Positions 1 to 64,000 of a stretch of 64,000 nucleotides of DNA are shown in pieces. Within the stretch, counting starts at the first letter, position 1, and the number at the start of each line of letters is the position of its first letter. Below the pieces are notes generated by a model. It was given only the letters and a program-made list of their open reading frames with translations. It was not told the origin of the DNA and ran no database searches. This DNA comes from Myxococcota bacterium (lineage in GTDB: Bacteria > Myxococcota > XYA12-FULL-58-9 > JALHOP01). The stretch is taken from contig JBGGMJ010000112.1 in assembly GCA_041288095.1 (NCBI GenBank), positions 146 to 64,145 on the forward strand, written 5' to 3'. The position numbers and the translations under genes were made by a program.

Positions 1-1307
1 CCGCGGTCAAACAGGCCGAGGCTTTGATCGCCGAGCAGGAAAAGGACATCCCGCAGGCCATGGCGCTGTTGCGGGAGGCGGCGAAGCTCGACGCAAACGA
101 TATCGACGTGGCCTTCGACCGCGCGCGCTTGGCGCTCGAACACGCAGACCAGGCCCAGCCCGCCGACTACGACGATTACCTGAAGCTCGAGCCGGTGACG
201 GCGGACCAGCGCTTGCTTCGGGCCTACATTCTGGCGGCGCGGGGCCGAACGGATGAAGCGCGGGTCGAGGCGCAGGGCGCCGCCGCCGCGGATCCGTTGA
301 ACCAGGAGGCGCAAGGGCTGGTGCAAGCGCTAACGCCCGCGACCCCGGAAAGTGGTCCCACCGAGCGCTCCATCACCGGCCGTGTGCGGCTCTACGGTCA
401 ATACGACACCAACGTCAGCGTTCTCCCGGATCGCACCGCGACCACAGTGGGTTCGACAACCACAGTGAGCGACGCCACCGATCTTCAGCGGTCGGCGGCG
501 GCCATCGGCGTCCAAGGCGACGTACGTTGGACGCCTGTGCGGGGCGTCACAGAGCTCTCATTCCTCGCCGGCGTATCGTTCTTGGGACACGTGAACGGAC
601 GCAACGACGAGCTCGACTCCGGGACCGGCATCGTGAAGCCCGGGTCGAAGACCTATGACTTCGGCACCGTCGACTTGCAGGCGCGCGTCGCCTTTCCACG
701 TGAGCGTTGGTACAGCGCCATCGAGCTCTACGGCTCGACGGTTTTCATCGACGACTTCGCCGAGCGCTATCTCACCGAAGGCACGCTCTTGGGGAGCACC
801 AACGTCGCGGTGAACGAAAGCAAGAACATCCGTCTCGGCGCCTATGGACTCGGTGGAGTCCGCAGCTTTGGCGAAGACTTCAGTGTCCGCGATGGCACAC
901 GCGCCGAAGGCGGGCTCACGTTCGACTACGTCGGGCGGCGCGGCGGGGTCGGTTTGCGCGCCGGCTATCAAGGCGAATTTACCGATAGCGAGCTGTTCAC
1001 GGAGAAGGGTCCGCAAGGCATGTTCTATGCGCGCGGCTCGGTCGATCGGTTCGATGCCTTGCTGTCGTTCGTGTATCAAAAGCGCAGCTACGACAGCGCT
1101 CCGAACCCGGATCCTGCTGCAGCGCCGTTCGATCGCAGCGACGACCGGTTCGGACCGCAGCTCCAGCTGGCTTATGCGCTCAACGATATCCTGAGCGTCC
1201 TGGGCACCTACCAGTACATGCGTAACGTTTCGAAAACAGAAGGCTACACGGTCGACTTCGATTATTCGCGACACCTTGCGACGCTCGGCCTCGAGGCCCG
1301 GCTCTAG
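1..1307 (+). CDS. TPR-containing putative outer-membrane beta-barrel protein, 5' end probably outside the window
   Basis: ORF 24-1307 stays open in frame back to base 3. The N-terminus has helical TPR-like sequence (ALLREAAKLDANDIDVAFDRARLAL). The rest is G/Y/D/T-rich alternating beta-strand-like sequence ending ...HLATLGLEARL. No homology search was run. Confidence 0.5.
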   Translation, partial: AVKQAEALIAEQEKDIPQAMALLREAAKLDANDIDVAFDRARLALEHADQAQPADYDDYLKLEPVTADQRLLRAYILAARGRTDEARVEAQGAAAADPLNQEAQGLVQALTPATPESGPTERSITGRVRLYGQYDTNVSVLPDRTATTVGSTTTVSDATDLQRSAAAIGVQGDVRWTPVRGVTELSFLAGVSFLGHVNGRNDELDSGTGIVKPGSKTYDFGTVDLQARVAFPRERWYSAIELYGSTVFIDDFAERYLTEGTLLGSTNVAVNESKNIRLGAYGLGGVRSFGEDFSVRDGTRAEGGLTFDYVGRRGGVGLRAGYQGEFTDSELFTEKGPQGMFYARGSVDRFDALLSFVYQKRSYDSAPNPDPAAAPFDRSDDRFGPQLQLAYALNDILSVLGTYQYMRNVSKTEGYTVDFDYSRHLATLGLEARL

Positions 1308-1313
1308 GAGGCA

Positions 1314-2102
1314 ATGAACATGTTCAGCGCGCTCGTTGTAAGTGTCCTGCTGAGCCAAGCCCCTGGTCCGTCCGATGGGCGTGTCGTCCTCGCGCACGGT
1401 GACGTCGTCATCCGCACGGCCGATACCAGCGCCAAGGGCGTGCCCGGAACGATAGTGCGCCAAGGCGACCAGATCCGCACTGGACACGATAGCGGAGTCC
1501 GCCTGCTCCTCGGCGGCAGCGCCGTCGTCGATCTCGGCGCCAACACCTCCATGGTCGTCACCCGCGCGGGCACGTCGAGCTCGGAAACCAAGATCAAGGT
1601 CTGGAGCGGGCGCCTCTGGGCGCGCGTCTCGTCACTCTTCGGCAACAACGCCAAGTTCGAGGTCGAGAGCCCGAACGCCGTCGCCGGTGTGCGCGGCACC
1701 GAGTTCATTTTCGACGTCTCTCCGGACGGCGGCACCGAGGTCACCGTGCTCGACGGCGCCGTTGCCGTGACTGCCCGCGATGGCGGACCACCACGCCTGC
1801 TCGAGGTCGGCGACCGCATCAACGCCAAGAACACCAAGGACTTGAGCCAGAGCCGCGCTTCGGAGAACGAACGCCGCGGCCTGCGCTCGGCGGTCTCTTC
1901 GGGCGGGCGTTTGAGCTCGGCGGGCGCCCCCGCCCGCTTCCAGAACATCGGCGCGGTGAAGCCCGGCGACGGCGCCAAGATGCAACAGCGTCCCGTCAAC
2001 AACCTGCCGAAGTTCGACAGCCGCCAGGGCATCCCGCCGATCGACTTGGACCCGGCATCCGGCCGCACCCGCATCCGCGGCAACATTCAGCTGATCGACT
2101 GA
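1314..2102 (+). CDS. FecR-domain protein (secreted)
   Basis: N-terminal hydrophobic signal (MFSALVVSVLLSQA). FecR-type core: GDQIRTGHDSGVRLLLGGSAVVDLGANTSMVV ... VESPNAVAGVRGTEF. Starts 7 nt after the upstream gene. Confidence 0.65.
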   Translation: MNMFSALVVSVLLSQAPGPSDGRVVLAHGDVVIRTADTSAKGVPGTIVRQGDQIRTGHDSGVRLLLGGSAVVDLGANTSMVVTRAGTSSSETKIKVWSGRLWARVSSLFGNNAKFEVESPNAVAGVRGTEFIFDVSPDGGTEVTVLDGAVAVTARDGGPPRLLEVGDRINAKNTKDLSQSRASENERRGLRSAVSSGGRLSSAGAPARFQNIGAVKPGDGAKMQQRPVNNLPKFDSRQGIPPIDLDPASGRTRIRGNIQLID

Positions 2103-2104
2103 TC

Positions 2105-2977
2105 GTGGTTCACGGGAGCTTCGCGGTCGAGCGCGAGTTCGATGTTTCGCCGAGCCGCCTCTTCGCCGCTTGGTGCGACGTGTCGATGAAGGCGCGTTGG
2201 TTCATCGGGCCGCCGGGGGCTTGGACGCTCATCGAGCGCGCGCTCGATGTTCGCGTCGGCGGACACGAGACGCTGCGGGGCCGGCGCGCGTCGGGAGTGG
2301 AGACTCTCTTCAGCGCGCGCTATCACGCCGTCATCCCCAACCAACGCCTCGTCTTCGCCTATGACATGCACCTGGATGGCAAGCACTCATCGACGTCGCT
2401 GGTCACCGTCGAGCTAACCGCCAGGGGCGCGACGCGCACGCTGCTGACCTTCACCGAACAGGCCGCGTTCCATGGCGGCGATGACGGTACGGAATCGCGA
2501 CGGCACGTTATCGATGCTGATCTCGCGCGACTCACGGACGAGCTCGTCGACCCGCGCGATATCGTCTCTTCGCGTCTCTTCCGCGCGCCCCGCGAAGATC
2601 TGTTCGAAGCGTTCCGCGATGGCGGACGACTTGCCGCTTGGTGGGGGCCCAAAGGCTTCTCCTGCGCCTTCGACGTCTTCGAGCCGAGGGCCGGCGGCCG
2701 CTGGCGGTTCACCATGCAGGGTCCTGACGGCGTCACCTATCCGATGGTCAAGGACTTCACCGAGGTCACCGCTCCGGAACGCGTCGCTTACCGCCACAGT
2801 CAAGAAGGTCACGCCTTCACCATGCACATGACCTTCGTCGACGCCGGTGACGCGACCCTCTTGATCTGGCGCATGCGCTTCGACTCGGTCGAAGAAGCCA
2901 AACGCGTACGCTCCTTCATCGAGAGCGCCAACGAAGAGAACTTCGATCGCCTCGAGGCGCACCTGGGACGGTCTTGA
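2105..2977 (+). CDS. SRPBCC/AHSA1-family protein with two tandem domains
   Basis: Two halves of about 140 aa each resemble Activator-of-Hsp90-ATPase-like SRPBCC domains (VSPSRLFAAWCDVSMKARWF... and REDLFEAFRDGGRLAAWWGPKGF...). Starts 3 nt after the FecR gene stop. Confidence 0.6.
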   Translation: MVHGSFAVEREFDVSPSRLFAAWCDVSMKARWFIGPPGAWTLIERALDVRVGGHETLRGRRASGVETLFSARYHAVIPNQRLVFAYDMHLDGKHSSTSLVTVELTARGATRTLLTFTEQAAFHGGDDGTESRRHVIDADLARLTDELVDPRDIVSSRLFRAPREDLFEAFRDGGRLAAWWGPKGFSCAFDVFEPRAGGRWRFTMQGPDGVTYPMVKDFTEVTAPERVAYRHSQEGHAFTMHMTFVDAGDATLLIWRMRFDSVEEAKRVRSFIESANEENFDRLEAHLGRS

Positions 2978-3336
2978 CGCAATTCCTGCTCGTTTGCATC
3001 GCCGGCGGCCTCGGCTCCGGCGCGCGTTATCTCACCGGGCTCGCGGCCAACCGCTGGCTCGGCAACGCGCTCCCCTTCGGCACGCTCATCGTCAACGTGC
3101 TCGGCTGCTTTTTCATCGCGCTCGTCTTGCAGTCCGCTACAGCGGCGTTGACGCCGATGCACCGCATCGTCATCGCCACCGGCTTCCTCGGCGGCTTCAC
3201 CACCTACTCCGCCTTCAACCACGAGCTCCTTCGCTTCGTGACCGAAGGCGCGCCGGGCAAGGCAGCCGCCTACCTCGCTGTCACGACCATCGGCTGCGCC
3301 GTCGCCGGCTTTGCGGGGCTCTGGCTAGCGCGCTAA
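2974..3336 (+). CDS. crcB: fluoride ion channel CrcB/FluC
   Basis: 120 aa with four hydrophobic helices. CrcB signatures: GGLGSGARY, PFGTLIVNVLGCF, GFLGGFTTYSAF. The TTG start overlaps the upstream TGA (TTGA at 2974-2977). Confidence 0.85.
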   Translation: MTQFLLVCIAGGLGSGARYLTGLAANRWLGNALPFGTLIVNVLGCFFIALVLQSATAALTPMHRIVIATGFLGGFTTYSAFNHELLRFVTEGAPGKAAAYLAVTTIGCAVAGFAGLWLAR

Positions 3337-3428
3337 CTCCGCGAAAGTACGCGTTGGCGGCGGTATGACCGAACGCGGCAAGGCGAGCGCCGATAATCGC
3401 GGCTTCCCGACAACTTTCAGGAGCCACG

Positions 3429-4016
3429 ATGAGCATCAACCTGCCCAGCGTGAGCGCTTTCCCCGTTCGTCTTTCCAACGGTCAGATCGCTCCCGCCCAA
3501 CGTCCCACGACCACCGCTACCGAGCTCCTCGCCTTCGCGCCCCGCATGCAGAAGGCCCGCGCGGTCGACGCCGCCGATCGCATCTCGAAGCCCATCGGCC
3601 ATGGTCAGGTTCGCGCCGAGTATCTTCGCCTGCGCGAGCTGGCCGCGAGCACGAAGCCCGAGTATCAGGTCGGTGGCCTGCTCAACGGCAAGCGCTATCC
3701 CAACGGCGTCGAGCTCTTGTGGAAGCTCAGCGACAAGCCGGGCGAGTGGGAAGTCATCCGCATCTATCGCGAAGCCAGCAAAGGCGAGGAAGCGTTCGAC
3801 GTCACCTTCCATCGCGGCACGCACATGATCCCCGACACCGACATCGTTCGCCGCTTCATCGGCCATGAGCGCATCTGGCGCGCCGACAGCGTCGACGCCG
3901 CGACCGGGGAGCACCTCGAGCGCCAAGGTCAGGACGAGCTGTACCTCTCACCCGAAGAGTGGAAGGTGCTGCGTGACTGGAAGGTGGCGCAGGACGCCAC
4001 CCGAGCCACTCGCTAG
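3429..4016 (+). CDS. hypothetical protein
   Basis: 195-aa ORF preceded by an AGGAG Shine-Dalgarno about 8 nt upstream of the ATG. Non-repetitive composition. No recognisable motif. Confidence 0.5.
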   Translation: MSINLPSVSAFPVRLSNGQIAPAQRPTTTATELLAFAPRMQKARAVDAADRISKPIGHGQVRAEYLRLRELAASTKPEYQVGGLLNGKRYPNGVELLWKLSDKPGEWEVIRIYREASKGEEAFDVTFHRGTHMIPDTDIVRRFIGHERIWRADSVDAATGEHLERQGQDELYLSPEEWKVLRDWKVAQDATRATR

Positions 4017-5176
4017 TACAAACAGTTGTTGATGCCGCGCGAGGCGTCGTAGGCGCACTCGCCACCGTAGAATGCGCAGGGCAAGGCGAAGAGCTCGCCG
4101 CTCTCGCACCAGGTCACGGTGCCGGCGTCGTCGCAGACGCCCTTGTAGGTGATGCCACCGCACGGATCGTTGACCGGCGGTTGCGTCTCCGCGCAGCCGT
4201 AGTACCCCTCGACCGAGGAGAAGACGCAGGTCTTGTTACGGACGGTGCAGTCCACCTGATAGAGCTGATTGTTCTCGCACCAGAGGACGGTGTTCGCGGT
4301 GCACTTGCCGACGAAGGTGACGCTGCCGCAGGGCGCGCCCGGCGTTGGATCGGGATCGGGCGTGGGGTCGGGTGTCGGATCCGGAGTCGGATCCGGAGTC
4401 GGGTCCGGCGTCGGAGTCGGCGTGGTCGACGGCGCGGTACCGGTGGCGCCGAGGAACGAGAGATACGCCGGCACCATGGTGTCGACGCCGTACTGCGTGC
4501 AGTAGGTGTCGCCGTACGAGGTCGTACCCGCGAGCAGGTAGTTGCCGGCCGGGTCGATGAAGAAAGCAGGGCCACCCGAGTCACCGTTGCAGGTGTTCTT
4601 GCCCGCGGTCTCGTAGGCGAACTGCGTCGAGCCGACCTCGGAGATGGGCATGATGACCGAGCGCTTCACACCGTTACCACTCTGGCGCTGCCCGTCATCG
4701 ATGCCGTAGCCGACGAAGGTGAGGTTCGCGCCGAGCCAGGTGCTGTCGAGGTTGTTCAAGATCTTGAGCGGCGTCTCGGTCGCGTCTTGATCGAGCGTCA
4801 CGTAGGCGATGTCGCCAACGAGCGTGTCGCGATTCCAAGCGGGGCTCTTGGCGCCGCCGGTGACGTTGTAGACCTTGCTCGGCGAGCCCGCGTTCGGACC
4901 GATCGCGAACTTGTACTGCGTCGGCGAGTAGTCATCGAGGCAGTGCGCGGCGGTGACGACCTTGCGCGGAGCAATCAAGGTGCCGGTGCACCAGTTGCTG
5001 CCGTTGATGGTCAGCGAGCCGACACCGGGGAGCCCCGCGAAGGCAGCACCGCCGATGATGCGATCTTGAGCAACGCTGCCCTCGATCACCGGTGTGTTGG
5101 GCGGCACGTCGGCGCCACCGCATGCGAAGACCAAACCGAAGACGCCGAGTAAGGACCATCGAAGCATCGTCGCCAT
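4013..5176 (-). CDS. secreted trypsin-like (S1) serine protease with PT-rich linker and two C-terminal 6-Cys modules
   Basis: IIGG mature-like N-terminus, TAAHC (His) and GDSGGP (Ser) motifs. Signal peptide MATMLRWSLLGVFGLVFACGG, so I chose the internal ATG at 5176 rather than 5224. Linker is TPTPTPDPTPDPTPDPTPDPTPDPDPTP. Confidence 0.85.
   Translation of the reverse strand: MATMLRWSLLGVFGLVFACGGADVPPNTPVIEGSVAQDRIIGGAAFAGLPGVGSLTINGSNWCTGTLIAPRKVVTAAHCLDDYSPTQYKFAIGPNAGSPSKVYNVTGGAKSPAWNRDTLVGDIAYVTLDQDATETPLKILNNLDSTWLGANLTFVGYGIDDGQRQSGNGVKRSVIMPISEVGSTQFAYETAGKNTCNGDSGGPAFFIDPAGNYLLAGTTSYGDTYCTQYGVDTMVPAYLSFLGATGTAPSTTPTPTPDPTPDPTPDPTPDPTPDPDPTPGAPCGSVTFVGKCTANTVLWCENNQLYQVDCTVRNKTCVFSSVEGYYGCAETQPPVNDPCGGITYKGVCDDAGTVTWCESGELFALPCAFYGGECAYDASRGINNCLY
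4338..4425. repeat. tandem 12-nt repeat encoding the (PDPT)n linker of the protease
   Basis: GTCGGATCCGGA occurs at 4374-4385 and again perfectly at 4386-4397. Degenerate copies GTCGGGTCCGGC (4398-4409) and GTCGGAGTCGGC (4410-4421) follow, and more degenerate copies lie upstream. Confidence 0.8.
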
Positions 5177-5339
5177 CGCACCCCTCACGTCGAGAGCAGG
5201 CGGCTCAGGCTGCGCGAAACGCAACTCGAACCGTTATCTGCGTTATCGGGTGAGGGGCCGAGATGTTGCTGAATTGTCAGGCGTTTTCGCGGTGGGCGGC
5301 TGCCAGGCTGTCAGCCGGGGCGGATGGGCCTCAAACCGC

Positions 5340-6434
5340 CTAATAGCTGCAGTTGTTGATGCCGCGGGTACCGTCGTAGGCGCAGTCCCCGCCGTTGGCG
5401 GCGCAGTCGATCTGCTTCACGGCGTTGGCCTCACACCAGATGACGGTGTCGCCACTGCAACGGCCCTTGTAGGTCTCGCCGTTGCACGGGTCGGTCGTGG
5501 TCGACGAGCGCGCAAGGCACCCGGTGAACCCGTCGAGCTGCGAGAAGCCGCAGGTCTTGCTGCGCAGCGCGCAATCGACTTCGTAGATGCGGTCGTCTTC
5601 ACACCAGGTCACGACGGTGCCGCTGCAGCGACCTTCGAAGGTCTCGCCACCGCATGGGTCGACCGGCTCCGGCGGCGGCGCGCTGTTGGGCGCGGTGCCC
5701 GCGACGCCGATCCACGCGAGGTACGCGGGGATGATGGTGTCGACGCCGTACTGCGTGCAGTAGGTGTCGCCGTACGAGGTCACGCCGGCGAGCAGGAAGG
5801 TGCCCTGCTGATCGACGAAAAACGCCGGGCCGCCCGAGTCGCCGCTGCAGGTGTTCTTACCGGCGGTCTCATAGGCAAACTGACTCGAGCCGATCTCAGA
5901 AATGGGCATGCTGACCGCGCGCTTGACGCCCATGCCGCTCTGTCGCTGACCGTTGTCCACGCCATAGCCCACGAAAAAGAGCTCGGCGCCGAGCCACGTG
6001 GAGTCGAGATTGTCGAGGACCTTGAGAGGCGTTTCGGTAGCCGTGGTCGAGAGGGTCACGACCGCGACGTCGTTGAGCACGGTCGAGAGGTTGAAGCCGG
6101 AATGCACGCGGATGCTCGCGACCGAGTAGACCTTGTCGGGGGCGTTGGCGTTCGAGCCGGTGACGAAGCGCCATGAGGAGGGCGTGGCGTTGCTGTGGAA
6201 ACAGTGCGCCGCGGTGACTACGCGGCGGTTGTCGATGAGGGTGCCGGTGCAGTGCGGGGCGCCGTTGCGCAACAAGGAGCCGACGCCGGGTGCGCCGCTG
6301 AAGGCCGCGCCGCCAACGATGCGATCCTCGGAGACGCTCCCCTCGAGGTCCAGCGTGCCGGGGGGCTCGCTACCCGCGCAGGCAAGGGCGGCGGTCAGCA
6401 GGGAAAGGCTTCCCCAGCGGAGGGATGGCGACAT
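5340..6434 (-). CDS. secreted trypsin-like (S1) serine protease, paralog of 4013-5176, with two C-terminal 6-Cys modules
   Basis: IVGG, TAAHC and GDSGGP motifs. Signal peptide MSPSLRWGSLSLLTAALACAG, so the start is taken at the ATG at 6434 (the ORF track starts at 6461). Shares a 48-nt identical tract with the paralog. Confidence 0.85.
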   Translation of the reverse strand: MSPSLRWGSLSLLTAALACAGSEPPGTLDLEGSVSEDRIVGGAAFSGAPGVGSLLRNGAPHCTGTLIDNRRVVTAAHCFHSNATPSSWRFVTGSNANAPDKVYSVASIRVHSGFNLSTVLNDVAVVTLSTTATETPLKVLDNLDSTWLGAELFFVGYGVDNGQRQSGMGVKRAVSMPISEIGSSQFAYETAGKNTCSGDSGGPAFFVDQQGTFLLAGVTSYGDTYCTQYGVDTIIPAYLAWIGVAGTAPNSAPPPEPVDPCGGETFEGRCSGTVVTWCEDDRIYEVDCALRSKTCGFSQLDGFTGCLARSSTTTDPCNGETYKGRCSGDTVIWCEANAVKQIDCAANGGDCAYDGTRGINNCSY

Positions 6435-6473
6435 CGGACGAACATACACGTTCGCCCACATCCGCGGCTCGGA

Positions 6474-7586
<1,113 letters not shown>

Positions 7587-7693
7587 GGAGATCCGAAGTG
7601 TACCGCCCTCAGGATGCGAATCTCAAGCGCCGTTGCCAAGCCGTCACTCATTTAGGGGAACGTGGCCGCGCAAGCGCCCGATAAGGCGAGACT

Positions 7694-8467
7694 GTGAGGA
7701 TTCGCGGCGAAAAATGGTCCGAGGCGGCCGACTCCATCAGAGCCGCTAGAGCAAAGGCCGAGCAGGCCGCGCCCGCCCCCACGAGCCGCGTCGGTCACAT
7801 CGCCCTGCAAGCTCTGGGCGCCACCGCCGTTGCCGCCGAAGTCACCGCCGCAGGTTTCCTCGCGCACGCCGCCGCGAGCCAGATCGCAACACCAGCCCAA
7901 GCCGCGATTGCCGGCGCCACCTTCGCGCTCGGTTATCTCGGTCTCGAGGCCCTTTGGGGTGCCGGCCATGCGTTCCTCGATCAGGCACGGCCGAGCGCCT
8001 TTCCCCGAATCCGGGAGGTTCTGCTCGCCTCGCAACGCCATCACCTGACTCCAGCCGACGTCACCGTAGCCGGCCCCTTCGACTACATGGCGCCGGTCGC
8101 GCTGCTCCTCACGCCCATCGTGGGCGCGCTCGCCTATCTCGACCCGACGTACTGGGCGAGCACGGCCGCCCTCGGGTTCGCGCTCGGCGCCACCATCACG
8201 CTCGACGTGCACCGCTACACCCACCTGCCGGCGCACAAGATGCCCGCGCTGCTCAAGCTGACCAGCCGCTTGGGTCTCACCCAGAAGCGCGATTCGCATT
8301 GGGTGCATCACCGCGACGACGACAAGAACGTCTGCCAGCTCACCGACTACGTTAACCCACTCTACAACAAGCTTGGGGTGTACGAACGCATCGGCAACGC
8401 CTTGCGGCGCCGGGGCGTGCACGTCGAGCAAACCGGCGTTCTAGCGCCCTGCGGCACCGCCGGCTAA
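7694..8467 (+). CDS. CarF/TMEM189-type membrane fatty-acid (plasmanylethanolamine-type) desaturase homolog
   Basis: His-box pattern and C-terminal block HRYTHLPAHKMPALLKLTSRLGLTQKRDSHWVHHRDDDKNVCQLTDYVNPLYNKLGVYERIG parallel the TMEM189/CarF lipid-desaturase domain (HxxxH ... HxxHH ... C..T...N.L). Several hydrophobic helices lie upstream. The GTG start is uncertain. Confidence 0.65.
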   Translation: MRIRGEKWSEAADSIRAARAKAEQAAPAPTSRVGHIALQALGATAVAAEVTAAGFLAHAAASQIATPAQAAIAGATFALGYLGLEALWGAGHAFLDQARPSAFPRIREVLLASQRHHLTPADVTVAGPFDYMAPVALLLTPIVGALAYLDPTYWASTAALGFALGATITLDVHRYTHLPAHKMPALLKLTSRLGLTQKRDSHWVHHRDDDKNVCQLTDYVNPLYNKLGVYERIGNALRRRGVHVEQTGVLAPCGTAG

Positions 8468-8476
8468 CATTGCCCC

Positions 8477-10093
8477 GTGGTGCGTCGTCGGCTTCTGACC
8501 AGCGCGGCATTGCTGATCGCCGTGAGCTGTCTACGTGCGAACGTGGACCTCGAGCATCGCTCCTGCGACGAAGGCGATTGCGCGAACGGGTACGCGTGCA
8601 ATCCGTTGACCAGCGAATGTGCGCCGCAGCTCAGCATCGGTTGCGACGGTAGCGGCGTGTGCCCGCTCGATCTGCGCGACGGTGATGCCTGCGAGCACGT
8701 CGGCAGCTTCGTGCCCTGCGTCAGCGGCACGACCGGCTGCGAGAGCGGCTGCCGCTTGTGCGACGACGAAAACACCTGGAGCGAGTGCAGCTGCACGGGC
8801 GTGGGCTGCGACTGCGTCCGCTCGAACGGTGGCGTCGAGGTCTGCGACGGCTTCGACAATGACTGCCGTGGCGGACGCGACGACGGCGTCGACGTGGAGG
8901 GTTGTCTTCCCTCGTGGATCGATGGGGACGGCGACGGTTTCGGCGTCGGCGCCTCCGCCTGCTACTGCGGTCTCGCGCCGGGCCGCGCCACGCTGGGTGG
9001 AGACACCGACGACGGGAATCCCAACGTCAACCCAGACACCAACGAGGTTTGCGACGGACGCGACAGCGACGGCGACGGGATGATCTCGCCGCGCGAATTC
9101 GACTACGACGGAGACGGCTACGTGGAGTGCGAGCCGTGGGTCGGCGACACCGTGGGCGTCGCGGGCGGCGGCGACTGTAACGACTTCGACGACGGCATCT
9201 TTCCAGGAGCACCCGAGCTTTGTGACGGCGTGGAGAACGCCTGCACCGGTCTGTCACCCGGAGAGACGGACCTCGACGGCGATGGCTACGTCGCCTGCGT
9301 CGGATGGAGCGGCATCACGCCTGGGGTGGTCGCTGGTGGAGACTGCGCTCCCGGAGACCCCAACCGCAGCCCCGGCCGGCTCGAGATATACGACGGCCTG
9401 GACAACGACTGCGACGCGAAAGCCGACGAGTGCCTCGTCGATTGCGACTGCGATGGCGGATTGGTGTCGTGTTACCAGCTCGAAAGCTTGCCCTCCGTCG
9501 GCGACGAGGGTCCCGCCGGCGTCGGCTTCCAGGTGAACAACGGCAGCGGCAGCATTGCACCCGGCATCGACGGCAACGGCTATCTGTTCGACGGCAGCTA
9601 CGTGCTGGAGGCGAGCGACAACACGGCGCACGACCTCACGCGCTTCAGTGTGTCCGCGTGGCTCCGCATCGACTCGGAACCCGGGGGCGGCGGCCAGCGC
9701 CGTTTCGTCTGGGACGTCCAGAGCCAGTATTCGATGTGGCAGGAGGACCACGGCGACCTCGTGTGCGCTTTCGCGAACAGCTCTAGCGTCATCGAGGCAG
9801 TGGCCGGTGGCGCCTTGGACGTGGGCGCGCTGGTACACGTCGCCTGCACCTACGACGGGTCCGCCCTGCGCGTCTACGTGGGCGGCGACCTCGTCAAGTC
9901 GCAGAACACGACGACGACTCCGCGCACGGACTACTCGGGCAAGTTTCACATCGGCTCGAACAGCCCCGACGCGACGAGCTCCGAGCCCGAGCACCTGATC
10001 GGACTCGTCGACCACCTCAAGGTCTACGACCAAGCGCTCGGTTCCATCCGTATGTGCGTCGAGGCACGCCGCACGGACTGCGAGTCGCTGTAG
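8477..10093 (+). CDS. lipoprotein with MopE-like Cys/Asp-rich repeats and a C-terminal LamG (concanavalin-like) domain
   Basis: Leader MVRRRLLTSAALLIAVSC. Repeated CDGxDNDC / DxDGDGYVxC / GGDCND motifs. The C-terminal roughly 190 aa are LamG_3-like (SVSAWLRIDSEP...LRVYVGGDLV...HLIGLVDHLKVYDQAL). Confidence 0.75.
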   Translation: MVRRRLLTSAALLIAVSCLRANVDLEHRSCDEGDCANGYACNPLTSECAPQLSIGCDGSGVCPLDLRDGDACEHVGSFVPCVSGTTGCESGCRLCDDENTWSECSCTGVGCDCVRSNGGVEVCDGFDNDCRGGRDDGVDVEGCLPSWIDGDGDGFGVGASACYCGLAPGRATLGGDTDDGNPNVNPDTNEVCDGRDSDGDGMISPREFDYDGDGYVECEPWVGDTVGVAGGGDCNDFDDGIFPGAPELCDGVENACTGLSPGETDLDGDGYVACVGWSGITPGVVAGGDCAPGDPNRSPGRLEIYDGLDNDCDAKADECLVDCDCDGGLVSCYQLESLPSVGDEGPAGVGFQVNNGSGSIAPGIDGNGYLFDGSYVLEASDNTAHDLTRFSVSAWLRIDSEPGGGGQRRFVWDVQSQYSMWQEDHGDLVCAFANSSSVIEAVAGGALDVGALVHVACTYDGSALRVYVGGDLVKSQNTTTTPRTDYSGKFHIGSNSPDATSSEPEHLIGLVDHLKVYDQALGSIRMCVEARRTDCESL

Positions 10094-10158
10094 CGAACCA
10101 CGATGGGCGCCAACCACCGCCCCTGGCGCCGGAGCGCCCCGTTCGCTACCACTATGGG

Positions 10159-11733
10159 GTGGTACGTCGTCCCCTATTGGCCAGCGCCTTGCTCGTCGCC
10201 GTGAGTTGCCTGCGCGTCAATGTCGACCTCGACCATCGCTCGTGCACCGCCGGCGACTGCGCCGACGGCTACGTCTGTAACCCTCTGACCAGCGAATGCA
10301 CGCCTCCGGTCGATCTCGACCCCACCAGCGTGGCCGACGGAGACACCTGCGAGCTCGCGGGTAGCTTCCTGCCTTGCGTCGCCGGCACCAGCGGTTGCGA
10401 AAGCGGCTGCCGCATCTGCAATCCTGACGAGACCTGGAGCGAGTGCAGCTGCACCGGCCTGAACTGCGCTTGCTTTCCGACCAACCGGGGCGAGGAGATC
10501 TGCGACGGCTTCGACAACGACTGCAACGGCCAGATCGACGGTGAAGGCACGCTGGGGTGCACCCCCTCGTGGGTCGACGCCGACGACGACGGCTTTGGCG
10601 TAGGTAGCCCTATCTGCATTTGCGGACTACCCGAGGGGCGTGCGGCGCTACCTGGCGATCCCGACGACACCAATCCCAACGTCAACCCCGATCAAGGTGA
10701 AGTCTGCGACGGCGTAGACAACAACGGCGACGGCATCGTCGCGCGCGAAGTCGACAACGACGGTGACGGCTACGTCGAGTGCGCGCCGTGGGTGGGCACG
10801 ACGGCCGGCGTGATCGGCGGCGGCGACTGCAACGATACCAATCCCACCGTTCGCCCCGGGGTGCCCGAGGTCTGCGACGGCATCGAGAATGCCTGCCTCG
10901 GCTTGCCCAGCGACGAGACCGACAAGGACGGCGACGGCTTCGTCATCTGCCAGCCGTACGTCGGCACGCCGGGGGTGATCTTGGGCGGCGGCGATTGCGA
11001 CCCCTCACGTCCCGACGTCTTCCCGGGGGCGGCCGAGGTCTACGACGACGTCGACAACGACTGCGACGGCAAGAACAACGAGTGTCTCGTCGACTGCGAT
11101 TGCGGCGACACGTTGGTCTCGTGTTACCGGCTCGACACCCTGCCGATCGCTGTCGACGAGGGCAAAGCCGGCGTCCACGGCGACATCGAGGTCGGCAGCG
11201 GCTCGCTGGCGGCAGCGGTCGTCGGCATGGGCTACGCCATGAACACGAGCTACTACGTCGAGGGCGACAGCAGCCCAGCGCACGACATACGACGCTTCTC
11301 GCTCAGCGCCTGGGTGAACCCGCTGAGTGAGCCCACCGCCGCCTCCGCCGCGCGCTTCATCGTCGACGTCCAGAGTCAGTACGGCCTCTGGCACGCGAAG
11401 GGCGGCGAGCTCGGCTGCTTCTTCGTCGCCGCCGACGGCAACTTCATCGCCACCACCGCCTCGGGGGTTCTAGCGACCAACACGTTTTCGCACGTGGGCT
11501 GCAGCTACGGCGGCAGCAGCTTGCGGCTCTATGTCGGCGGCAGCCTCGTCGCGTCACGGAGCGCCAGCGGCAACGTCTACACCGACGATTCGGACAAGCT
11601 GCGCATCGGCTCGAACAGCCCCAGCGGCGACGCCTTCATCGGCATCCTCGACCACTTGAAGATCTTCGACGTCGGCATCAGCGAAGGCCGCATGTGCGCC
11701 GAAGCGCGGCAGCTCGATTGCAGTCCGTTTTAG
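10159..11733 (+). CDS. lipoprotein with MopE-like Cys/Asp-rich repeats and a C-terminal LamG domain (tandem paralog)
   Basis: Collinear with 8477-10093 over its whole length. I placed the start at the GTG at 10159 (GTG GTA CGT CGT = MVRR), matching the paralog leader MVRRPLLASALLVAVSC. The track start at 10054 would overlap the upstream gene. Confidence 0.75.
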   Translation: MVRRPLLASALLVAVSCLRVNVDLDHRSCTAGDCADGYVCNPLTSECTPPVDLDPTSVADGDTCELAGSFLPCVAGTSGCESGCRICNPDETWSECSCTGLNCACFPTNRGEEICDGFDNDCNGQIDGEGTLGCTPSWVDADDDGFGVGSPICICGLPEGRAALPGDPDDTNPNVNPDQGEVCDGVDNNGDGIVAREVDNDGDGYVECAPWVGTTAGVIGGGDCNDTNPTVRPGVPEVCDGIENACLGLPSDETDKDGDGFVICQPYVGTPGVILGGGDCDPSRPDVFPGAAEVYDDVDNDCDGKNNECLVDCDCGDTLVSCYRLDTLPIAVDEGKAGVHGDIEVGSGSLAAAVVGMGYAMNTSYYVEGDSSPAHDIRRFSLSAWVNPLSEPTAASAARFIVDVQSQYGLWHAKGGELGCFFVAADGNFIATTASGVLATNTFSHVGCSYGGSSLRLYVGGSLVASRSASGNVYTDDSDKLRIGSNSPSGDAFIGILDHLKIFDVGISEGRMCAEARQLDCSPF

Positions 11734-11891
11734 CGAACACAGCCCTCCGGAGTTGAGCACCACCAACCCCGGCACCAGCGCACGCTAGCCGTTACACACA
11801 CTCTGTAGGCGCTTGGGAGGTGGTGGAGGTGGTGGTTTTCGCCGCTAGAGCGGACGGCTCGACCGTAGTGTCTCGATGAAGGAGCAATGGA

Positions 11892-13763
11892 ATGCGCAAA
11901 CACTCCCCCATCGTCGTCGTCACCCTCGTGCTTGCTGTGGCTTGCAGCGACAAGAAGTCGGGCAGCGACGTTCTGAGCGCACGCATCGTCGAGCCAAACG
12001 GCATAGCGACGATTCTCAGGGGCACCGCGTTTGATCTCCGCGCGACCTTTGCCGACGGCCCCAACGCCGTAACGCCCGACAGTGTGAGCTGGCGGTCATC
12101 GGAGACTGACGATCAGCTTCCCCAGACCAATCCGGCGCACAACGTCGTGTTGACCCCGGGCGTCCGCGCCATCAGCGTGACTGGAAAGCTCGCGGGCAAG
12201 GAAGGCTCTGATCAGGTCGAGATCACCGTCGGCGACATCGGCGTCGCGATCGCGCGGCCCACGAACCGACGCCAGGTCGCTCCCGGTCAGACGGTGGCTC
12301 TGCAGGGCGAAGGTCAGGCCTACAGCGGCGTGAACCAAATCCAGCTCAACCCAGTGAACGCGGTGTTCGCATGGACGGCCGACGGCGTGGCCTTTGGCGG
12401 CAATCAGAACCAGCTGCAGAGCCCAATGACGTTGACGGTAGGCGAGCACACAATCGAGCTCACCATCACCTACTCCGATCCCGCGACAACGACGGTGTTC
12501 AGTGGCAGCGCCCGGATCACCTTGGTCGTGAACACCGCTCCAGCGGTCAGCATCACCGCGCCCAATTGCCCGATCGATCTGCCGGCCGGGTCCCCGCAAA
12601 CGTTCGTCGGTATCGCCAGCGACGCCGAGGACGGACCGCTCACGGGGAGCTGGGTCGACCTGCTGACCGGCGAGGACACCAGCGGCGACACCTGGGTATT
12701 CGCGAGCGACGTGATCGGCAAACACGAGCTCGAGTACTCCGCCGCTGACTCGACGGACCACATTGCCCGCGACACGTGCGGTGTACGCGTCTACCCCGTG
12801 GGCGAGAGCGCGGCGGCACTCTTCCCGAGCGCGGCGGCGGTGAGCAGCGCCATGCCCAATGACAACATCGAGGTGGTCTACCTCGACGGCAGCGGCAACC
12901 TGCTCGCCGGCAGCCACGGACAGCTCGCGGTGTTCGACACGGCGCTTGCGCTGATCAACGACGGCTCCGGATCGTCGAACCCCTACGATGGTACCGAGCT
13001 CGGCGTCGGCGGCGGCTCGACGGTGCGAGACGTGATCATCGTGGGAACAAAGCTTCTCGCCGCGACCGCCGACGGCCTCGCGCAATGCGACTACAGCGCT
13101 GGCAACCTGAGCGCCTGCACCGACATTGGCGACGGCCAGGACTTCAACGGCGTCGCATTCGCCTCCGACACTCCGCTTGGGGGGGTCCTTGCCTCCTCCG
13201 CCGTCGACGGCTTGTTCGTCGCGACCTACTCCGCCGGCAGCATCACGGCGTCGCATTTCTACGATCGTGACGTGTTGACGACGCGAGACGACATCCGCGA
13301 CGTGCTCTTCGTTGGCGGCGCTTTGTACGTGGCAACAGATTCAGGAGTTTGTGTCCTCAACGACCCCGCGGCGGCGGCGGCGGTGATTGCGACTACGCTG
13401 TGCGACGACGTCATCGCCGTGAACGACGCGCGCAGTCTATCGCACCGCAATGGCGTCCTGTGGATCGGCACCGACAACGGCCTGGTGCGCCGCGACCTTT
13501 CGAGCGGCGGCGCTGTAACGTTCGACCGCGATGCCGGACTGCCAAGCGACAACATCAACGACGTCGTCGTCGCGCCCGATGGCATCGTCTGGGTAGCCAC
13601 CGACAGCGGCGTTGGCCGACTCGATCCCGAGACCGGTCACGTCGTGACGCTGAGCCCACCCGATTGGAACGGCTCGGCTCAGGTGAACAGCATCCTCATC
13701 GCACCGGACGGCAGCAAGTGGTTCGGTACGGACGAAGGCGTGGTGCACTACGTTGGTGCTTGA
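11892..13763 (+). CDS. lipoprotein with Ig-like N-terminal domains and a C-terminal Reg_prop-type beta-propeller
   Basis: Leader MRKHSPIVVVTLVLAVAC with an AGGAG-like SD upstream. C-terminal repeats NGVLWIGTDNGLVRRD, DGIVWVATDSGVGRLD and DGSKWFGTDEGVVHY resemble two-component-regulator propeller repeats. Confidence 0.7.
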   Translation: MRKHSPIVVVTLVLAVACSDKKSGSDVLSARIVEPNGIATILRGTAFDLRATFADGPNAVTPDSVSWRSSETDDQLPQTNPAHNVVLTPGVRAISVTGKLAGKEGSDQVEITVGDIGVAIARPTNRRQVAPGQTVALQGEGQAYSGVNQIQLNPVNAVFAWTADGVAFGGNQNQLQSPMTLTVGEHTIELTITYSDPATTTVFSGSARITLVVNTAPAVSITAPNCPIDLPAGSPQTFVGIASDAEDGPLTGSWVDLLTGEDTSGDTWVFASDVIGKHELEYSAADSTDHIARDTCGVRVYPVGESAAALFPSAAAVSSAMPNDNIEVVYLDGSGNLLAGSHGQLAVFDTALALINDGSGSSNPYDGTELGVGGGSTVRDVIIVGTKLLAATADGLAQCDYSAGNLSACTDIGDGQDFNGVAFASDTPLGGVLASSAVDGLFVATYSAGSITASHFYDRDVLTTRDDIRDVLFVGGALYVATDSGVCVLNDPAAAAAVIATTLCDDVIAVNDARSLSHRNGVLWIGTDNGLVRRDLSSGGAVTFDRDAGLPSDNINDVVVAPDGIVWVATDSGVGRLDPETGHVVTLSPPDWNGSAQVNSILIAPDGSKWFGTDEGVVHYVGA

Positions 13764-13770
13764 CGTTCTC

Positions 13771-14463
13771 TCAGCGGACGAGCCAAGCGCCGAGCGTGCT
13801 GAGCACTTCCGCGAGCGCGTCGTCGTCCTTACCGAGCTTCTCGCCCTTGGAGAGCCAGCGAACGAGCAACGAGACTTCGCTGCGGCCGAGCGCGCCGTCT
13901 CCGATGAGCTTCGCGAACAAGCGGTCGCGCTCTTCGGGGAACAAGGCGCGCACGAGGTCGGCGATGTCCTCTGGTTTCAGCGCCTTGTCTTTCTTCTTGT
14001 TCTTGAGCTCGCCAGCGCGCTTCTTGATGATCTCGAGCGATTGGCCCGGCGATGTCGTGTCCGACAGATCCATCACGGGGGCGCCCGGCGCATCGACGCC
14101 GAGGGGCAGACCATCCCAGCCCGGCAGCGGCGGCACCTCGAGCGAACGGCCAACCTGATCGAGATCGCGGACGAATGCGCGCCCTGCCTGCTCACGCACC
14201 GACGGGTTTCCGGCCGTCGCCATGCGGGCAAACAACATCCACATGCGGCCGCACTGCTGCGCGGCGACCAGCTCGGGAGGCACGAGCGCCGAGCAGAGAA
14301 TGCCCAAGCGCTTGGTGATCTCGTTGGCCTCGTCGGGCTTCTGCACGATGACGCGCGCCGCGATGGCGTACATCAACAGCACCTCGGAGACATCCGAGGG
14401 CATCTGCGGGCGGAATACGCCCGAGATGTCCATCTTCGAAGCTTTGCTCTTGGCGGCGCTCAC
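13771..14463 (-). CDS. hypothetical protein co-transcribed with prkA
   Basis: 230-aa ORF beginning 11 nt downstream of the prkA stop on the same strand. Has a Lys-rich segment ([20 protein letters not shown]). No recognisable domain. Confidence 0.55.
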
Positions 14464-14474
14464 AGAGGCTTCAA

Positions 14475-16505
<2,031 letters not shown>

Positions 16506-16618
16506 GGGGTGCAATCCTTCGAGCGGGTGCGTGCGGTTAACGGGTCCGACACATGGTTACACAGTGGCCCAAGACACTCAACTTGCACTCGGGCTGTGGA
16601 GAGAGCAAGTAACCCCGG

Positions 16619-17761
16619 ATGAGTCGTTGGAATTTCGCGTGTCTCGTGGCGGCGCTGGCGCTTCCTGGGGCGCTGGCGCTCGCGAAGCCAACAATCGAGA
16701 CGCCAAAAGCCACGAACGCACCGCCTGAACAGCCCAGTGCTGCTCCTTCGCCTGTCTCGACGGCTCCGCCTGCACCGACTGCCCCCGAGCCTGCTCCCGC
16801 TGCCCCATCGCCGAAGGTCATAAGCGACGCCCGTGCCGGGATGGGCACGCGCATGCAAATTCTCGTCTACACCGCCGACGAAAGCGGCGCGCGTGCGGCC
16901 ATCGCCGATTGTTTCGCCGAGCTGACGCGACTCGAGCAGGTGCTGTCGGAATGGATCCCGACCTCGGACGTGAGCCGCGTGAACCTCGGGGCGGGAACGG
17001 CGCCGGTGAAGGTCGGGCCCGACGCGCTGGCGGTGGTGACGGCGGGCAAACAGGCGGCCGAGCTTACGAACGGTGCCTTCGCGCTGACCTGGCTCGCGCT
17101 CGCCGGCTTGTGGCGGATCCCGCCGCCGCAAGGTGAGGCGCCGCGTGTACCCGCGAAAGCGGACGTCGATCGGGTATTACCGTTGATCGGTGACGCGGCG
17201 ATCGTCGTCGATGCGACCGCGAGCACGGTGCAGCTCCCACGTGGCGGCATGGCCATCGGCGTCGGCGCCATCGGCAAGGGCTACGCCATGGATCGCGTCG
17301 CCGATCTGCTGGCGCGGCGCGGCTTCAAGAACATGCTGGTGTCGGCCGGTGGTGACGTCGTGGCCCGCGGTAGCAAAGGCGCGCGCCCGTGGTCGGTAGG
17401 CATCCAGGACCCGCGCGGACCCGGGTACTTCGCGGTGTTGAACCTGGTCGACCAAGCGATCTCCACCGCCGGCGACTACGAGCGCTACTTCGAGGTCGGC
17501 GGTGTCCGCTATCACCACATCCTCGACCCGCACACCGGCTATCCAGCGCGCGGCACACGCTCTGTGACCGTTATAGCAGACAAAGGCACAATCACGGATG
17601 GCCTCGACACCGGCATCTTCGTGATGGGTCCGCAAGCCGGCATGAAGCTGATCGAAGACGACCCACGGCTCGAGGGCGTCATCATAGACGATCAAAACGC
17701 CATGACCGTCTCGAGCGGGCTCGCGAAGACCTTGCGCGTGCTGCGGCAGCCAACCCAGTAA
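16619..17761 (+). CDS. apbE: FAD:protein FMN transferase (ApbE family), secreted
   Basis: Signal peptide, then a Pro/Ala-rich linker, then the ApbE core (GVGAIGKGYAMDRVADLL, ISTAGDYERYFEVGGVRYHHILDPHTGYP). Confidence 0.85.
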   Translation: MSRWNFACLVAALALPGALALAKPTIETPKATNAPPEQPSAAPSPVSTAPPAPTAPEPAPAAPSPKVISDARAGMGTRMQILVYTADESGARAAIADCFAELTRLEQVLSEWIPTSDVSRVNLGAGTAPVKVGPDALAVVTAGKQAAELTNGAFALTWLALAGLWRIPPPQGEAPRVPAKADVDRVLPLIGDAAIVVDATASTVQLPRGGMAIGVGAIGKGYAMDRVADLLARRGFKNMLVSAGGDVVARGSKGARPWSVGIQDPRGPGYFAVLNLVDQAISTAGDYERYFEVGGVRYHHILDPHTGYPARGTRSVTVIADKGTITDGLDTGIFVMGPQAGMKLIEDDPRLEGVIIDDQNAMTVSSGLAKTLRVLRQPTQ

Positions 17762-18553
17762 TCAGGCGAGATCGAAGAGCAGCACTTCCGATATGTCGTC
17801 GCCGGTCAGCTCGATGGTCCCGGGGACGCCACCGTAGGCGGCGTCGCCACCCTCCAGCGTCTCGCCGTTCACGGTGACGAGACCACGCGCGACCTGCAGC
17901 CAGACATGGCGCCGCGGCTGCAATACGAAACGCACCCCATCGCCCTTCCCGAGTGTCGCCGCGTGGAGGCGGCAATTCTGACCGATGGTGACGCTCTTCT
18001 CGGCGCCATCGGGAGAGGCGATCAATCGCAGCTGGTTGCCACGCGCGGTCAGAGGTCGCTGCTCGTAGCTCGGCGCGTACCCCGTGCGCTCCGGCATCAA
18101 CCAGATCTGCAGCAAGTGCACCGATTCGCTGTGAGAAGCATTGAATTCGCTATGGCGTATGCCCGTTCCAGCGGACATGCGCTGGACCTCGCCCGGCACG
18201 ATGATGCCGCCGTTGCCCAGCGAGTCCTTGTGGGTCAGCCCACCCTCCATGACGTAGGTGACGATCTCCATGTCGCGGTGTGGGTGCATGGGGAAGCCCG
18301 AGTCGGCTTTGATGCGGTCCTCGTTGATGACGCGCAGCGCGCGGAACCCCATGTTGTTCGGATCGTAGTAATCCGCGAATGAAAACGAGTGATGGCTGTC
18401 GAGCCAGCCGTGATTCGCGTGGCCGCGCTCGACAGCGCGGCGAATCGTCAAAACAGCGCGTTCGGGCGCGGGACGAGCGTGGGAGCGACGGACGAAGCCC
18501 GTGGCCGTAAGGCCAAGCCCCATCGCCAACAGCGAACGGCGCGAGATTGCCAT
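17762..18553 (-). CDS. pirin family protein with a twin-arginine signal peptide
   Basis: Cupin/pirin motifs (HPHRDMEIVTYVMEG, RMSAGTGIRHSEFN). N-terminus MAISRRSLLAMGLGLTATGF is a Tat-type leader, so I used the internal ATG at 18553. Confidence 0.8.
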   Translation of the reverse strand: MAISRRSLLAMGLGLTATGFVRRSHARPAPERAVLTIRRAVERGHANHGWLDSHHSFSFADYYDPNNMGFRALRVINEDRIKADSGFPMHPHRDMEIVTYVMEGGLTHKDSLGNGGIIVPGEVQRMSAGTGIRHSEFNASHSESVHLLQIWLMPERTGYAPSYEQRPLTARGNQLRLIASPDGAEKSVTIGQNCRLHAATLGKGDGVRFVLQPRRHVWLQVARGLVTVNGETLEGGDAAYGGVPGTIELTGDDISEVLLFDLA

Positions 18554-18641
18554 GGCGGGATTATCCCGCGTCGCACGGCCGCGTGTAAGTAGTTTCGAGC
18601 ATCCACGCACCCACCGGCGTGAACGCTCTGGGGTTGCCGCC

Positions 18642-18848
18642 ATGCCTCAGAAAAGCCTTGAACTTACCGCGAGAAACACGACCCGCCCGAGCCTCGAGCT
18701 CATCGGGCTCGTCGAGAAGAGCAGCGAGCACGGTTCCGAGGGGGGCATCGATTTAGCGGAGCTCATGGAGCCCGTATCCATGCGCTACGCACCCCACTTG
18801 GACCGCGCAGACGTCCGCGCATTCGTCGACAGGTTGGCGTTTGCATGA
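18642..18848 (+). CDS. small hypothetical protein (68 aa)
   Basis: ATG at 18642 inside track ORF 18501-18848. Its stop overlaps the next start (ATGA at 18845-18848). No motif, so the call is weak. Confidence 0.3.
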   Translation: MPQKSLELTARNTTRPSLELIGLVEKSSEHGSEGGIDLAELMEPVSMRYAPHLDRADVRAFVDRLAFA

Positions 18849-19252
18849 CGACGACGCCCGAGTCGATCGCCGAGCACATTTTACGAAGCGACCTCGAGGG
18901 CAAACGTCGCTACGACAGCGCTTCTGTCCGTCACGTGCTCCCACTCATCGTGCTCCAAGGTGGTTACCCGCCGGGCGTGAATCCCCGTGTCGACACCATC
19001 ATGCGCGACTTCGCCGAGGCCGCCGGGATCACGCCGAAAATGTCCGCTCGAGCGATGACCAAAGCGATCAACGAGTACTACAAAGGCCACCCGCCCAACC
19101 CCGAGCTCATGGCCGAGGTCAGCGAAGGCGTGCAGGCCATCGTCATGACGCGCATCGGCGCGGAATCGGCCCGTCACCTGCGCACGCACGCGCGCGAGGC
19201 CAAAACCCCGGGCCCAGTGCGACGCCAGGCGATCCCGCTGCACGACGCCTGA
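18845..19252 (+). CDS. hypothetical protein (135 aa)
   Basis: ORF with non-repetitive composition directly upstream of the 1326-aa gene on the same strand. No recognisable motif. Confidence 0.45.
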   Translation: MTTTPESIAEHILRSDLEGKRRYDSASVRHVLPLIVLQGGYPPGVNPRVDTIMRDFAEAAGITPKMSARAMTKAINEYYKGHPPNPELMAEVSEGVQAIVMTRIGAESARHLRTHAREAKTPGPVRRQAIPLHDA

Positions 19253-19370
19253 AGCCGCGCGCCAGGTCGAAGTGCCGCAAGGTCAGGGTCGCACACGTTC
19301 CCGCTTTTCGTGCGACGTGCGGTAAACTGAGTGGAGGTGCTTCGTCTCCCGGGCGACGAAGACACGGCGC

Positions 19371-22300
19371 ATGGACAAGCTGCAAAACTACGTCAACCTG
19401 CCCATGGGCAGCGCTGACAATCCGAGCGGTGATCCGATGCTGCGCGATCTGCGCATGCGCATCGACACCTGGGCAGCGAACCCGGCGCCGTCGCAGGCGG
19501 AGACGCGCGCGGTCGCGACCCACCTCGAGAACCACATCAAAAGTGGCGACCCGAACAAGAAAGACGACCGCAAGCGCGGCGTCAAAGAGCAGCTGATCAA
19601 GGTGAGCGACAAGCACCTCGAGGATTTGCTGTCGGTGCTGCCAAAGCCACCGCGTGAAAGCCCGCTACGCGACATCGTCGACACGATCTTGGCGGAGCGC
19701 GAGAGCGCGCGCGCCGAGGAAAAACAGCACCTCAGGTTGGTACAGGCGAACAACGACGAGCTGCGCCCTGACCGAGGCGGCGCGGCGCGGGGCCCACGGA
19801 GCGACCCAGCGCCGGGCGCCTCGCCGTCTGATCCCCGCAGCGTCCAGACGGATGCGCCACAGGCGCCGACCGACCCGGCCTTCGGCAAACGCGCTCAGGA
19901 ACGAGCCGGCAAGATGGAGGATGTCCTCCGCCCGTTTGGCGAGAACAAGGGCTTCTCGACGCAGACCATCGTCGAGCTCGAAGTGATCATCGAGTCCGCT
20001 AACACGGACGGAGCGTGGGCGCGTGGCCAAGCCTTCACCGCGGCCGGCAAGGCGCTCGAGAAGCTCGACATCTACAAGCTAAGGGCCCTCCTGCTCGTCG
20101 TGAACAATGGCGAGCTGAGAGATCTCATTCGCGACCTGATGAACGCGAAGGGCGGCGTCACCAGTGGCGCCCACGGTACGGCGGTTCTCGGCGGCGAAGG
20201 TGTCGAAAGGGGCGAGGCGACTCACTTCTTCGAAGTCACCCCCAAACAGATCGCCGACCGCGCCAAAGCGGTCCTCGAGCGCGCCAACAAGGGCGCGGCG
20301 TTGCGCGACGGGTTCTACGGCCTCGCCAAGGCGGACCAGGTGGCGCTCGAGAGACAGATCGGCCAGCTGCTGCTCGAGCAGGCAAAGAGCGGCGGCCCGG
20401 CGTCGAAGAGCTCGCCCGAACAGCTCTTCCAGGCGCTGCTTGGCCGCCTCACCGAACGTGACCGCAAGCTCTACGAAGCACTGCGCAGCAATGACAACAG
20501 CCGCTTTGCCGTCGAAGACGAGATCTACGCCTCGGTGAAAGGCATGGGCACGTACATGCCCGGCCTCATCGACGCCTTCAGGAAGCGCACGGCGGCGCAG
20601 CGCGCCCAAATCGAAGGCCGCTATTACAACCGCTATGGCGAACGCCTCGACGATCGCCTGTATGACGAGACCAGCGACACGTTCACCCTCACCGAAGACT
20701 ATGCGCAGGTGGCGCTGCTTCGCCGGCAGCAGAAACCGGGCGACGGCGAGCTCGCCTTCCGCATCTGGCAGGCGAGTCAGAGTGCCGACGCCACCGGTTT
20801 GTTCACGGCGTTCGAAGAGGCCGTCGAGAGCGGACGCTTCGCGCACATCGAAGCGCTGTTTGCAGAGGCCGTTCCCGGCCGCGAGCTCATCCGCGACGTG
20901 ATGGACAGCCTCCGCCGCTCCGGCCAAGGCTCGTCGCGCGACTGGTACGCGCGCATGGACGCGCTCCTCAAGGGAAAATACGACCACTACCTCGCGCTCA
21001 CCGCCAAGCTGGTCGCCGAGCGCGGACACCCGCCCGCCGAGCTGGTCCGCGTCTTCGAGCGTTACAAAGGCAAGGTGACGCCCGAACAGCTGCGGGCGGC
21101 CTATACGGCGGAGGGCGGCAAGGGCGATCTCGTCGCCGAGGTCACCAAGCGCGATGCGGCGCTCGCCATCCTCTTTTCGGACAAGGCGGACGGTCCGCCC
21201 CAGGGCGGCGACCTCGCGAGCCTGGCGATGGCGTTGCGGGACACGCTCGAGAGTAGCTCCGAGCGCGGCCCGCGCGTATCGGCGCTGCTCGCCAAGGTAA
21301 AGCCGGAGCAGCGCGACGCCTTTCTCAGGACCTTCGAGACCATGCACGGCCAGTCCGTCGAGCAGGCCATCGCCAAGGCCTTCCCGCCCTCGAAGACCGG
21401 CAAATCGCAGCCCTGGCGTGACCGTCTCGTCTTCGAAGCCGCCGGCGGCAAACATTCACTAGTCGGTTTGCTCGGGTGGGTGCGTCCGGGCTTTGGTACG
21501 CCGAGCGAACTTCTGTCCGCTTTAGCGGCGGCGGCGCCGGACGAGCGTCGCACCTTACGCTCCGACTTCGACAAGCGCCACCGCCGCGGCGACTTCGATC
21601 TCTGGATGGCCGGCCTCGAGCCGCGCATACGCCGTGCCGTTCAGATGCAGCTCGGCATGACCCCCGAAGAGATCGAGAAGCTCTGGTTCAGCCAGCGCCG
21701 CGAAACCGGTTGGGCCGGTGCCTCGCGCTTCATGATGGACACCTTCGGCTTCAGCGGTGTTTTCCTCGACACGGCGGTCCACGACTTTTTCATCGAGTCC
21801 GAGCGCATCACCCGCCGCATCGAGCGCGACGGCGAGGTGTCAGCCGACGATCTGCGCACCTATCTCGCGGCACACGCTGCGATGCTCGAGCGCTTCGCGG
21901 CCTACGACCGCGAGAAGGCCGACGTCGCGGACACGGTGAGCGGCGCCGCGGCCACGATCGCGGGCATCACAGTCGCCATTGCCAGCGGCGGCTCGCTGTC
22001 TCCCCTCGTCTTGCTGGCAAGCGCGGCGACCACGGGCGTCGTCGCCTCGACCGCGACCGGCCTCGTCATGGGTAGCGACGCGACCTTCGCCCAGCTCGTC
22101 GAGACCGGGTTCAAGGCGGGTGCCGTCGACGCGATCTTTCAGGGCGGCACGGCGGTGATGATCAAAATCGCCGGCCGCACGGTCAAGCTCGTCGGAGGCC
22201 CAGGACCGACCGCCAGGATTGCACCGCCTCCTGGGGCGCCACGTGAGCTCCCCATGGTTCACGGTGTCCCTCAGAGCGGCGGCGCGATGTCGCCTTCGAC

Positions 22301-31112: not shown

Positions 31113-31834
31113 GGTCGTGTCCCCCGTGGCGAGCGCGCAGCCGCTTTGCTCGCGATATCGGCACGCTGCGACAACGACGGCGCGCCCTTGAAGTCACCAA
31201 AGATAGCGCCGAGCATTTCTTGCGCGGTGATCTGGAAGCGGTCCACGAAGTGATATCGCTTGTTCAAGTCGACGAAGAGTAGCTCGATGAGCCCGTAGAG
31301 CGTGTCGAGCACACCTTCGCCGCGAACCGCAACCGCGGGATACACCGGCTCGCGTCCTTTTCGCGCGACCTCCGTCAGCTCGTCGATGCTACGGGCGCTC
31401 GGCAGGTCACGCTTGTTGAACTGAATGACCACCGGGATGCTGTCGGCGTCGAGGCCGTTCTCGGTGAGGAAACGCCGCATGCCCCGCCAGAACTCGTTGT
31501 TGTTCTGCGACTCGCTGCGCTGACTGTCGGCGACGAAGACCACGGCGTCGGCTCCGGAAAGCACGAGGCGCCGAGTCGCGGCGTGGATCACCTGGCCCGG
31601 CACCGTGAAGAGCTTGAGCTTGAGACGATAGCCGGAGCGTGTGTTCATCGTCACCGGCAGCACGTCGAAGAAGAGGGTGCGATCGTTGGCGGTGTCGAGG
31701 GTCGTGAGCCGGCCACACGCATCCGGCTTCAGGGCGCGATGCAATGCTTGCAGGTTCGATGTCTTACCGCTCAGCGGAGGGCCGTAATAAACGACCTTGA
31801 GCACGATCTCGCGCTGGCCAGTGTTGAATTGCAC
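31109..31834 (-). CDS. MglA-like Ras-superfamily small GTPase
   Basis: Collinear with MglA. P-loop VVYYGPPLSGKTSNLQ, switch region RTLFFDVLP, TVPGQV, VVFVADSQ, and NKRD specificity motif (QFNKRDLP). Carries a roughly 50-aa C-terminal extension. Confidence 0.8.
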   Translation of the reverse strand: MQFNTGQREIVLKVVYYGPPLSGKTSNLQALHRALKPDACGRLTTLDTANDRTLFFDVLPVTMNTRSGYRLKLKLFTVPGQVIHAATRRLVLSGADAVVFVADSQRSESQNNNEFWRGMRRFLTENGLDADSIPVVIQFNKRDLPSARSIDELTEVARKGREPVYPAVAVRGEGVLDTLYGLIELLFVDLNKRYHFVDRFQITAQEMLGAIFGDFKGAPSLSQRADIASKAAARSPRGTRP

Positions 31835-31876
31835 GAGTGCAGGATACCCAAATTACAGCTCGCGCGACAAATTAGC

Positions 31877-33355
31877 TCAGTCGAGCCTACCGTCGGCGAG
31901 CTGCCCTGCCACGTCGTAGTCGCTGGCCTCGTCGATGACGATTTCGACCATCTGGCCGGGCGAAGCGGTCCCGCTGGTGATGTAGGTGACGCCGTCGATT
32001 TCGGGGGCCTGACCCTGGTGGCGGCCTTCCAGGAGGAGCTCGGTCTCCGAGGACACACCTTGGACCAGCACCTTGATACGGGAGCCGATCATCGCCTGGT
32101 GCTGCTCACGCGAGATGCCGCGCTGGAGCTCCATGAGGACCTCCTGGCGCTCCTTGGCGAGCTCGGGAGCGATCTGGCCCTCCATGGTGGCGGCCGGGGT
32201 GTCTTCTTCGGGCGAGAAGGTGAAGACGCCCATGCGCTCGAAGCGGATCTCTTCGACGAGGTCGCAGAGCTCCTTGAAGTCGGCGTCGGTCTCGCCGGGG
32301 AGGCCGGTGATGAAGGTGGTCCGCAAAACGAGACCGGGGACGGTGGCGCGGAGCTTACGCAGCAAGTCCTTGGTGGACTCACCGCCCTTGCCGCGGCGCA
32401 TGCGGCGCAACATGTCGTCGCTGATGTGCTGCAGCGGCATGTCGAGGTACGGCACGATGTGCTTCGAGCCAGCCATGACCTCCATGACCTCTTCGGTCAG
32501 GCCCTTGGGGTAGGCGTAGAGGCAGCGGATCCACTCGATACCGGTCTTGTCGAGCTCGCGGAGGAGCTTCGCCAGGTTCTCATCGCCGTCGCGGTCGTTG
32601 CCGAAAGCACAGAGGTCCTGGGCGATGAGGTTGATCTCGACGGTGCCCTGGTCCTTGAGGCGCATGGCCTCGTCGACGATGTCCGCGATGGCGCGCGAGC
32701 GCTGGGGCCCGCGCAGCTTCGGGATGATGCAGAACGAGCACGTGTTCGAGCAGCCCTCGCTCACCTTCAGGTATTGGCTGAAGAGCGCTTGGCTGGCCAC
32801 GCGAGGCGAACGCGAGGTGATGGTGAAGTCCGGATCGGGGATGCCCTCGCGAAGGTTCCCTTCGGCGGAGTGTCGATAAGGCACGAGCGCATTGCGGCCG
32901 ACGAGGCGGGCGTGGGGTTTCGGCTTGTGTTGCGGTGCGCCGAAGATGGGCAGCGAGGCGCGCGTCTTGGGGCCATGGTCGTGCTGTGTGCTATTGCGGA
33001 GTACGTCGGCGATGCCCTCGAAGTTGCCGGTGCCCAGGAAGTGATCGACTTCCGGGATCTCTTGCGCGAGTTGCGGCGCATACCGCTGCGACAGACAACC
33101 GGTGACCACGACCTTGCCTGCTTGACCCGCGGTCTTGAGCTTCACCATGTCGAGGATGGCGTCGACCGACTCTTCCTTGGCCGCGTCGATGAACGCGCAG
33201 GTGTTGACGACGATGACGTCAGCGCCCTCGGGCGCGTCAGCGTGCACGTAACCGTCAGCGGCCATGTGGCCGAGCATGACTTCGCTATCGACCCGATTTT
33301 TCGGGCACCCGAGAGATAGGAAATGGACGGTTTTCTTGGGGGAGGTACTGCTCAT
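31877..33355 (-). CDS. rimO: ribosomal protein S12 methylthiotransferase RimO (radical SAM)
   Basis: N-terminal MTTase block VHFLSLGCPKNRVDSEVM, radical-SAM CSNTCSFC, and a C-terminal TRAM domain. Start placed at the ATG at 33355 (MSSTSPKK); the track ORF extends to 33487. Confidence 0.85.
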   Translation of the reverse strand: MSSTSPKKTVHFLSLGCPKNRVDSEVMLGHMAADGYVHADAPEGADVIVVNTCAFIDAAKEESVDAILDMVKLKTAGQAGKVVVTGCLSQRYAPQLAQEIPEVDHFLGTGNFEGIADVLRNSTQHDHGPKTRASLPIFGAPQHKPKPHARLVGRNALVPYRHSAEGNLREGIPDPDFTITSRSPRVASQALFSQYLKVSEGCSNTCSFCIIPKLRGPQRSRAIADIVDEAMRLKDQGTVEINLIAQDLCAFGNDRDGDENLAKLLRELDKTGIEWIRCLYAYPKGLTEEVMEVMAGSKHIVPYLDMPLQHISDDMLRRMRRGKGGESTKDLLRKLRATVPGLVLRTTFITGLPGETDADFKELCDLVEEIRFERMGVFTFSPEEDTPAATMEGQIAPELAKERQEVLMELQRGISREQHQAMIGSRIKVLVQGVSSETELLLEGRHQGQAPEIDGVTYITSGTASPGQMVEIVIDEASDYDVAGQLADGRLD

Positions 33356-33448
33356 GCGCTGCTTCGACCTGGCGGCGCGGACCCTACAGATCGGGTGCCG
33401 AATCGGCAAGCCTGGATCGGTTGACAATCCACCTGCCAGGCGGGCCTT

Positions 33449-36127
33449 TTGCGGGCCATGCCGTCGCCCGCCCGGGTTTCCGTCCAATTTCTGCTCATCT
33501 CCGCGCTCGGCCTGAGCTACGCCGCTGGGTGCGGTTCCGAACCGTCCAAGGGGCAGCAGGACGAGGACACGGCCGATACCGACGACCTCGGCGGGGATGT
33601 CGACGATGGCGACGAGGACCTAGGGGACGGCGATGGCACGGTCGCTGGCGACGATCCTCCTCCGCCCCCTCCCCCGCCTCCACCCGCTCCAATCACGAAT
33701 GCGGGGAACGCGGCACGAACCGGTTGGTACGCGAACCAGCCCGGGCTGAATCCGGCCATCGTCGCCGGCACCACGTTCGGCAGACGATTCACCGTCGACC
33801 TCCCGGGCGGCCCGCTCGATCAGGTGTACGCCCAGCCGCTGGTGTTCGACGGGCGCGTCTTCGTCGTCACCGAGCTCAACAACGTCTATGCGCTGGATGC
33901 CGAGACCGGCGCGATCCTCGAATCGGCGAACCTCGGTGATCCCTGGGACACGGCCGATCTCGCGCCGGCTTGCCCTGACCTCGTCCCCAACATCGGCATC
34001 ACCGGCACTCCAGTGATCGACGCCGTCAATGCCGTCGCCTATCTGCTATCGAAGACATACGACGAGCCGAGTGGCGAGCCCGTCTACCTCGCGCACGCTC
34101 TCGACACCACGACACTCCTGGAGAAGCCGGGCTTCCCCATCGAAATCCAAGGCGTCGCCGATAACGACCCGAACGTTTCCTTCGCCCCGCTGTTGCATCT
34201 GCAGCGGCCGGGACTCTTGCTGCTCGATGGTGTCGTCTACGCCGCCTTCGGCGGGCAGTGCGATGTTGGCTTCTATAGCGGATGGGTCGTGGGCTTCACC
34301 CCGGAAGGCGTGGTCACCGCCATGTTCGCCGCGGAGACCGGCCCCGATTCCCTGCGCGGGTCGGGCATCTGGCAATCGGGCTCGGGTCTCATGGCCGACG
34401 ACGACGGGCGCATCTTCTTCGTGACCGGCAACAGCTTCTCGACGGCGGCTCGCTTGCCGACTCCGGGCGCGACGCCGCCGGGATCGCTCGGCCAAGCCAT
34501 GGTGCGTCTGCGGGTCGAGCCCAACCGCACGCTCGCGGCCGACGATTTCTTCATCCCGTACAACGTCCGCGCCCTCGACGATAACGACGTCGACTTCGGC
34601 TCCGGCGGTCCAGTGGCGCTGCCCGATGACGTCTTCGGCACCGACGCACACCCGCGTCTCGCCATCGCGGTTGGCAAGGTCGGGATCCTCTACGTCTTCG
34701 ATCGCGACGACTTGGGCGGTCACAAGCAGGGCGCGAACGGCGACGATGCCGTGCTCGGGCGCGTGAACCTCATCGGCGGCGCCTGGTCACGACCGGCGAT
34801 CTGGCCTGGCGACGGCGGGCTCGCGTACTTCGTGCTCAACAACGCGCGCATCCAAGTGATGCAATATGCGGTCGACGGCGCCGGCAACCCGTCATTCGCC
34901 AACATCGGCCAAGGTGAGACCGAGCTCGGTTACACCTCGGGGTCGCCCATCGTCACCTCGGACGGCACGACGTCCGGTACGGCACTCGTCTGGACAGTGG
35001 CAACCACCGGCGCCTTCGGCAACGGCGAGCTGCGCGCCTATGACGCGGTCCCCGACGAGGCGGGCGTCGTGCACCAGCGTTACGCCGACAGCTTTGGCGC
35101 CGCCACCAAGTTCTTCTCGCCGGGTGTCGGCGACGGTCGCCTGTATGTCGGCACGCGCGACGGCCGCGTCATCGCATACGGCGCGCCGGCCACCTCACCC
35201 GTCACGGTCGCCGCCACCGACTTCGGCACCGTCGTGGTCGGCAACACGGTGACCCGCACTGTGACGATCAGCGCCAACCAAGCGTTGTTGCTCGAGAGCA
35301 TCACCATCATCGACCCGGCGTTCACCGTCGACGTAAGTGCGCTCGCCTTGCCGGTCACCATGGCCGCCGGCGAAGAGATAAGCGTCGACGTCACCTTCGA
35401 GCCCGACGATTCCGGCCTCTTCTTGGCGACGCTCGATATCGGCACGTCGGTCGGCGACGCTTCCGCATCACTCCGCGGTAGCGGACAGACGGCCGGCCCG
35501 AAGCTCGTGCTCTCGTCGCCGTTCGTAAGCTTCGGCGGCGTCACCACCAACGACACCTTCACGGTCAACGTCATCGCCAAGAACGTCGGGGCGCAAGTGT
35601 TGATCTTCAGCGGCTCGACCGACCCGGCGTCGCCGTTCTTCACGCAGAATGTCCCCGCCGCCGCGAGCACGCTGGCGTCCGGAGCGTCGGTGACCTTCAC
35701 CATCGGCTTTCACCCCACGACGGCCGGCGCCTACGACGGCACGTTCACGCTCGCGAGCAACGGCGGTAGCGACAGCATCGGCATGAGCGGCACCGCGGCC
35801 GCGCCCGGTCACATGGTGATCACACCCATGACCGTCGACTTCGGCGACGTCGCCGTGGGCGACGAGGAGACCCAGTCGTTCACCGTCGCCAATGACGGTG
35901 GGACGTACATCGTCATCGCCAAATCGAAGCCGCCGATCACCGCCGGCTTCAGCGCCGTGAGCAGCCTCGATGAAGGCACCCGCATCAATCCCGGCGCCTC
36001 GCGCACCATCAACGTGAAGTTCGCGCCGGTTACAGTGAGCGCCGGCGCCGAGGCTTTCTGGACGATCACCGCGACGGACGGCCAAGGCGTGCAGAACGTC
36101 CGGCTCACCGGCAACGGCGTGCCCTAA
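33449..36127 (+). CDS. secreted lipoprotein with a PQQ-like beta-propeller followed by repeated choice-of-anchor-D/Ig-like domains
   Basis: Leader ...LISALGLSYAAGC, an acidic stretch, ten consecutive Pro codons, and PQQ-type repeats (NNVYALDAETGAIL). Four C-terminal roughly 100-aa repeats of the pattern DFG.V.VG...T..VT..N.G. Confidence 0.7.
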   Translation: MRAMPSPARVSVQFLLISALGLSYAAGCGSEPSKGQQDEDTADTDDLGGDVDDGDEDLGDGDGTVAGDDPPPPPPPPPPAPITNAGNAARTGWYANQPGLNPAIVAGTTFGRRFTVDLPGGPLDQVYAQPLVFDGRVFVVTELNNVYALDAETGAILESANLGDPWDTADLAPACPDLVPNIGITGTPVIDAVNAVAYLLSKTYDEPSGEPVYLAHALDTTTLLEKPGFPIEIQGVADNDPNVSFAPLLHLQRPGLLLLDGVVYAAFGGQCDVGFYSGWVVGFTPEGVVTAMFAAETGPDSLRGSGIWQSGSGLMADDDGRIFFVTGNSFSTAARLPTPGATPPGSLGQAMVRLRVEPNRTLAADDFFIPYNVRALDDNDVDFGSGGPVALPDDVFGTDAHPRLAIAVGKVGILYVFDRDDLGGHKQGANGDDAVLGRVNLIGGAWSRPAIWPGDGGLAYFVLNNARIQVMQYAVDGAGNPSFANIGQGETELGYTSGSPIVTSDGTTSGTALVWTVATTGAFGNGELRAYDAVPDEAGVVHQRYADSFGAATKFFSPGVGDGRLYVGTRDGRVIAYGAPATSPVTVAATDFGTVVVGNTVTRTVTISANQALLLESITIIDPAFTVDVSALALPVTMAAGEEISVDVTFEPDDSGLFLATLDIGTSVGDASASLRGSGQTAGPKLVLSSPFVSFGGVTTNDTFTVNVIAKNVGAQVLIFSGSTDPASPFFTQNVPAAASTLASGASVTFTIGFHPTTAGAYDGTFTLASNGGSDSIGMSGTAAAPGHMVITPMTVDFGDVAVGDEETQSFTVANDGGTYIVIAKSKPPITAGFSAVSSLDEGTRINPGASRTINVKFAPVTVSAGAEAFWTITATDGQGVQNVRLTGNGVP

Positions 36128-36324
36128 GGAGCCTCGTAAAACTCGCGAATGGCGGCGGTCTCTTGACCGAGCTCGGCGATCCAATAAGTCGTCGCACCCG
36201 CGTCCATGTCGCTGCCCTTCAAGCGCGCCATCACCTGCTCGGCCTCCTTGCGGGTGTCGCAGAGCGCGCGCGTGAGGGGTTTGCCGCGGCTCTCGGAACA
36301 GACGGCGTAAGCGACGCGGATCAT
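36124..36324 (-). CDS. small hypothetical protein (66 aa), last gene of the giant-lipoprotein operon
   Basis: The ATG at 36324 overlaps the stop of the upstream gene (ATGA at 36321-36324). Sequence MIRVAYAVCSESRGKPLTRALCDTRKEAEQVMARLKG... The longer track ORF (to 36465) would overlap the upstream gene by 140 nt. Confidence 0.45.
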   Translation of the reverse strand: MIRVAYAVCSESRGKPLTRALCDTRKEAEQVMARLKGSDMDAGATTYWIAELGQETAAIREFYEAP

Positions 36325-37376
36325 GCTGCGAGCTCCGGCAGGCGAATGGTGGTCGTTTCGGGCGCCTCGTCGGCCTTTAGCCCCTCGAAGCCGATGAGCT
36401 TGCGGTCGTGTCCCCAGCCGGGACCGAAGAACGCGACGCGCAGATCGGTGAGCGGCTCGTGCCACGCCGGATCGCTCACGTAGCGGGCCATCGACGGACG
36501 CAGAGTGACGACCACGAAGCCGTGCGGGGTGTCGGTCCTCAGGGTGCGGCCGGCGCAGACCATCACCTCGAAGGCGAGAGTGCGCGTGAAGGCCTGCAGG
36601 AAGCCGGCGGCGACCGCCCGTTGCACGAAGCAGATGCCTTGGCCCTGGGTGAAGAGAACGCCGGCCTTGTTACCGGTGTAACCCTCGGTGCCGGCGTAAC
36701 GCATGCGTTGGCGGGCGGCGAGACGCGAGATCAACCGCTCCTGCTCGGCCCTCACCGCATCGGGGTGGCCGGTGAAGTCCAGCGCTTCGAGGTCGTGCGC
36801 GAGGTCGATGTAGGCCGCGCAGATCTGCGCCTTCATCAACGGCTCGTTGTAGTCGACATGAACGTTGGCGAGCACTCCGCCCGATGACGGCACGCCGCGT
36901 GGCTCGTTCCATTCGTAGATGTCCGTTTTAGCGACACGCAGGAGAGCGGGCGCGCCCTCGAGCTCGAGCACGAAACGGTCGTCGTCCTCGCCCAAGAGCC
37001 GCGCACGGTGCGTGAAACCGAGCTCGGCGTCGGCGCGGTACTCGCCCACGGGGCGCTGCGAATCGCGGACGCGATGATTGACGTGCGCCTGCACGAAGAG
37101 CTCGCGGCCGAAGACGTACTTCGGCTCTTGCATGGCCTCGGTAAGACCGTTGGGGAGCTTGGCAAGCAGCCCCAAATCGAGCAGCTCTCCCGGGTGGGTG
37201 GCGCCGGTGATCGACGGCAGCGCCGCGAACAGCGCCCGCGATTCGGTGCTCGTCAGCTCGCCCGTCAAGGCGTCGATGCCCGTTGCTCGCTGAAAGCCCC
37301 CGCTCTGCACCAGCTCCTTGAGCCGGGCGACGGCTCTGCGGCTCATGTCGCCGTGCCAGGTTTGAGGGAGACTCAT
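36321..37376 (-). CDS. transglutaminase-fold (Cys-His-Asp) protein, cytoplasmic
   Basis: GQGICFVQRAVAAGFLQAF...(36 aa from Cys)...TPHGFVVV...(17 aa from His)...SDPAW reproduces the transglutaminase-core Cys/His/Asp order and spacing. No signal peptide. Confidence 0.55.
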   Translation of the reverse strand: MSLPQTWHGDMSRRAVARLKELVQSGGFQRATGIDALTGELTSTESRALFAALPSITGATHPGELLDLGLLAKLPNGLTEAMQEPKYVFGRELFVQAHVNHRVRDSQRPVGEYRADAELGFTHRARLLGEDDDRFVLELEGAPALLRVAKTDIYEWNEPRGVPSSGGVLANVHVDYNEPLMKAQICAAYIDLAHDLEALDFTGHPDAVRAEQERLISRLAARQRMRYAGTEGYTGNKAGVLFTQGQGICFVQRAVAAGFLQAFTRTLAFEVMVCAGRTLRTDTPHGFVVVTLRPSMARYVSDPAWHEPLTDLRVAFFGPGWGHDRKLIGFEGLKADEAPETTTIRLPELAA

Positions 37377-37425
37377 CGTGGGAAGATCATAGTGCAGAAG
37401 ACATGGCTCGCTCCAATTGTCGGCG

Positions 37426-38295
37426 CTACGGCCACTTCCTGCGAACCGTTACCACGAGGTTGTCCTCGACCCACCGCTTGGCGTCGGCCGCGCTCAGCCC
37501 CGGCCCGACGGGGCCTGGCGTTCGCAGGGCATCGAGCGTGCACTGCTTGATGCTCCGTCGCCACGCGGTTGGCAGCCGCTTGTCGAAGATCCACTCGAGA
37601 GCGCGGCCGGGCGGCACCGGATGAATCGACACGCCTTCCTTCTGATAGCGCCCGAAGTGACGAAAGGTTTGGTAGCACAGCTTGTTGGCGCCGAGCTCAC
37701 GCTCCGTCCCATGCCAGCTCTTGAACTCCTGATCGGCCTCACGAGCGCCGTCGCGTCTCCTCGCGTCTCGGAACTTGAGGTGGTCGCGGCCCGCTCCCCC
37801 AACCGCCGGCTCGATCTCGATGAGGCTATTGGGGAGGTTCTTCGCGGACTCGTGAATGGCGAACGCCGCGCCACGAGAAGGGTCCTTCGGATACACCGCG
37901 AACTCACGGGCAAGTCCCTCCAAGCGCTCGGTGGCGACGGGATCGCCGGCGAACTGCCGGGATAACTTCGCGTAGTCCGCAAGGGCTGCCTTCGCGGCGT
38001 CTGGGCCCAGCTCCTCGTCCAGGTTCGTGATCGCCTTGCCCAATCGCTTCAACGCCTCGTCGTTGCCGTGCTGCTTGCCGACGGTCGCGAGCATGCGCAG
38101 GAGACCTTCCTGCGCGTCCGGGTCGTTCTTGACGATCGCGGAGATGCGCGGGTTGGTGAAATGCGACTTGACCTGGTTGAAGAACGAAACACGCCCAGGC
38201 GACGACCCGGGCTTGATGCTCTTACGCTTGCCCGCTTCGGCGGACGACCCGACGAGCAGCACGGCAACCAGTAGAGCAATGATGGGCAGCTTCAT
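37426..38295 (-). CDS. secreted hypothetical protein (290 aa)
   Basis: Signal peptide MKLPIIALLVAVLLVGSSAEA. The ATG at 38295 overlaps the stop of the giant gene (ATGA at 38292-38295). No recognisable domain. Confidence 0.6.
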   Translation of the reverse strand: MKLPIIALLVAVLLVGSSAEAGKRKSIKPGSSPGRVSFFNQVKSHFTNPRISAIVKNDPDAQEGLLRMLATVGKQHGNDEALKRLGKAITNLDEELGPDAAKAALADYAKLSRQFAGDPVATERLEGLAREFAVYPKDPSRGAAFAIHESAKNLPNSLIEIEPAVGGAGRDHLKFRDARRRDGAREADQEFKSWHGTERELGANKLCYQTFRHFGRYQKEGVSIHPVPPGRALEWIFDKRLPTAWRRSIKQCTLDALRTPGPVGPGLSAADAKRWVEDNLVVTVRRKWP

Positions 38296-41200
38296 GGCGT
38301 CGTGCCCTCCAGCTCCGTCGCAAGCGGCACGACTCTCCTCATCAACGCGTCGAACGCGGCCGGCTGCAGCTCTTCGTGGAGGTGGTACCAAGCGAAGACG
38401 TCCGTGACGTTCGAGAAGCCGGCCATCACGTCGTCACCGAAATTCTGCGCCTGGGTCTGCAAGGTGGCGACGAAGGATTGTGCGCCGGCGACCCATCGCG
38501 GCCATGAGTCGCCCGCGAGATGTTTCGCGGTGACCTCCATGAATTGCGCTATAGCGGTCGAAGCGAGCTCGTCCTTGACGTTATCAGCGACCTGTTTGAG
38601 CAGGCGCTTCGAGACGGTGACCACGGCAGCACGTACGCCGCCAGCCGCGACAGAAGCGCCTCCAGCCGTAACGATGTCACCGATAAGCCCGAGCACCGCG
38701 AAACCGACGTTGAGCATGCTGACTTCGTCGCATCCACTCGCGGCCTTGTAGGCTTCCTGGGCGAGCGTTCTCAGGCTGCCGACGAACGGCAACATCTCGC
38801 TCGCCCATGCCGCGGCGCGCTCGTACCAGGCGGGGCTCTCACCGATGCCCTCGGTGCCCATCATGAAGGCCTTGCCCGCGGCGACGAGGTGACCCCACAG
38901 GGACTTCGGACACGCGGTCACCGTGACTTCGTTCTGCGTCGAGCCCGAGACGACTAGGCGTGCTTCGACCGGGCCGTAGACGGTCGGGCCACCAGCGTTT
39001 GGATCGATGCGCATGATGAGCAGCGCGTCGCCGTTCGCGTCCGTGCGGATTGTGCCGTCCGCGGCGAGGCCAACGAGCTCGAACATCGACTCGCCGCCGC
39101 CGTGCTTGACGAAGCGCAACTCATCGATGTGTCCTCTAAAACCGACACCGACGTCGACGTCCGCGGTTGAAACCGGAACCGCGACCGCGCCGAGAATCGC
39201 GAATGCGCCGTCACGCGCGGCGCCGGTTGGCTCGACGGACAACCGCAGTGAGCGACCGTCGAAGTACACTTCGGCTCGGGTCCAGGCTCCGATGGGCACG
39301 TCGATTGGGCTCTCCACGGACGCCGCCGTGCCTGCGATCTCGAAACGCAGCCGGTGCGCCCCGCTCGGATCCCGAACGAGCCGTAGCGCATACTGCCCCG
39401 GGCGCTGCAGGACCGTGGCGTTGCCGGCCACGGCCGGCCGCAGCGCTAGCGAAAAGACCATGCCGCCGGCGAGATCGTTGACCGGTGCGGCGGGGGCCAC
39501 GACCCGCGCCGAGCCATCGAAGCGCATCGAGCCCTGACCCTCGGCGGTCACACCGCTGTCGAGGACGGCGCCGCGGACTTCACCTTGGTTGCGGCCATCG
39601 ATGTCGGGAGTGAGGTCGCCCGGCAGGACCGTGTCGAAGGGATAATACGAGGAGAGCGTCCACACCGTCGGATCGACGACGTCGACTTTGTGCACGTGGC
39701 CCGGTTGACCGCGTAAGCGGACGGTGGTCTCGTTGTAATACGGCACGCCCAGGAGCCCGTCGTCTTCGGTTGCCCACGGGTGGGCTGCTCGCTCGCCACG
39801 GTCTTGGAGCGTCTCGACGAAGACGACACCGCCCGCACCGCTGCCACCATCGCTGGCCAAGACGTCGTGCTCGATGGCGATGGTCGTCGGGCTACTCGTG
39901 GTCCACCGCATCCCCGGCTCGCTCGCGACCGCGCCGACCGTGCCGACACTCGCGGTCACGAAGACGTCGCCCAGCTTGGCACTCTCGGCCGTGACCTCGA
40001 TGCTGGCGACGCCGCCGGCGTCGGTAGGCACGACGCCACCGAGAGGCGCGAGGCGACCATTACTGGAGCTGAACTGGACGGAGGCGTTGCGCAAGTACAC
40101 GCGGCCACCGCTTGGACTCTCGCGGTAGACCCAGACTTGGACGCGGCGCCGATCACGCTTGAGTAGGTCCGGCGCGAGAAACGTCGCCAGATCTCCGCTC
40201 GTCATGGTGCCGAGTGGCTTCCGCTCGATCTTCAGAGGGCCGAGCACCGGCGGCAATGGCGCTCCGCCTTCGAGCACGGAGCCGTTCGCGGGCGCCGTGG
40301 TAGTGCCGGTCGCGATGACGATCTGGCTGGGGTCCAGAGCGGGCGTCTGCTGCCACGGACAGCTCGGATAGCGTGTCTGCTTGAAGACGATACTGACTTT
40401 GCCATCGCCGTCGGTGAGGCCGCGCATCGCTTCCTCGGGTACAGGCACGGCGTCATCGGGCTGGTTCGGGTCGAAGGTCGCGCCCAAGAACCCACTGCCT
40501 TCGATGCTCCAGCTAACCTCGCGTCCTTGTTCGAGTGGATTGAGAAACCGGTCGAACATGTAGACGTCGATCGTCGCTTCCTCAGCCGAGCCGACGGGAG
40601 CAATGAAGCGGCTCGCGCCCCAATCTCGGCGTACATCGGAAAGCGGCCTGCCCCAGAGGCTCCCGGGCCTGAATGGCTGTGTCGGGTTGGTGACGTGATA
40701 GGTCTTCGAGCCCGGGACGACGCGTACCGCGAGCGACGCGGTCAAACGCTGACCATCCCCCGCCACGGCTCTCACGGTAACGTCGAACGTGTCGCCCGCT
40801 TTGGCGGACTTACCACCCGCGATGGCGTGCCAGAAGGAGAGGATCGCGAGCGACTCCGCGCCCTTCACCGGATGGTCGTCCAAGCGCGTACTACCGTTGC
40901 CGGCGGAGAAACCGGACCAGAGTTGCGGCGAGCCCGGGCCCCGCACTTCCCAATCGACCGTCAGGTCATCGGGCAAGACGCGACTTGGCAAGGCGACATC
41001 TGGCCGCAGCAGGGCGACGAGATTGACCGCGAGCTCCACCTCGCCGCCGTCGGCGTCGAACGCGACGTTGTCGGCGGCGACCTCGACCACTCCCGAACGA
41101 TCGTACGCATCGACCTGGGGCTCTCCCGCGACGAGCTCGAGCGTCCAGCCGACGACCCGCAAGACGATCTCATCGCTGCATTCCGCGGCGCACGGGGTCT

Positions 41201-44057
41201 GTTTGGCCTCGAGAATCACCGAGCCCTTGGTGACACCTTCGACGGCGAGCTCGAGATCGGCGGTACGCACGTCCGACCAGAGGTCACGGCTCTCGCTTGC
41301 GTTGGGCTCGAGGATGCTCACCCAGGCGCCGCCTTGCTTGGCGAAGACGCGCACCCGCCCCGTTCCGCGTTGGCGGACACGCAGCTCGCCCCAAGCGGTG
41401 TCGGCGACGTCCTGCGGTGCGCGCAGGACGAGGTTCACCAGGTCCTTCTCGTCCTCGGGGCCGTTGACCTCGTCGTCCTGGTTGTCCGGGGTGTGGTCGA
41501 GGTCGTCGTCGTCGCCGTTGAGGAAGGCACCCGCGCCGGTCGAGAGATCTTCCTCGTTCTCGTCGTCGTCATCGATGCTGTCGTCGTGGTTGGCGTCGAC
41601 GTCGAGATCGATGGTCGTACCTGGCCAGGTGCCCGCGACCTTGTCGTAGCGCCAGTGGGCTCGCTCGCCCCGCTTGCGAACGACGAGATGCCGGTCGGGA
41701 ACACGCGCGTCTTTGCTGATGACGACGAACGGCTCCTTGGTGACGAACTTGGAGACGACGGTCGGCGCATAAGCAATGCCTGTCGGTGTGCCGATGGCCA
41801 TGACGACGCGTGACGTCGAACCCTCGGGCTCGAGCTCGAAGTCCTTGTCGGCGATGTAGAACGGCCCCTTGTTGCCGCGTGCGTCGGTGACACGCGCAAA
41901 ACCAGGGTCGAAGCAGCCACGCGGAGCCGGCTCACCGATGTCGACGCCATCGACCACCCACGTGTCGTCGTCGGGGTCGTTGGCAACGCCTTCGTCGACA
42001 TGGGCGCGCACCGTGAAAGGGGTTTCACCTTCGAGACCGATGAGATTCGGACTGGTGCGCAAGAAGATGGTGGTGCTCGGCTCTTCGAGCTGGAAAGTGA
42101 GAGGTCGGTCGAGCTCGCCCACATACGGATACGGACGCAGGCGTGTCCCTGGCGTCGGGCGAACGTGCGTAAGCGCGAGGTGCGTCTCCGGGTCGTCGAG
42201 ATCGTAAACGTGGTCGATGTTGGCGCCGTTGCCGGGCACCAAGTCCGAGAGCCGGTCCAGCACGCGTCCGCGAAGGTGGACGGAGGCGCGGTCCTCGTCG
42301 AGGACCTGCACCGACGATTGGGGAATGGGATCGAGCTCGATGAGGGGGCGCGTTTGCGTCGCGACCGCCGGCAACGTTTCACGATCGGTGTCACCGTCGA
42401 GACGGGCCACACGCACGTCGGTGACTCGTAGAGCGTCGGAGCAAGTCGGCGCTCCAGGCTCGGGTCGCACGATGGCGCGAATCTGGAGATCAGCCTGCGA
42501 ATCGCTCGGCTGGATCCCCTCGACGTAAAACGTCGTGACGCGCCCGCCGCCGGGGAAATGCTTGGACGGTACGTACTCACGCCCCGGAGCGACGTAGTCA
42601 CCGTTCAGGTCGAGAGGTTGGACGAGGCGCTCGGCCTCTCCGTTCTTGCTCCAAACCCTCAGCCGCCCAGACGCTGGTGTGTGCCGCGGCGGACCCGACG
42701 TCGAATAGCTCGCGGTCAACGCTCCCGGATCGGAGGCTTCGTACTCGAACGTCACCGTCGCTTTGTCGAGGTCGATCGGATCGGGTAGCTCTAGGACCAT
42801 GGGCACGAAGGCCGCGCTCGCGTCAGGCGCGAGCTGATTGTCCTTGTCGATGCCGTCAGCCCAATCGGGCACGCAGTCGTCGTCCTCGTCGCCGAGGTTC
42901 ACCGGCACGATCTTCCCGTCTCTACAGAGATCGTTTTCGATCAGATCCTCGATGTCGTCGCGCTCTGGTCCGCCTTGGCGGCCGTCGTCGTCGGGGCGCA
43001 CCGTGTTGTCGCTGTCGATGTCGAGATCGATGGCGATGACTTTGATCTCGATCTTCTTGGACTTGTCCTGATCGATGGCCTGCAGCAGCGAGTCACGGGT
43101 GCGGATGGTGATTTGCTCGACCCCCGGCTTCTTGGGCGCGACGTAGATGGCGGTCGAAGTCCATCCAGGCGTGGTCGGGTTGCCATGGTGATCGGGATAC
43201 GAACCGCGCAACGCGCCGAACGTGTGATGCACCTCGTCCGGGATTTCCATGCTCATGGCGCTGTCGCCGCATGGTCCTTTGCAGCTGAACGAGTAGCGAT
43301 CGTTATCGATGCCGGCCGCGTTGAAGATGTAGCGCTCGCCCGCGCACACGTACGGGGGAATCACTGGGCCGTGGTCGAGAGCCGGATCGCGGAGCCAGGC
43401 GTGCTTGTGGTGGCCGCAACCGCACTCCTCGTCATACGGAAAACCACCGTCATCCATGGCGCCAGGGTCGGTGATGACGATGGTGCGAATGTGCAGCGTG
43501 TAGCCGCAAGCCGCGGCCAACGTCTCGAACGTCAGCCGGAACTCGACGAGAGCCGATGTGTCGTTGCCGCGACTGTCCGCGATCTCGGCCATGATGCGGA
43601 CCAGCGTGGGGTTGCTCGGCAGCGCTTCCGGCGGCTCGTAGATGATCGACGGGCCAGCGCTGTTGCGCAGACGTCCTGGCCCAATGAGGGTCCAACCGAA
43701 GGCGACGGGATCGGTGATCTCGAGCCACTGATCGAGGGCACACTCCGACTCGCCTTCGCGACAGCCGCAGACCGTGACCATGTCGTCCAGATCGGCACCG
43801 CTGATGATGAACGGCATGGGCTCGAGGCGCTCGATCGTGCGCGTCCCCGCTGGTGGCTCGATGATGGCGGCACTGATGCCCGCGCCGGGATCGATCCCCG
43901 AATCCGAAAAACACGCCCCTTGCAGCTCGGGCGGTGGCCGCTGCTCGCTCGGGGGCGCTGGGGGCGCCTTCGGCCGGCCCGGTTTCTCCGGCGGCGCAAT
44001 GCCACACGCGAAGACGACGCTCAAAAACAACGCGAGGCAAGGCCTCGAGAAGCCCAT
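38292..44057 (-). CDS. giant surface lipoprotein (1921 aa) with acidic Ca-binding-like modules, Ig-like domains, a LamG domain and a pre-toxin-like C-terminus
   Basis: Leader MGFSRPCLALFLSVVFACG, with the ATG at 44057. The track start at 44165 abuts the tRNA-Leu and is unlikely. Two D-rich modules (IDLDIDSDN..., IDLDVDANHDDSIDDDDENEE...). LamG_3-like block at about 39098-39533. C-terminal LPFVGSLRTLAQEAYKAASGCDEV...GLIGDIVTAGG is followed by a roughly 120-aa helical tail. Confidence 0.8.
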   Translation of the reverse strand: MGFSRPCLALFLSVVFACGIAPPEKPGRPKAPPAPPSEQRPPPELQGACFSDSGIDPGAGISAAIIEPPAGTRTIERLEPMPFIISGADLDDMVTVCGCREGESECALDQWLEITDPVAFGWTLIGPGRLRNSAGPSIIYEPPEALPSNPTLVRIMAEIADSRGNDTSALVEFRLTFETLAAACGYTLHIRTIVITDPGAMDDGGFPYDEECGCGHHKHAWLRDPALDHGPVIPPYVCAGERYIFNAAGIDNDRYSFSCKGPCGDSAMSMEIPDEVHHTFGALRGSYPDHHGNPTTPGWTSTAIYVAPKKPGVEQITIRTRDSLLQAIDQDKSKKIEIKVIAIDLDIDSDNTVRPDDDGRQGGPERDDIEDLIENDLCRDGKIVPVNLGDEDDDCVPDWADGIDKDNQLAPDASAAFVPMVLELPDPIDLDKATVTFEYEASDPGALTASYSTSGPPRHTPASGRLRVWSKNGEAERLVQPLDLNGDYVAPGREYVPSKHFPGGGRVTTFYVEGIQPSDSQADLQIRAIVRPEPGAPTCSDALRVTDVRVARLDGDTDRETLPAVATQTRPLIELDPIPQSSVQVLDEDRASVHLRGRVLDRLSDLVPGNGANIDHVYDLDDPETHLALTHVRPTPGTRLRPYPYVGELDRPLTFQLEEPSTTIFLRTSPNLIGLEGETPFTVRAHVDEGVANDPDDDTWVVDGVDIGEPAPRGCFDPGFARVTDARGNKGPFYIADKDFELEPEGSTSRVVMAIGTPTGIAYAPTVVSKFVTKEPFVVISKDARVPDRHLVVRKRGERAHWRYDKVAGTWPGTTIDLDVDANHDDSIDDDDENEEDLSTGAGAFLNGDDDDLDHTPDNQDDEVNGPEDEKDLVNLVLRAPQDVADTAWGELRVRQRGTGRVRVFAKQGGAWVSILEPNASESRDLWSDVRTADLELAVEGVTKGSVILEAKQTPCAAECSDEIVLRVVGWTLELVAGEPQVDAYDRSGVVEVAADNVAFDADGGEVELAVNLVALLRPDVALPSRVLPDDLTVDWEVRGPGSPQLWSGFSAGNGSTRLDDHPVKGAESLAILSFWHAIAGGKSAKAGDTFDVTVRAVAGDGQRLTASLAVRVVPGSKTYHVTNPTQPFRPGSLWGRPLSDVRRDWGASRFIAPVGSAEEATIDVYMFDRFLNPLEQGREVSWSIEGSGFLGATFDPNQPDDAVPVPEEAMRGLTDGDGKVSIVFKQTRYPSCPWQQTPALDPSQIVIATGTTTAPANGSVLEGGAPLPPVLGPLKIERKPLGTMTSGDLATFLAPDLLKRDRRRVQVWVYRESPSGGRVYLRNASVQFSSSNGRLAPLGGVVPTDAGGVASIEVTAESAKLGDVFVTASVGTVGAVASEPGMRWTTSSPTTIAIEHDVLASDGGSGAGGVVFVETLQDRGERAAHPWATEDDGLLGVPYYNETTVRLRGQPGHVHKVDVVDPTVWTLSSYYPFDTVLPGDLTPDIDGRNQGEVRGAVLDSGVTAEGQGSMRFDGSARVVAPAAPVNDLAGGMVFSLALRPAVAGNATVLQRPGQYALRLVRDPSGAHRLRFEIAGTAASVESPIDVPIGAWTRAEVYFDGRSLRLSVEPTGAARDGAFAILGAVAVPVSTADVDVGVGFRGHIDELRFVKHGGGESMFELVGLAADGTIRTDANGDALLIMRIDPNAGGPTVYGPVEARLVVSGSTQNEVTVTACPKSLWGHLVAAGKAFMMGTEGIGESPAWYERAAAWASEMLPFVGSLRTLAQEAYKAASGCDEVSMLNVGFAVLGLIGDIVTAGGASVAAGGVRAAVVTVSKRLLKQVADNVKDELASTAIAQFMEVTAKHLAGDSWPRWVAGAQSFVATLQTQAQNFGDDVMAGFSNVTDVFAWYHLHEELQPAAFDALMRRVVPLATELEGTTP

Positions 44058-44165
44058 GCGCTGTGCCCACTTTCCGCTGCGATTTCCGAAATACCCCAAC
44101 AGGGAGGGTCGGGACGAGGACCAATGGACGTCCGGCTCGCGGCGCGATACAGACGCAGCTGCCAC

Positions 44166-44247
<82 letters not shown>

Positions 44248-44285
44248 CTTGCCAGTGCCGCCGACGACATCACACTTTGCCTGCT

Positions 44286-44468
44286 ATGAATCGCGCCGCT
44301 CTCCTAATCGTCTTGTTCGCGCTATCCTCTTGCTGGTGCGGTGCCGATGGCCCGCCTCGGCCCCCTCGCGCGGAGAGCACCCTTACCGATGAGGACTTGA
44401 AAACCCGCGCCCGAAACACCGAGACTGGAGAAGGTACGGCGCCGGCGCCGTTCGGAGGTCCCCCGTGA
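44286..44468 (+). CDS. small lipoprotein (60 aa)
   Basis: MNRAALLIVLFALSSCWCG leader with a lipobox-like LSSC. The stop overlaps the next gene start (GTGA at 44465-44468). It is the in-frame tail of spurious track ORF 42975-44468. Confidence 0.45.
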   Translation: MNRAALLIVLFALSSCWCGADGPPRPPRAESTLTDEDLKTRARNTETGEGTAPAPFGGPP

Positions 44469-45160
44469 GAGACATGGCGATCGGCCCCGCGACCAAGGCG
44501 ATCATGATCGCCACGGCCGTCCTGACGATCGTGTTCCAGCTCACCGAGTCGCGATTCCACGGCTTGAGCCTGGTCGTCTACGACGTACCGGCGATCCTGC
44601 ACCTGCAGCTCTGGCGCATCGTCACCTATTCGTTCTTCTACTACGGCGGTCGCAACCTCGTATTCGGCCTCATCTACTTCTTCTTCATGGCGCGCTGGTT
44701 CGAGGCGACCTACGGCACGCGCGACTTCGTCCGTTTCTTTGCGTGGTCATCGCTCGGCGCCGGCTTCCTCGCCCTCCCCTTGAACCTGCTGATCAACGCA
44801 AGCGGCATCATCCAGGACGTCACCATCGGCGAGGCCCTGGGGCCGGCGAGCGACGCCATGATGATGGCGCTGGCGCTCAACAATCCCAACTCGAACATCC
44901 TCATGGGGTTCGTGTTGCCGGTGCGGGTCAGGACGGCGATCATCGCGTTTCTGTCGTTCCGTCTGGTCATCGGTATCCTCGACGACGGCGCCGCGGCTCT
45001 GTCGATGTCGCTCGCCGGCCTCGCCATGGGCTACCTCTTGGTGACCGGCAAATGGCGGCCTAACCGCTGGTTTGGACGAGGGTTTTCCCGGCGAAACCGG
45101 CCCCGGATCCGCAGCGGCTTGTACATCGTGCCACCCAAGCACGACGACACGCTGCACTAG
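44465..45160 (+). CDS. rhomboid-fold membrane protein without canonical catalytic motifs
   Basis: LWRIVTYSFFYYGG... resembles the rhomboid WR..T..F.H block, with Tyr where His is expected. The later GEALGPASDAMMMAL lies where GxSG would be. About six hydrophobic helices. Confidence 0.45.
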   Translation: MRDMAIGPATKAIMIATAVLTIVFQLTESRFHGLSLVVYDVPAILHLQLWRIVTYSFFYYGGRNLVFGLIYFFFMARWFEATYGTRDFVRFFAWSSLGAGFLALPLNLLINASGIIQDVTIGEALGPASDAMMMALALNNPNSNILMGFVLPVRVRTAIIAFLSFRLVIGILDDGAAALSMSLAGLAMGYLLVTGKWRPNRWFGRGFSRRNRPRIRSGLYIVPPKHDDTLH

Positions 45161-45188
45161 CCGATAACCGCCGTCGATAACGGGGGCC

Positions 45189-46463
45189 ATGGCTAGCCCC
45201 CAAGCTCTCTATTCGAGGTCCGAAGCCCACCGCAGTGGCGCGTCCACCGACTACGGTCGTTCGGTCAGCCAATACCCCTTGGGCGTGCTCTTCCCGAAGT
45301 GCGTCGGCGAGATCGAAAAGCTCATCCAGCACGCGGCGGCGGAGAAGCTGCCCGTCACTGTCCGCGGTCGCGGGCACTCGGTCTACGGCCAAGCGCAGAT
45401 CGCTGGCGGCGTGGTCATCGACACGCGTGACCTCAATGGCATTCGTTGGTCGGGACCAAACACCATCGACGCGCAGCCCGGCGCCTTATGGCTCGACGTC
45501 GCCAAGCTCGCGTTGCAGCGCGGACTCACGCCGCCGGTCGTACCCGATGTCGGTGTGACCCTGACGGTCGGTGGCATGCTCAGCGTCGGCGGTCAGGGCG
45601 AGACCAGCCACAGGCATGGTGCCCTGGTCGACAACCTGGTCGAGCTCGAAGTGGTGACCGGCCGCGGCGACCGCGTCGTCTGCTCACCGTTCCGCAATCG
45701 CGACCTGTTCGACGCCGTGCGCGCGGGCATGGGTCAGTGCGGCGTCATCGTGCGGGCGCGGCTGAAGCTCATTCCGGCGCCGAAGGTCACCGCGACGGCG
45801 ATCACGACCACCACCCCGGGCGAGTGGCTCGCTACCCTACGCGAGAAGACCCTCGCCAACGAGGCAGCCGTGACCGGCTCGCTGGTGAAGACGGCGGACG
45901 GCTGGCAGGGTCGCGTCATCGACACCGCCTTCGACCCGCCAGTCGTGGGCCCAAGCACCACGTACTTCCAGTATCTCGACCGCAACACAGCGAGCTACCA
46001 AGCGAGCGAGCGCAACGGCGACGTCCTGCTCCCGCATCCCAACATGTCGTTCTCCGTTCCAGCGGACGCCGCGCCGGCGCTCCTCGAGCGCATCTTGAAG
46101 GATCCCGAGATGACGTTGGGGATCCAGCGCATCAACGCGTCGTTCCATGACGCCTCGAAGTTCGGCGCCCCACTGCTCGCCAAGCCCGCCAGCTCGCACG
46201 CCTTCCAGCTACGGTTGAACAAGCAAGCGGCGGCGCCCGGCAGCGACGCCCACATGCGGATGCTCGCCGCGAATCGTCAGCTCATGACCGAGCTCCTGGC
46301 GATGGGCGCGAAGGTCTACTTGCCGTACGCTCCCCCACCGACCCGGGCGGACCTCGTCGCGCAATACGGAGACGAGCGCCTGCGTGCTTTCGCGGACATG
46401 AAGAAGCGATTCGACCCAGCCGGCATCTTGGGCCAGGGTGCGTTGGCCGCGCTGACGCAGTAG
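45189..46463 (+). CDS. FAD-linked oxidase (PCMH/FAD_binding_4, cytokinin-dehydrogenase-like)
   Basis: LPVTVRGRGHSVYGQAQIAGGVVIDTRDLNGI, GVTLTVGGMLSVGGQGETSHRHGALVDNLVELEVVTGRGD, and DLFDAVRAGMGQCGVIVRARLKL are typical of the family. Confidence 0.8.
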   Translation: MASPQALYSRSEAHRSGASTDYGRSVSQYPLGVLFPKCVGEIEKLIQHAAAEKLPVTVRGRGHSVYGQAQIAGGVVIDTRDLNGIRWSGPNTIDAQPGALWLDVAKLALQRGLTPPVVPDVGVTLTVGGMLSVGGQGETSHRHGALVDNLVELEVVTGRGDRVVCSPFRNRDLFDAVRAGMGQCGVIVRARLKLIPAPKVTATAITTTTPGEWLATLREKTLANEAAVTGSLVKTADGWQGRVIDTAFDPPVVGPSTTYFQYLDRNTASYQASERNGDVLLPHPNMSFSVPADAAPALLERILKDPEMTLGIQRINASFHDASKFGAPLLAKPASSHAFQLRLNKQAAAPGSDAHMRMLAANRQLMTELLAMGAKVYLPYAPPPTRADLVAQYGDERLRAFADMKKRFDPAGILGQGALAALTQ

Positions 46464-46469
46464 GCGTGC

Positions 46470-49400
46470 TTATTTGGCCCGGCGCAGCGCCATACCCAGC
46501 GCTTCACGGAGCTTGAAGTAGTTGTCGGAGAGCGAGAAGCGGAAGAGGTCGAGGGCTTCCGGGCTCTCGAGCAGCACCGCGGCGCGCTGGTCGTCGCGAA
46601 CGTCGTCGAAGCCGCGCAGCCGCAACACCGCCGCGATGGCGTCCTCGACGTCGCACGAGAGCAGCAGCGCCGAGCGGCCCGCCGTCGCGAGGCAGGCGCG
46701 TCGCCACTTGCCGAGGTCGAGCTCGCCGTAGCGGTTCATATAGGTCTTGGCGCGGTCCCGCAGCGCCGCGCGGATCTGCTCGGTCATGGGCTGCCCGATG
46801 ATGTTCGCCCAGGCGCCGCTCGACGGACCGGACCCCGGAGGCGTCGCGCCCGGAATGAGTGCCATGCACAACGCGGCCGCGAGAGCTTCGAGCTCCATCG
46901 GCGGCAGGCGCTCACAAAGCGTGTGGCCGCTCCGATAGAGCTCGGCGGCACGCGCCACCAAGAAGGCTCGCTGGCGCTGCGAGGCATCGCTCGCGAGAGT
47001 CGAGCCCAGCAAGATGGTGGGAGTCGCGACGAGCTCGGCCTCGCAGGCGAAGCCGCCGCCGCGCCACAAATAGAGGCCGACTTGTTGCAGACCGAGAGGC
47101 TCGAGCACCTTCGTGAGCCACTTCACGCGCTCATCCGTCGGCGCCAGCAAATCGCGCTCGTCGACGCCTCGGAGCTTCAAGTTGCCCGGGTGAGTCAGCT
47201 CGGCGAAACGGGCGAGCGGCGCGAACAGCTCTTCGACCGTGCCGAGCTGTTCGGGATGAACGAGGCCCTGAGCTCGGTCCGCGTCGGTGAGCGCGCGCTG
47301 CGGGCCCGGCGGCATGGCGTTGCGACAGGCCGTGACGAAGCGCTTGCCCTCGGCATCGTTCGGCGCGAGCACGAGGAGCGCGGCGTAGTAGCCGTAGGCT
47401 CGGTCGGTGTCGCCAATCTGGCCCGAGAGGCGCGCCGAGATCTTGAGCAGATCGAGATTGAGCGGATCGGCATCGAGCAACGTCGCGTACAGCTCCGCCG
47501 CCTGTCCGTAGCTCGTGGCGTCCAGCGCGTAAGTGTCGGCGAGTCGCCGCGTCATGGTGGCGTCGGTCGGATCGAGCTCACGCGCTTTGAGCATGAGCGC
47601 CGCCGCCTTCGCGGGGGTCTTGAGCTCGCGACCCACGACGTCGGCGAGCACTTGGTAGCGGCGGGCGCGCTCTTGGGTGTCTTCGATCTGCTCGATGTTC
47701 TGCTCTTCGAGCGGCGCCCAGATCGCGTAGTCGCCGGTCGCCAGCGCCAAGCGCAGGAACGTCTCGCGAAGCTCGCGTGACTGTGGCGCCATCTCGACCG
47801 CTTTGGCGATCAGTGCCTTGGCGCGCTCGGGATCTCCGACGTCTTCTTCGTAGGCGCGCGACAAGCGGCCGTAGAAGGCGGCATCGAGTGTACCTTCGGG
47901 CGCATTGGTGATGAGACGCTCGCCGACGAGCGCGAGCTTCGTCCCTTGCTTGGTGGCGTCGTAGACCGCGAACAGCTCTCGCGATAGCCCGATGTCGTTC
48001 GGGTCGATCTCGTGCGCCTTCTCGAGGTGCTTGGCGGCGCGAGCTTGGTCGTTCAAGTGCTCGCGATACGTGCTTGCGAGCGCGCGATGCTGTTCGAGCT
48101 GCTCCGACACATCCGTCGCAAGCGCGAGCTCGCGAGCTCGCAAGGCAACCGCGTCGGCGAAGCTGCCGTCGGCTTCGTGCAACGACCGCATCCCGCGGAT
48201 GACCGTCAGCGACTCGGGTGTGAGCTGGTACGCCGCCTCGTAGTGCGCCATCGCCTGGCGGCGGTCGAGGTGGCGCAGGGCGTGGCGCGCGAGCCTCTCG
48301 TGCACACCCGCGATCATCATCGGGTCGGCGTCGCTGCTGACGCTGTCGAGATAGCGGTGCCACTCGTCCGCGGCAGCCTCCACGTCGCCGGTCTTCTCGA
48401 GGAGCTCGGCGCGCGCCACACGAGCGTCGACCCGCGTTGGGTCGCGCTCGGCGATGCGCGTGGCCACGGTGAGCGCCCCCGCGTCGTCGCCGGTCTCCTT
48501 GAGCGTCTCCAGGAGCGCAAGCCACTGTTCGATAGGAGCGTTGTCGCCGCGGGCATCGAGCTGAGCCTTGAGCAACGGCAGTGCGCGCTCGTACTTGCGG
48601 CGAGCGTAGGCGAGCAAGCCGAGCTCGAGCTGCGCGCCTGGATGCTCGGGGTCTTCGGCGAGTGCTTGCTCGAGCGCGGTCTCGGCACCGTCTTCGTCGA
48701 AGAGGTATTCCTTCCAGATCTGGGCTTTGCGATAGAGGCTGTCCGCTTTGTCGGACGAGTCCTTGGCGCGCCGCGCTCGCTCGTCGTGCATGTCGGCGAC
48801 GAGCTGCCACTCGCCGCGTTTTCGGTAGAGGTGCTCGAGCGCCTCGAAGGCGCGCTCGTGCACTGGTCCGTCACCAACGCTCACGGCCTGACGGTAGGCT
48901 TCGATCGCGGGATCGGGCTCACTCGCCGCCTCGTGAGCTTGGCCCAAGAGGTAGAGCCAATCGAGGCGCTCGCTGCCGCGCGACGAAGTCGCTCGCGTCA
49001 GGATCTGCTCGCGCACATTGGCGGCGGACTGGACGACGAAGACCGCGCGATTGTCGTCACCGAGCTCGAAGGCAAGCTGGTAGGCGCGTCGTAGGGCGTC
49101 GGGCGACGGGTCCGGCGTGTCGATGGCGCTGATGAAGTGGCGGAGCGCTTGCTGCGGATCACCGAGCGCCATCGCGGCTTCGCCGGCCTCGGCATGCAAT
49201 GCCAGCCACTCTTTGCCCTGGAAGTCGTGAACGTTCGCGAGCCGTGCCTCGACCTCGCGGAGCACCGCCTCGCGGTCGCCTTCGGCACGCGCTTTCGTCA
49301 GCCGCACCCCGGCCGCGAAGCTGGTGTCTGGATGACGCTGGGCAAGCCACTGGGCGAGCTGCTCGGCGTCGCCGGTGCTGCCCACCCCGCGGAGCGATTC

Positions 49401-52400
49401 GATGAGCTTGAGGCCGCTTCGCATCTCGGCCTCGGGCTGCCAACCTTCGCCCTTCAACGTGACCAGAGCCTGCTCGAGCTCGATGCGCTTCAGGCGCAGC
49501 TCGAAGAGTCGCTCGGTCACCACCGAGTTGCCGGGCATCGCGCCCAGCGCCATGTCGAGGAGCTGCACCTCGAGCGCCTCGTCATTCAGATGGTCGCGAG
49601 CGGCGTCGGCCGCGCGCAGCAAGTAGTCGAATGCCTGCTCGGCGTCAGGCGCGGCGGCCGCGCTGGTGCGGAGGATCGGTACGAGGTCGTCGTACTTCGC
49701 GTTGTCGGTGGCGTAGGTGATGACGAAATCGCGTGCCGCCTCGTCGTCGGGATAGCGGCCGTGCAGGTCACGTGTGATGGCGTACGTGAGCGCGTCGTCC
49801 TCGCCGCGGGCGACCTCGACCGCGAGCTGCAATAGCGGACGGTCGTCGGGAGTCGGTAAAACGGCGCCGCGTTCGTGGAGCGTCCGGGCCAGCTCCGTGC
49901 CGCGTCCGTGCCGAGTCATGAGCTTGCGCAATAGCCGCGCCAGCTCGAGCGAGGGCATCTCCGCGAAGGCGGCAAGCGTGAGCTCGATGGCGCGCTCGCC
50001 ACGGTCGAAGCGTTCGTCGAGCACGCTGGCGTAGCGCATGACGACCTCGGCGCGCGCGCCCGGCGTCATCGCGGCGGTGAGCTGATGCTCGACACGGCGG
50101 ACGAAGTCATCGACGTCGCCGAGCTTGGCGACGACTTCCATGAGCCGCTCGCGGAGGGCGTCGTCGTCGGGCGAGAAGCGCGAGAGCAGCTCGAGGGCGC
50201 GATACTCACCCGCGTCGTCGTGAGCGTCGTGGTAGATGCTCGCGGCGCGTTGCACGCGTGCGTTGCGCTCGATCTCCGACCAATCGGCGGCTTCGCCGGG
50301 CGCTTCCTCGAGCCACAACCCCGCGAGCTCGATCTCGTTGCCTTGTTGCTGCAACACGCCTTCGAGCGCGCGCACCCACCCAGCGGGCTTGCCGTATTGG
50401 GCGGCATCGACGAGGGACAGACGTGCTTCCTCGAGGGCGTTGCTGCCGGCGTACCATTGCGCAAGCTCGAGCCTGGTGCGCGCACGGCGCTCGTTGGCCC
50501 ATTGGCTGTCCGCGCTCTCGGCGATGAGCCGAGCGAGCGACCGCAGGCGCGCTTCGCCAGTCAGAAGCTCGGCCGCCAGCGTGTGGGTCTCGATGGTGTC
50601 GATACCGCGCTCGAGCGCTTCGCTGATGAGTGGGCGCGCCTCCTCGGTGTCGCCCGTGCGCGTGAAGAGCGAGGCGGCTTTGACGAGGAGCTCGGGTTGG
50701 CTCGCGAGCTCGGGCTCGAGCGCCGCCGAACGCAAGTGGCGCGCGGCGCGATCGGGCGCGGTCGGCTCGAGGAGCCGCGCCAGCACGAGATGATCACTCG
50801 CGCCACCTCGCTCGCCTTCGACCAAACGTTGGCGCAGCGCGGCGGTCTCGTCTTCGCGGCCCAGCGCGTCGAGCGCCGTGACGCGGGTGCGCGCGATCTC
50901 GAGCGCATCAGCGGCATCCGGACCGATCACGTCGTCGAGCCGCTCCGCCAGATCGACGACGACAGCGGGCCGCTCGAGCTTGCCGGCGAGGGCAAGCGCC
51001 TTGCGCAGGGTTGGCTCGCTCTCATCGAGCGTCGCGGCCATCTGCAGCAGCTGCAACGCGCGCGGTGCGTCACCGAGCTGGTCCGCCGCCAGGTCCGCCG
51101 CGTCGGCATAGCGACGCGCGGCCTCGAGGCCACCGAGCTCTTCGGCGCGGCCCTGCAGGACGATGACTGCTTTCTCCCAGTGCTGCGTGCGTATGAGCGC
51201 CGCGAGGTAGGCGTCTTCGTATTGACCGTCGAGGCGCATGGACTTGGCCAGCGCGGCGAGCGCGAGGTCCGACGCCATGACGCGCTCGGCACGCTCCGCG
51301 ATCGACATGAGCAGCTTCACGTCATCGGGCGCGACCTGCGTTGCCCGCTCGAGCGCACGCGTCGCCTCTTCCCGGTTGCCGCCCGCCTCTTCGACATCGG
51401 CGAGTCGTAGCCAAAGGCCGACGGTCTCTTCGCCGGAATGAACGGCGAGACCCTCGAGTAGGTCGCGACGCGCTTGCTTGGCGTTGCCGGCGGCGATGCT
51501 CGCGTTGGCGCGGTCGAGCGCGACTTCCGGCTCCTCGGGTGATGCGAGCTGCGCTTCCTTGAGGGCTTCGATGCCTTGGCTCTCGTCGCCCGTCTCCCAC
51601 CATGCGAGACGCGCGGTGGTACGCAGCCAATCGGCGCGTTGCTCTTCGTCGGAGGTGAAGCGAGCGATGGTGCGGGCACTGTCCACGCGCCGGGCTACGT
51701 CACCCAGGCCGGTCGCGACGTCGTACATCAAGCGGCCCCAACCGAGGTCACGCTCATCATCGTGGACACGCTCGAGGGCGATGAGCGCCGCGGCCGCGTC
51801 TTCCCGGTCGATCTCGATGCGGGCGATGCGCGTCCAAAGGCTCGCGGCGTCGTGAGGCGACCGACTCTCCGCTCGCGCGGTCAGGGTCGCGACGAGCCCG
51901 TCGATGTCACCGCTCCTCTCGAGCGCATCGTCGAGCAGGCGTTCACCGCGCGGGTCACCCAAGTCGACGAGCTTGCGCGCATGCGTGACCGCTTCAGCAG
52001 CCTCGCCGATCGCGAGGGCGATGCGGGCGCGCGCGTTCACGACATCGGGCAGGCGCTCGTCGCCTTTGTCGAGCAGCTGGTCGAGCGCCGCGGCGGCCCG
52101 GGCTTCCCACTGCCGATCTTGAATCGCGCGAGAAAGTTGGAAGGCGCCCCAAGTCACCCGCAGGTCGGTGAGATCGACGCCGTCGAACGCCTTGCGCACG
52201 TCGTCATCGTCGACCTGTTCATGCGCGGCGATCAGCGTCGTGTAAGCCTCGACGCGAAGCGCGGCGGCCACATTGCCGCGCGCGTCGCGGTCGGCGGCCT
52301 GCAAGCGCCAGTTAGCCAGCTCGATGCGCGCGCTCGGGACCGTCCACAGCTCGTCGGCGAGCGCCCAACCCTGGGTGTCGTCACCGCGCTCGATGGCGAT

Positions 52401-55400
52401 ATCGATGAGCGTACGGGCCGCGGCATGGTCGTCCGCTTCGGCGAGGTGACGCGCGGCGCTGAGGAGCTGCTTGGTCGAGAGCTCCATGACGATATCGAAG
52501 GCCTGCTTGATACCCGCAACGTCACCGGTCGCGATCCACAGCTCGGCGAGGTGCCCTTCTTCTTCCGCGGTGCGCTCGGAGAGCGCGAGCAAGGCACGGA
52601 TGGCAATCTTCGCATCGTCGGCGTAGTCGGTCGCGACCTCGACGAGACGTCGCAGATGGAGATCGCGCGCGATGGTGTCGTCGACGGCGAGCGCCAGCTG
52701 CTCGAGCCAATGCGCGGCGCGCGGCCAATTGCCGGCCGCGGTCGTGCGGTCGACCAAGCGCTGCAGCAGATCGAGGTTGCGTGGATCGTATTCGGCCGCG
52801 GCTTCGAGGACCGTGAGCGCGTCGCTGTCCTTGCCCTGCGAGCGCAGGTATTCGGCCAGACGCGCGAGCACGGGAGCGCGCTCCTCGCCCTCACGCTCCT
52901 TCGCCCAACGTTCGAGCCAGGCGCGCAGATCGCCCAGGTGCTCATGACGCTGCAAGAGATCCGCGACCAAGCCCCGCGGCTCATCGGACTCGGGGAACAG
53001 CGCCACGTAGCGCTGCGCCCAATCGAGGGCGGTGTCGGCCTGATCGAGCGGACCTTCGATCATCTCGACGAGCTCGGCGAGGCGCCCGTCGTCCGGGCTC
53101 GGCTCCTTCTCGAGCGACATCGACAGGACGTGGGCAAGCTCGGCATGCAGCTCGAGCTCTCGCAGCAGCCGCGTCAACCGCTCGTTGTCGGGATCGAGGC
53201 CCGCCTGACCGATGAGCGCGCGCAAGACCTGCGCCCCGGTCTCCTTGTCGTGCAGACGGTCGGCGTAGACCTGAACGCTTCGCAGACCGTAGTCCATCGC
53301 TTGTCCGTTATCGAGGACAATCTGACTCAGAGCGAACAAGGTGCTGGCGAGGTCCCCCCAGCGGCCGAGCTTCTCGAAGACATCGACGACGGCGTCACGC
53401 GACCGCATGTCGTCGGGCTCGCTGGCGATGACGTCTTGATAGAAGGGAATCGCCGCGTCGCTGCGTCCCAAGCGCTCGTGCAACACGGTCGCGATCTCGC
53501 GCTTGAGGGCCGTCGCGCGTGCGCCTTCGGCCCGCTCGAGCTGAACCCGCCGCAGGGCAAGCAGGCGCGTCCACTCGCCGGCGTGGGCCAGCATGACGCC
53601 GAAGGGAGTGGTGAGCGTCGTCGGAGACTCGTCTGGAAACTCTTCGGCGAAAGCCTTGTGGAGCTCGGGGAGCTGCGACTCGTCGATCTCGAGCGCCAAC
53701 GCCGCACCCAAGACGTAAGCCTCCTTGCGCATGCTCTCGTGTTGCGTCTCGCGCGCGCCTTCGAGAACGAGCATCTGGAGGTTGAAGAGCGACTCGTGGA
53801 AGTTCTCGACGCGCAGCAAGCACTGCGAGAGGTGCCAGCGCCCCGGTACCGAGCGATCATCGAGGGCGACGAGCTTCTCCGAGAAGCTCTCGAGCTGGAC
53901 CCAGTCCTGTCGCTGCGCCTGGGCGTGCGCCATGCGCGTGAGCAAGGGCACGTGGTGCTCGGGTTTCTCGACCTCGAGCTGATAGGCGAGCGTCGTCGCG
54001 ACGGTGTCCCAGTCGGCGCTGGTCTCGGCGATCTTCTCGAGAGCGCGCGCCGACGGCAGCGCGGCTTCGCCACGCTTTTCGAGTAGGTCGCGATAGAGGA
54101 CGCCGGCGCGGTCGGTCTCCCCGAGACTGCGGCGCAGGTCCGCCGACTTGAAGAGGAACATCTCGGCATCGCGGGGGGGAAGGCCGGCTTCGCTTGCCCA
54201 CTCCTCGAGGAGCGTCGCGGCCTCCTTGATGCGGCCGAGGTGGCTGAGCACGGTGACGAGACGATCGCTGATCTTCTGGCCACGGATACCGGCCTCGACG
54301 GCGAGCAGCAGCTCACGCGCTTCTTCTTCGTCATCGTCTCGCGCGCGCGCCAGCTCGGCGAGCCGCTCGTGCAGCGGGCCCCGATTGACGCTGCGCCGCT
54401 CGGCTTCGAGGAGCGACTGCGCCATGACGTCGCGCGCCTCGTCCATCTTGCCGATGCTTTCGAGCAGACGTGACAGCGCGGTCCAGGTGGAGAAGTTGCC
54501 GGGCTCCAGGCGAACCGCCTCGCGCAACGCGGCTTCGGCGTCTTGCGGGCGCTTGAGCTGTTGCCAGAGCAGTCTGCCTTGGCGGAGCAGCGCATCGGCG
54601 CGTACGTCGGGCGACGTGGTGGCGACGGCGACCCGCCCCAGCGCTTTCACGAGACGCTCGTAGTCGTCGTAGTCCTCGAGTAGCTGCACGAGGGTCTCGG
54701 CGGCCTCGAACAGATAGGGGTTGGCGTCGAGCGCGTCTTCGAGCGCGCGGCGGCGCGACTCGGGATCCATGCCGAGCGCATCGCGGGCACGGGCGAGGTC
54801 GAGCAGGTACGCGGCTCTGCGGACGGGCTCGAGGGTCGCCTCGGCGGCGTGCGTGACGCGCTCCATGATGCCGGCGTAGTCGTTTTGCTCGCGCAGAATC
54901 GGCAGGAGTAGATCGAGCGTCTCGGCGTCGTCGGGCGTGTCGTCGAGGATGGTCTCGAGGAAGCCCTGCGCCGCGTGCGGGTCGTTGCGCTTGGTGAGCT
55001 CGAGTCGCGCGGCATCGAGCCGGGCGCGCTTGGCCTCGAGTCGATCGTCCGTGACGCGAGCAGCGGAAGCGAGGAGGTCGACGAGCTTCTGCCACTCACT
55101 GCGCTCGCGCAGGACGGTCGCGAGCTGATCGCGGGCCTCTCGCAAGTTCGGGTCGAGCTCGACGGCGCGCTCGAGACTCGCGATGGCCTCGGCGGTCATG
55201 CCCTCGGAGTTGATGACGATACGGGCGAGGCGCGTGTACGCGACGGCGATCTCGCGGACGAGCGTCGGATCGGTCGCCTCTTCTTCGAGCCCGACGATCT
55301 CTTCGAGCATCAAGCGCGCTTTGGGCACGTCGCCGGTGCGTTCGGCGAGCTCGGCAAGCCTCAGGCGTGCAACGCGGTCGCGCGGCTTGGCGTCGAGGAC

Positions 55401-57116
55401 GCGCAGGTAACGGGCGGCGGCGCTCTCGGTATCGCCGAGCCATTTCTCCCAGATGTCGCCGAGCCTCAGATTGAGCGTAACGATGCGATTGAGGTCGCCG
55501 GATTGCTCGGCTTGTTCGGCGAGTCGCGCGAGGTAGCTCGCGGCACGCGCCGGCTCGCCCCTCGCGGCGTAGGTCTCGGCGAGGCCCTCGAGTGACTCGG
55601 CATCATCCGCGGCGAGCTTGAGAGCGCGCTCGAAGTAAATGCGTGCTTTCTTCAGATCGTTGAGATGCGAGCGAGCGAGGTGTCCCAACTGTTTGTAGAT
55701 CGTGGCACGGCGCTTCGGATCGCGTTCGAGCCGAGTGAGCCTGTCGCCCGCTTTAGCGGCCTTGTCCCACTCACCGGCGGCGCTGCGCAGCTCGAACAAG
55801 GCGCGGTACGCTACGACGGAGTCACGCGCACGCGCCGCCGCGCGCTCGTAACCGGCGATCGCGGCTTCTCTGTCGATGGGTGCCGCCGCCGCGGCACTGG
55901 CCAGCTCACCAGCCACGGCGTCGAAGCGCTCCTTGCCATCCCGCGATTGCTCGCTGAGCTTGTCGAAGCGACTCGCGGCGTCGCCGAAGGCACGGTCGCG
56001 CAGAGCGATGGCGCCGAGCGCGAGGAGCGACTGCACGTCGCCCGGCGTCTTCGCGAGGATCTCCTCGGCGAGCTGCTTGGTCTCGAGCGCAAGATCAGGG
56101 AGAGCGGCGCCGATTTGCAGGAGTCGGTCGCGCACGAACTTGCCGCCGCGATCGTCGTCGAGCGCCGTGCGATAAAGCTCATGGCTCTCCATGAGCTGAC
56201 CTTCGGAGAGCAGGAGCTCGGCTTCGTCGAAGAGGGACGCGCCTTCGTGCACGAGCGCGGCGTCGGTCGGCGGCAGGTGCTCATGCACTTGCTTCTGCGA
56301 CGGCTCGCCTTGCGGACCGATGGCGACGATGAGCTGCCCGCGATTGAATTGGGCCTCCGCGATAGCGACCTTGCTGGTGTCCGGCACCTTCCAGCCGAGC
56401 TGCGGCATGATGTTGCGGACGAACTGCTCGGCGGGCTTGACGATCCAGGTGCTGGCTCGCTCGCCGCCCACCGTCGGCGCGAGGAACGGCACATCGAGAG
56501 CGCGCCGCAGCATGGTGGGAATGAGCGCCGACGGAATCGGCAGCACGCCGTAGACCCGCGTGTCGTAGAAGACGAGAGCCAGCTCATCGAGCGCGCGCGG
56601 CAAGAGCGCGGCGCGCATCGTGAAGTCAGCCGCGTGGTCGCCACCTTGAATGCGCCCGGCGAGCTCGATGTGGCCATCGCGCATCGCGCTCTTGAGCTCG
56701 TGGAAGCCGTGCGCGCTGGCGTCGGCGGCGTGGATGAGCTCCGCGATGGCCTCGCCCGAGAGCGCGACCGTGAGATGCTTGAGCTCGCACCGCCGCGTCT
56801 TGAACTTCTCCGCGCCGCCGGTGACGTCGAAGGGAAATTTGATGTGCGGGATCTCGAGCTCGAGCACCTTGATGTCGAACGGCCCGAGCTTCAGGTCCCG
56901 CGTCGTGAGCAGACCCTTCCCCGCCACGAAGCTGAGCGTGAACCCGAGCGGCGTCGCCTCGATCGGTCGACGATCGGCGCGCGGATCTTGCGTCCGGGTT
57001 ATCTCAGTCACCGCTGTCCTCGAGACCTGGGGTCCCGCGAGTGTAGCAGCGGGTGGGTCCAGGAACGAATTTCCGGCTAGATCCGCGCTATTGGCCCGGG
57101 AGAGCCAATTGCGCAT
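46470..57116 (-). CDS. giant tetratricopeptide-repeat protein (3548 aa) with non-TPR N- and C-terminal domains
   Basis: One uninterrupted ORF. From about aa 300 to 3200 it shows continuous TPR-type 34-aa helical repeats (e.g. ARIYFERALKLAADDAESLEGLAETYAARGEPARAASYL). The first roughly 280 aa and last roughly 330 aa are not TPR-like. No signal peptide seen. Confidence 0.85.
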   Translation of the reverse strand: MRNWLSRANSADLAGNSFLDPPAATLAGPQVSRTAVTEITRTQDPRADRRPIEATPLGFTLSFVAGKGLLTTRDLKLGPFDIKVLELEIPHIKFPFDVTGGAEKFKTRRCELKHLTVALSGEAIAELIHAADASAHGFHELKSAMRDGHIELAGRIQGGDHAADFTMRAALLPRALDELALVFYDTRVYGVLPIPSALIPTMLRRALDVPFLAPTVGGERASTWIVKPAEQFVRNIMPQLGWKVPDTSKVAIAEAQFNRGQLIVAIGPQGEPSQKQVHEHLPPTDAALVHEGASLFDEAELLLSEGQLMESHELYRTALDDDRGGKFVRDRLLQIGAALPDLALETKQLAEEILAKTPGDVQSLLALGAIALRDRAFGDAASRFDKLSEQSRDGKERFDAVAGELASAAAAAPIDREAAIAGYERAAARARDSVVAYRALFELRSAAGEWDKAAKAGDRLTRLERDPKRRATIYKQLGHLARSHLNDLKKARIYFERALKLAADDAESLEGLAETYAARGEPARAASYLARLAEQAEQSGDLNRIVTLNLRLGDIWEKWLGDTESAAARYLRVLDAKPRDRVARLRLAELAERTGDVPKARLMLEEIVGLEEEATDPTLVREIAVAYTRLARIVINSEGMTAEAIASLERAVELDPNLREARDQLATVLRERSEWQKLVDLLASAARVTDDRLEAKRARLDAARLELTKRNDPHAAQGFLETILDDTPDDAETLDLLLPILREQNDYAGIMERVTHAAEATLEPVRRAAYLLDLARARDALGMDPESRRRALEDALDANPYLFEAAETLVQLLEDYDDYERLVKALGRVAVATTSPDVRADALLRQGRLLWQQLKRPQDAEAALREAVRLEPGNFSTWTALSRLLESIGKMDEARDVMAQSLLEAERRSVNRGPLHERLAELARARDDDEEEARELLLAVEAGIRGQKISDRLVTVLSHLGRIKEAATLLEEWASEAGLPPRDAEMFLFKSADLRRSLGETDRAGVLYRDLLEKRGEAALPSARALEKIAETSADWDTVATTLAYQLEVEKPEHHVPLLTRMAHAQAQRQDWVQLESFSEKLVALDDRSVPGRWHLSQCLLRVENFHESLFNLQMLVLEGARETQHESMRKEAYVLGAALALEIDESQLPELHKAFAEEFPDESPTTLTTPFGVMLAHAGEWTRLLALRRVQLERAEGARATALKREIATVLHERLGRSDAAIPFYQDVIASEPDDMRSRDAVVDVFEKLGRWGDLASTLFALSQIVLDNGQAMDYGLRSVQVYADRLHDKETGAQVLRALIGQAGLDPDNERLTRLLRELELHAELAHVLSMSLEKEPSPDDGRLAELVEMIEGPLDQADTALDWAQRYVALFPESDEPRGLVADLLQRHEHLGDLRAWLERWAKEREGEERAPVLARLAEYLRSQGKDSDALTVLEAAAEYDPRNLDLLQRLVDRTTAAGNWPRAAHWLEQLALAVDDTIARDLHLRRLVEVATDYADDAKIAIRALLALSERTAEEEGHLAELWIATGDVAGIKQAFDIVMELSTKQLLSAARHLAEADDHAAARTLIDIAIERGDDTQGWALADELWTVPSARIELANWRLQAADRDARGNVAAALRVEAYTTLIAAHEQVDDDDVRKAFDGVDLTDLRVTWGAFQLSRAIQDRQWEARAAAALDQLLDKGDERLPDVVNARARIALAIGEAAEAVTHARKLVDLGDPRGERLLDDALERSGDIDGLVATLTARAESRSPHDAASLWTRIARIEIDREDAAAALIALERVHDDERDLGWGRLMYDVATGLGDVARRVDSARTIARFTSDEEQRADWLRTTARLAWWETGDESQGIEALKEAQLASPEEPEVALDRANASIAAGNAKQARRDLLEGLAVHSGEETVGLWLRLADVEEAGGNREEATRALERATQVAPDDVKLLMSIAERAERVMASDLALAALAKSMRLDGQYEDAYLAALIRTQHWEKAVIVLQGRAEELGGLEAARRYADAADLAADQLGDAPRALQLLQMAATLDESEPTLRKALALAGKLERPAVVVDLAERLDDVIGPDAADALEIARTRVTALDALGREDETAALRQRLVEGERGGASDHLVLARLLEPTAPDRAARHLRSAALEPELASQPELLVKAASLFTRTGDTEEARPLISEALERGIDTIETHTLAAELLTGEARLRSLARLIAESADSQWANERRARTRLELAQWYAGSNALEEARLSLVDAAQYGKPAGWVRALEGVLQQQGNEIELAGLWLEEAPGEAADWSEIERNARVQRAASIYHDAHDDAGEYRALELLSRFSPDDDALRERLMEVVAKLGDVDDFVRRVEHQLTAAMTPGARAEVVMRYASVLDERFDRGERAIELTLAAFAEMPSLELARLLRKLMTRHGRGTELARTLHERGAVLPTPDDRPLLQLAVEVARGEDDALTYAITRDLHGRYPDDEAARDFVITYATDNAKYDDLVPILRTSAAAAPDAEQAFDYLLRAADAARDHLNDEALEVQLLDMALGAMPGNSVVTERLFELRLKRIELEQALVTLKGEGWQPEAEMRSGLKLIESLRGVGSTGDAEQLAQWLAQRHPDTSFAAGVRLTKARAEGDREAVLREVEARLANVHDFQGKEWLALHAEAGEAAMALGDPQQALRHFISAIDTPDPSPDALRRAYQLAFELGDDNRAVFVVQSAANVREQILTRATSSRGSERLDWLYLLGQAHEAASEPDPAIEAYRQAVSVGDGPVHERAFEALEHLYRKRGEWQLVADMHDERARRAKDSSDKADSLYRKAQIWKEYLFDEDGAETALEQALAEDPEHPGAQLELGLLAYARRKYERALPLLKAQLDARGDNAPIEQWLALLETLKETGDDAGALTVATRIAERDPTRVDARVARAELLEKTGDVEAAADEWHRYLDSVSSDADPMMIAGVHERLARHALRHLDRRQAMAHYEAAYQLTPESLTVIRGMRSLHEADGSFADAVALRARELALATDVSEQLEQHRALASTYREHLNDQARAAKHLEKAHEIDPNDIGLSRELFAVYDATKQGTKLALVGERLITNAPEGTLDAAFYGRLSRAYEEDVGDPERAKALIAKAVEMAPQSRELRETFLRLALATGDYAIWAPLEEQNIEQIEDTQERARRYQVLADVVGRELKTPAKAAALMLKARELDPTDATMTRRLADTYALDATSYGQAAELYATLLDADPLNLDLLKISARLSGQIGDTDRAYGYYAALLVLAPNDAEGKRFVTACRNAMPPGPQRALTDADRAQGLVHPEQLGTVEELFAPLARFAELTHPGNLKLRGVDERDLLAPTDERVKWLTKVLEPLGLQQVGLYLWRGGGFACEAELVATPTILLGSTLASDASQRQRAFLVARAAELYRSGHTLCERLPPMELEALAAALCMALIPGATPPGSGPSSGAWANIIGQPMTEQIRAALRDRAKTYMNRYGELDLGKWRRACLATAGRSALLLSCDVEDAIAAVLRLRGFDDVRDDQRAAVLLESPEALDLFRFSLSDNYFKLREALGMALRRAK

Positions 57117-57177
57117 GACCCCTCAAGCACTTCTTGACACTCGACCCATGCAGGGACTACACGGGCGCCCACTTCGT

Positions 57178-57251
<74 letters not shown>

Positions 57252-57263
57252 CCTAAACAATCA

Positions 57264-57305
57264 CGGTCGGTTACTTGCGTTGGCGGTAACCGGCCGTTTT
57301 TGTTT
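57264..57305 (+). terminator. rho-independent terminator after tRNA-Met
   Basis: An 11-bp stem CGGTCGGTTAC / GTAACCGGCCG (one G:U pair) with an 11-nt loop, followed by TTTTTGTTT. Confidence 0.75.
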
Positions 57306-57420
57306 GTGGGTGACGCATCAACGCGGTGAACAGCGGTTCAGGGCGCAGTGGTACAAATCTGTATACAAAAATGCATATTCGCATACATATCGCCTCCGAC
57401 ATGTATAGAATCTGAGCTGG

Positions 57421-58512
57421 ATGGCCCCAGCGCTGCGCTCTCTAGCTAACGTCGACCTTACGAAGATCGAGACCAACGCGGTCTTGAGAGTGGTTGCGCA
57501 AGCGAGCCGCGCACTGGGTGAGCTCAAGGGCTTAGCGGCGTCCATTCCCAACGACGCGATCCTCATCAATGCCCTCGCGCTCCAAGAGGCAAAGGACAGC
57601 TCCGCGATAGAAAACATCGTGACCACGCACGACGAGCTGTTCAAAGCTCACGCGGTAGTCGACACGGCGAGCCTGTCCGCTAAAGAGGTCGACCGCTACG
57701 CACAAGCCTTACGTCTCGGCTACACTCACCTCGGAGAGCGCAAGGTGCTGGCCACGAGCACCATCGTGCAGATTCAGGCCGCCCTCGAACCGGCGAAGGC
57801 CGGCTTTCGCAAAGTGCCAGGTACCGCGCTCAGAGACTCCGCCGGCCGCGTCGTCTATACCCCTCCGGACCCGTCCGCCATTGCCGCCCTGATGGGCGAT
57901 TTCGAAAAGTTCATCCACCAAAGCACCAATGCCCGGCTCGATCCGCTGATCCGCATGGCCGTTGCGCACCATCAGTTCGAAAGCATCCACCCCTTCTACG
58001 ACGGCAACGGCCGCACTGGTCGCATCCTCAACGTGCTGATGCTGGTGCTCGACAACCTCCTCAACACACCTATTCTTTACCTTTCGCGCGAAATCCTCCG
58101 CAGCAAGAGCGACTACTATCGTCTGCTCCAAGACGTTCGTGATTCGAACGACTCGCCCAACGCATGGGAAGCTTGGTTGATCTACCTAGTCGACGCCGTG
58201 CGGACGACCGCCGAGCAAGGCATCAGCACTGTGTCCGCCATTGCGGTCGCTCTCCAAGATGTAAAACATCGGGTGCGCGCGAGTCTTCCTAGGATCTACA
58301 GCCAGGACCTACTGAACAACATCTTCACGAACCCGTATACGAAGATCGAGTTCGTCGAGCGCGACCTCCGCGTCACGCGCCTTACCGCGACGAAATATCT
58401 CAATGCGCTCGCTCAACATGGATTCGTGACTCGGAAGAAAGCCGGTCGAAGCAACTACTACGTCAACGATGCGCTCGTGCGGATCCTGTCGAATGTCGGG
58501 GCGCCGCCGTGA
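57421..58512 (+). CDS. Fic family protein (class II, with intramolecular inhibitory motif)
   Basis: Fic active-site motif HPFYDGNGRTGR at 57988-58023. Upstream inhibitory-type motif SSAIEN, matching (S/T)xxxE(G/N), at 57598-57615. C-terminal winged-helix-like tail. Visibly lower G+C than its neighbours. Confidence 0.9.
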   Translation: MAPALRSLANVDLTKIETNAVLRVVAQASRALGELKGLAASIPNDAILINALALQEAKDSSAIENIVTTHDELFKAHAVVDTASLSAKEVDRYAQALRLGYTHLGERKVLATSTIVQIQAALEPAKAGFRKVPGTALRDSAGRVVYTPPDPSAIAALMGDFEKFIHQSTNARLDPLIRMAVAHHQFESIHPFYDGNGRTGRILNVLMLVLDNLLNTPILYLSREILRSKSDYYRLLQDVRDSNDSPNAWEAWLIYLVDAVRTTAEQGISTVSAIAVALQDVKHRVRASLPRIYSQDLLNNIFTNPYTKIEFVERDLRVTRLTATKYLNALAQHGFVTRKKAGRSNYYVNDALVRILSNVGAPP

Positions 58513-58558
58513 CAATTTGTCACCGCAACTTTACACATGGACAGCGGTTAAAGGGTGC

Positions 58559-64000: not shown

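Follow-up and report, generated by a model that had tools for sequence, protein, structure and literature searches.

A degenerate annexin array precedes a hydrophobic-hairpin module and a protease-like domain in a Myxococcota protein

A 1326-amino-acid (aa) protein of a Myxococcota bacterium was found to contain a genuine annexin array of bacterial lineage, which comprises five repeats, possibly six. The array is followed by a module with a hydrophobic hairpin and by a C-terminal domain with a predicted protease-like fold. The gene lies in a window of 64,000 nucleotides, i.e., the whole stretch of DNA that was analyzed, and all features are listed in Table 1. Most probably (at roughly 0.6), the protein is an effector or toxin that a predatory Myxococcota bacterium delivers, and the annexin array would be the membrane-binding scaffold of this modular protein. 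Annexin repeats had been proposed for this protein in a first-pass annotation made from the sequence alone, and that reading is supported; the four peptides quoted in it all occur in the open reading frame 19371-23351 (+).

Table 1. Features of the annexin gene and its product (aa, residues of the protein; positions are those of the window)
Feature	aa	Position	Strand	Basis or remark
Whole gene	1326 aa	19371..23351	+	ORF present in Myxococcota bacterium (metagenome-derived genome)
N-terminal region	1-292	19371..20246	+	polar, Pro-rich; without family match
R0, possible degenerate repeat	293-374	20247..20492	+	five helices in model
R1, annexin repeat	375-452	20493..20726	+	Pfam; hhalign 98%, 2e-13; five helices in model
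First quoted peptide, DEIYAS...SDTF	383-438	20517-20684	+	within R1
K-G-M-G-T loop of R1 (K390, G391, T394)	390-394	20538-20552	+	sequence
E433 of R1 (T+39)	433	20667-20669	+	sequence
R2, degenerate annexin repeat	453-535	20727..20975	+	transitive hhalign; five helices in model
R3, repeat position	536-606	20976..21188	+	divergent five-helix unit in model
Quoted peptide VRVFERYKGK...	559-591	21045-21143	+	within R3
R4, degenerate annexin repeat	607-694	21189..21452	+	hhalign 84%, 8e-6, 58 columns in register
Quoted peptide VSALLAKVKPEQ...	636-671	21276-21383	+	within R4
R5, annexin repeat	695-772	21453..21686	+	hhalign 70%, 4e-5
GFGT loop of R5	707-710	21489-21500	+	aligns with GxGT column of canonical repeats
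Quoted peptide LLSALAAAAPDE...	714-746	21510-21608	+	within R5
Module B	775-945	21693..22205	+	conserved S..MDTFG.SG..D motif, long helices
Gly/Ala-rich hydrophobic hairpin of module B	857-900	21939-22070	+	sequence
Module C	985-1300	22323..23270	+	helical subdomain and alpha/beta core, clan CD 'H-G...A-C' pattern
H1164 of module C	1164	22860-22862	+	invariant
C1202 of module C	1202	22974-22976	+	invariant
C-terminal hydrophobic helix	1303-1320	23277..23330	+	tail-anchor-like

The protein is identical to the NCBI entry 'MAG: hypothetical protein ACAI38_13010 [Myxococcota bacterium]', and the record of this entry already bears a precomputed match to PF00191. Pfam searches with seven sub-fragments and an NCBIfam search with the whole protein returned the single annexin match and nothing else. 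A word-indexed search for homologues of the full protein returned only the protein itself, and the same type of search with alignment A1 returned zero matches, probably because of saturation with low-complexity words. The N-terminal region is variable, and even the nearest relatives do not have a matching N-terminus. No signal peptide was found in the protein, and neither Pfam nor NCBIfam detected a trafficking domain (PVC metallopeptidase, RHS, LXG, PAAR etc.) within aa 1-380.

R1 was the sole repeat that was detected directly by Pfam. The match to PF00191 covered aa 382-438 and reached 33.8 bits (E 3.6e-8) when the whole protein was searched, which exceeds the curated gathering score of 25 bits, and it rose to 38.2 bits when the fragment was searched alone. 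A phmmer search against the PDB retrieved annexins XII, VI, and A8 at E values of about 1e-9. Judged by these sequence scores, the annexin match is far beyond chance. The first-pass annotation had reported the annexin signature K-G-x-G-T with a downstream acidic residue, and this was confirmed. In the alignment to annexin XII, the counterpart of E433 is the canonical Glu of 'SELSG'. Its residue count after the Thr was also correct (T394, D432 at +38, E433 at +39), and the helix C pattern Q-R-x-x-I-x-x-x-Y that it had noticed is indeed common to R1 and eukaryotic annexins. Together, G391-M-G-T394 and E433 align with the canonical type II Ca2+ site of annexins; the Asp position that usually follows GxGT is occupied by a Tyr. 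Among all repeats, the predicted type II Ca2+ site is complete in R1 alone. The motif is not kept in the two closest relatives, which carry GWGAH (P0002) and NLGNV (P0003), respectively, and therefore Ca2+ binding may be dispensable.

The remaining repeats were compared with annexin profiles one by one using hhalign, with negative controls. Three downstream segments had initially been described as further annexin repeats that lack the GxGT loop. Two of these, which belong to R4 and R5, were recovered by the profile-profile comparisons, and the probabilities via intermediate relatives were 96% and 99% for R4 and 97% and 93% for R5. In contrast, the VRVFERYKGK segment, and R3 as a whole, could not be linked significantly to canonical repeats, either directly or via intermediates, and R3 is presumably derived from an annexin repeat on the basis of its position and the structure model only. 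The list had also missed R2 (aa about 453-535), which lies between R1 and the first of these segments. The direct comparison of R2 with canonical repeats was not significant; R2 did match intermediate relatives (95%, 3e-8), and these in turn matched canonical repeats (98%, 6e-13). The GxGT loop is gone in all three repeats from R2 to R4 (QSADAT instead in R2, SSSERG instead in R4). The last of the three segments had been said to be devoid of the loop, but this turned out to be wrong, because GFGT is located directly upstream of LLSALAAAAPDE. The acidic partner in R5 is displaced by two positions (E750, the aligned position being 748). R0 aligned with an annexin repeat in register, but the match was not significant (P 0.002, probability 14%), and its assignment as a sixth repeat is suggestive only.

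Smith-Waterman alignments of R1 with each downstream segment, evaluated with shuffled sequences, remained at noise level, and internal repetition is thus not demonstrable by pairwise alignment. The relatives that are collinear with aa 383-938 carry five Pfam-recognized annexin repeats each, with E values from 1e-52 to 1e-65, and the family profile matched annexin VI in five stretches (E 5e-65).

Structure prediction had been named as a further check in the first-pass annotation, and its outcome, like the Pfam score above the threshold, speaks for annexin repeats: the AlphaFold2 (AF2) model of aa 381-762 contains 25 helices that form five sets of five. The block pLDDT values were mostly 75-93 over aa 310-760. 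The first 34 Foldseek matches in the PDB were all annexins, with probabilities near 1.0 for most of them and about 350 aligned columns; the Foldseek figures were modest (E 1.7e-3, TMt 0.32). The model does not recover the disc packing of eukaryotic four-repeat annexins (TMt 0.32, rmsd about 12 A), but its inter-repeat geometry is unreliable because the pTM was only 0.55.

Module B follows the annexin array in most of the annexin-bearing relatives. Its hairpin is rich in Gly, Ala, Ser, and Thr and is only moderately hydrophobic, with a maximum KD value of about 1.7.

The model of module C was confident (pLDDT 85, pTM 0.85). Foldseek ranks 1-8 were occupied exclusively by C80 cysteine protease domains (CPDs; RtxA, TcdB, TcdA, and TcsH), and the best match was 3fzy_B (E 1.5e-4, probability 1.0, TMt only about 0.35). 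Residues D1118, H1164, G1165, C1202, and Q1204 are invariant in 25 module C sequences. The two residues of the candidate dyad are found in the contexts VFVFSG-H1164-G and IVLE-A1201-C1202, each after a hydrophobic strand, and the model places both strands where they would be expected. The candidate catalytic Cys coincides with the only Cys of the entire protein. At the sequence level, all 25 module C sequences failed to match Pfam Peptidase_C80 at E values up to 1, and the module C profile did not retrieve a CPD from the PDB sequences at E values up to 10. According to the model, module C adopts a clan CD cysteine protease fold that resembles the autoprocessing C80 CPDs of MARTX and of large clostridial toxins such as TcdB, and it would be expected to have proteolytic activity. 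At 50% clustering, the module C family comprises about 50 representatives, which come mostly from 'Deltaproteobacteria' MAGs. The C-terminal hydrophobic helix was found in 30 of 51 module C carriers, and module C also terminates many annexin-free proteins of 1000-2000 aa.

An exhaustive homology search resolved the protein into independent homology blocks. The order annexin-module B-module C was also found in three relatives (P0008, P0016, and P0034). Other relatives with annexin and module B end in HopA1 (P0047 and P0050), in a weak RelA/SpoT-like domain (P0046), or in unknown domains, and module C also occurs on scaffolds other than annexin-module B. A constant scaffold with variable C-terminal toxin cassettes is one characteristic of polymorphic toxins (Zhang et al. 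2012), and this is the arrangement observed here for annexin-module B. The annexin family is patchy and made up of singletons.

Synteny of the locus was seen in a related MAG. Two small ORFs upstream of the annexin gene share 83% identity between the window and locus L001, whereas the annexin proteins share only about 43%, restricted to modules A and B, and differ at both ends. The two conserved small ORFs did not yield any family match, and they were left out of the system because, beyond the window, they occur only at the locus of the closest relative. A SpvB/RHS/YD-shell toxin gene is inserted beside the orthologous locus. In the window, the gene downstream of the annexin gene encodes an amino-acid permease, and an immunity-like gene was not found directly downstream, which would be compatible with a protease that stays inactive in the producing cell. 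The downstream gene of P0034 is RadA/Lon-like, and P0050 is the only locus with a small downstream ORF (87 aa). At most loci, the neighbors are housekeeping genes.

No secretion system was found within the 64 kb window. P0003, which shares 37% identity over aa 301-757 and is devoid of modules B and C, lies within a type III secretion system (T3SS) cluster, where it is flanked by SctN/SctL/SctJ/needle genes and by YscO/SctQ/FliO/FliP genes. Such adjacency was observed at one of six distinct loci examined, the window included. Linkage to T3SS as a general trait was rejected, because T3SS genes are absent from the locus of a 72%-identical P0003 orthologue and from four other loci. The genes flanking P0003 were also considered as translocators or as a chaperone, and they were not convincing in either role.

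Bacterial annexins had been regarded as rare in the first-pass annotation, but this was overstated: a 2014 survey catalogued about 34 bacterial annexin proteins, among them multi-repeat proteins from Myxococcales that also bear TM segments and toxin or protease domains (PMC3894181). Those proteins and the one described here stem from the same phylum and have several features in common, i.e., degenerate arrays (two to five PF00191 repeats, others 'diverged beyond recognition'), partly conserved GxGT(D/E) loops, predicted TM segments, protease or toxin domains as fusion partners, and an uninformative gene neighborhood. However, the fusion partners in the survey (PMC3894181) were DUF4157, Peptidase_M90, lipase, Colicin D/Pyocin_S, and Ntox3, with no clan CD CPD-like domain among them; the module B hairpin was not described there as a conserved unit; and in the present protein a single repeat is directly detectable.

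Annexin-bearing toxins were also discussed in the 2012 polymorphic-toxin survey of Zhang et al., including toxins that are delivered by the Photorhabdus virulence cassette (PVC) secretory system (PMC3482391). In these toxins, as is predicted for the protein studied here, a non-catalytic annexin accessory module lies upstream of a C-terminal enzymatic toxin domain, and the C-terminal domains vary on a constant scaffold. The same survey listed 'Tox-Caspase' (clan CD, H/C) among the C-terminal-most toxin or releasing domains (PMC3482391). The PVC toxins combine a single annexin with an N-terminal PVC metallopeptidase (PMC3482391), whereas the present protein has five or six repeats, no recognizable N-terminal trafficking domain, and no immunity gene downstream.

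With the core of eukaryotic annexins (annexin XII 1aei, A5, and VI), the array shares the five-helix repeat and, in R1, the K-G-x-G-T AB loop with Glu at T+39. Eukaryotic annexins have four or eight repeats and lack TM segments and enzyme domains; in contrast, five or six repeats with one intact predicted Ca2+ site are embedded here in a large protein that bears both. Module C has its best structural matches (3fzy_B, 9bja_B, and 3ho6_B) among the CPDs of Vibrio cholerae MARTX RtxA and Clostridioides difficile TcdA/TcdB. Like C80 CPDs, it has His-Gly and Ala-Cys after hydrophobic strands and an invariant Asp upstream, and it belongs to a large protein of several modules that includes a hydrophobic region for membrane insertion. 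Unlike them, it lacks a sequence-profile match to Pfam C80 or PDB CPDs, and, in contrast to the internal C80 CPDs, it is C-terminal-most and apparently tail-anchored and has an extra N-terminal helical subdomain.

The interpretation that we prefer builds on what was demonstrated, namely the homology to annexins, the number of repeats, the limits of the modules and their shuffling among relatives, and the protease-like fold with its invariant residues; membrane binding, export, a target, and proteolytic activity would be its further elements. The annexin array would be the constant membrane-binding part, followed by the hairpin module and a swappable C-terminal enzymatic domain. The array would dock the protein on an acidic-phospholipid membrane, with a Ca2+ dependence that is at best partial; the module B hairpin and the C-terminal tail would then insert into the docked membrane; and the protease would work at the membrane, on target proteins or by self-processing. 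Docking, insertion, and a protease that acts at the membrane would make a delivered effector or toxin the most likely function. The modularity with exchanged C-terminal cassettes, the fast evolution of the annexin protein, the protease-like features of module C, and the toxin gene and T3SS cluster seen next to relatives count in its favor, and the precedent of annexins as accessory membrane modules ahead of C-terminal toxin domains (PMC3482391; PMC3894181) supports it. The lack of a signal peptide, of a trafficking domain, and of a secretion system in the window argues against it, as do the single T3SS-adjacent locus, the mostly housekeeping neighbors, the altered R1 motif of the two closest relatives, the modest Foldseek scores of both modules, and the lack of a Peptidase_C80 match. 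The absence of a signal peptide and of a secretion domain, the housekeeping neighbors, and the missing immunity gene would suit an endogenous membrane-anchored protein, for which we see a real but minor chance. Its hairpin and tail would reside in the inner membrane of the producing cell, the array would lie in the cytoplasm and bind anionic lipids of the same cell for membrane remodeling, repair, or scaffolding, and the clan CD domain would perform regulated proteolysis. The three putative membrane-interacting elements of the protein are in line with this, and a Burkholderiales annexin was predicted to be cytosolic and membrane-anchored in the 2014 survey (PMC3894181). However, C-terminal cassettes that are exchanged with effector-type domains (HopA1 twice, RelA/SpoT-like), an annexin protein that diverges fast relative to the neighboring genes, the patchy family of singletons, toxin and T3SS neighbors at two loci, and the only moderate hydrophobicity of the hairpin all speak against an endogenous role.

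The location of P0003 raises the question of whether the protein is itself a type III secretion substrate, i.e., effector- or translocator-like and exported by a myxobacterial or bdellovibrio-type T3SS, with a hairpin that inserts into the target membrane after injection. HopA1 is a T3SS effector family and forms the C-terminus of two relatives, and the N-termini are polar, disordered, and free of a Sec signal. Yet the adjacency is not kept in the orthologue, the window and the other loci contain no T3SS genes, P0003 does not have modules B and C, and its flanking genes are not clear translocators or chaperones, such that we regard this as quite unlikely. Recent horizontal gain of a eukaryotic annexin gene is highly improbable. 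R1 is about equally similar to metazoan annexins (E about 1e-9) and to bacterial repeats, but the GC content of the gene (0.65-0.67) is the same as that of the surrounding DNA, without any compositional anomaly. In addition, the array is a member of a bacterial family that has a conserved module B of its own and cassettes of bacterial type at the C-terminus, strong divergence is seen in four of the five repeats, and the locus is syntenic in the related MAG. Some defense systems contain caspase-like proteases, and a membrane-tethered protease of this type might act in anti-phage defense or abortive infection. This is scarcely credible, as PADLOC did not return a match for the protein, module C, or the neighbors, and a defense-island context is absent. 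The same holds true for a chance motif, which is excluded by the Pfam score, the annexin matches in the PDB, and the match of the family profile to annexin VI. In its boldest form, the delivered-effector reading would make annexin arrays plus module B a self-inserting delivery scaffold of predatory bacteria (Myxococcota and Bdellovibrionota), which brings exchangeable enzymatic warheads into prey cells or into those of eukaryotes, possibly via T3SS, and would make module C a so far uncurated family of CPD-like clan CD proteases that are activated by the host; we consider this extension speculative and rather improbable.

Fusions of annexins to toxins have already been published for bacteria, including myxobacteria, between 2012 and 2014; the protein is thus of an already known sort, and it was known before that toxin-like proteins of myxobacteria can contain annexins. 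As a well-dissected example, the protein enlarges the small group of bacterial annexins and illustrates the decay of an annexin array, in which one Ca2+-site motif is intact and the four or five degenerate repeats are traceable only via intermediate relatives. Two uncurated modules that accompany bacterial annexins were delineated as well, namely the hydrophobic-hairpin module and a CPD-like clan CD protease family, and the results bear on the debated origin of annexins, bacterial or eukaryotic. Should the protein indeed be an effector, its family would supply payload candidates for the machinery with which predatory bacteria kill and which is poorly understood, and, if the CPD-like family is indeed host-activated, it would suggest that free-living predators have anti-eukaryotic toxins.

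The gene studied here encodes a protein of 1326 aa (the query, whose residue numbers are used throughout) that is identical to the NCBI MAG entry 'hypothetical protein ACAI38_13010 [Myxococcota bacterium]', a record that already carries a precomputed PF00191 match. The Pfam Annexin model matched aa 382-438 with 33.8 bits (gathering score 25, E 3.6e-8), and a phmmer search of the PDB retrieved annexins only (XII, VI, A8, A4 and others, best E 1.4e-9). In the PDB alignments, K-G-M-G-T of the query lay over K-G-I-G-T and E433 over the Glu of 'SELSG'; the residue following GxGT is Tyr in place of the usual Asp. Together, these matches and alignments showed that the motif is real and not due to chance. 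The annexin signature of the first-pass annotation was thus genuine, its residue count was right (T394, D432 at +38, E433 at +39), and its four peptides were found at aa 383-438, 559-591, 636-671 and 714-746. The GC content was even over the gene and its flanks.

Features of the annexin gene region (nucleotides of the window) and of the query protein (aa)
Feature	Position	Strand	Description	Basis
Upstream ORF, ~70 aa	18636-18848	+	stop/start codons overlap with the next ORF
Upstream ORF, ~135 aa	18845-19252	+	stop/start codons overlap with the preceding ORF
Annexin-repeat gene	19371-23351	+	1326 aa	ORF
N-terminus	aa 1-292		polar, Pro-rich
R1	aa 375-452		canonical repeat	alignment with five-repeat relatives
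R2	aa 453-535		overlooked in the first-pass annotation	alignment with five-repeat relatives
R3	aa 536-606		holds its first downstream segment	alignment with five-repeat relatives
R4	aa 607-694		holds its second downstream segment	alignment with five-repeat relatives
R5	aa 695-772		holds its third downstream segment	alignment with five-repeat relatives
Module B	aa 775-945		conserved S..MDTFG.SG..D motif, long helices, Gly/Ala-rich hydrophobic hairpin (aa 857-900)
Module C	aa 985-1300			alignment of relatives and model
C-terminal hydrophobic helix	aa 1303-1320		in 30 of 51 module C carriers

Three downstream segments had also been proposed to be annexin-like repeats lacking the GxGT loop. Because Pfam recognized only a single annexin stretch in the query, and pairwise comparison of R1 with each downstream segment stayed at noise level (z < 1), this claim was tested indirectly. 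In an exhaustive search with HMMER, 65 relatives were found among 1.84 billion cluster representatives; about ten of them align with aa 300-948. Three relatives (P0059, P0061 and P0064) contain five Pfam-recognized annexin repeats each (E 1e-52 to 1e-65) and are collinear with query aa 383-938, every canonical GxGT repeat lying opposite one query segment. GFGT (aa 707-710) falls into the GxGT column, so that the last repeat, R5, does possess the loop.

The family profile matched annexin VI in five stretches (E 5e-65); since canonical members dominate this result, the query's own subfamily (query, P0002, P0003) was compared repeat by repeat with a profile of canonical repeats only, and flanking segments and reversed sequences served as controls (all P >= 0.018). 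R1 (98%, 2e-13), R4 (84%, 8e-6, 58 columns in register) and R5 (70%, 4e-5) matched, while the direct comparisons were not significant for R2 (P 0.017) and R3 (P 0.086). When the relatives P0036, P0047 and P0039 were used as intermediates, R2 was well supported (95%, 3e-8, to the intermediates; 98%, 6e-13, from these to the canonical repeats), and the support for R4 and R5 was strengthened. R3 matched its own intermediates (92%, 8e-7), but these did not match annexin (P 0.03). Of the proposed downstream repeats, R4 and R5 were therefore borne out, whereas R3 had no significant annexin match. Directly upstream of R1, aa 293-374 (R0) were in register over 38 columns (P 0.002), which is only suggestive of a further repeat.

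For aa 300-948, AlphaFold2 was run on an 11-sequence alignment and gave a model with a mean pLDDT of 70.5 and block values mostly of 75-93 over aa 310-760. DSSP assigned exactly 25 helices to aa 381-762, in five sets of five, and five additional helices to the R0 region. The first 34 Foldseek matches in the PDB were all annexins, most with probabilities of 0.94-1.0 over about 330-410 aligned columns, with a best E of only 1.7e-3, TMt of about 0.3 and rmsd of about 12 A. These TM-scores are low. The predicted local repeat fold agrees with annexin; the model does not reproduce the disc arrangement of eukaryotic annexins, or does not allow it to be judged at a pTM of 0.55. We regard the annexin homology of R1, R2, R4 and R5 as secure (probability above 95%), and R3 and R0, judged from position and predicted structure, as probable annexin repeats. 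A strict Ca2+ requirement is disfavoured by the sequences, as a complete site is present only in R1 and the two closest relatives lack even the R1 loop.

The N-terminus lacks a signal peptide, and even the closest relatives do not share it. Module B follows the array in most annexin-bearing relatives. Module C occurs in about 50 relatives, usually as the C-terminal part of proteins of 400-2000 aa, and its sequence had no match in Pfam or the PDB. D1118, H1164-G1165, C1202 (the sole cysteine of the query) and Q1204 are invariant, and 'VFVFSG-HG' and 'IVLE-AC' reproduce the established 'His-Gly ... Ala-Cys' pattern of clan CD. The model of module C was confident (pLDDT 85, pTM 0.85), and its eight best PDB matches all belonged to the cysteine protease domains (CPDs) of V. 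cholerae RtxA (E 1.5e-4), TcdB, TcdA and TcsH.

The full layout of array, module B and module C is shared by P0008, P0016 and P0034. Module C is replaced by HopA1 in P0047 and P0050 and by a weakly matching RelA/SpoT-like domain in P0046; other relatives have C-termini with no assigned domain. All named relatives stem from MAGs of Myxococcota, 'Deltaproteobacteria' or Bdellovibrionales (a single entry is also labelled Clostridia), and almost all of their clusters are singletons.

On the best-supported functional reading, a modular effector or toxin with an exchangeable C-terminal enzymatic domain uses the array as its membrane-binding scaffold. A membrane-anchored protein with a housekeeping role in the producer is a serious rival. 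The neighbours in the window are housekeeping genes (PrkA, ApbE, pirin, an amino-acid permease, an E1 dehydrogenase), no secretion system was found in the 64 kb, PADLOC gave no matches, and the loci of other relatives have housekeeping neighbours as well. P0003, which consists of the annexin array without modules B and C, lies inside a non-flagellar T3SS cluster of a MAG labelled Bdellovibrionales (L003 1-22019; L006 is the same contig and L004 a second, shorter one with the same genes), surrounded by a needle-like SctF (weak match), SctJ, SctL, SctN, a YscO-like protein, SctQ, FliO and FliP. No T3SS genes lie within 10 kb of its orthologue (72% identical) in another Myxococcota MAG, and delivery via a T3SS is a lead rather than a finding. 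P0003 is adjoined by two paralogues that are acidic, about 560 aa long and have hydrophobic regions.

P0002, the closest relative (only about 43% identical to the query, in modules A/B), has a locus syntenic with the window, including two small ORFs directly upstream and the downstream permease. The small ORFs show far stronger conservation than the annexin gene (83% identity for the 135-aa ORF; the 70-aa one is conserved as well). Pfam and PADLOC gave no match for them, and they possibly encode a partner or chaperone, or are unrelated. In the P0002 locus, an inserted gene for a 2529-aa SpvB/RHS/TcdB_toxin_midN/YD-shell toxin (L001 4561-12150, minus strand) separates the annexin gene from the permease. 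It has no counterpart in the window, and this site may be a variable hotspot for toxins.

The window also contains tandem trypsin-family serine protease genes (4013-5224 and 5340-6461, minus; PF00089, E 1e-21 and 1e-25), tandem paralogues with MopE-type Cu-binding motifs and a Laminin_G_3 (ConA-like lectin) domain (8477-10093 and 10054-11733, plus), and a giant 3548-aa ORF consisting almost entirely of TPR repeats (46470-57116, minus). A 1957-aa ORF (38292-44165, minus) has a protein-arginine deiminase middle domain as its sole, weak family match (E 4e-5, below threshold). DUF444 (YeaH-like; 6474-7586, minus) and PrkA (14475-16514, minus) lie about 7 kb apart, which is not the usual prkA-yeaH-spoVR arrangement. 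Another eukaryote-like domain is a weak Arf-family small-GTPase match (E 6e-5), in an ORF (31109-31834, minus) that directly precedes the gene of a PocR-domain histidine kinase (29613-31112, minus). An 892-aa protein (33449-36127, plus) carries ASH/HYDIN-type Ig-like domains (PF15780, PF22544), known chiefly from ciliary proteins of eukaryotes.

The catalogue of Kodavali et al. 2014 (PMC3894181) comprises 34 annexin proteins from bacteria, among them Myxococcales examples that combine two to five repeats with TM segments and with domains of protease or toxin type; its authors pointed explicitly to repeats 'diverged beyond recognition'. Zhang et al. 2012 (PMC3482391) suggested that bacterial toxins use annexin domains, placed before a C-terminal toxin domain, to help them breach target membranes, and listed caspase-like peptidases among the releasing or C-terminal toxin domains. 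Each element of the query thus has a precedent; new are the particular combination of five or six repeats with module B and a CPD-like module C that is tail-anchored, and the definition of two modules that are uncurated. The annexin observation is confirmed, and its interpretation is supported with the corrections described. The array would serve as a putative membrane-binding scaffold of an effector or toxin, for which we infer export, a target and catalysis; its C-terminal domain, a predicted CPD-like protease of clan CD, could cleave targets or process its own protein.

Follow-up and report, generated by a model that had tools for sequence, protein, structure and literature searches.

A giant exported protein and its predicted nuclease-like partner represent a rare multi-phylum family in split form and adjoin an unrelated conserved gene pair in a Myxococcota genome

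Four minus-strand genes standing in series in a 64,000-nucleotide stretch of Myxococcota DNA (the window) raise the question of whether they form a single toxin operon, headed by a giant lipoprotein and completed by accessory or immunity genes as an earlier note had proposed, or a different kind of locus. The first gene, g1 (38292-44057), encodes a giant exported protein of 1921 aa that is probably a lipoprotein, and g2 (37426-38295) encodes a Sec-exported partner predicted to combine a helical N-terminal domain with a PD-(D/E)xK-like core. The third, g3 (36321-37376), encodes a conserved Myxococcota protein of 351 aa, and g4 (36124-36324) its 66-aa, translationally coupled partner. The four open reading frames on the (-) strand and both ATGA stop/start overlaps, at 38292-38295 (g1/g2) and 36321-36324 (g3/g4), are present in the sequence as described, while the translated length of g2 is 289 aa and not the 290 aa given earlier. 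We regard all four as real genes because each has homologs elsewhere. A GGAGGG sequence was observed 10-15 nt 5' of the g2 ATG, and g2 and g3 are separated by a gap of 49 nt in which a terminator scan found no terminator-like site. No sigma-70-like site was found in a promoter scan, a result that is uninformative for Myxococcota promoters.

Comparison with sister genomes divided the series into two pairs. By blastn, positions 8925-9924 of a sister locus (L026) correspond to 45160-44159 of the window and positions 9994-15486 to 37383-31877, leaving 69 nt in the sister where the window has 6775 nt. This 6.8-kb insert (37384..44158) consists of g1 and g2 with a flank of 101 nt on the upstream side and one of about 42 nt on the downstream side, and it abuts the 5' side of a tRNA-Leu gene (anticodon TAG; 44166..44248, plus strand) identified with ARAGORN. 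The same empty junction was observed in L027-L029, L033 and L034, and in the sister genomes tRNA-Leu directly adjoins g3, without g1-g2. In L032 the slot is filled by an unrelated stretch of about 475 nt, which blastx and HMM searches ruled out as a g1 or g2 remnant. The slot between tRNA-Leu(TAG) and g3 is variable, and g1 and g2 are a two-gene accessory, strain-specific cassette. Neither terminal direct or inverted repeats at the insert ends nor an integrase were found, and the direction of change, gain or loss of the cassette, is read from parsimony.

The other pair has a wider distribution. We found 68 homologs of g3 (43-91% identity); the gene is present without g1-g2 in L026-L034, and a g4-like ORF of 64-70 aa overlaps the g3 stop in L026 and L028-L034. 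Thus g3-g4 is a conserved, housekeeping-type pair of the Myxococcota core genome that lies outside the g1-g2 module, and the supposed linkage of g3 and g4 to the giant gene was not found elsewhere. The locus is a composite of two unrelated gene pairs and not one evolutionary unit, so that the "operon of four" holds for physical contiguity but not for evolution. The four genes had been taken for one operon because of their adjacency and ATGA coupling, which in genome scanning can join unrelated pairs that sister-genome synteny separates. The function of g3-g4 would then be unrelated to that of g1-g2, and transcription may just read through from the insert. A transglutaminase-fold Cys-His-Asp label previously attached to g3 was not upheld either. 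The protein had no match in Pfam or NCBIfam (including Transglut_core), its PDB profile search was empty, and when the g3 family was compared by hhalign with the true Transglut_core end of a g1 relative (P0082) the probability was 0.1%. Among 18 homologs, Cys249 is replaced by Ser in three and by Asp in one and His285 by Arg in two, with Asp302 the sole invariant residue of the triad.

What kind of protein is g1? Its N-terminus reads MGFSRPCLALFLSVVFAC|G, a signal peptide (44004..44057, minus strand) that contains the most hydrophobic 19-mer of the protein and a lipobox-like VFAC|G (residues 15-19) with Cys at residue 18. Phe at position -2 is atypical, and g1 is probably lipid-anchored on this non-ideal lipobox; its homologs also begin with signal or lipobox leaders. 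An exhaustive HMM search gave 46 matches, about 35 of which are true cluster representatives, and the full-length homologs are P0076 (38% identity) and P0001 (32%). Several multi-stretch matches (P0101, P0103, P0108 and similar) were rejected as unrelated proteins of 51-53-aa tandem repeats with only a 'GCDSV..LNLT' motif in common. We also discarded the uniqueness of the g1 C-terminus suggested by an empty word-index search with its last 207 aa; P0001 scores 113 bits and the HMM search found the family. When g1 was aligned by blastp to 45 of the HMM matches, nearly all of the long ones matched from residues ~950-1090 to the end, while their N-termini differed. The C-terminal ~900 aa of the family are constant and the N-terminal, adhesin-type half is variable.

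Within g1 the constant half, delimited by blastp and by Pfam on homologs, spans residues ~970-1921 (38295..41150, minus strand) and includes a Big_1-like segment (39936-40094) and a LamG-like segment (39111-39437), both on the minus strand and both sub-threshold in Pfam. The LamG block reported earlier (Laminin_G_3, residues 1541-1649) recurs in homologs but remains a match at E 0.01. The variable half carries an acidic 'IDLDIDSDN...DGIDK' module (residues 338-550; 42408..43046, minus strand), common to P0002-P0004 and other loci, and a second, diverged copy of that module (residues 816-942; 41232..41612, minus strand) with a weak Pfam PAD_M match (E 3.7e-5, just under the family cut-off). At the DNA level a direct repeat (D1) pairs 41564-41614 with 42983-43033. 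One protein with the g1-type acidic module, P0003, also carries PT-HINT. The module was further observed in 24 loci from Planctomycetota and other MAGs that do not have the C-terminal half; that genome-contig scan used patterns from the acidic N-terminal module only and is of no use for orthology. Relatives of g1 have PA14, SdrD_B or PKD in their N-terminal halves instead of the acidic PAD_M-like modules.

The family layout is accordingly a signal or lipobox leader, a variable adhesin-type half, a constant Big_1-LamG region, a helical end domain of ~200 aa and a terminal domain of ~270 aa, and g1 with g2 is the split form of this rare multi-phylum family of giant exported proteins. Against Pfam, NCBIfam and PADLOC, the four proteins gave only the sub-threshold PAD_M, Big_1 and LamG matches on g1 and nothing on g2-g4. 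PDB sequence searches with single sequences and profiles (g1, its end domain, g2 and g3) returned nothing meaningful, and metagenome-contig scans with end-domain and g2 patterns found no relatives. The original description of g1 as a multi-domain protein that is exported, is probably lipid-anchored and lacks a characterised counterpart was supported.

The helical end domain (CTD; residues 1715-1921; 38295..38915, minus strand) was defined from an alignment of 26 sequences (A5) and an AF2 model. Invariant residues are P1757, E1768, K1771, G1775-C1776-D1777, V1779, G1799 and W1855, and a later Asp beyond W1855 is near-invariant. The model has 9 helices (pLDDT 75) and no PDB fold match. Hydropathy indicated one conserved borderline-hydrophobic helix (residues 1779-1805), and weak SseC-like composition matches were obtained for the CTDs. 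To our knowledge, an invariant Cys-Asp with a distal Trp, as observed here, is not a feature of PT-TG, the pre-toxin module that had been suspected at 38650-38798, with a separate, motif-less tail of ~120 aa behind it as a variable toxin tip. No match to PF14449 (PT-TG) was found by hmmscan in the C-terminal 202 and 302 aa of g1 at E<=10 or in the 26 family CTDs at E<=1, and neither by HMM nor by structure did the segment resemble PT-TG or any toxin module. The published description of PT-TG (PMC13483458) is of a linker of low order, whose conserved ~15-residue loop has Gly, Asp, Arg and the TG motif. The CTD is similar in that it precedes a nuclease-like terminal domain in fused relatives and has a short D, R, (T/S)-G stretch, (S/G)-D-L-R-T-L...(T/S)-G-C-D, its P-x4-D-x-R-T-L...(T/S)-G-C-D motif loosely recalling the PT-TG signature; it differs in that the AF2 model places these residues in packed helices of a folded ~200-aa domain. 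The tail belongs to this same domain; the family varies in its N-terminal half and conserves the C-terminus together with the tail. The proposed "PT-TG plus tail" is one conserved domain, all-helical as modelled, and not a variable toxin tip.

What follows the CTD depends on the family member. In 10 representatives (P0075, P0080, P0081, P0082, P0085, P0089, P0090, P0091, P0097, P0102) the giant protein continues through a linker of ~70-100 aa into a g2-like domain, while in the window the CTD is the end of the protein. The extensions of all 10 align with g2 and have the invariant motif columns in common; those of P0075, P0080, P0082 and P0089 matched g2 by blastp at E 4e-9 to 2e-8. At their loci P0082 and P0080 are each encoded by one ORF. 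In the split arrangement a g2 homolog was found directly downstream of the giant gene in each of the six loci checked, every copy with its own signal peptide; in the window this leader is MKLPIIALLVAVLLVGSSAEA|G (residues 1-21, AEA|G; 38233..38295, minus strand; translation and hydropathy). In the window and in L001, L035 and L036 an ATGA overlap joins the stop of the giant gene to the g2 start. A tight and conserved linkage of g2 to g1 was therefore confirmed, and the role assigned to g2, that of an immunity or accessory gene, was not: since it is fused C-terminally in 10 relatives, g2 is a split-off terminal domain. Searches of phage and plasmid collections with g2 (tblastn) gave no match.

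These results bear directly on the model of the earlier note, in which g1 is a SitA-like polymorphic lipoprotein toxin with PT-TG and a helical tip of ~120 aa, and g2-g4 belong to its operon as accessory or immunity genes. A type II signal with a lipobox, as in SitA, is present on g1 (with its atypical Phe at -2), and the loose resemblance of the CTD motif to the G/D/R-plus-TG signature (PMC13483458) and the tight gene packing with ATGA overlaps also speak for this model. However, PF14449 is absent from all 26 members, the tail with its invariant W1855 is not swapped among homologs, g2 cannot be immunity where it is fused downstream of the CTD, and g3-g4 occurs without g1-g2 in every relative examined. 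Scans of g1-g4 with NCBIfam and Pfam matched no SitA N-terminal family, and NCBIfam gave no match of any kind. By the features set out for SitA (PMC5562445), g1 is further set apart by its constant C-terminus, by the lack of a downstream sitI and by its size, about three times that of SitA1 (62.6 kDa; PMC5562445). We consider this model, largely refuted on its own criteria, to be very improbable.

If g2 is the terminal domain of the family, its own nature becomes central. Its core (residues 140-237; 37585..37878, minus strand) was examined in alignments A3 and A4, an AF2 model and Foldseek. Across 14 sequences that are 15-30% identical, G142, P163, D177, E190 and K192 are invariant and E162 and Q209 near-invariant. 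The AF2 model (pLDDT 75, pTM 0.75), built on an alignment of 11 sequences with three locus-derived ones left out of A3, has an αβββαβ core with predicted elements H140-152, E158-161, E178-182, E185-192, H203-219 and E232-237. In it D177 opens strand 2 and the ExK lies within strand 3, the canonical PD-(D/E)xK positions. Weak matches in the top Foldseek lists are enriched in nucleases (Cdn1, CdiA-CT 4g6u and 4zqu, OkrAI, arenavirus endonucleases, and phage "endonuclease-like" proteins and restriction endonucleases), the best in the PDB being Cdn1 (E 0.069), with CdiA-CT at E 0.12; "endonuclease-like" matches in BFVD were likewise weak (E 0.03-0.1). The sole significant BFVD match (E 7.5e-5) was a 918-aa fragment of unnamed function annotated as M12 peptidase. 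NERD matched marginally over the D...ExK of the L001 homolog, with 13.7 bits against a cut-off of 22.1. There was no statistically significant sequence or fold match of g2 to any known nuclease, and the PDB profile search was empty.

By motif and predicted topology the g2 core is PD-(D/E)xK nuclease-like. It resembles that superfamily in its D and ExK, the E before P, the following Q, the αβββαβ core and the helical domain N-terminal to it, and differs from it in having no significant HMM or fold match and in being Sec-exported. Secreted PD-(D/E)xK nucleases are uncommon. A non-catalytic system, with g1 as a giant adhesin or envelope scaffold and g2 as a structural, anchoring or chaperone-like partner that uses a restriction-endonuclease-like fold for binding only, would accommodate the adhesin-type modules of the body (Big_1 and LamG, with PA14, SdrD_B and PKD in relatives), the lack of a significant enzyme-family match for g2 and the CTD, and the missing immunity gene, which is expected under such a reading. 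We think it distinctly unlikely, as it is exactly the catalytic positions (D and ExK, with the E-P before them and the Q after) that the 14 diverged sequences keep invariant or near-invariant, which points to a retained active site and not a degenerate fold.

The absence of a conserved immunity gene was consistent across loci. In the window and L035-L040 the genes following the g2 module are unrelated or convergent: g3 comes next in the window, L036 and L037 have a convergent gene directly after g2, L038 a PQQ propeller and L039 a T9SS giant protein, while the small unrelated ORFs in L035 and L040 could be private immunity genes. Orphan cassettes were not present, and among Pfam families neither toxins nor the known pre-toxins (PT-TG, PT-HINT, VENN) were detected in g1 or g2. 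In polymorphic toxin systems of the CdiA/Rhs/MafB/SitA type (Zhang et al. 2012, PMC3482391; Vassallo et al. 2017, PMC5562445) we find several likenesses, namely a large exported or surface protein with an N-terminal signal, a long body of repeats or Ig-like domains, a helical module and a predicted nuclease-type terminal domain, an accessory and strain-variable locus, and the lipobox leader of SitA. The differences are that the g1-family pattern is reversed, with a constant terminal module and a variable N-terminal half, that neither a cognate immunity gene nor orphan cassettes accompany g1-g2, and that six loci encode the terminal domain in a gene apart, complete with a Sec signal. We conclude that g1-g2 is an uncharacterised, rare system and not a classical toxin-immunity locus.

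An antibacterial or predatory nuclease toxin, secreted or contact-dependent, could still be encoded, in which g1 would be the delivery scaffold, the CTD a pre-toxin or translocation module and g2 a toxin entering target cells, with immunity located elsewhere, lineage-specific or unneeded where self has no receptor. CdiA, Rhs and colicin-type toxins have a parallel order of domains, the predicted make-up of g2 (with CdiA-CT 4g6u and 4zqu among the top weak matches), the borderline-hydrophobic CTD helix and the SseC-like composition would suit such a role, and the cassette is accessory, patchy and adjacent to a tRNA. The acidic module shared with PT-HINT-bearing P0003 and the small ORFs after g2 in L035 and L040 are also compatible. 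Against this, no downstream gene is conserved, orphan cassettes are absent, the terminal module is of the same family in every member and so not polymorphic, and no Pfam/NCBIfam toxin family or PADLOC defence family was matched; the Sec signal on split g2 is awkward for a domain delivered by g1. On balance we find this toxin unlikely. The effector-type reading of g1 put forward in the earlier note may yet apply.

Giant adhesins of the invasin/intimin-like and Bap/Lap-like types offer a second comparison. They share with g1 a modular Ig-like and lectin-like body, acidic repeats of Ca-binding type, variable heads and surface exposure. They differ in secretion and anchoring, as g1 has no T1SS RTX end, β-barrel or LPXTG, and giant Big_1/LamG/PA14 adhesins are without the helical CTD and predicted nuclease-like end of the g1 family.

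The reading we favour, tentatively and at just short of an even chance, is that the exported g1 scaffold presents the nuclease-like g2 module outside the cell, with g3-g4 unrelated. Both proteins would be exported, g1 having a lipid anchor in the envelope or on the surface and binding its target through Ig-like, LamG and Ca-binding modules. Fusion and adjacency suggest that g2 may dock on the helical end domain, with a covalent link in the fused relatives and a non-covalent one here. The g2 protein could act as a metal-dependent PD-(D/E)xK-type phosphodiesterase (nuclease) outside the producer cytoplasm, on extracellular nucleic acid or that of a contacted cell. We take a surface-tethered nuclease or effector to be most likely, and an immunity-protected polymorphic toxin less likely, because the terminal module does not vary and no conserved immunity gene comes after it. 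We count against the favoured reading that a giant surface protein with a helical domain and a nuclease-like end also resembles CdiA, Rhs and colicins.

More speculatively, g1-g2 might represent an undescribed class of envelope-displayed effectors, a doubtful proposal for now, in which a giant, head-variable surface scaffold and a constant PD-(D/E)xK nuclease are two separately Sec-exported chains (fused in other phyla) that come together outside the cytoplasm through a new helical docking or translocation domain, with no immunity protein needed. Such an effector could serve Myxococcota and other phyla as a contact or predatory DNase, self being spared by receptor specificity and not by immunity. 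Should g2 prove to be an active nuclease that is exported and docks on g1, the pair would deploy a nuclease at the cell surface outside the toxin-immunity rule and would be a natural fused-versus-split example for the assembly of effector modules after export. The helical end domain and the g2 module, with no Pfam/NCBIfam model and no PDB fold relative, would be new entries for toxin and secretome annotation. The GC and GC3 of g1 and g2 were slightly lower than those of their neighbours.

Four consecutive minus-strand ORFs, with two ATGA overlaps as the earlier note had described, were confirmed between 44057 and 36124 in a window of about 66% G+C throughout. These are g1 (38292-44057; 1921 aa, ATG at 44057, leader MGFSRPCLALFLSVVFAC followed by G), g2 (37426-38295; 289 aa, leader MKLPIIALLVAVLLVGSSAEA followed by G), g3 (36321-37376; 351 aa) and g4 (36124-36324; 66 aa). 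The g1/g2 and g3/g4 pairs are each coupled by an ATGA overlap, a GGAGGG lies 10-15 nt 5' of the g2 start, and g2 and g3 are spaced by 49 nt. Homologs of each gene were found elsewhere, so all four are real genes, not ORFs that arose by chance. Pfam and NCBIfam gave sub-threshold matches for g1 (PAD_M at residues 816-942, Big_1 and Laminin_G_3) and none for g2, g3 or g4, and PADLOC returned no match at the locus.

The genes are contiguous, but in evolutionary terms they form two units and not the single four-gene operon proposed earlier, since relatives carry g3-g4 without g1-g2. We found 68 homologs of g3 (43-91% identity), the majority of them in MAGs of Myxococcota or 'Deltaproteobacteria'. 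The contig of the nearest relative (L026, GCA_964484195.1, ~83% nucleotide identity) matches the window in gene order, with a 3500-aa TPR protein, rhomboid gene, tRNA, g3, g4, ASH/Ig gene, MiaB-like radical-SAM gene and PocR histidine kinase, and both g1 and g2 are absent from it. Nucleotide alignment paired L026 8925-9924 with window 45160-44159 and L026 9994-15486 with window 37383-31877, leaving 69 nt in L026 versus 6775 nt in the window at the g1-g2 site. The insert starts a few bases from the 5' end of a tRNA-Leu(TAG) gene (44166-44248, plus strand). Independent assemblies (L027-L029, L033, L034) have the tRNA, ~70 nt and then g3, as in L026, and a more distant locus (L030) retains g3 and a small overlapping partner beside the MiaB-like gene. 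Given these sister junctions without g1-g2 and the retention of g3-g4 elsewhere, g3-g4 belongs as a pair to the conserved core, and the slot is a variable one that g1-g2 occupies here as an accessory cassette. Another locus (L032) holds an unrelated ~475-nt filler at this slot; its 87-aa ORF was considered as a g1/g2 remnant and ruled out, having no relation to either gene. Terminal repeats and an integrase were looked for at the insert ends and neither was found, and the GC3 of the insert is slightly below that of neighbouring genes.

Upstream of g3, the relatives (L026 9950-10000, L033, L034) have in common the palindrome CCAAGTCAAGAACTTGG and a TAGACT box. Both are absent from window 37377-37425, where insert-derived sequence stands in their place, and a scan of the g2-g3 interval for a terminator-like site found none; g3-g4 may therefore be co-transcribed with the insert in the window.

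A word-index search returned only four g1 relatives and nothing for the C-terminal 207 aa, though P0001 aligns there at 113 bits, and it overlooked P0076, a full-length homolog. The uniqueness of g1 that this suggested was a limitation of the search, as the family was recovered by an exhaustive HMM search with the ~200-aa helical end domain of g1 (CTD, residues 1715-1921). That search gave 46 proteins, ~35 of them true members, making this a rare family (about 35 of 1.8 billion cluster representatives). Proteins matching the CTD HMM in multiple stretches were rejected as unrelated tandem-repeat proteins with only a short GCDSV..LNLT motif in common. Three proteins (P0101, P0103, P0108) carry 15-36 tandem 51-53-aa repeats with 'T-x-GCDSV-x2-LNLT' and reach the CTD profile only via a short TGCDxVSxLNVT motif, a likeness that is probably chance or convergent. 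By BLASTP, residues ~970-1921 of g1 are common to the true members, including the full-length homologs P0076 (38% identity) and P0001 (32%), while the N-terminal halves differ; in Pfam terms the relatives' heads contain PA14, SdrD_B or PKD and the common part Big_1 and LamG. The family thus combines variable heads with a constant tail, the opposite of a polymorphic toxin. An acidic ~210-aa module ('IDLDIDSDN...DGIDK') was also observed at window 42408-43046 and 41232-41612 (g1 residues 338-550 and 816-942), the sub-threshold PAD_M match covering the second copy only. Giant proteins encoded in MAGs of Planctomycetota, Phycisphaerae, Verrucomicrobiota and Kiritimatiellia (loci L002-L025) contain the module too; P0002 has three copies, and it is also present in P0003, a protein ending in PT-HINT.

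The end of g1 had been described as a pre-toxin (PT-TG)-like module followed by a ~120-aa helical tail. In a 26-sequence alignment this region is a single conserved ~200-aa domain, with P1757, E1768, K1771, G1775-C1776-D1777, V1779, G1799 and W1855 invariant. Conservation is highest in the first ~100 columns, and the tail, with one near-invariant Asp, is alignable in every member and so belongs to the same domain and is not swappable. PMC13483458 presents PT-TG as a linker that is poorly ordered and includes a conserved G/D/R loop. The motif in g1 looks alike by eye, but membership is not supported: the PT-TG profile (PF14449) matched 0 of the 26 members, and scanning the last 200-300 aa of g1 with a cut-off as loose as E<=10 gave no match either. 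Weak SseC-like matches in 4 of the 26 probably stem from Ala/Gly-rich helices. The AF2 model of the CTD has nine helices (pLDDT 75, pTM 0.48) and matched no PDB fold (best E 2.4); helix 1779-1805 is borderline hydrophobic (KD19 1.4-1.8 across members).

A g2 homolog lies directly downstream of every readable 'short' family member (the window, L001, L035, L036, L039 and L040), and each of these split forms carries its own signal peptide. The g2 start overlaps the giant-gene stop by ATGA in the window, L001, L035 and L036; L039 is a low-G+C genome with T9SS neighbours. Ten relatives (P0075, P0080, P0081, P0082, P0085, P0089, P0090, P0091, P0097, P0102) have 300-740 extra residues after the helical domain. 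By blastp, g2 matched the extensions of P0075, P0080, P0082 and P0089 (E 4e-9 to 2e-8), and all 10 extensions contain the same motifs as g2 in an alignment of g2-type domains. At their loci, P0082 and P0080 are each encoded by one unbroken gene. Because it is fused to the end of the giant protein in these genomes, g2 is a partner domain and not the immunity or accessory protein suggested before. The fused member P0082 (L037 6001-13464) continues with another C-terminal extension, at whose end lies a genuine Transglut_core domain, and its gene adjoins CsgG-like and FapBC (functional amyloid) genes.

Among 14 g2-type sequences (15-30% identity), G142, P163 (I-E-P), D177 (F-R-D), and E190 and K192 (V-E-x-K) are invariant, and E162, Q209 and W275 near-invariant. 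In the AF2 model (pLDDT 75, pTM 0.75), residues 33-134 form an N-terminal helical bundle, followed by a predicted core of helix 140-152, strands 158-161, 178-182 and 185-192, helix 203-219 and strand 232-237, with D177 at the opening of strand 2 and ExK within strand 3. This order of helices and strands is the established core topology of the PD-(D/E)xK superfamily. Foldseek of the model against the PDB gave no significant match, and the top of this non-significant list was enriched in PD-(D/E)xK nucleases (Cdn1, CdiA-CT 4g6u and 4zqu, OkrAI, and arenavirus cap-snatching endonucleases). BFVD gave a single significant match, a 918-aa fragment without clear function (E 7.5e-5), followed by many 'endonuclease-like' or restriction-endonuclease proteins (E 0.03-0.7). 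A marginal NERD match (13.7 bits) coincides exactly with D...ExK in the L001 homolog. The g2 fold is likely PD-(D/E)xK-like and its catalytic activity putative; that g2 is instead a non-catalytic partner of an adhesin seems unlikely beside the conserved nuclease-type motif.

Beyond the g2 module the window continues with the core gene g3; L036 and L037 have convergent genes at this position (a kinase and a SPOR gene, respectively), L038 a PQQ propeller, L039 a T9SS PKD giant protein, and L035 and L040 small ORFs that are unrelated. These next genes (window, L035-L040) show no resemblance to each other, and no common immunity gene was found among them. Polymorphic toxin systems (PMC3482391; SitA, PMC5562445) are, with giant Ig/LamG adhesins, the nearest known kinds, and resemble g1-g2 in having an exported giant protein, a helical module and a nuclease-like end. 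A classical contact toxin protected by immunity is nevertheless unlikely: unlike polymorphic toxins, g1-g2 has no variable tip, cognate immunity gene, or recognised pre-toxin or toxin family. The model of the earlier note, a four-gene toxin operon with a PT-TG-like end and downstream accessory or immunity genes, is very improbable. We tentatively favour a surface-tethered nuclease or effector, because the module does not vary, brings a Sec signal of its own in the split form and lacks an immunity partner. Both products carry export signals. In this reading g1 would be exported and held by a lipid anchor, a target would be bound by its Ig-like, LamG and acidic modules, and its helical end domain would hold g2, which outside the producer's cytoplasm would work as a metal-dependent phosphodiesterase. 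The cassette is built of two protein families without existing models, and its fused or split architecture and missing immunity are unusual.

A transglutaminase fold had been proposed for g3. The protein matched nothing in Pfam or the PDB; of 18 homologs, 4 have Ser or Asp in place of the putative Cys and 2 have Arg in place of the His; and an hhalign comparison with the genuine Transglut_core that ends P0082 was negative, so these tests do not support the assignment. With its 64-70-aa overlapping partner, g3 forms a conserved Myxococcota pair with no Pfam model (window 36124-37376; L030, L032). The genes that usually come next are a MiaB-like radical-SAM/TRAM gene, one of ~230 aa and a PocR-HisKA kinase (window 31877-33487 and 29613-31112, both minus). 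An ASH/HYDIN-type Ig-domain gene (892 aa, 33449-36127, plus) is convergent with g4 with a 4-nt overlap; it is present in the window/L026 clade, and L030 and L032 have no such gene between g4 and the MiaB-like one, so it is another lineage-specific insertion. A second variable slot lies one gene away (window 45161-46467 versus L026 7071-8924), holding an FAD_binding_4/cytokinin-dehydrogenase-like oxidase (45189-46463, plus) between the TPR giant and rhomboid genes in the window and a 589-aa PLDc_2 gene in L026. The TPR giant (46470-57116, minus) is 3548 aa of nearly all TPR repeats and is conserved in the sister genome at 3513 aa, and upstream of its gene a Fic/SoFic-type adenylyltransferase gene (57421-58512, plus) adjoins a tRNA-Met (57178-57253, plus).
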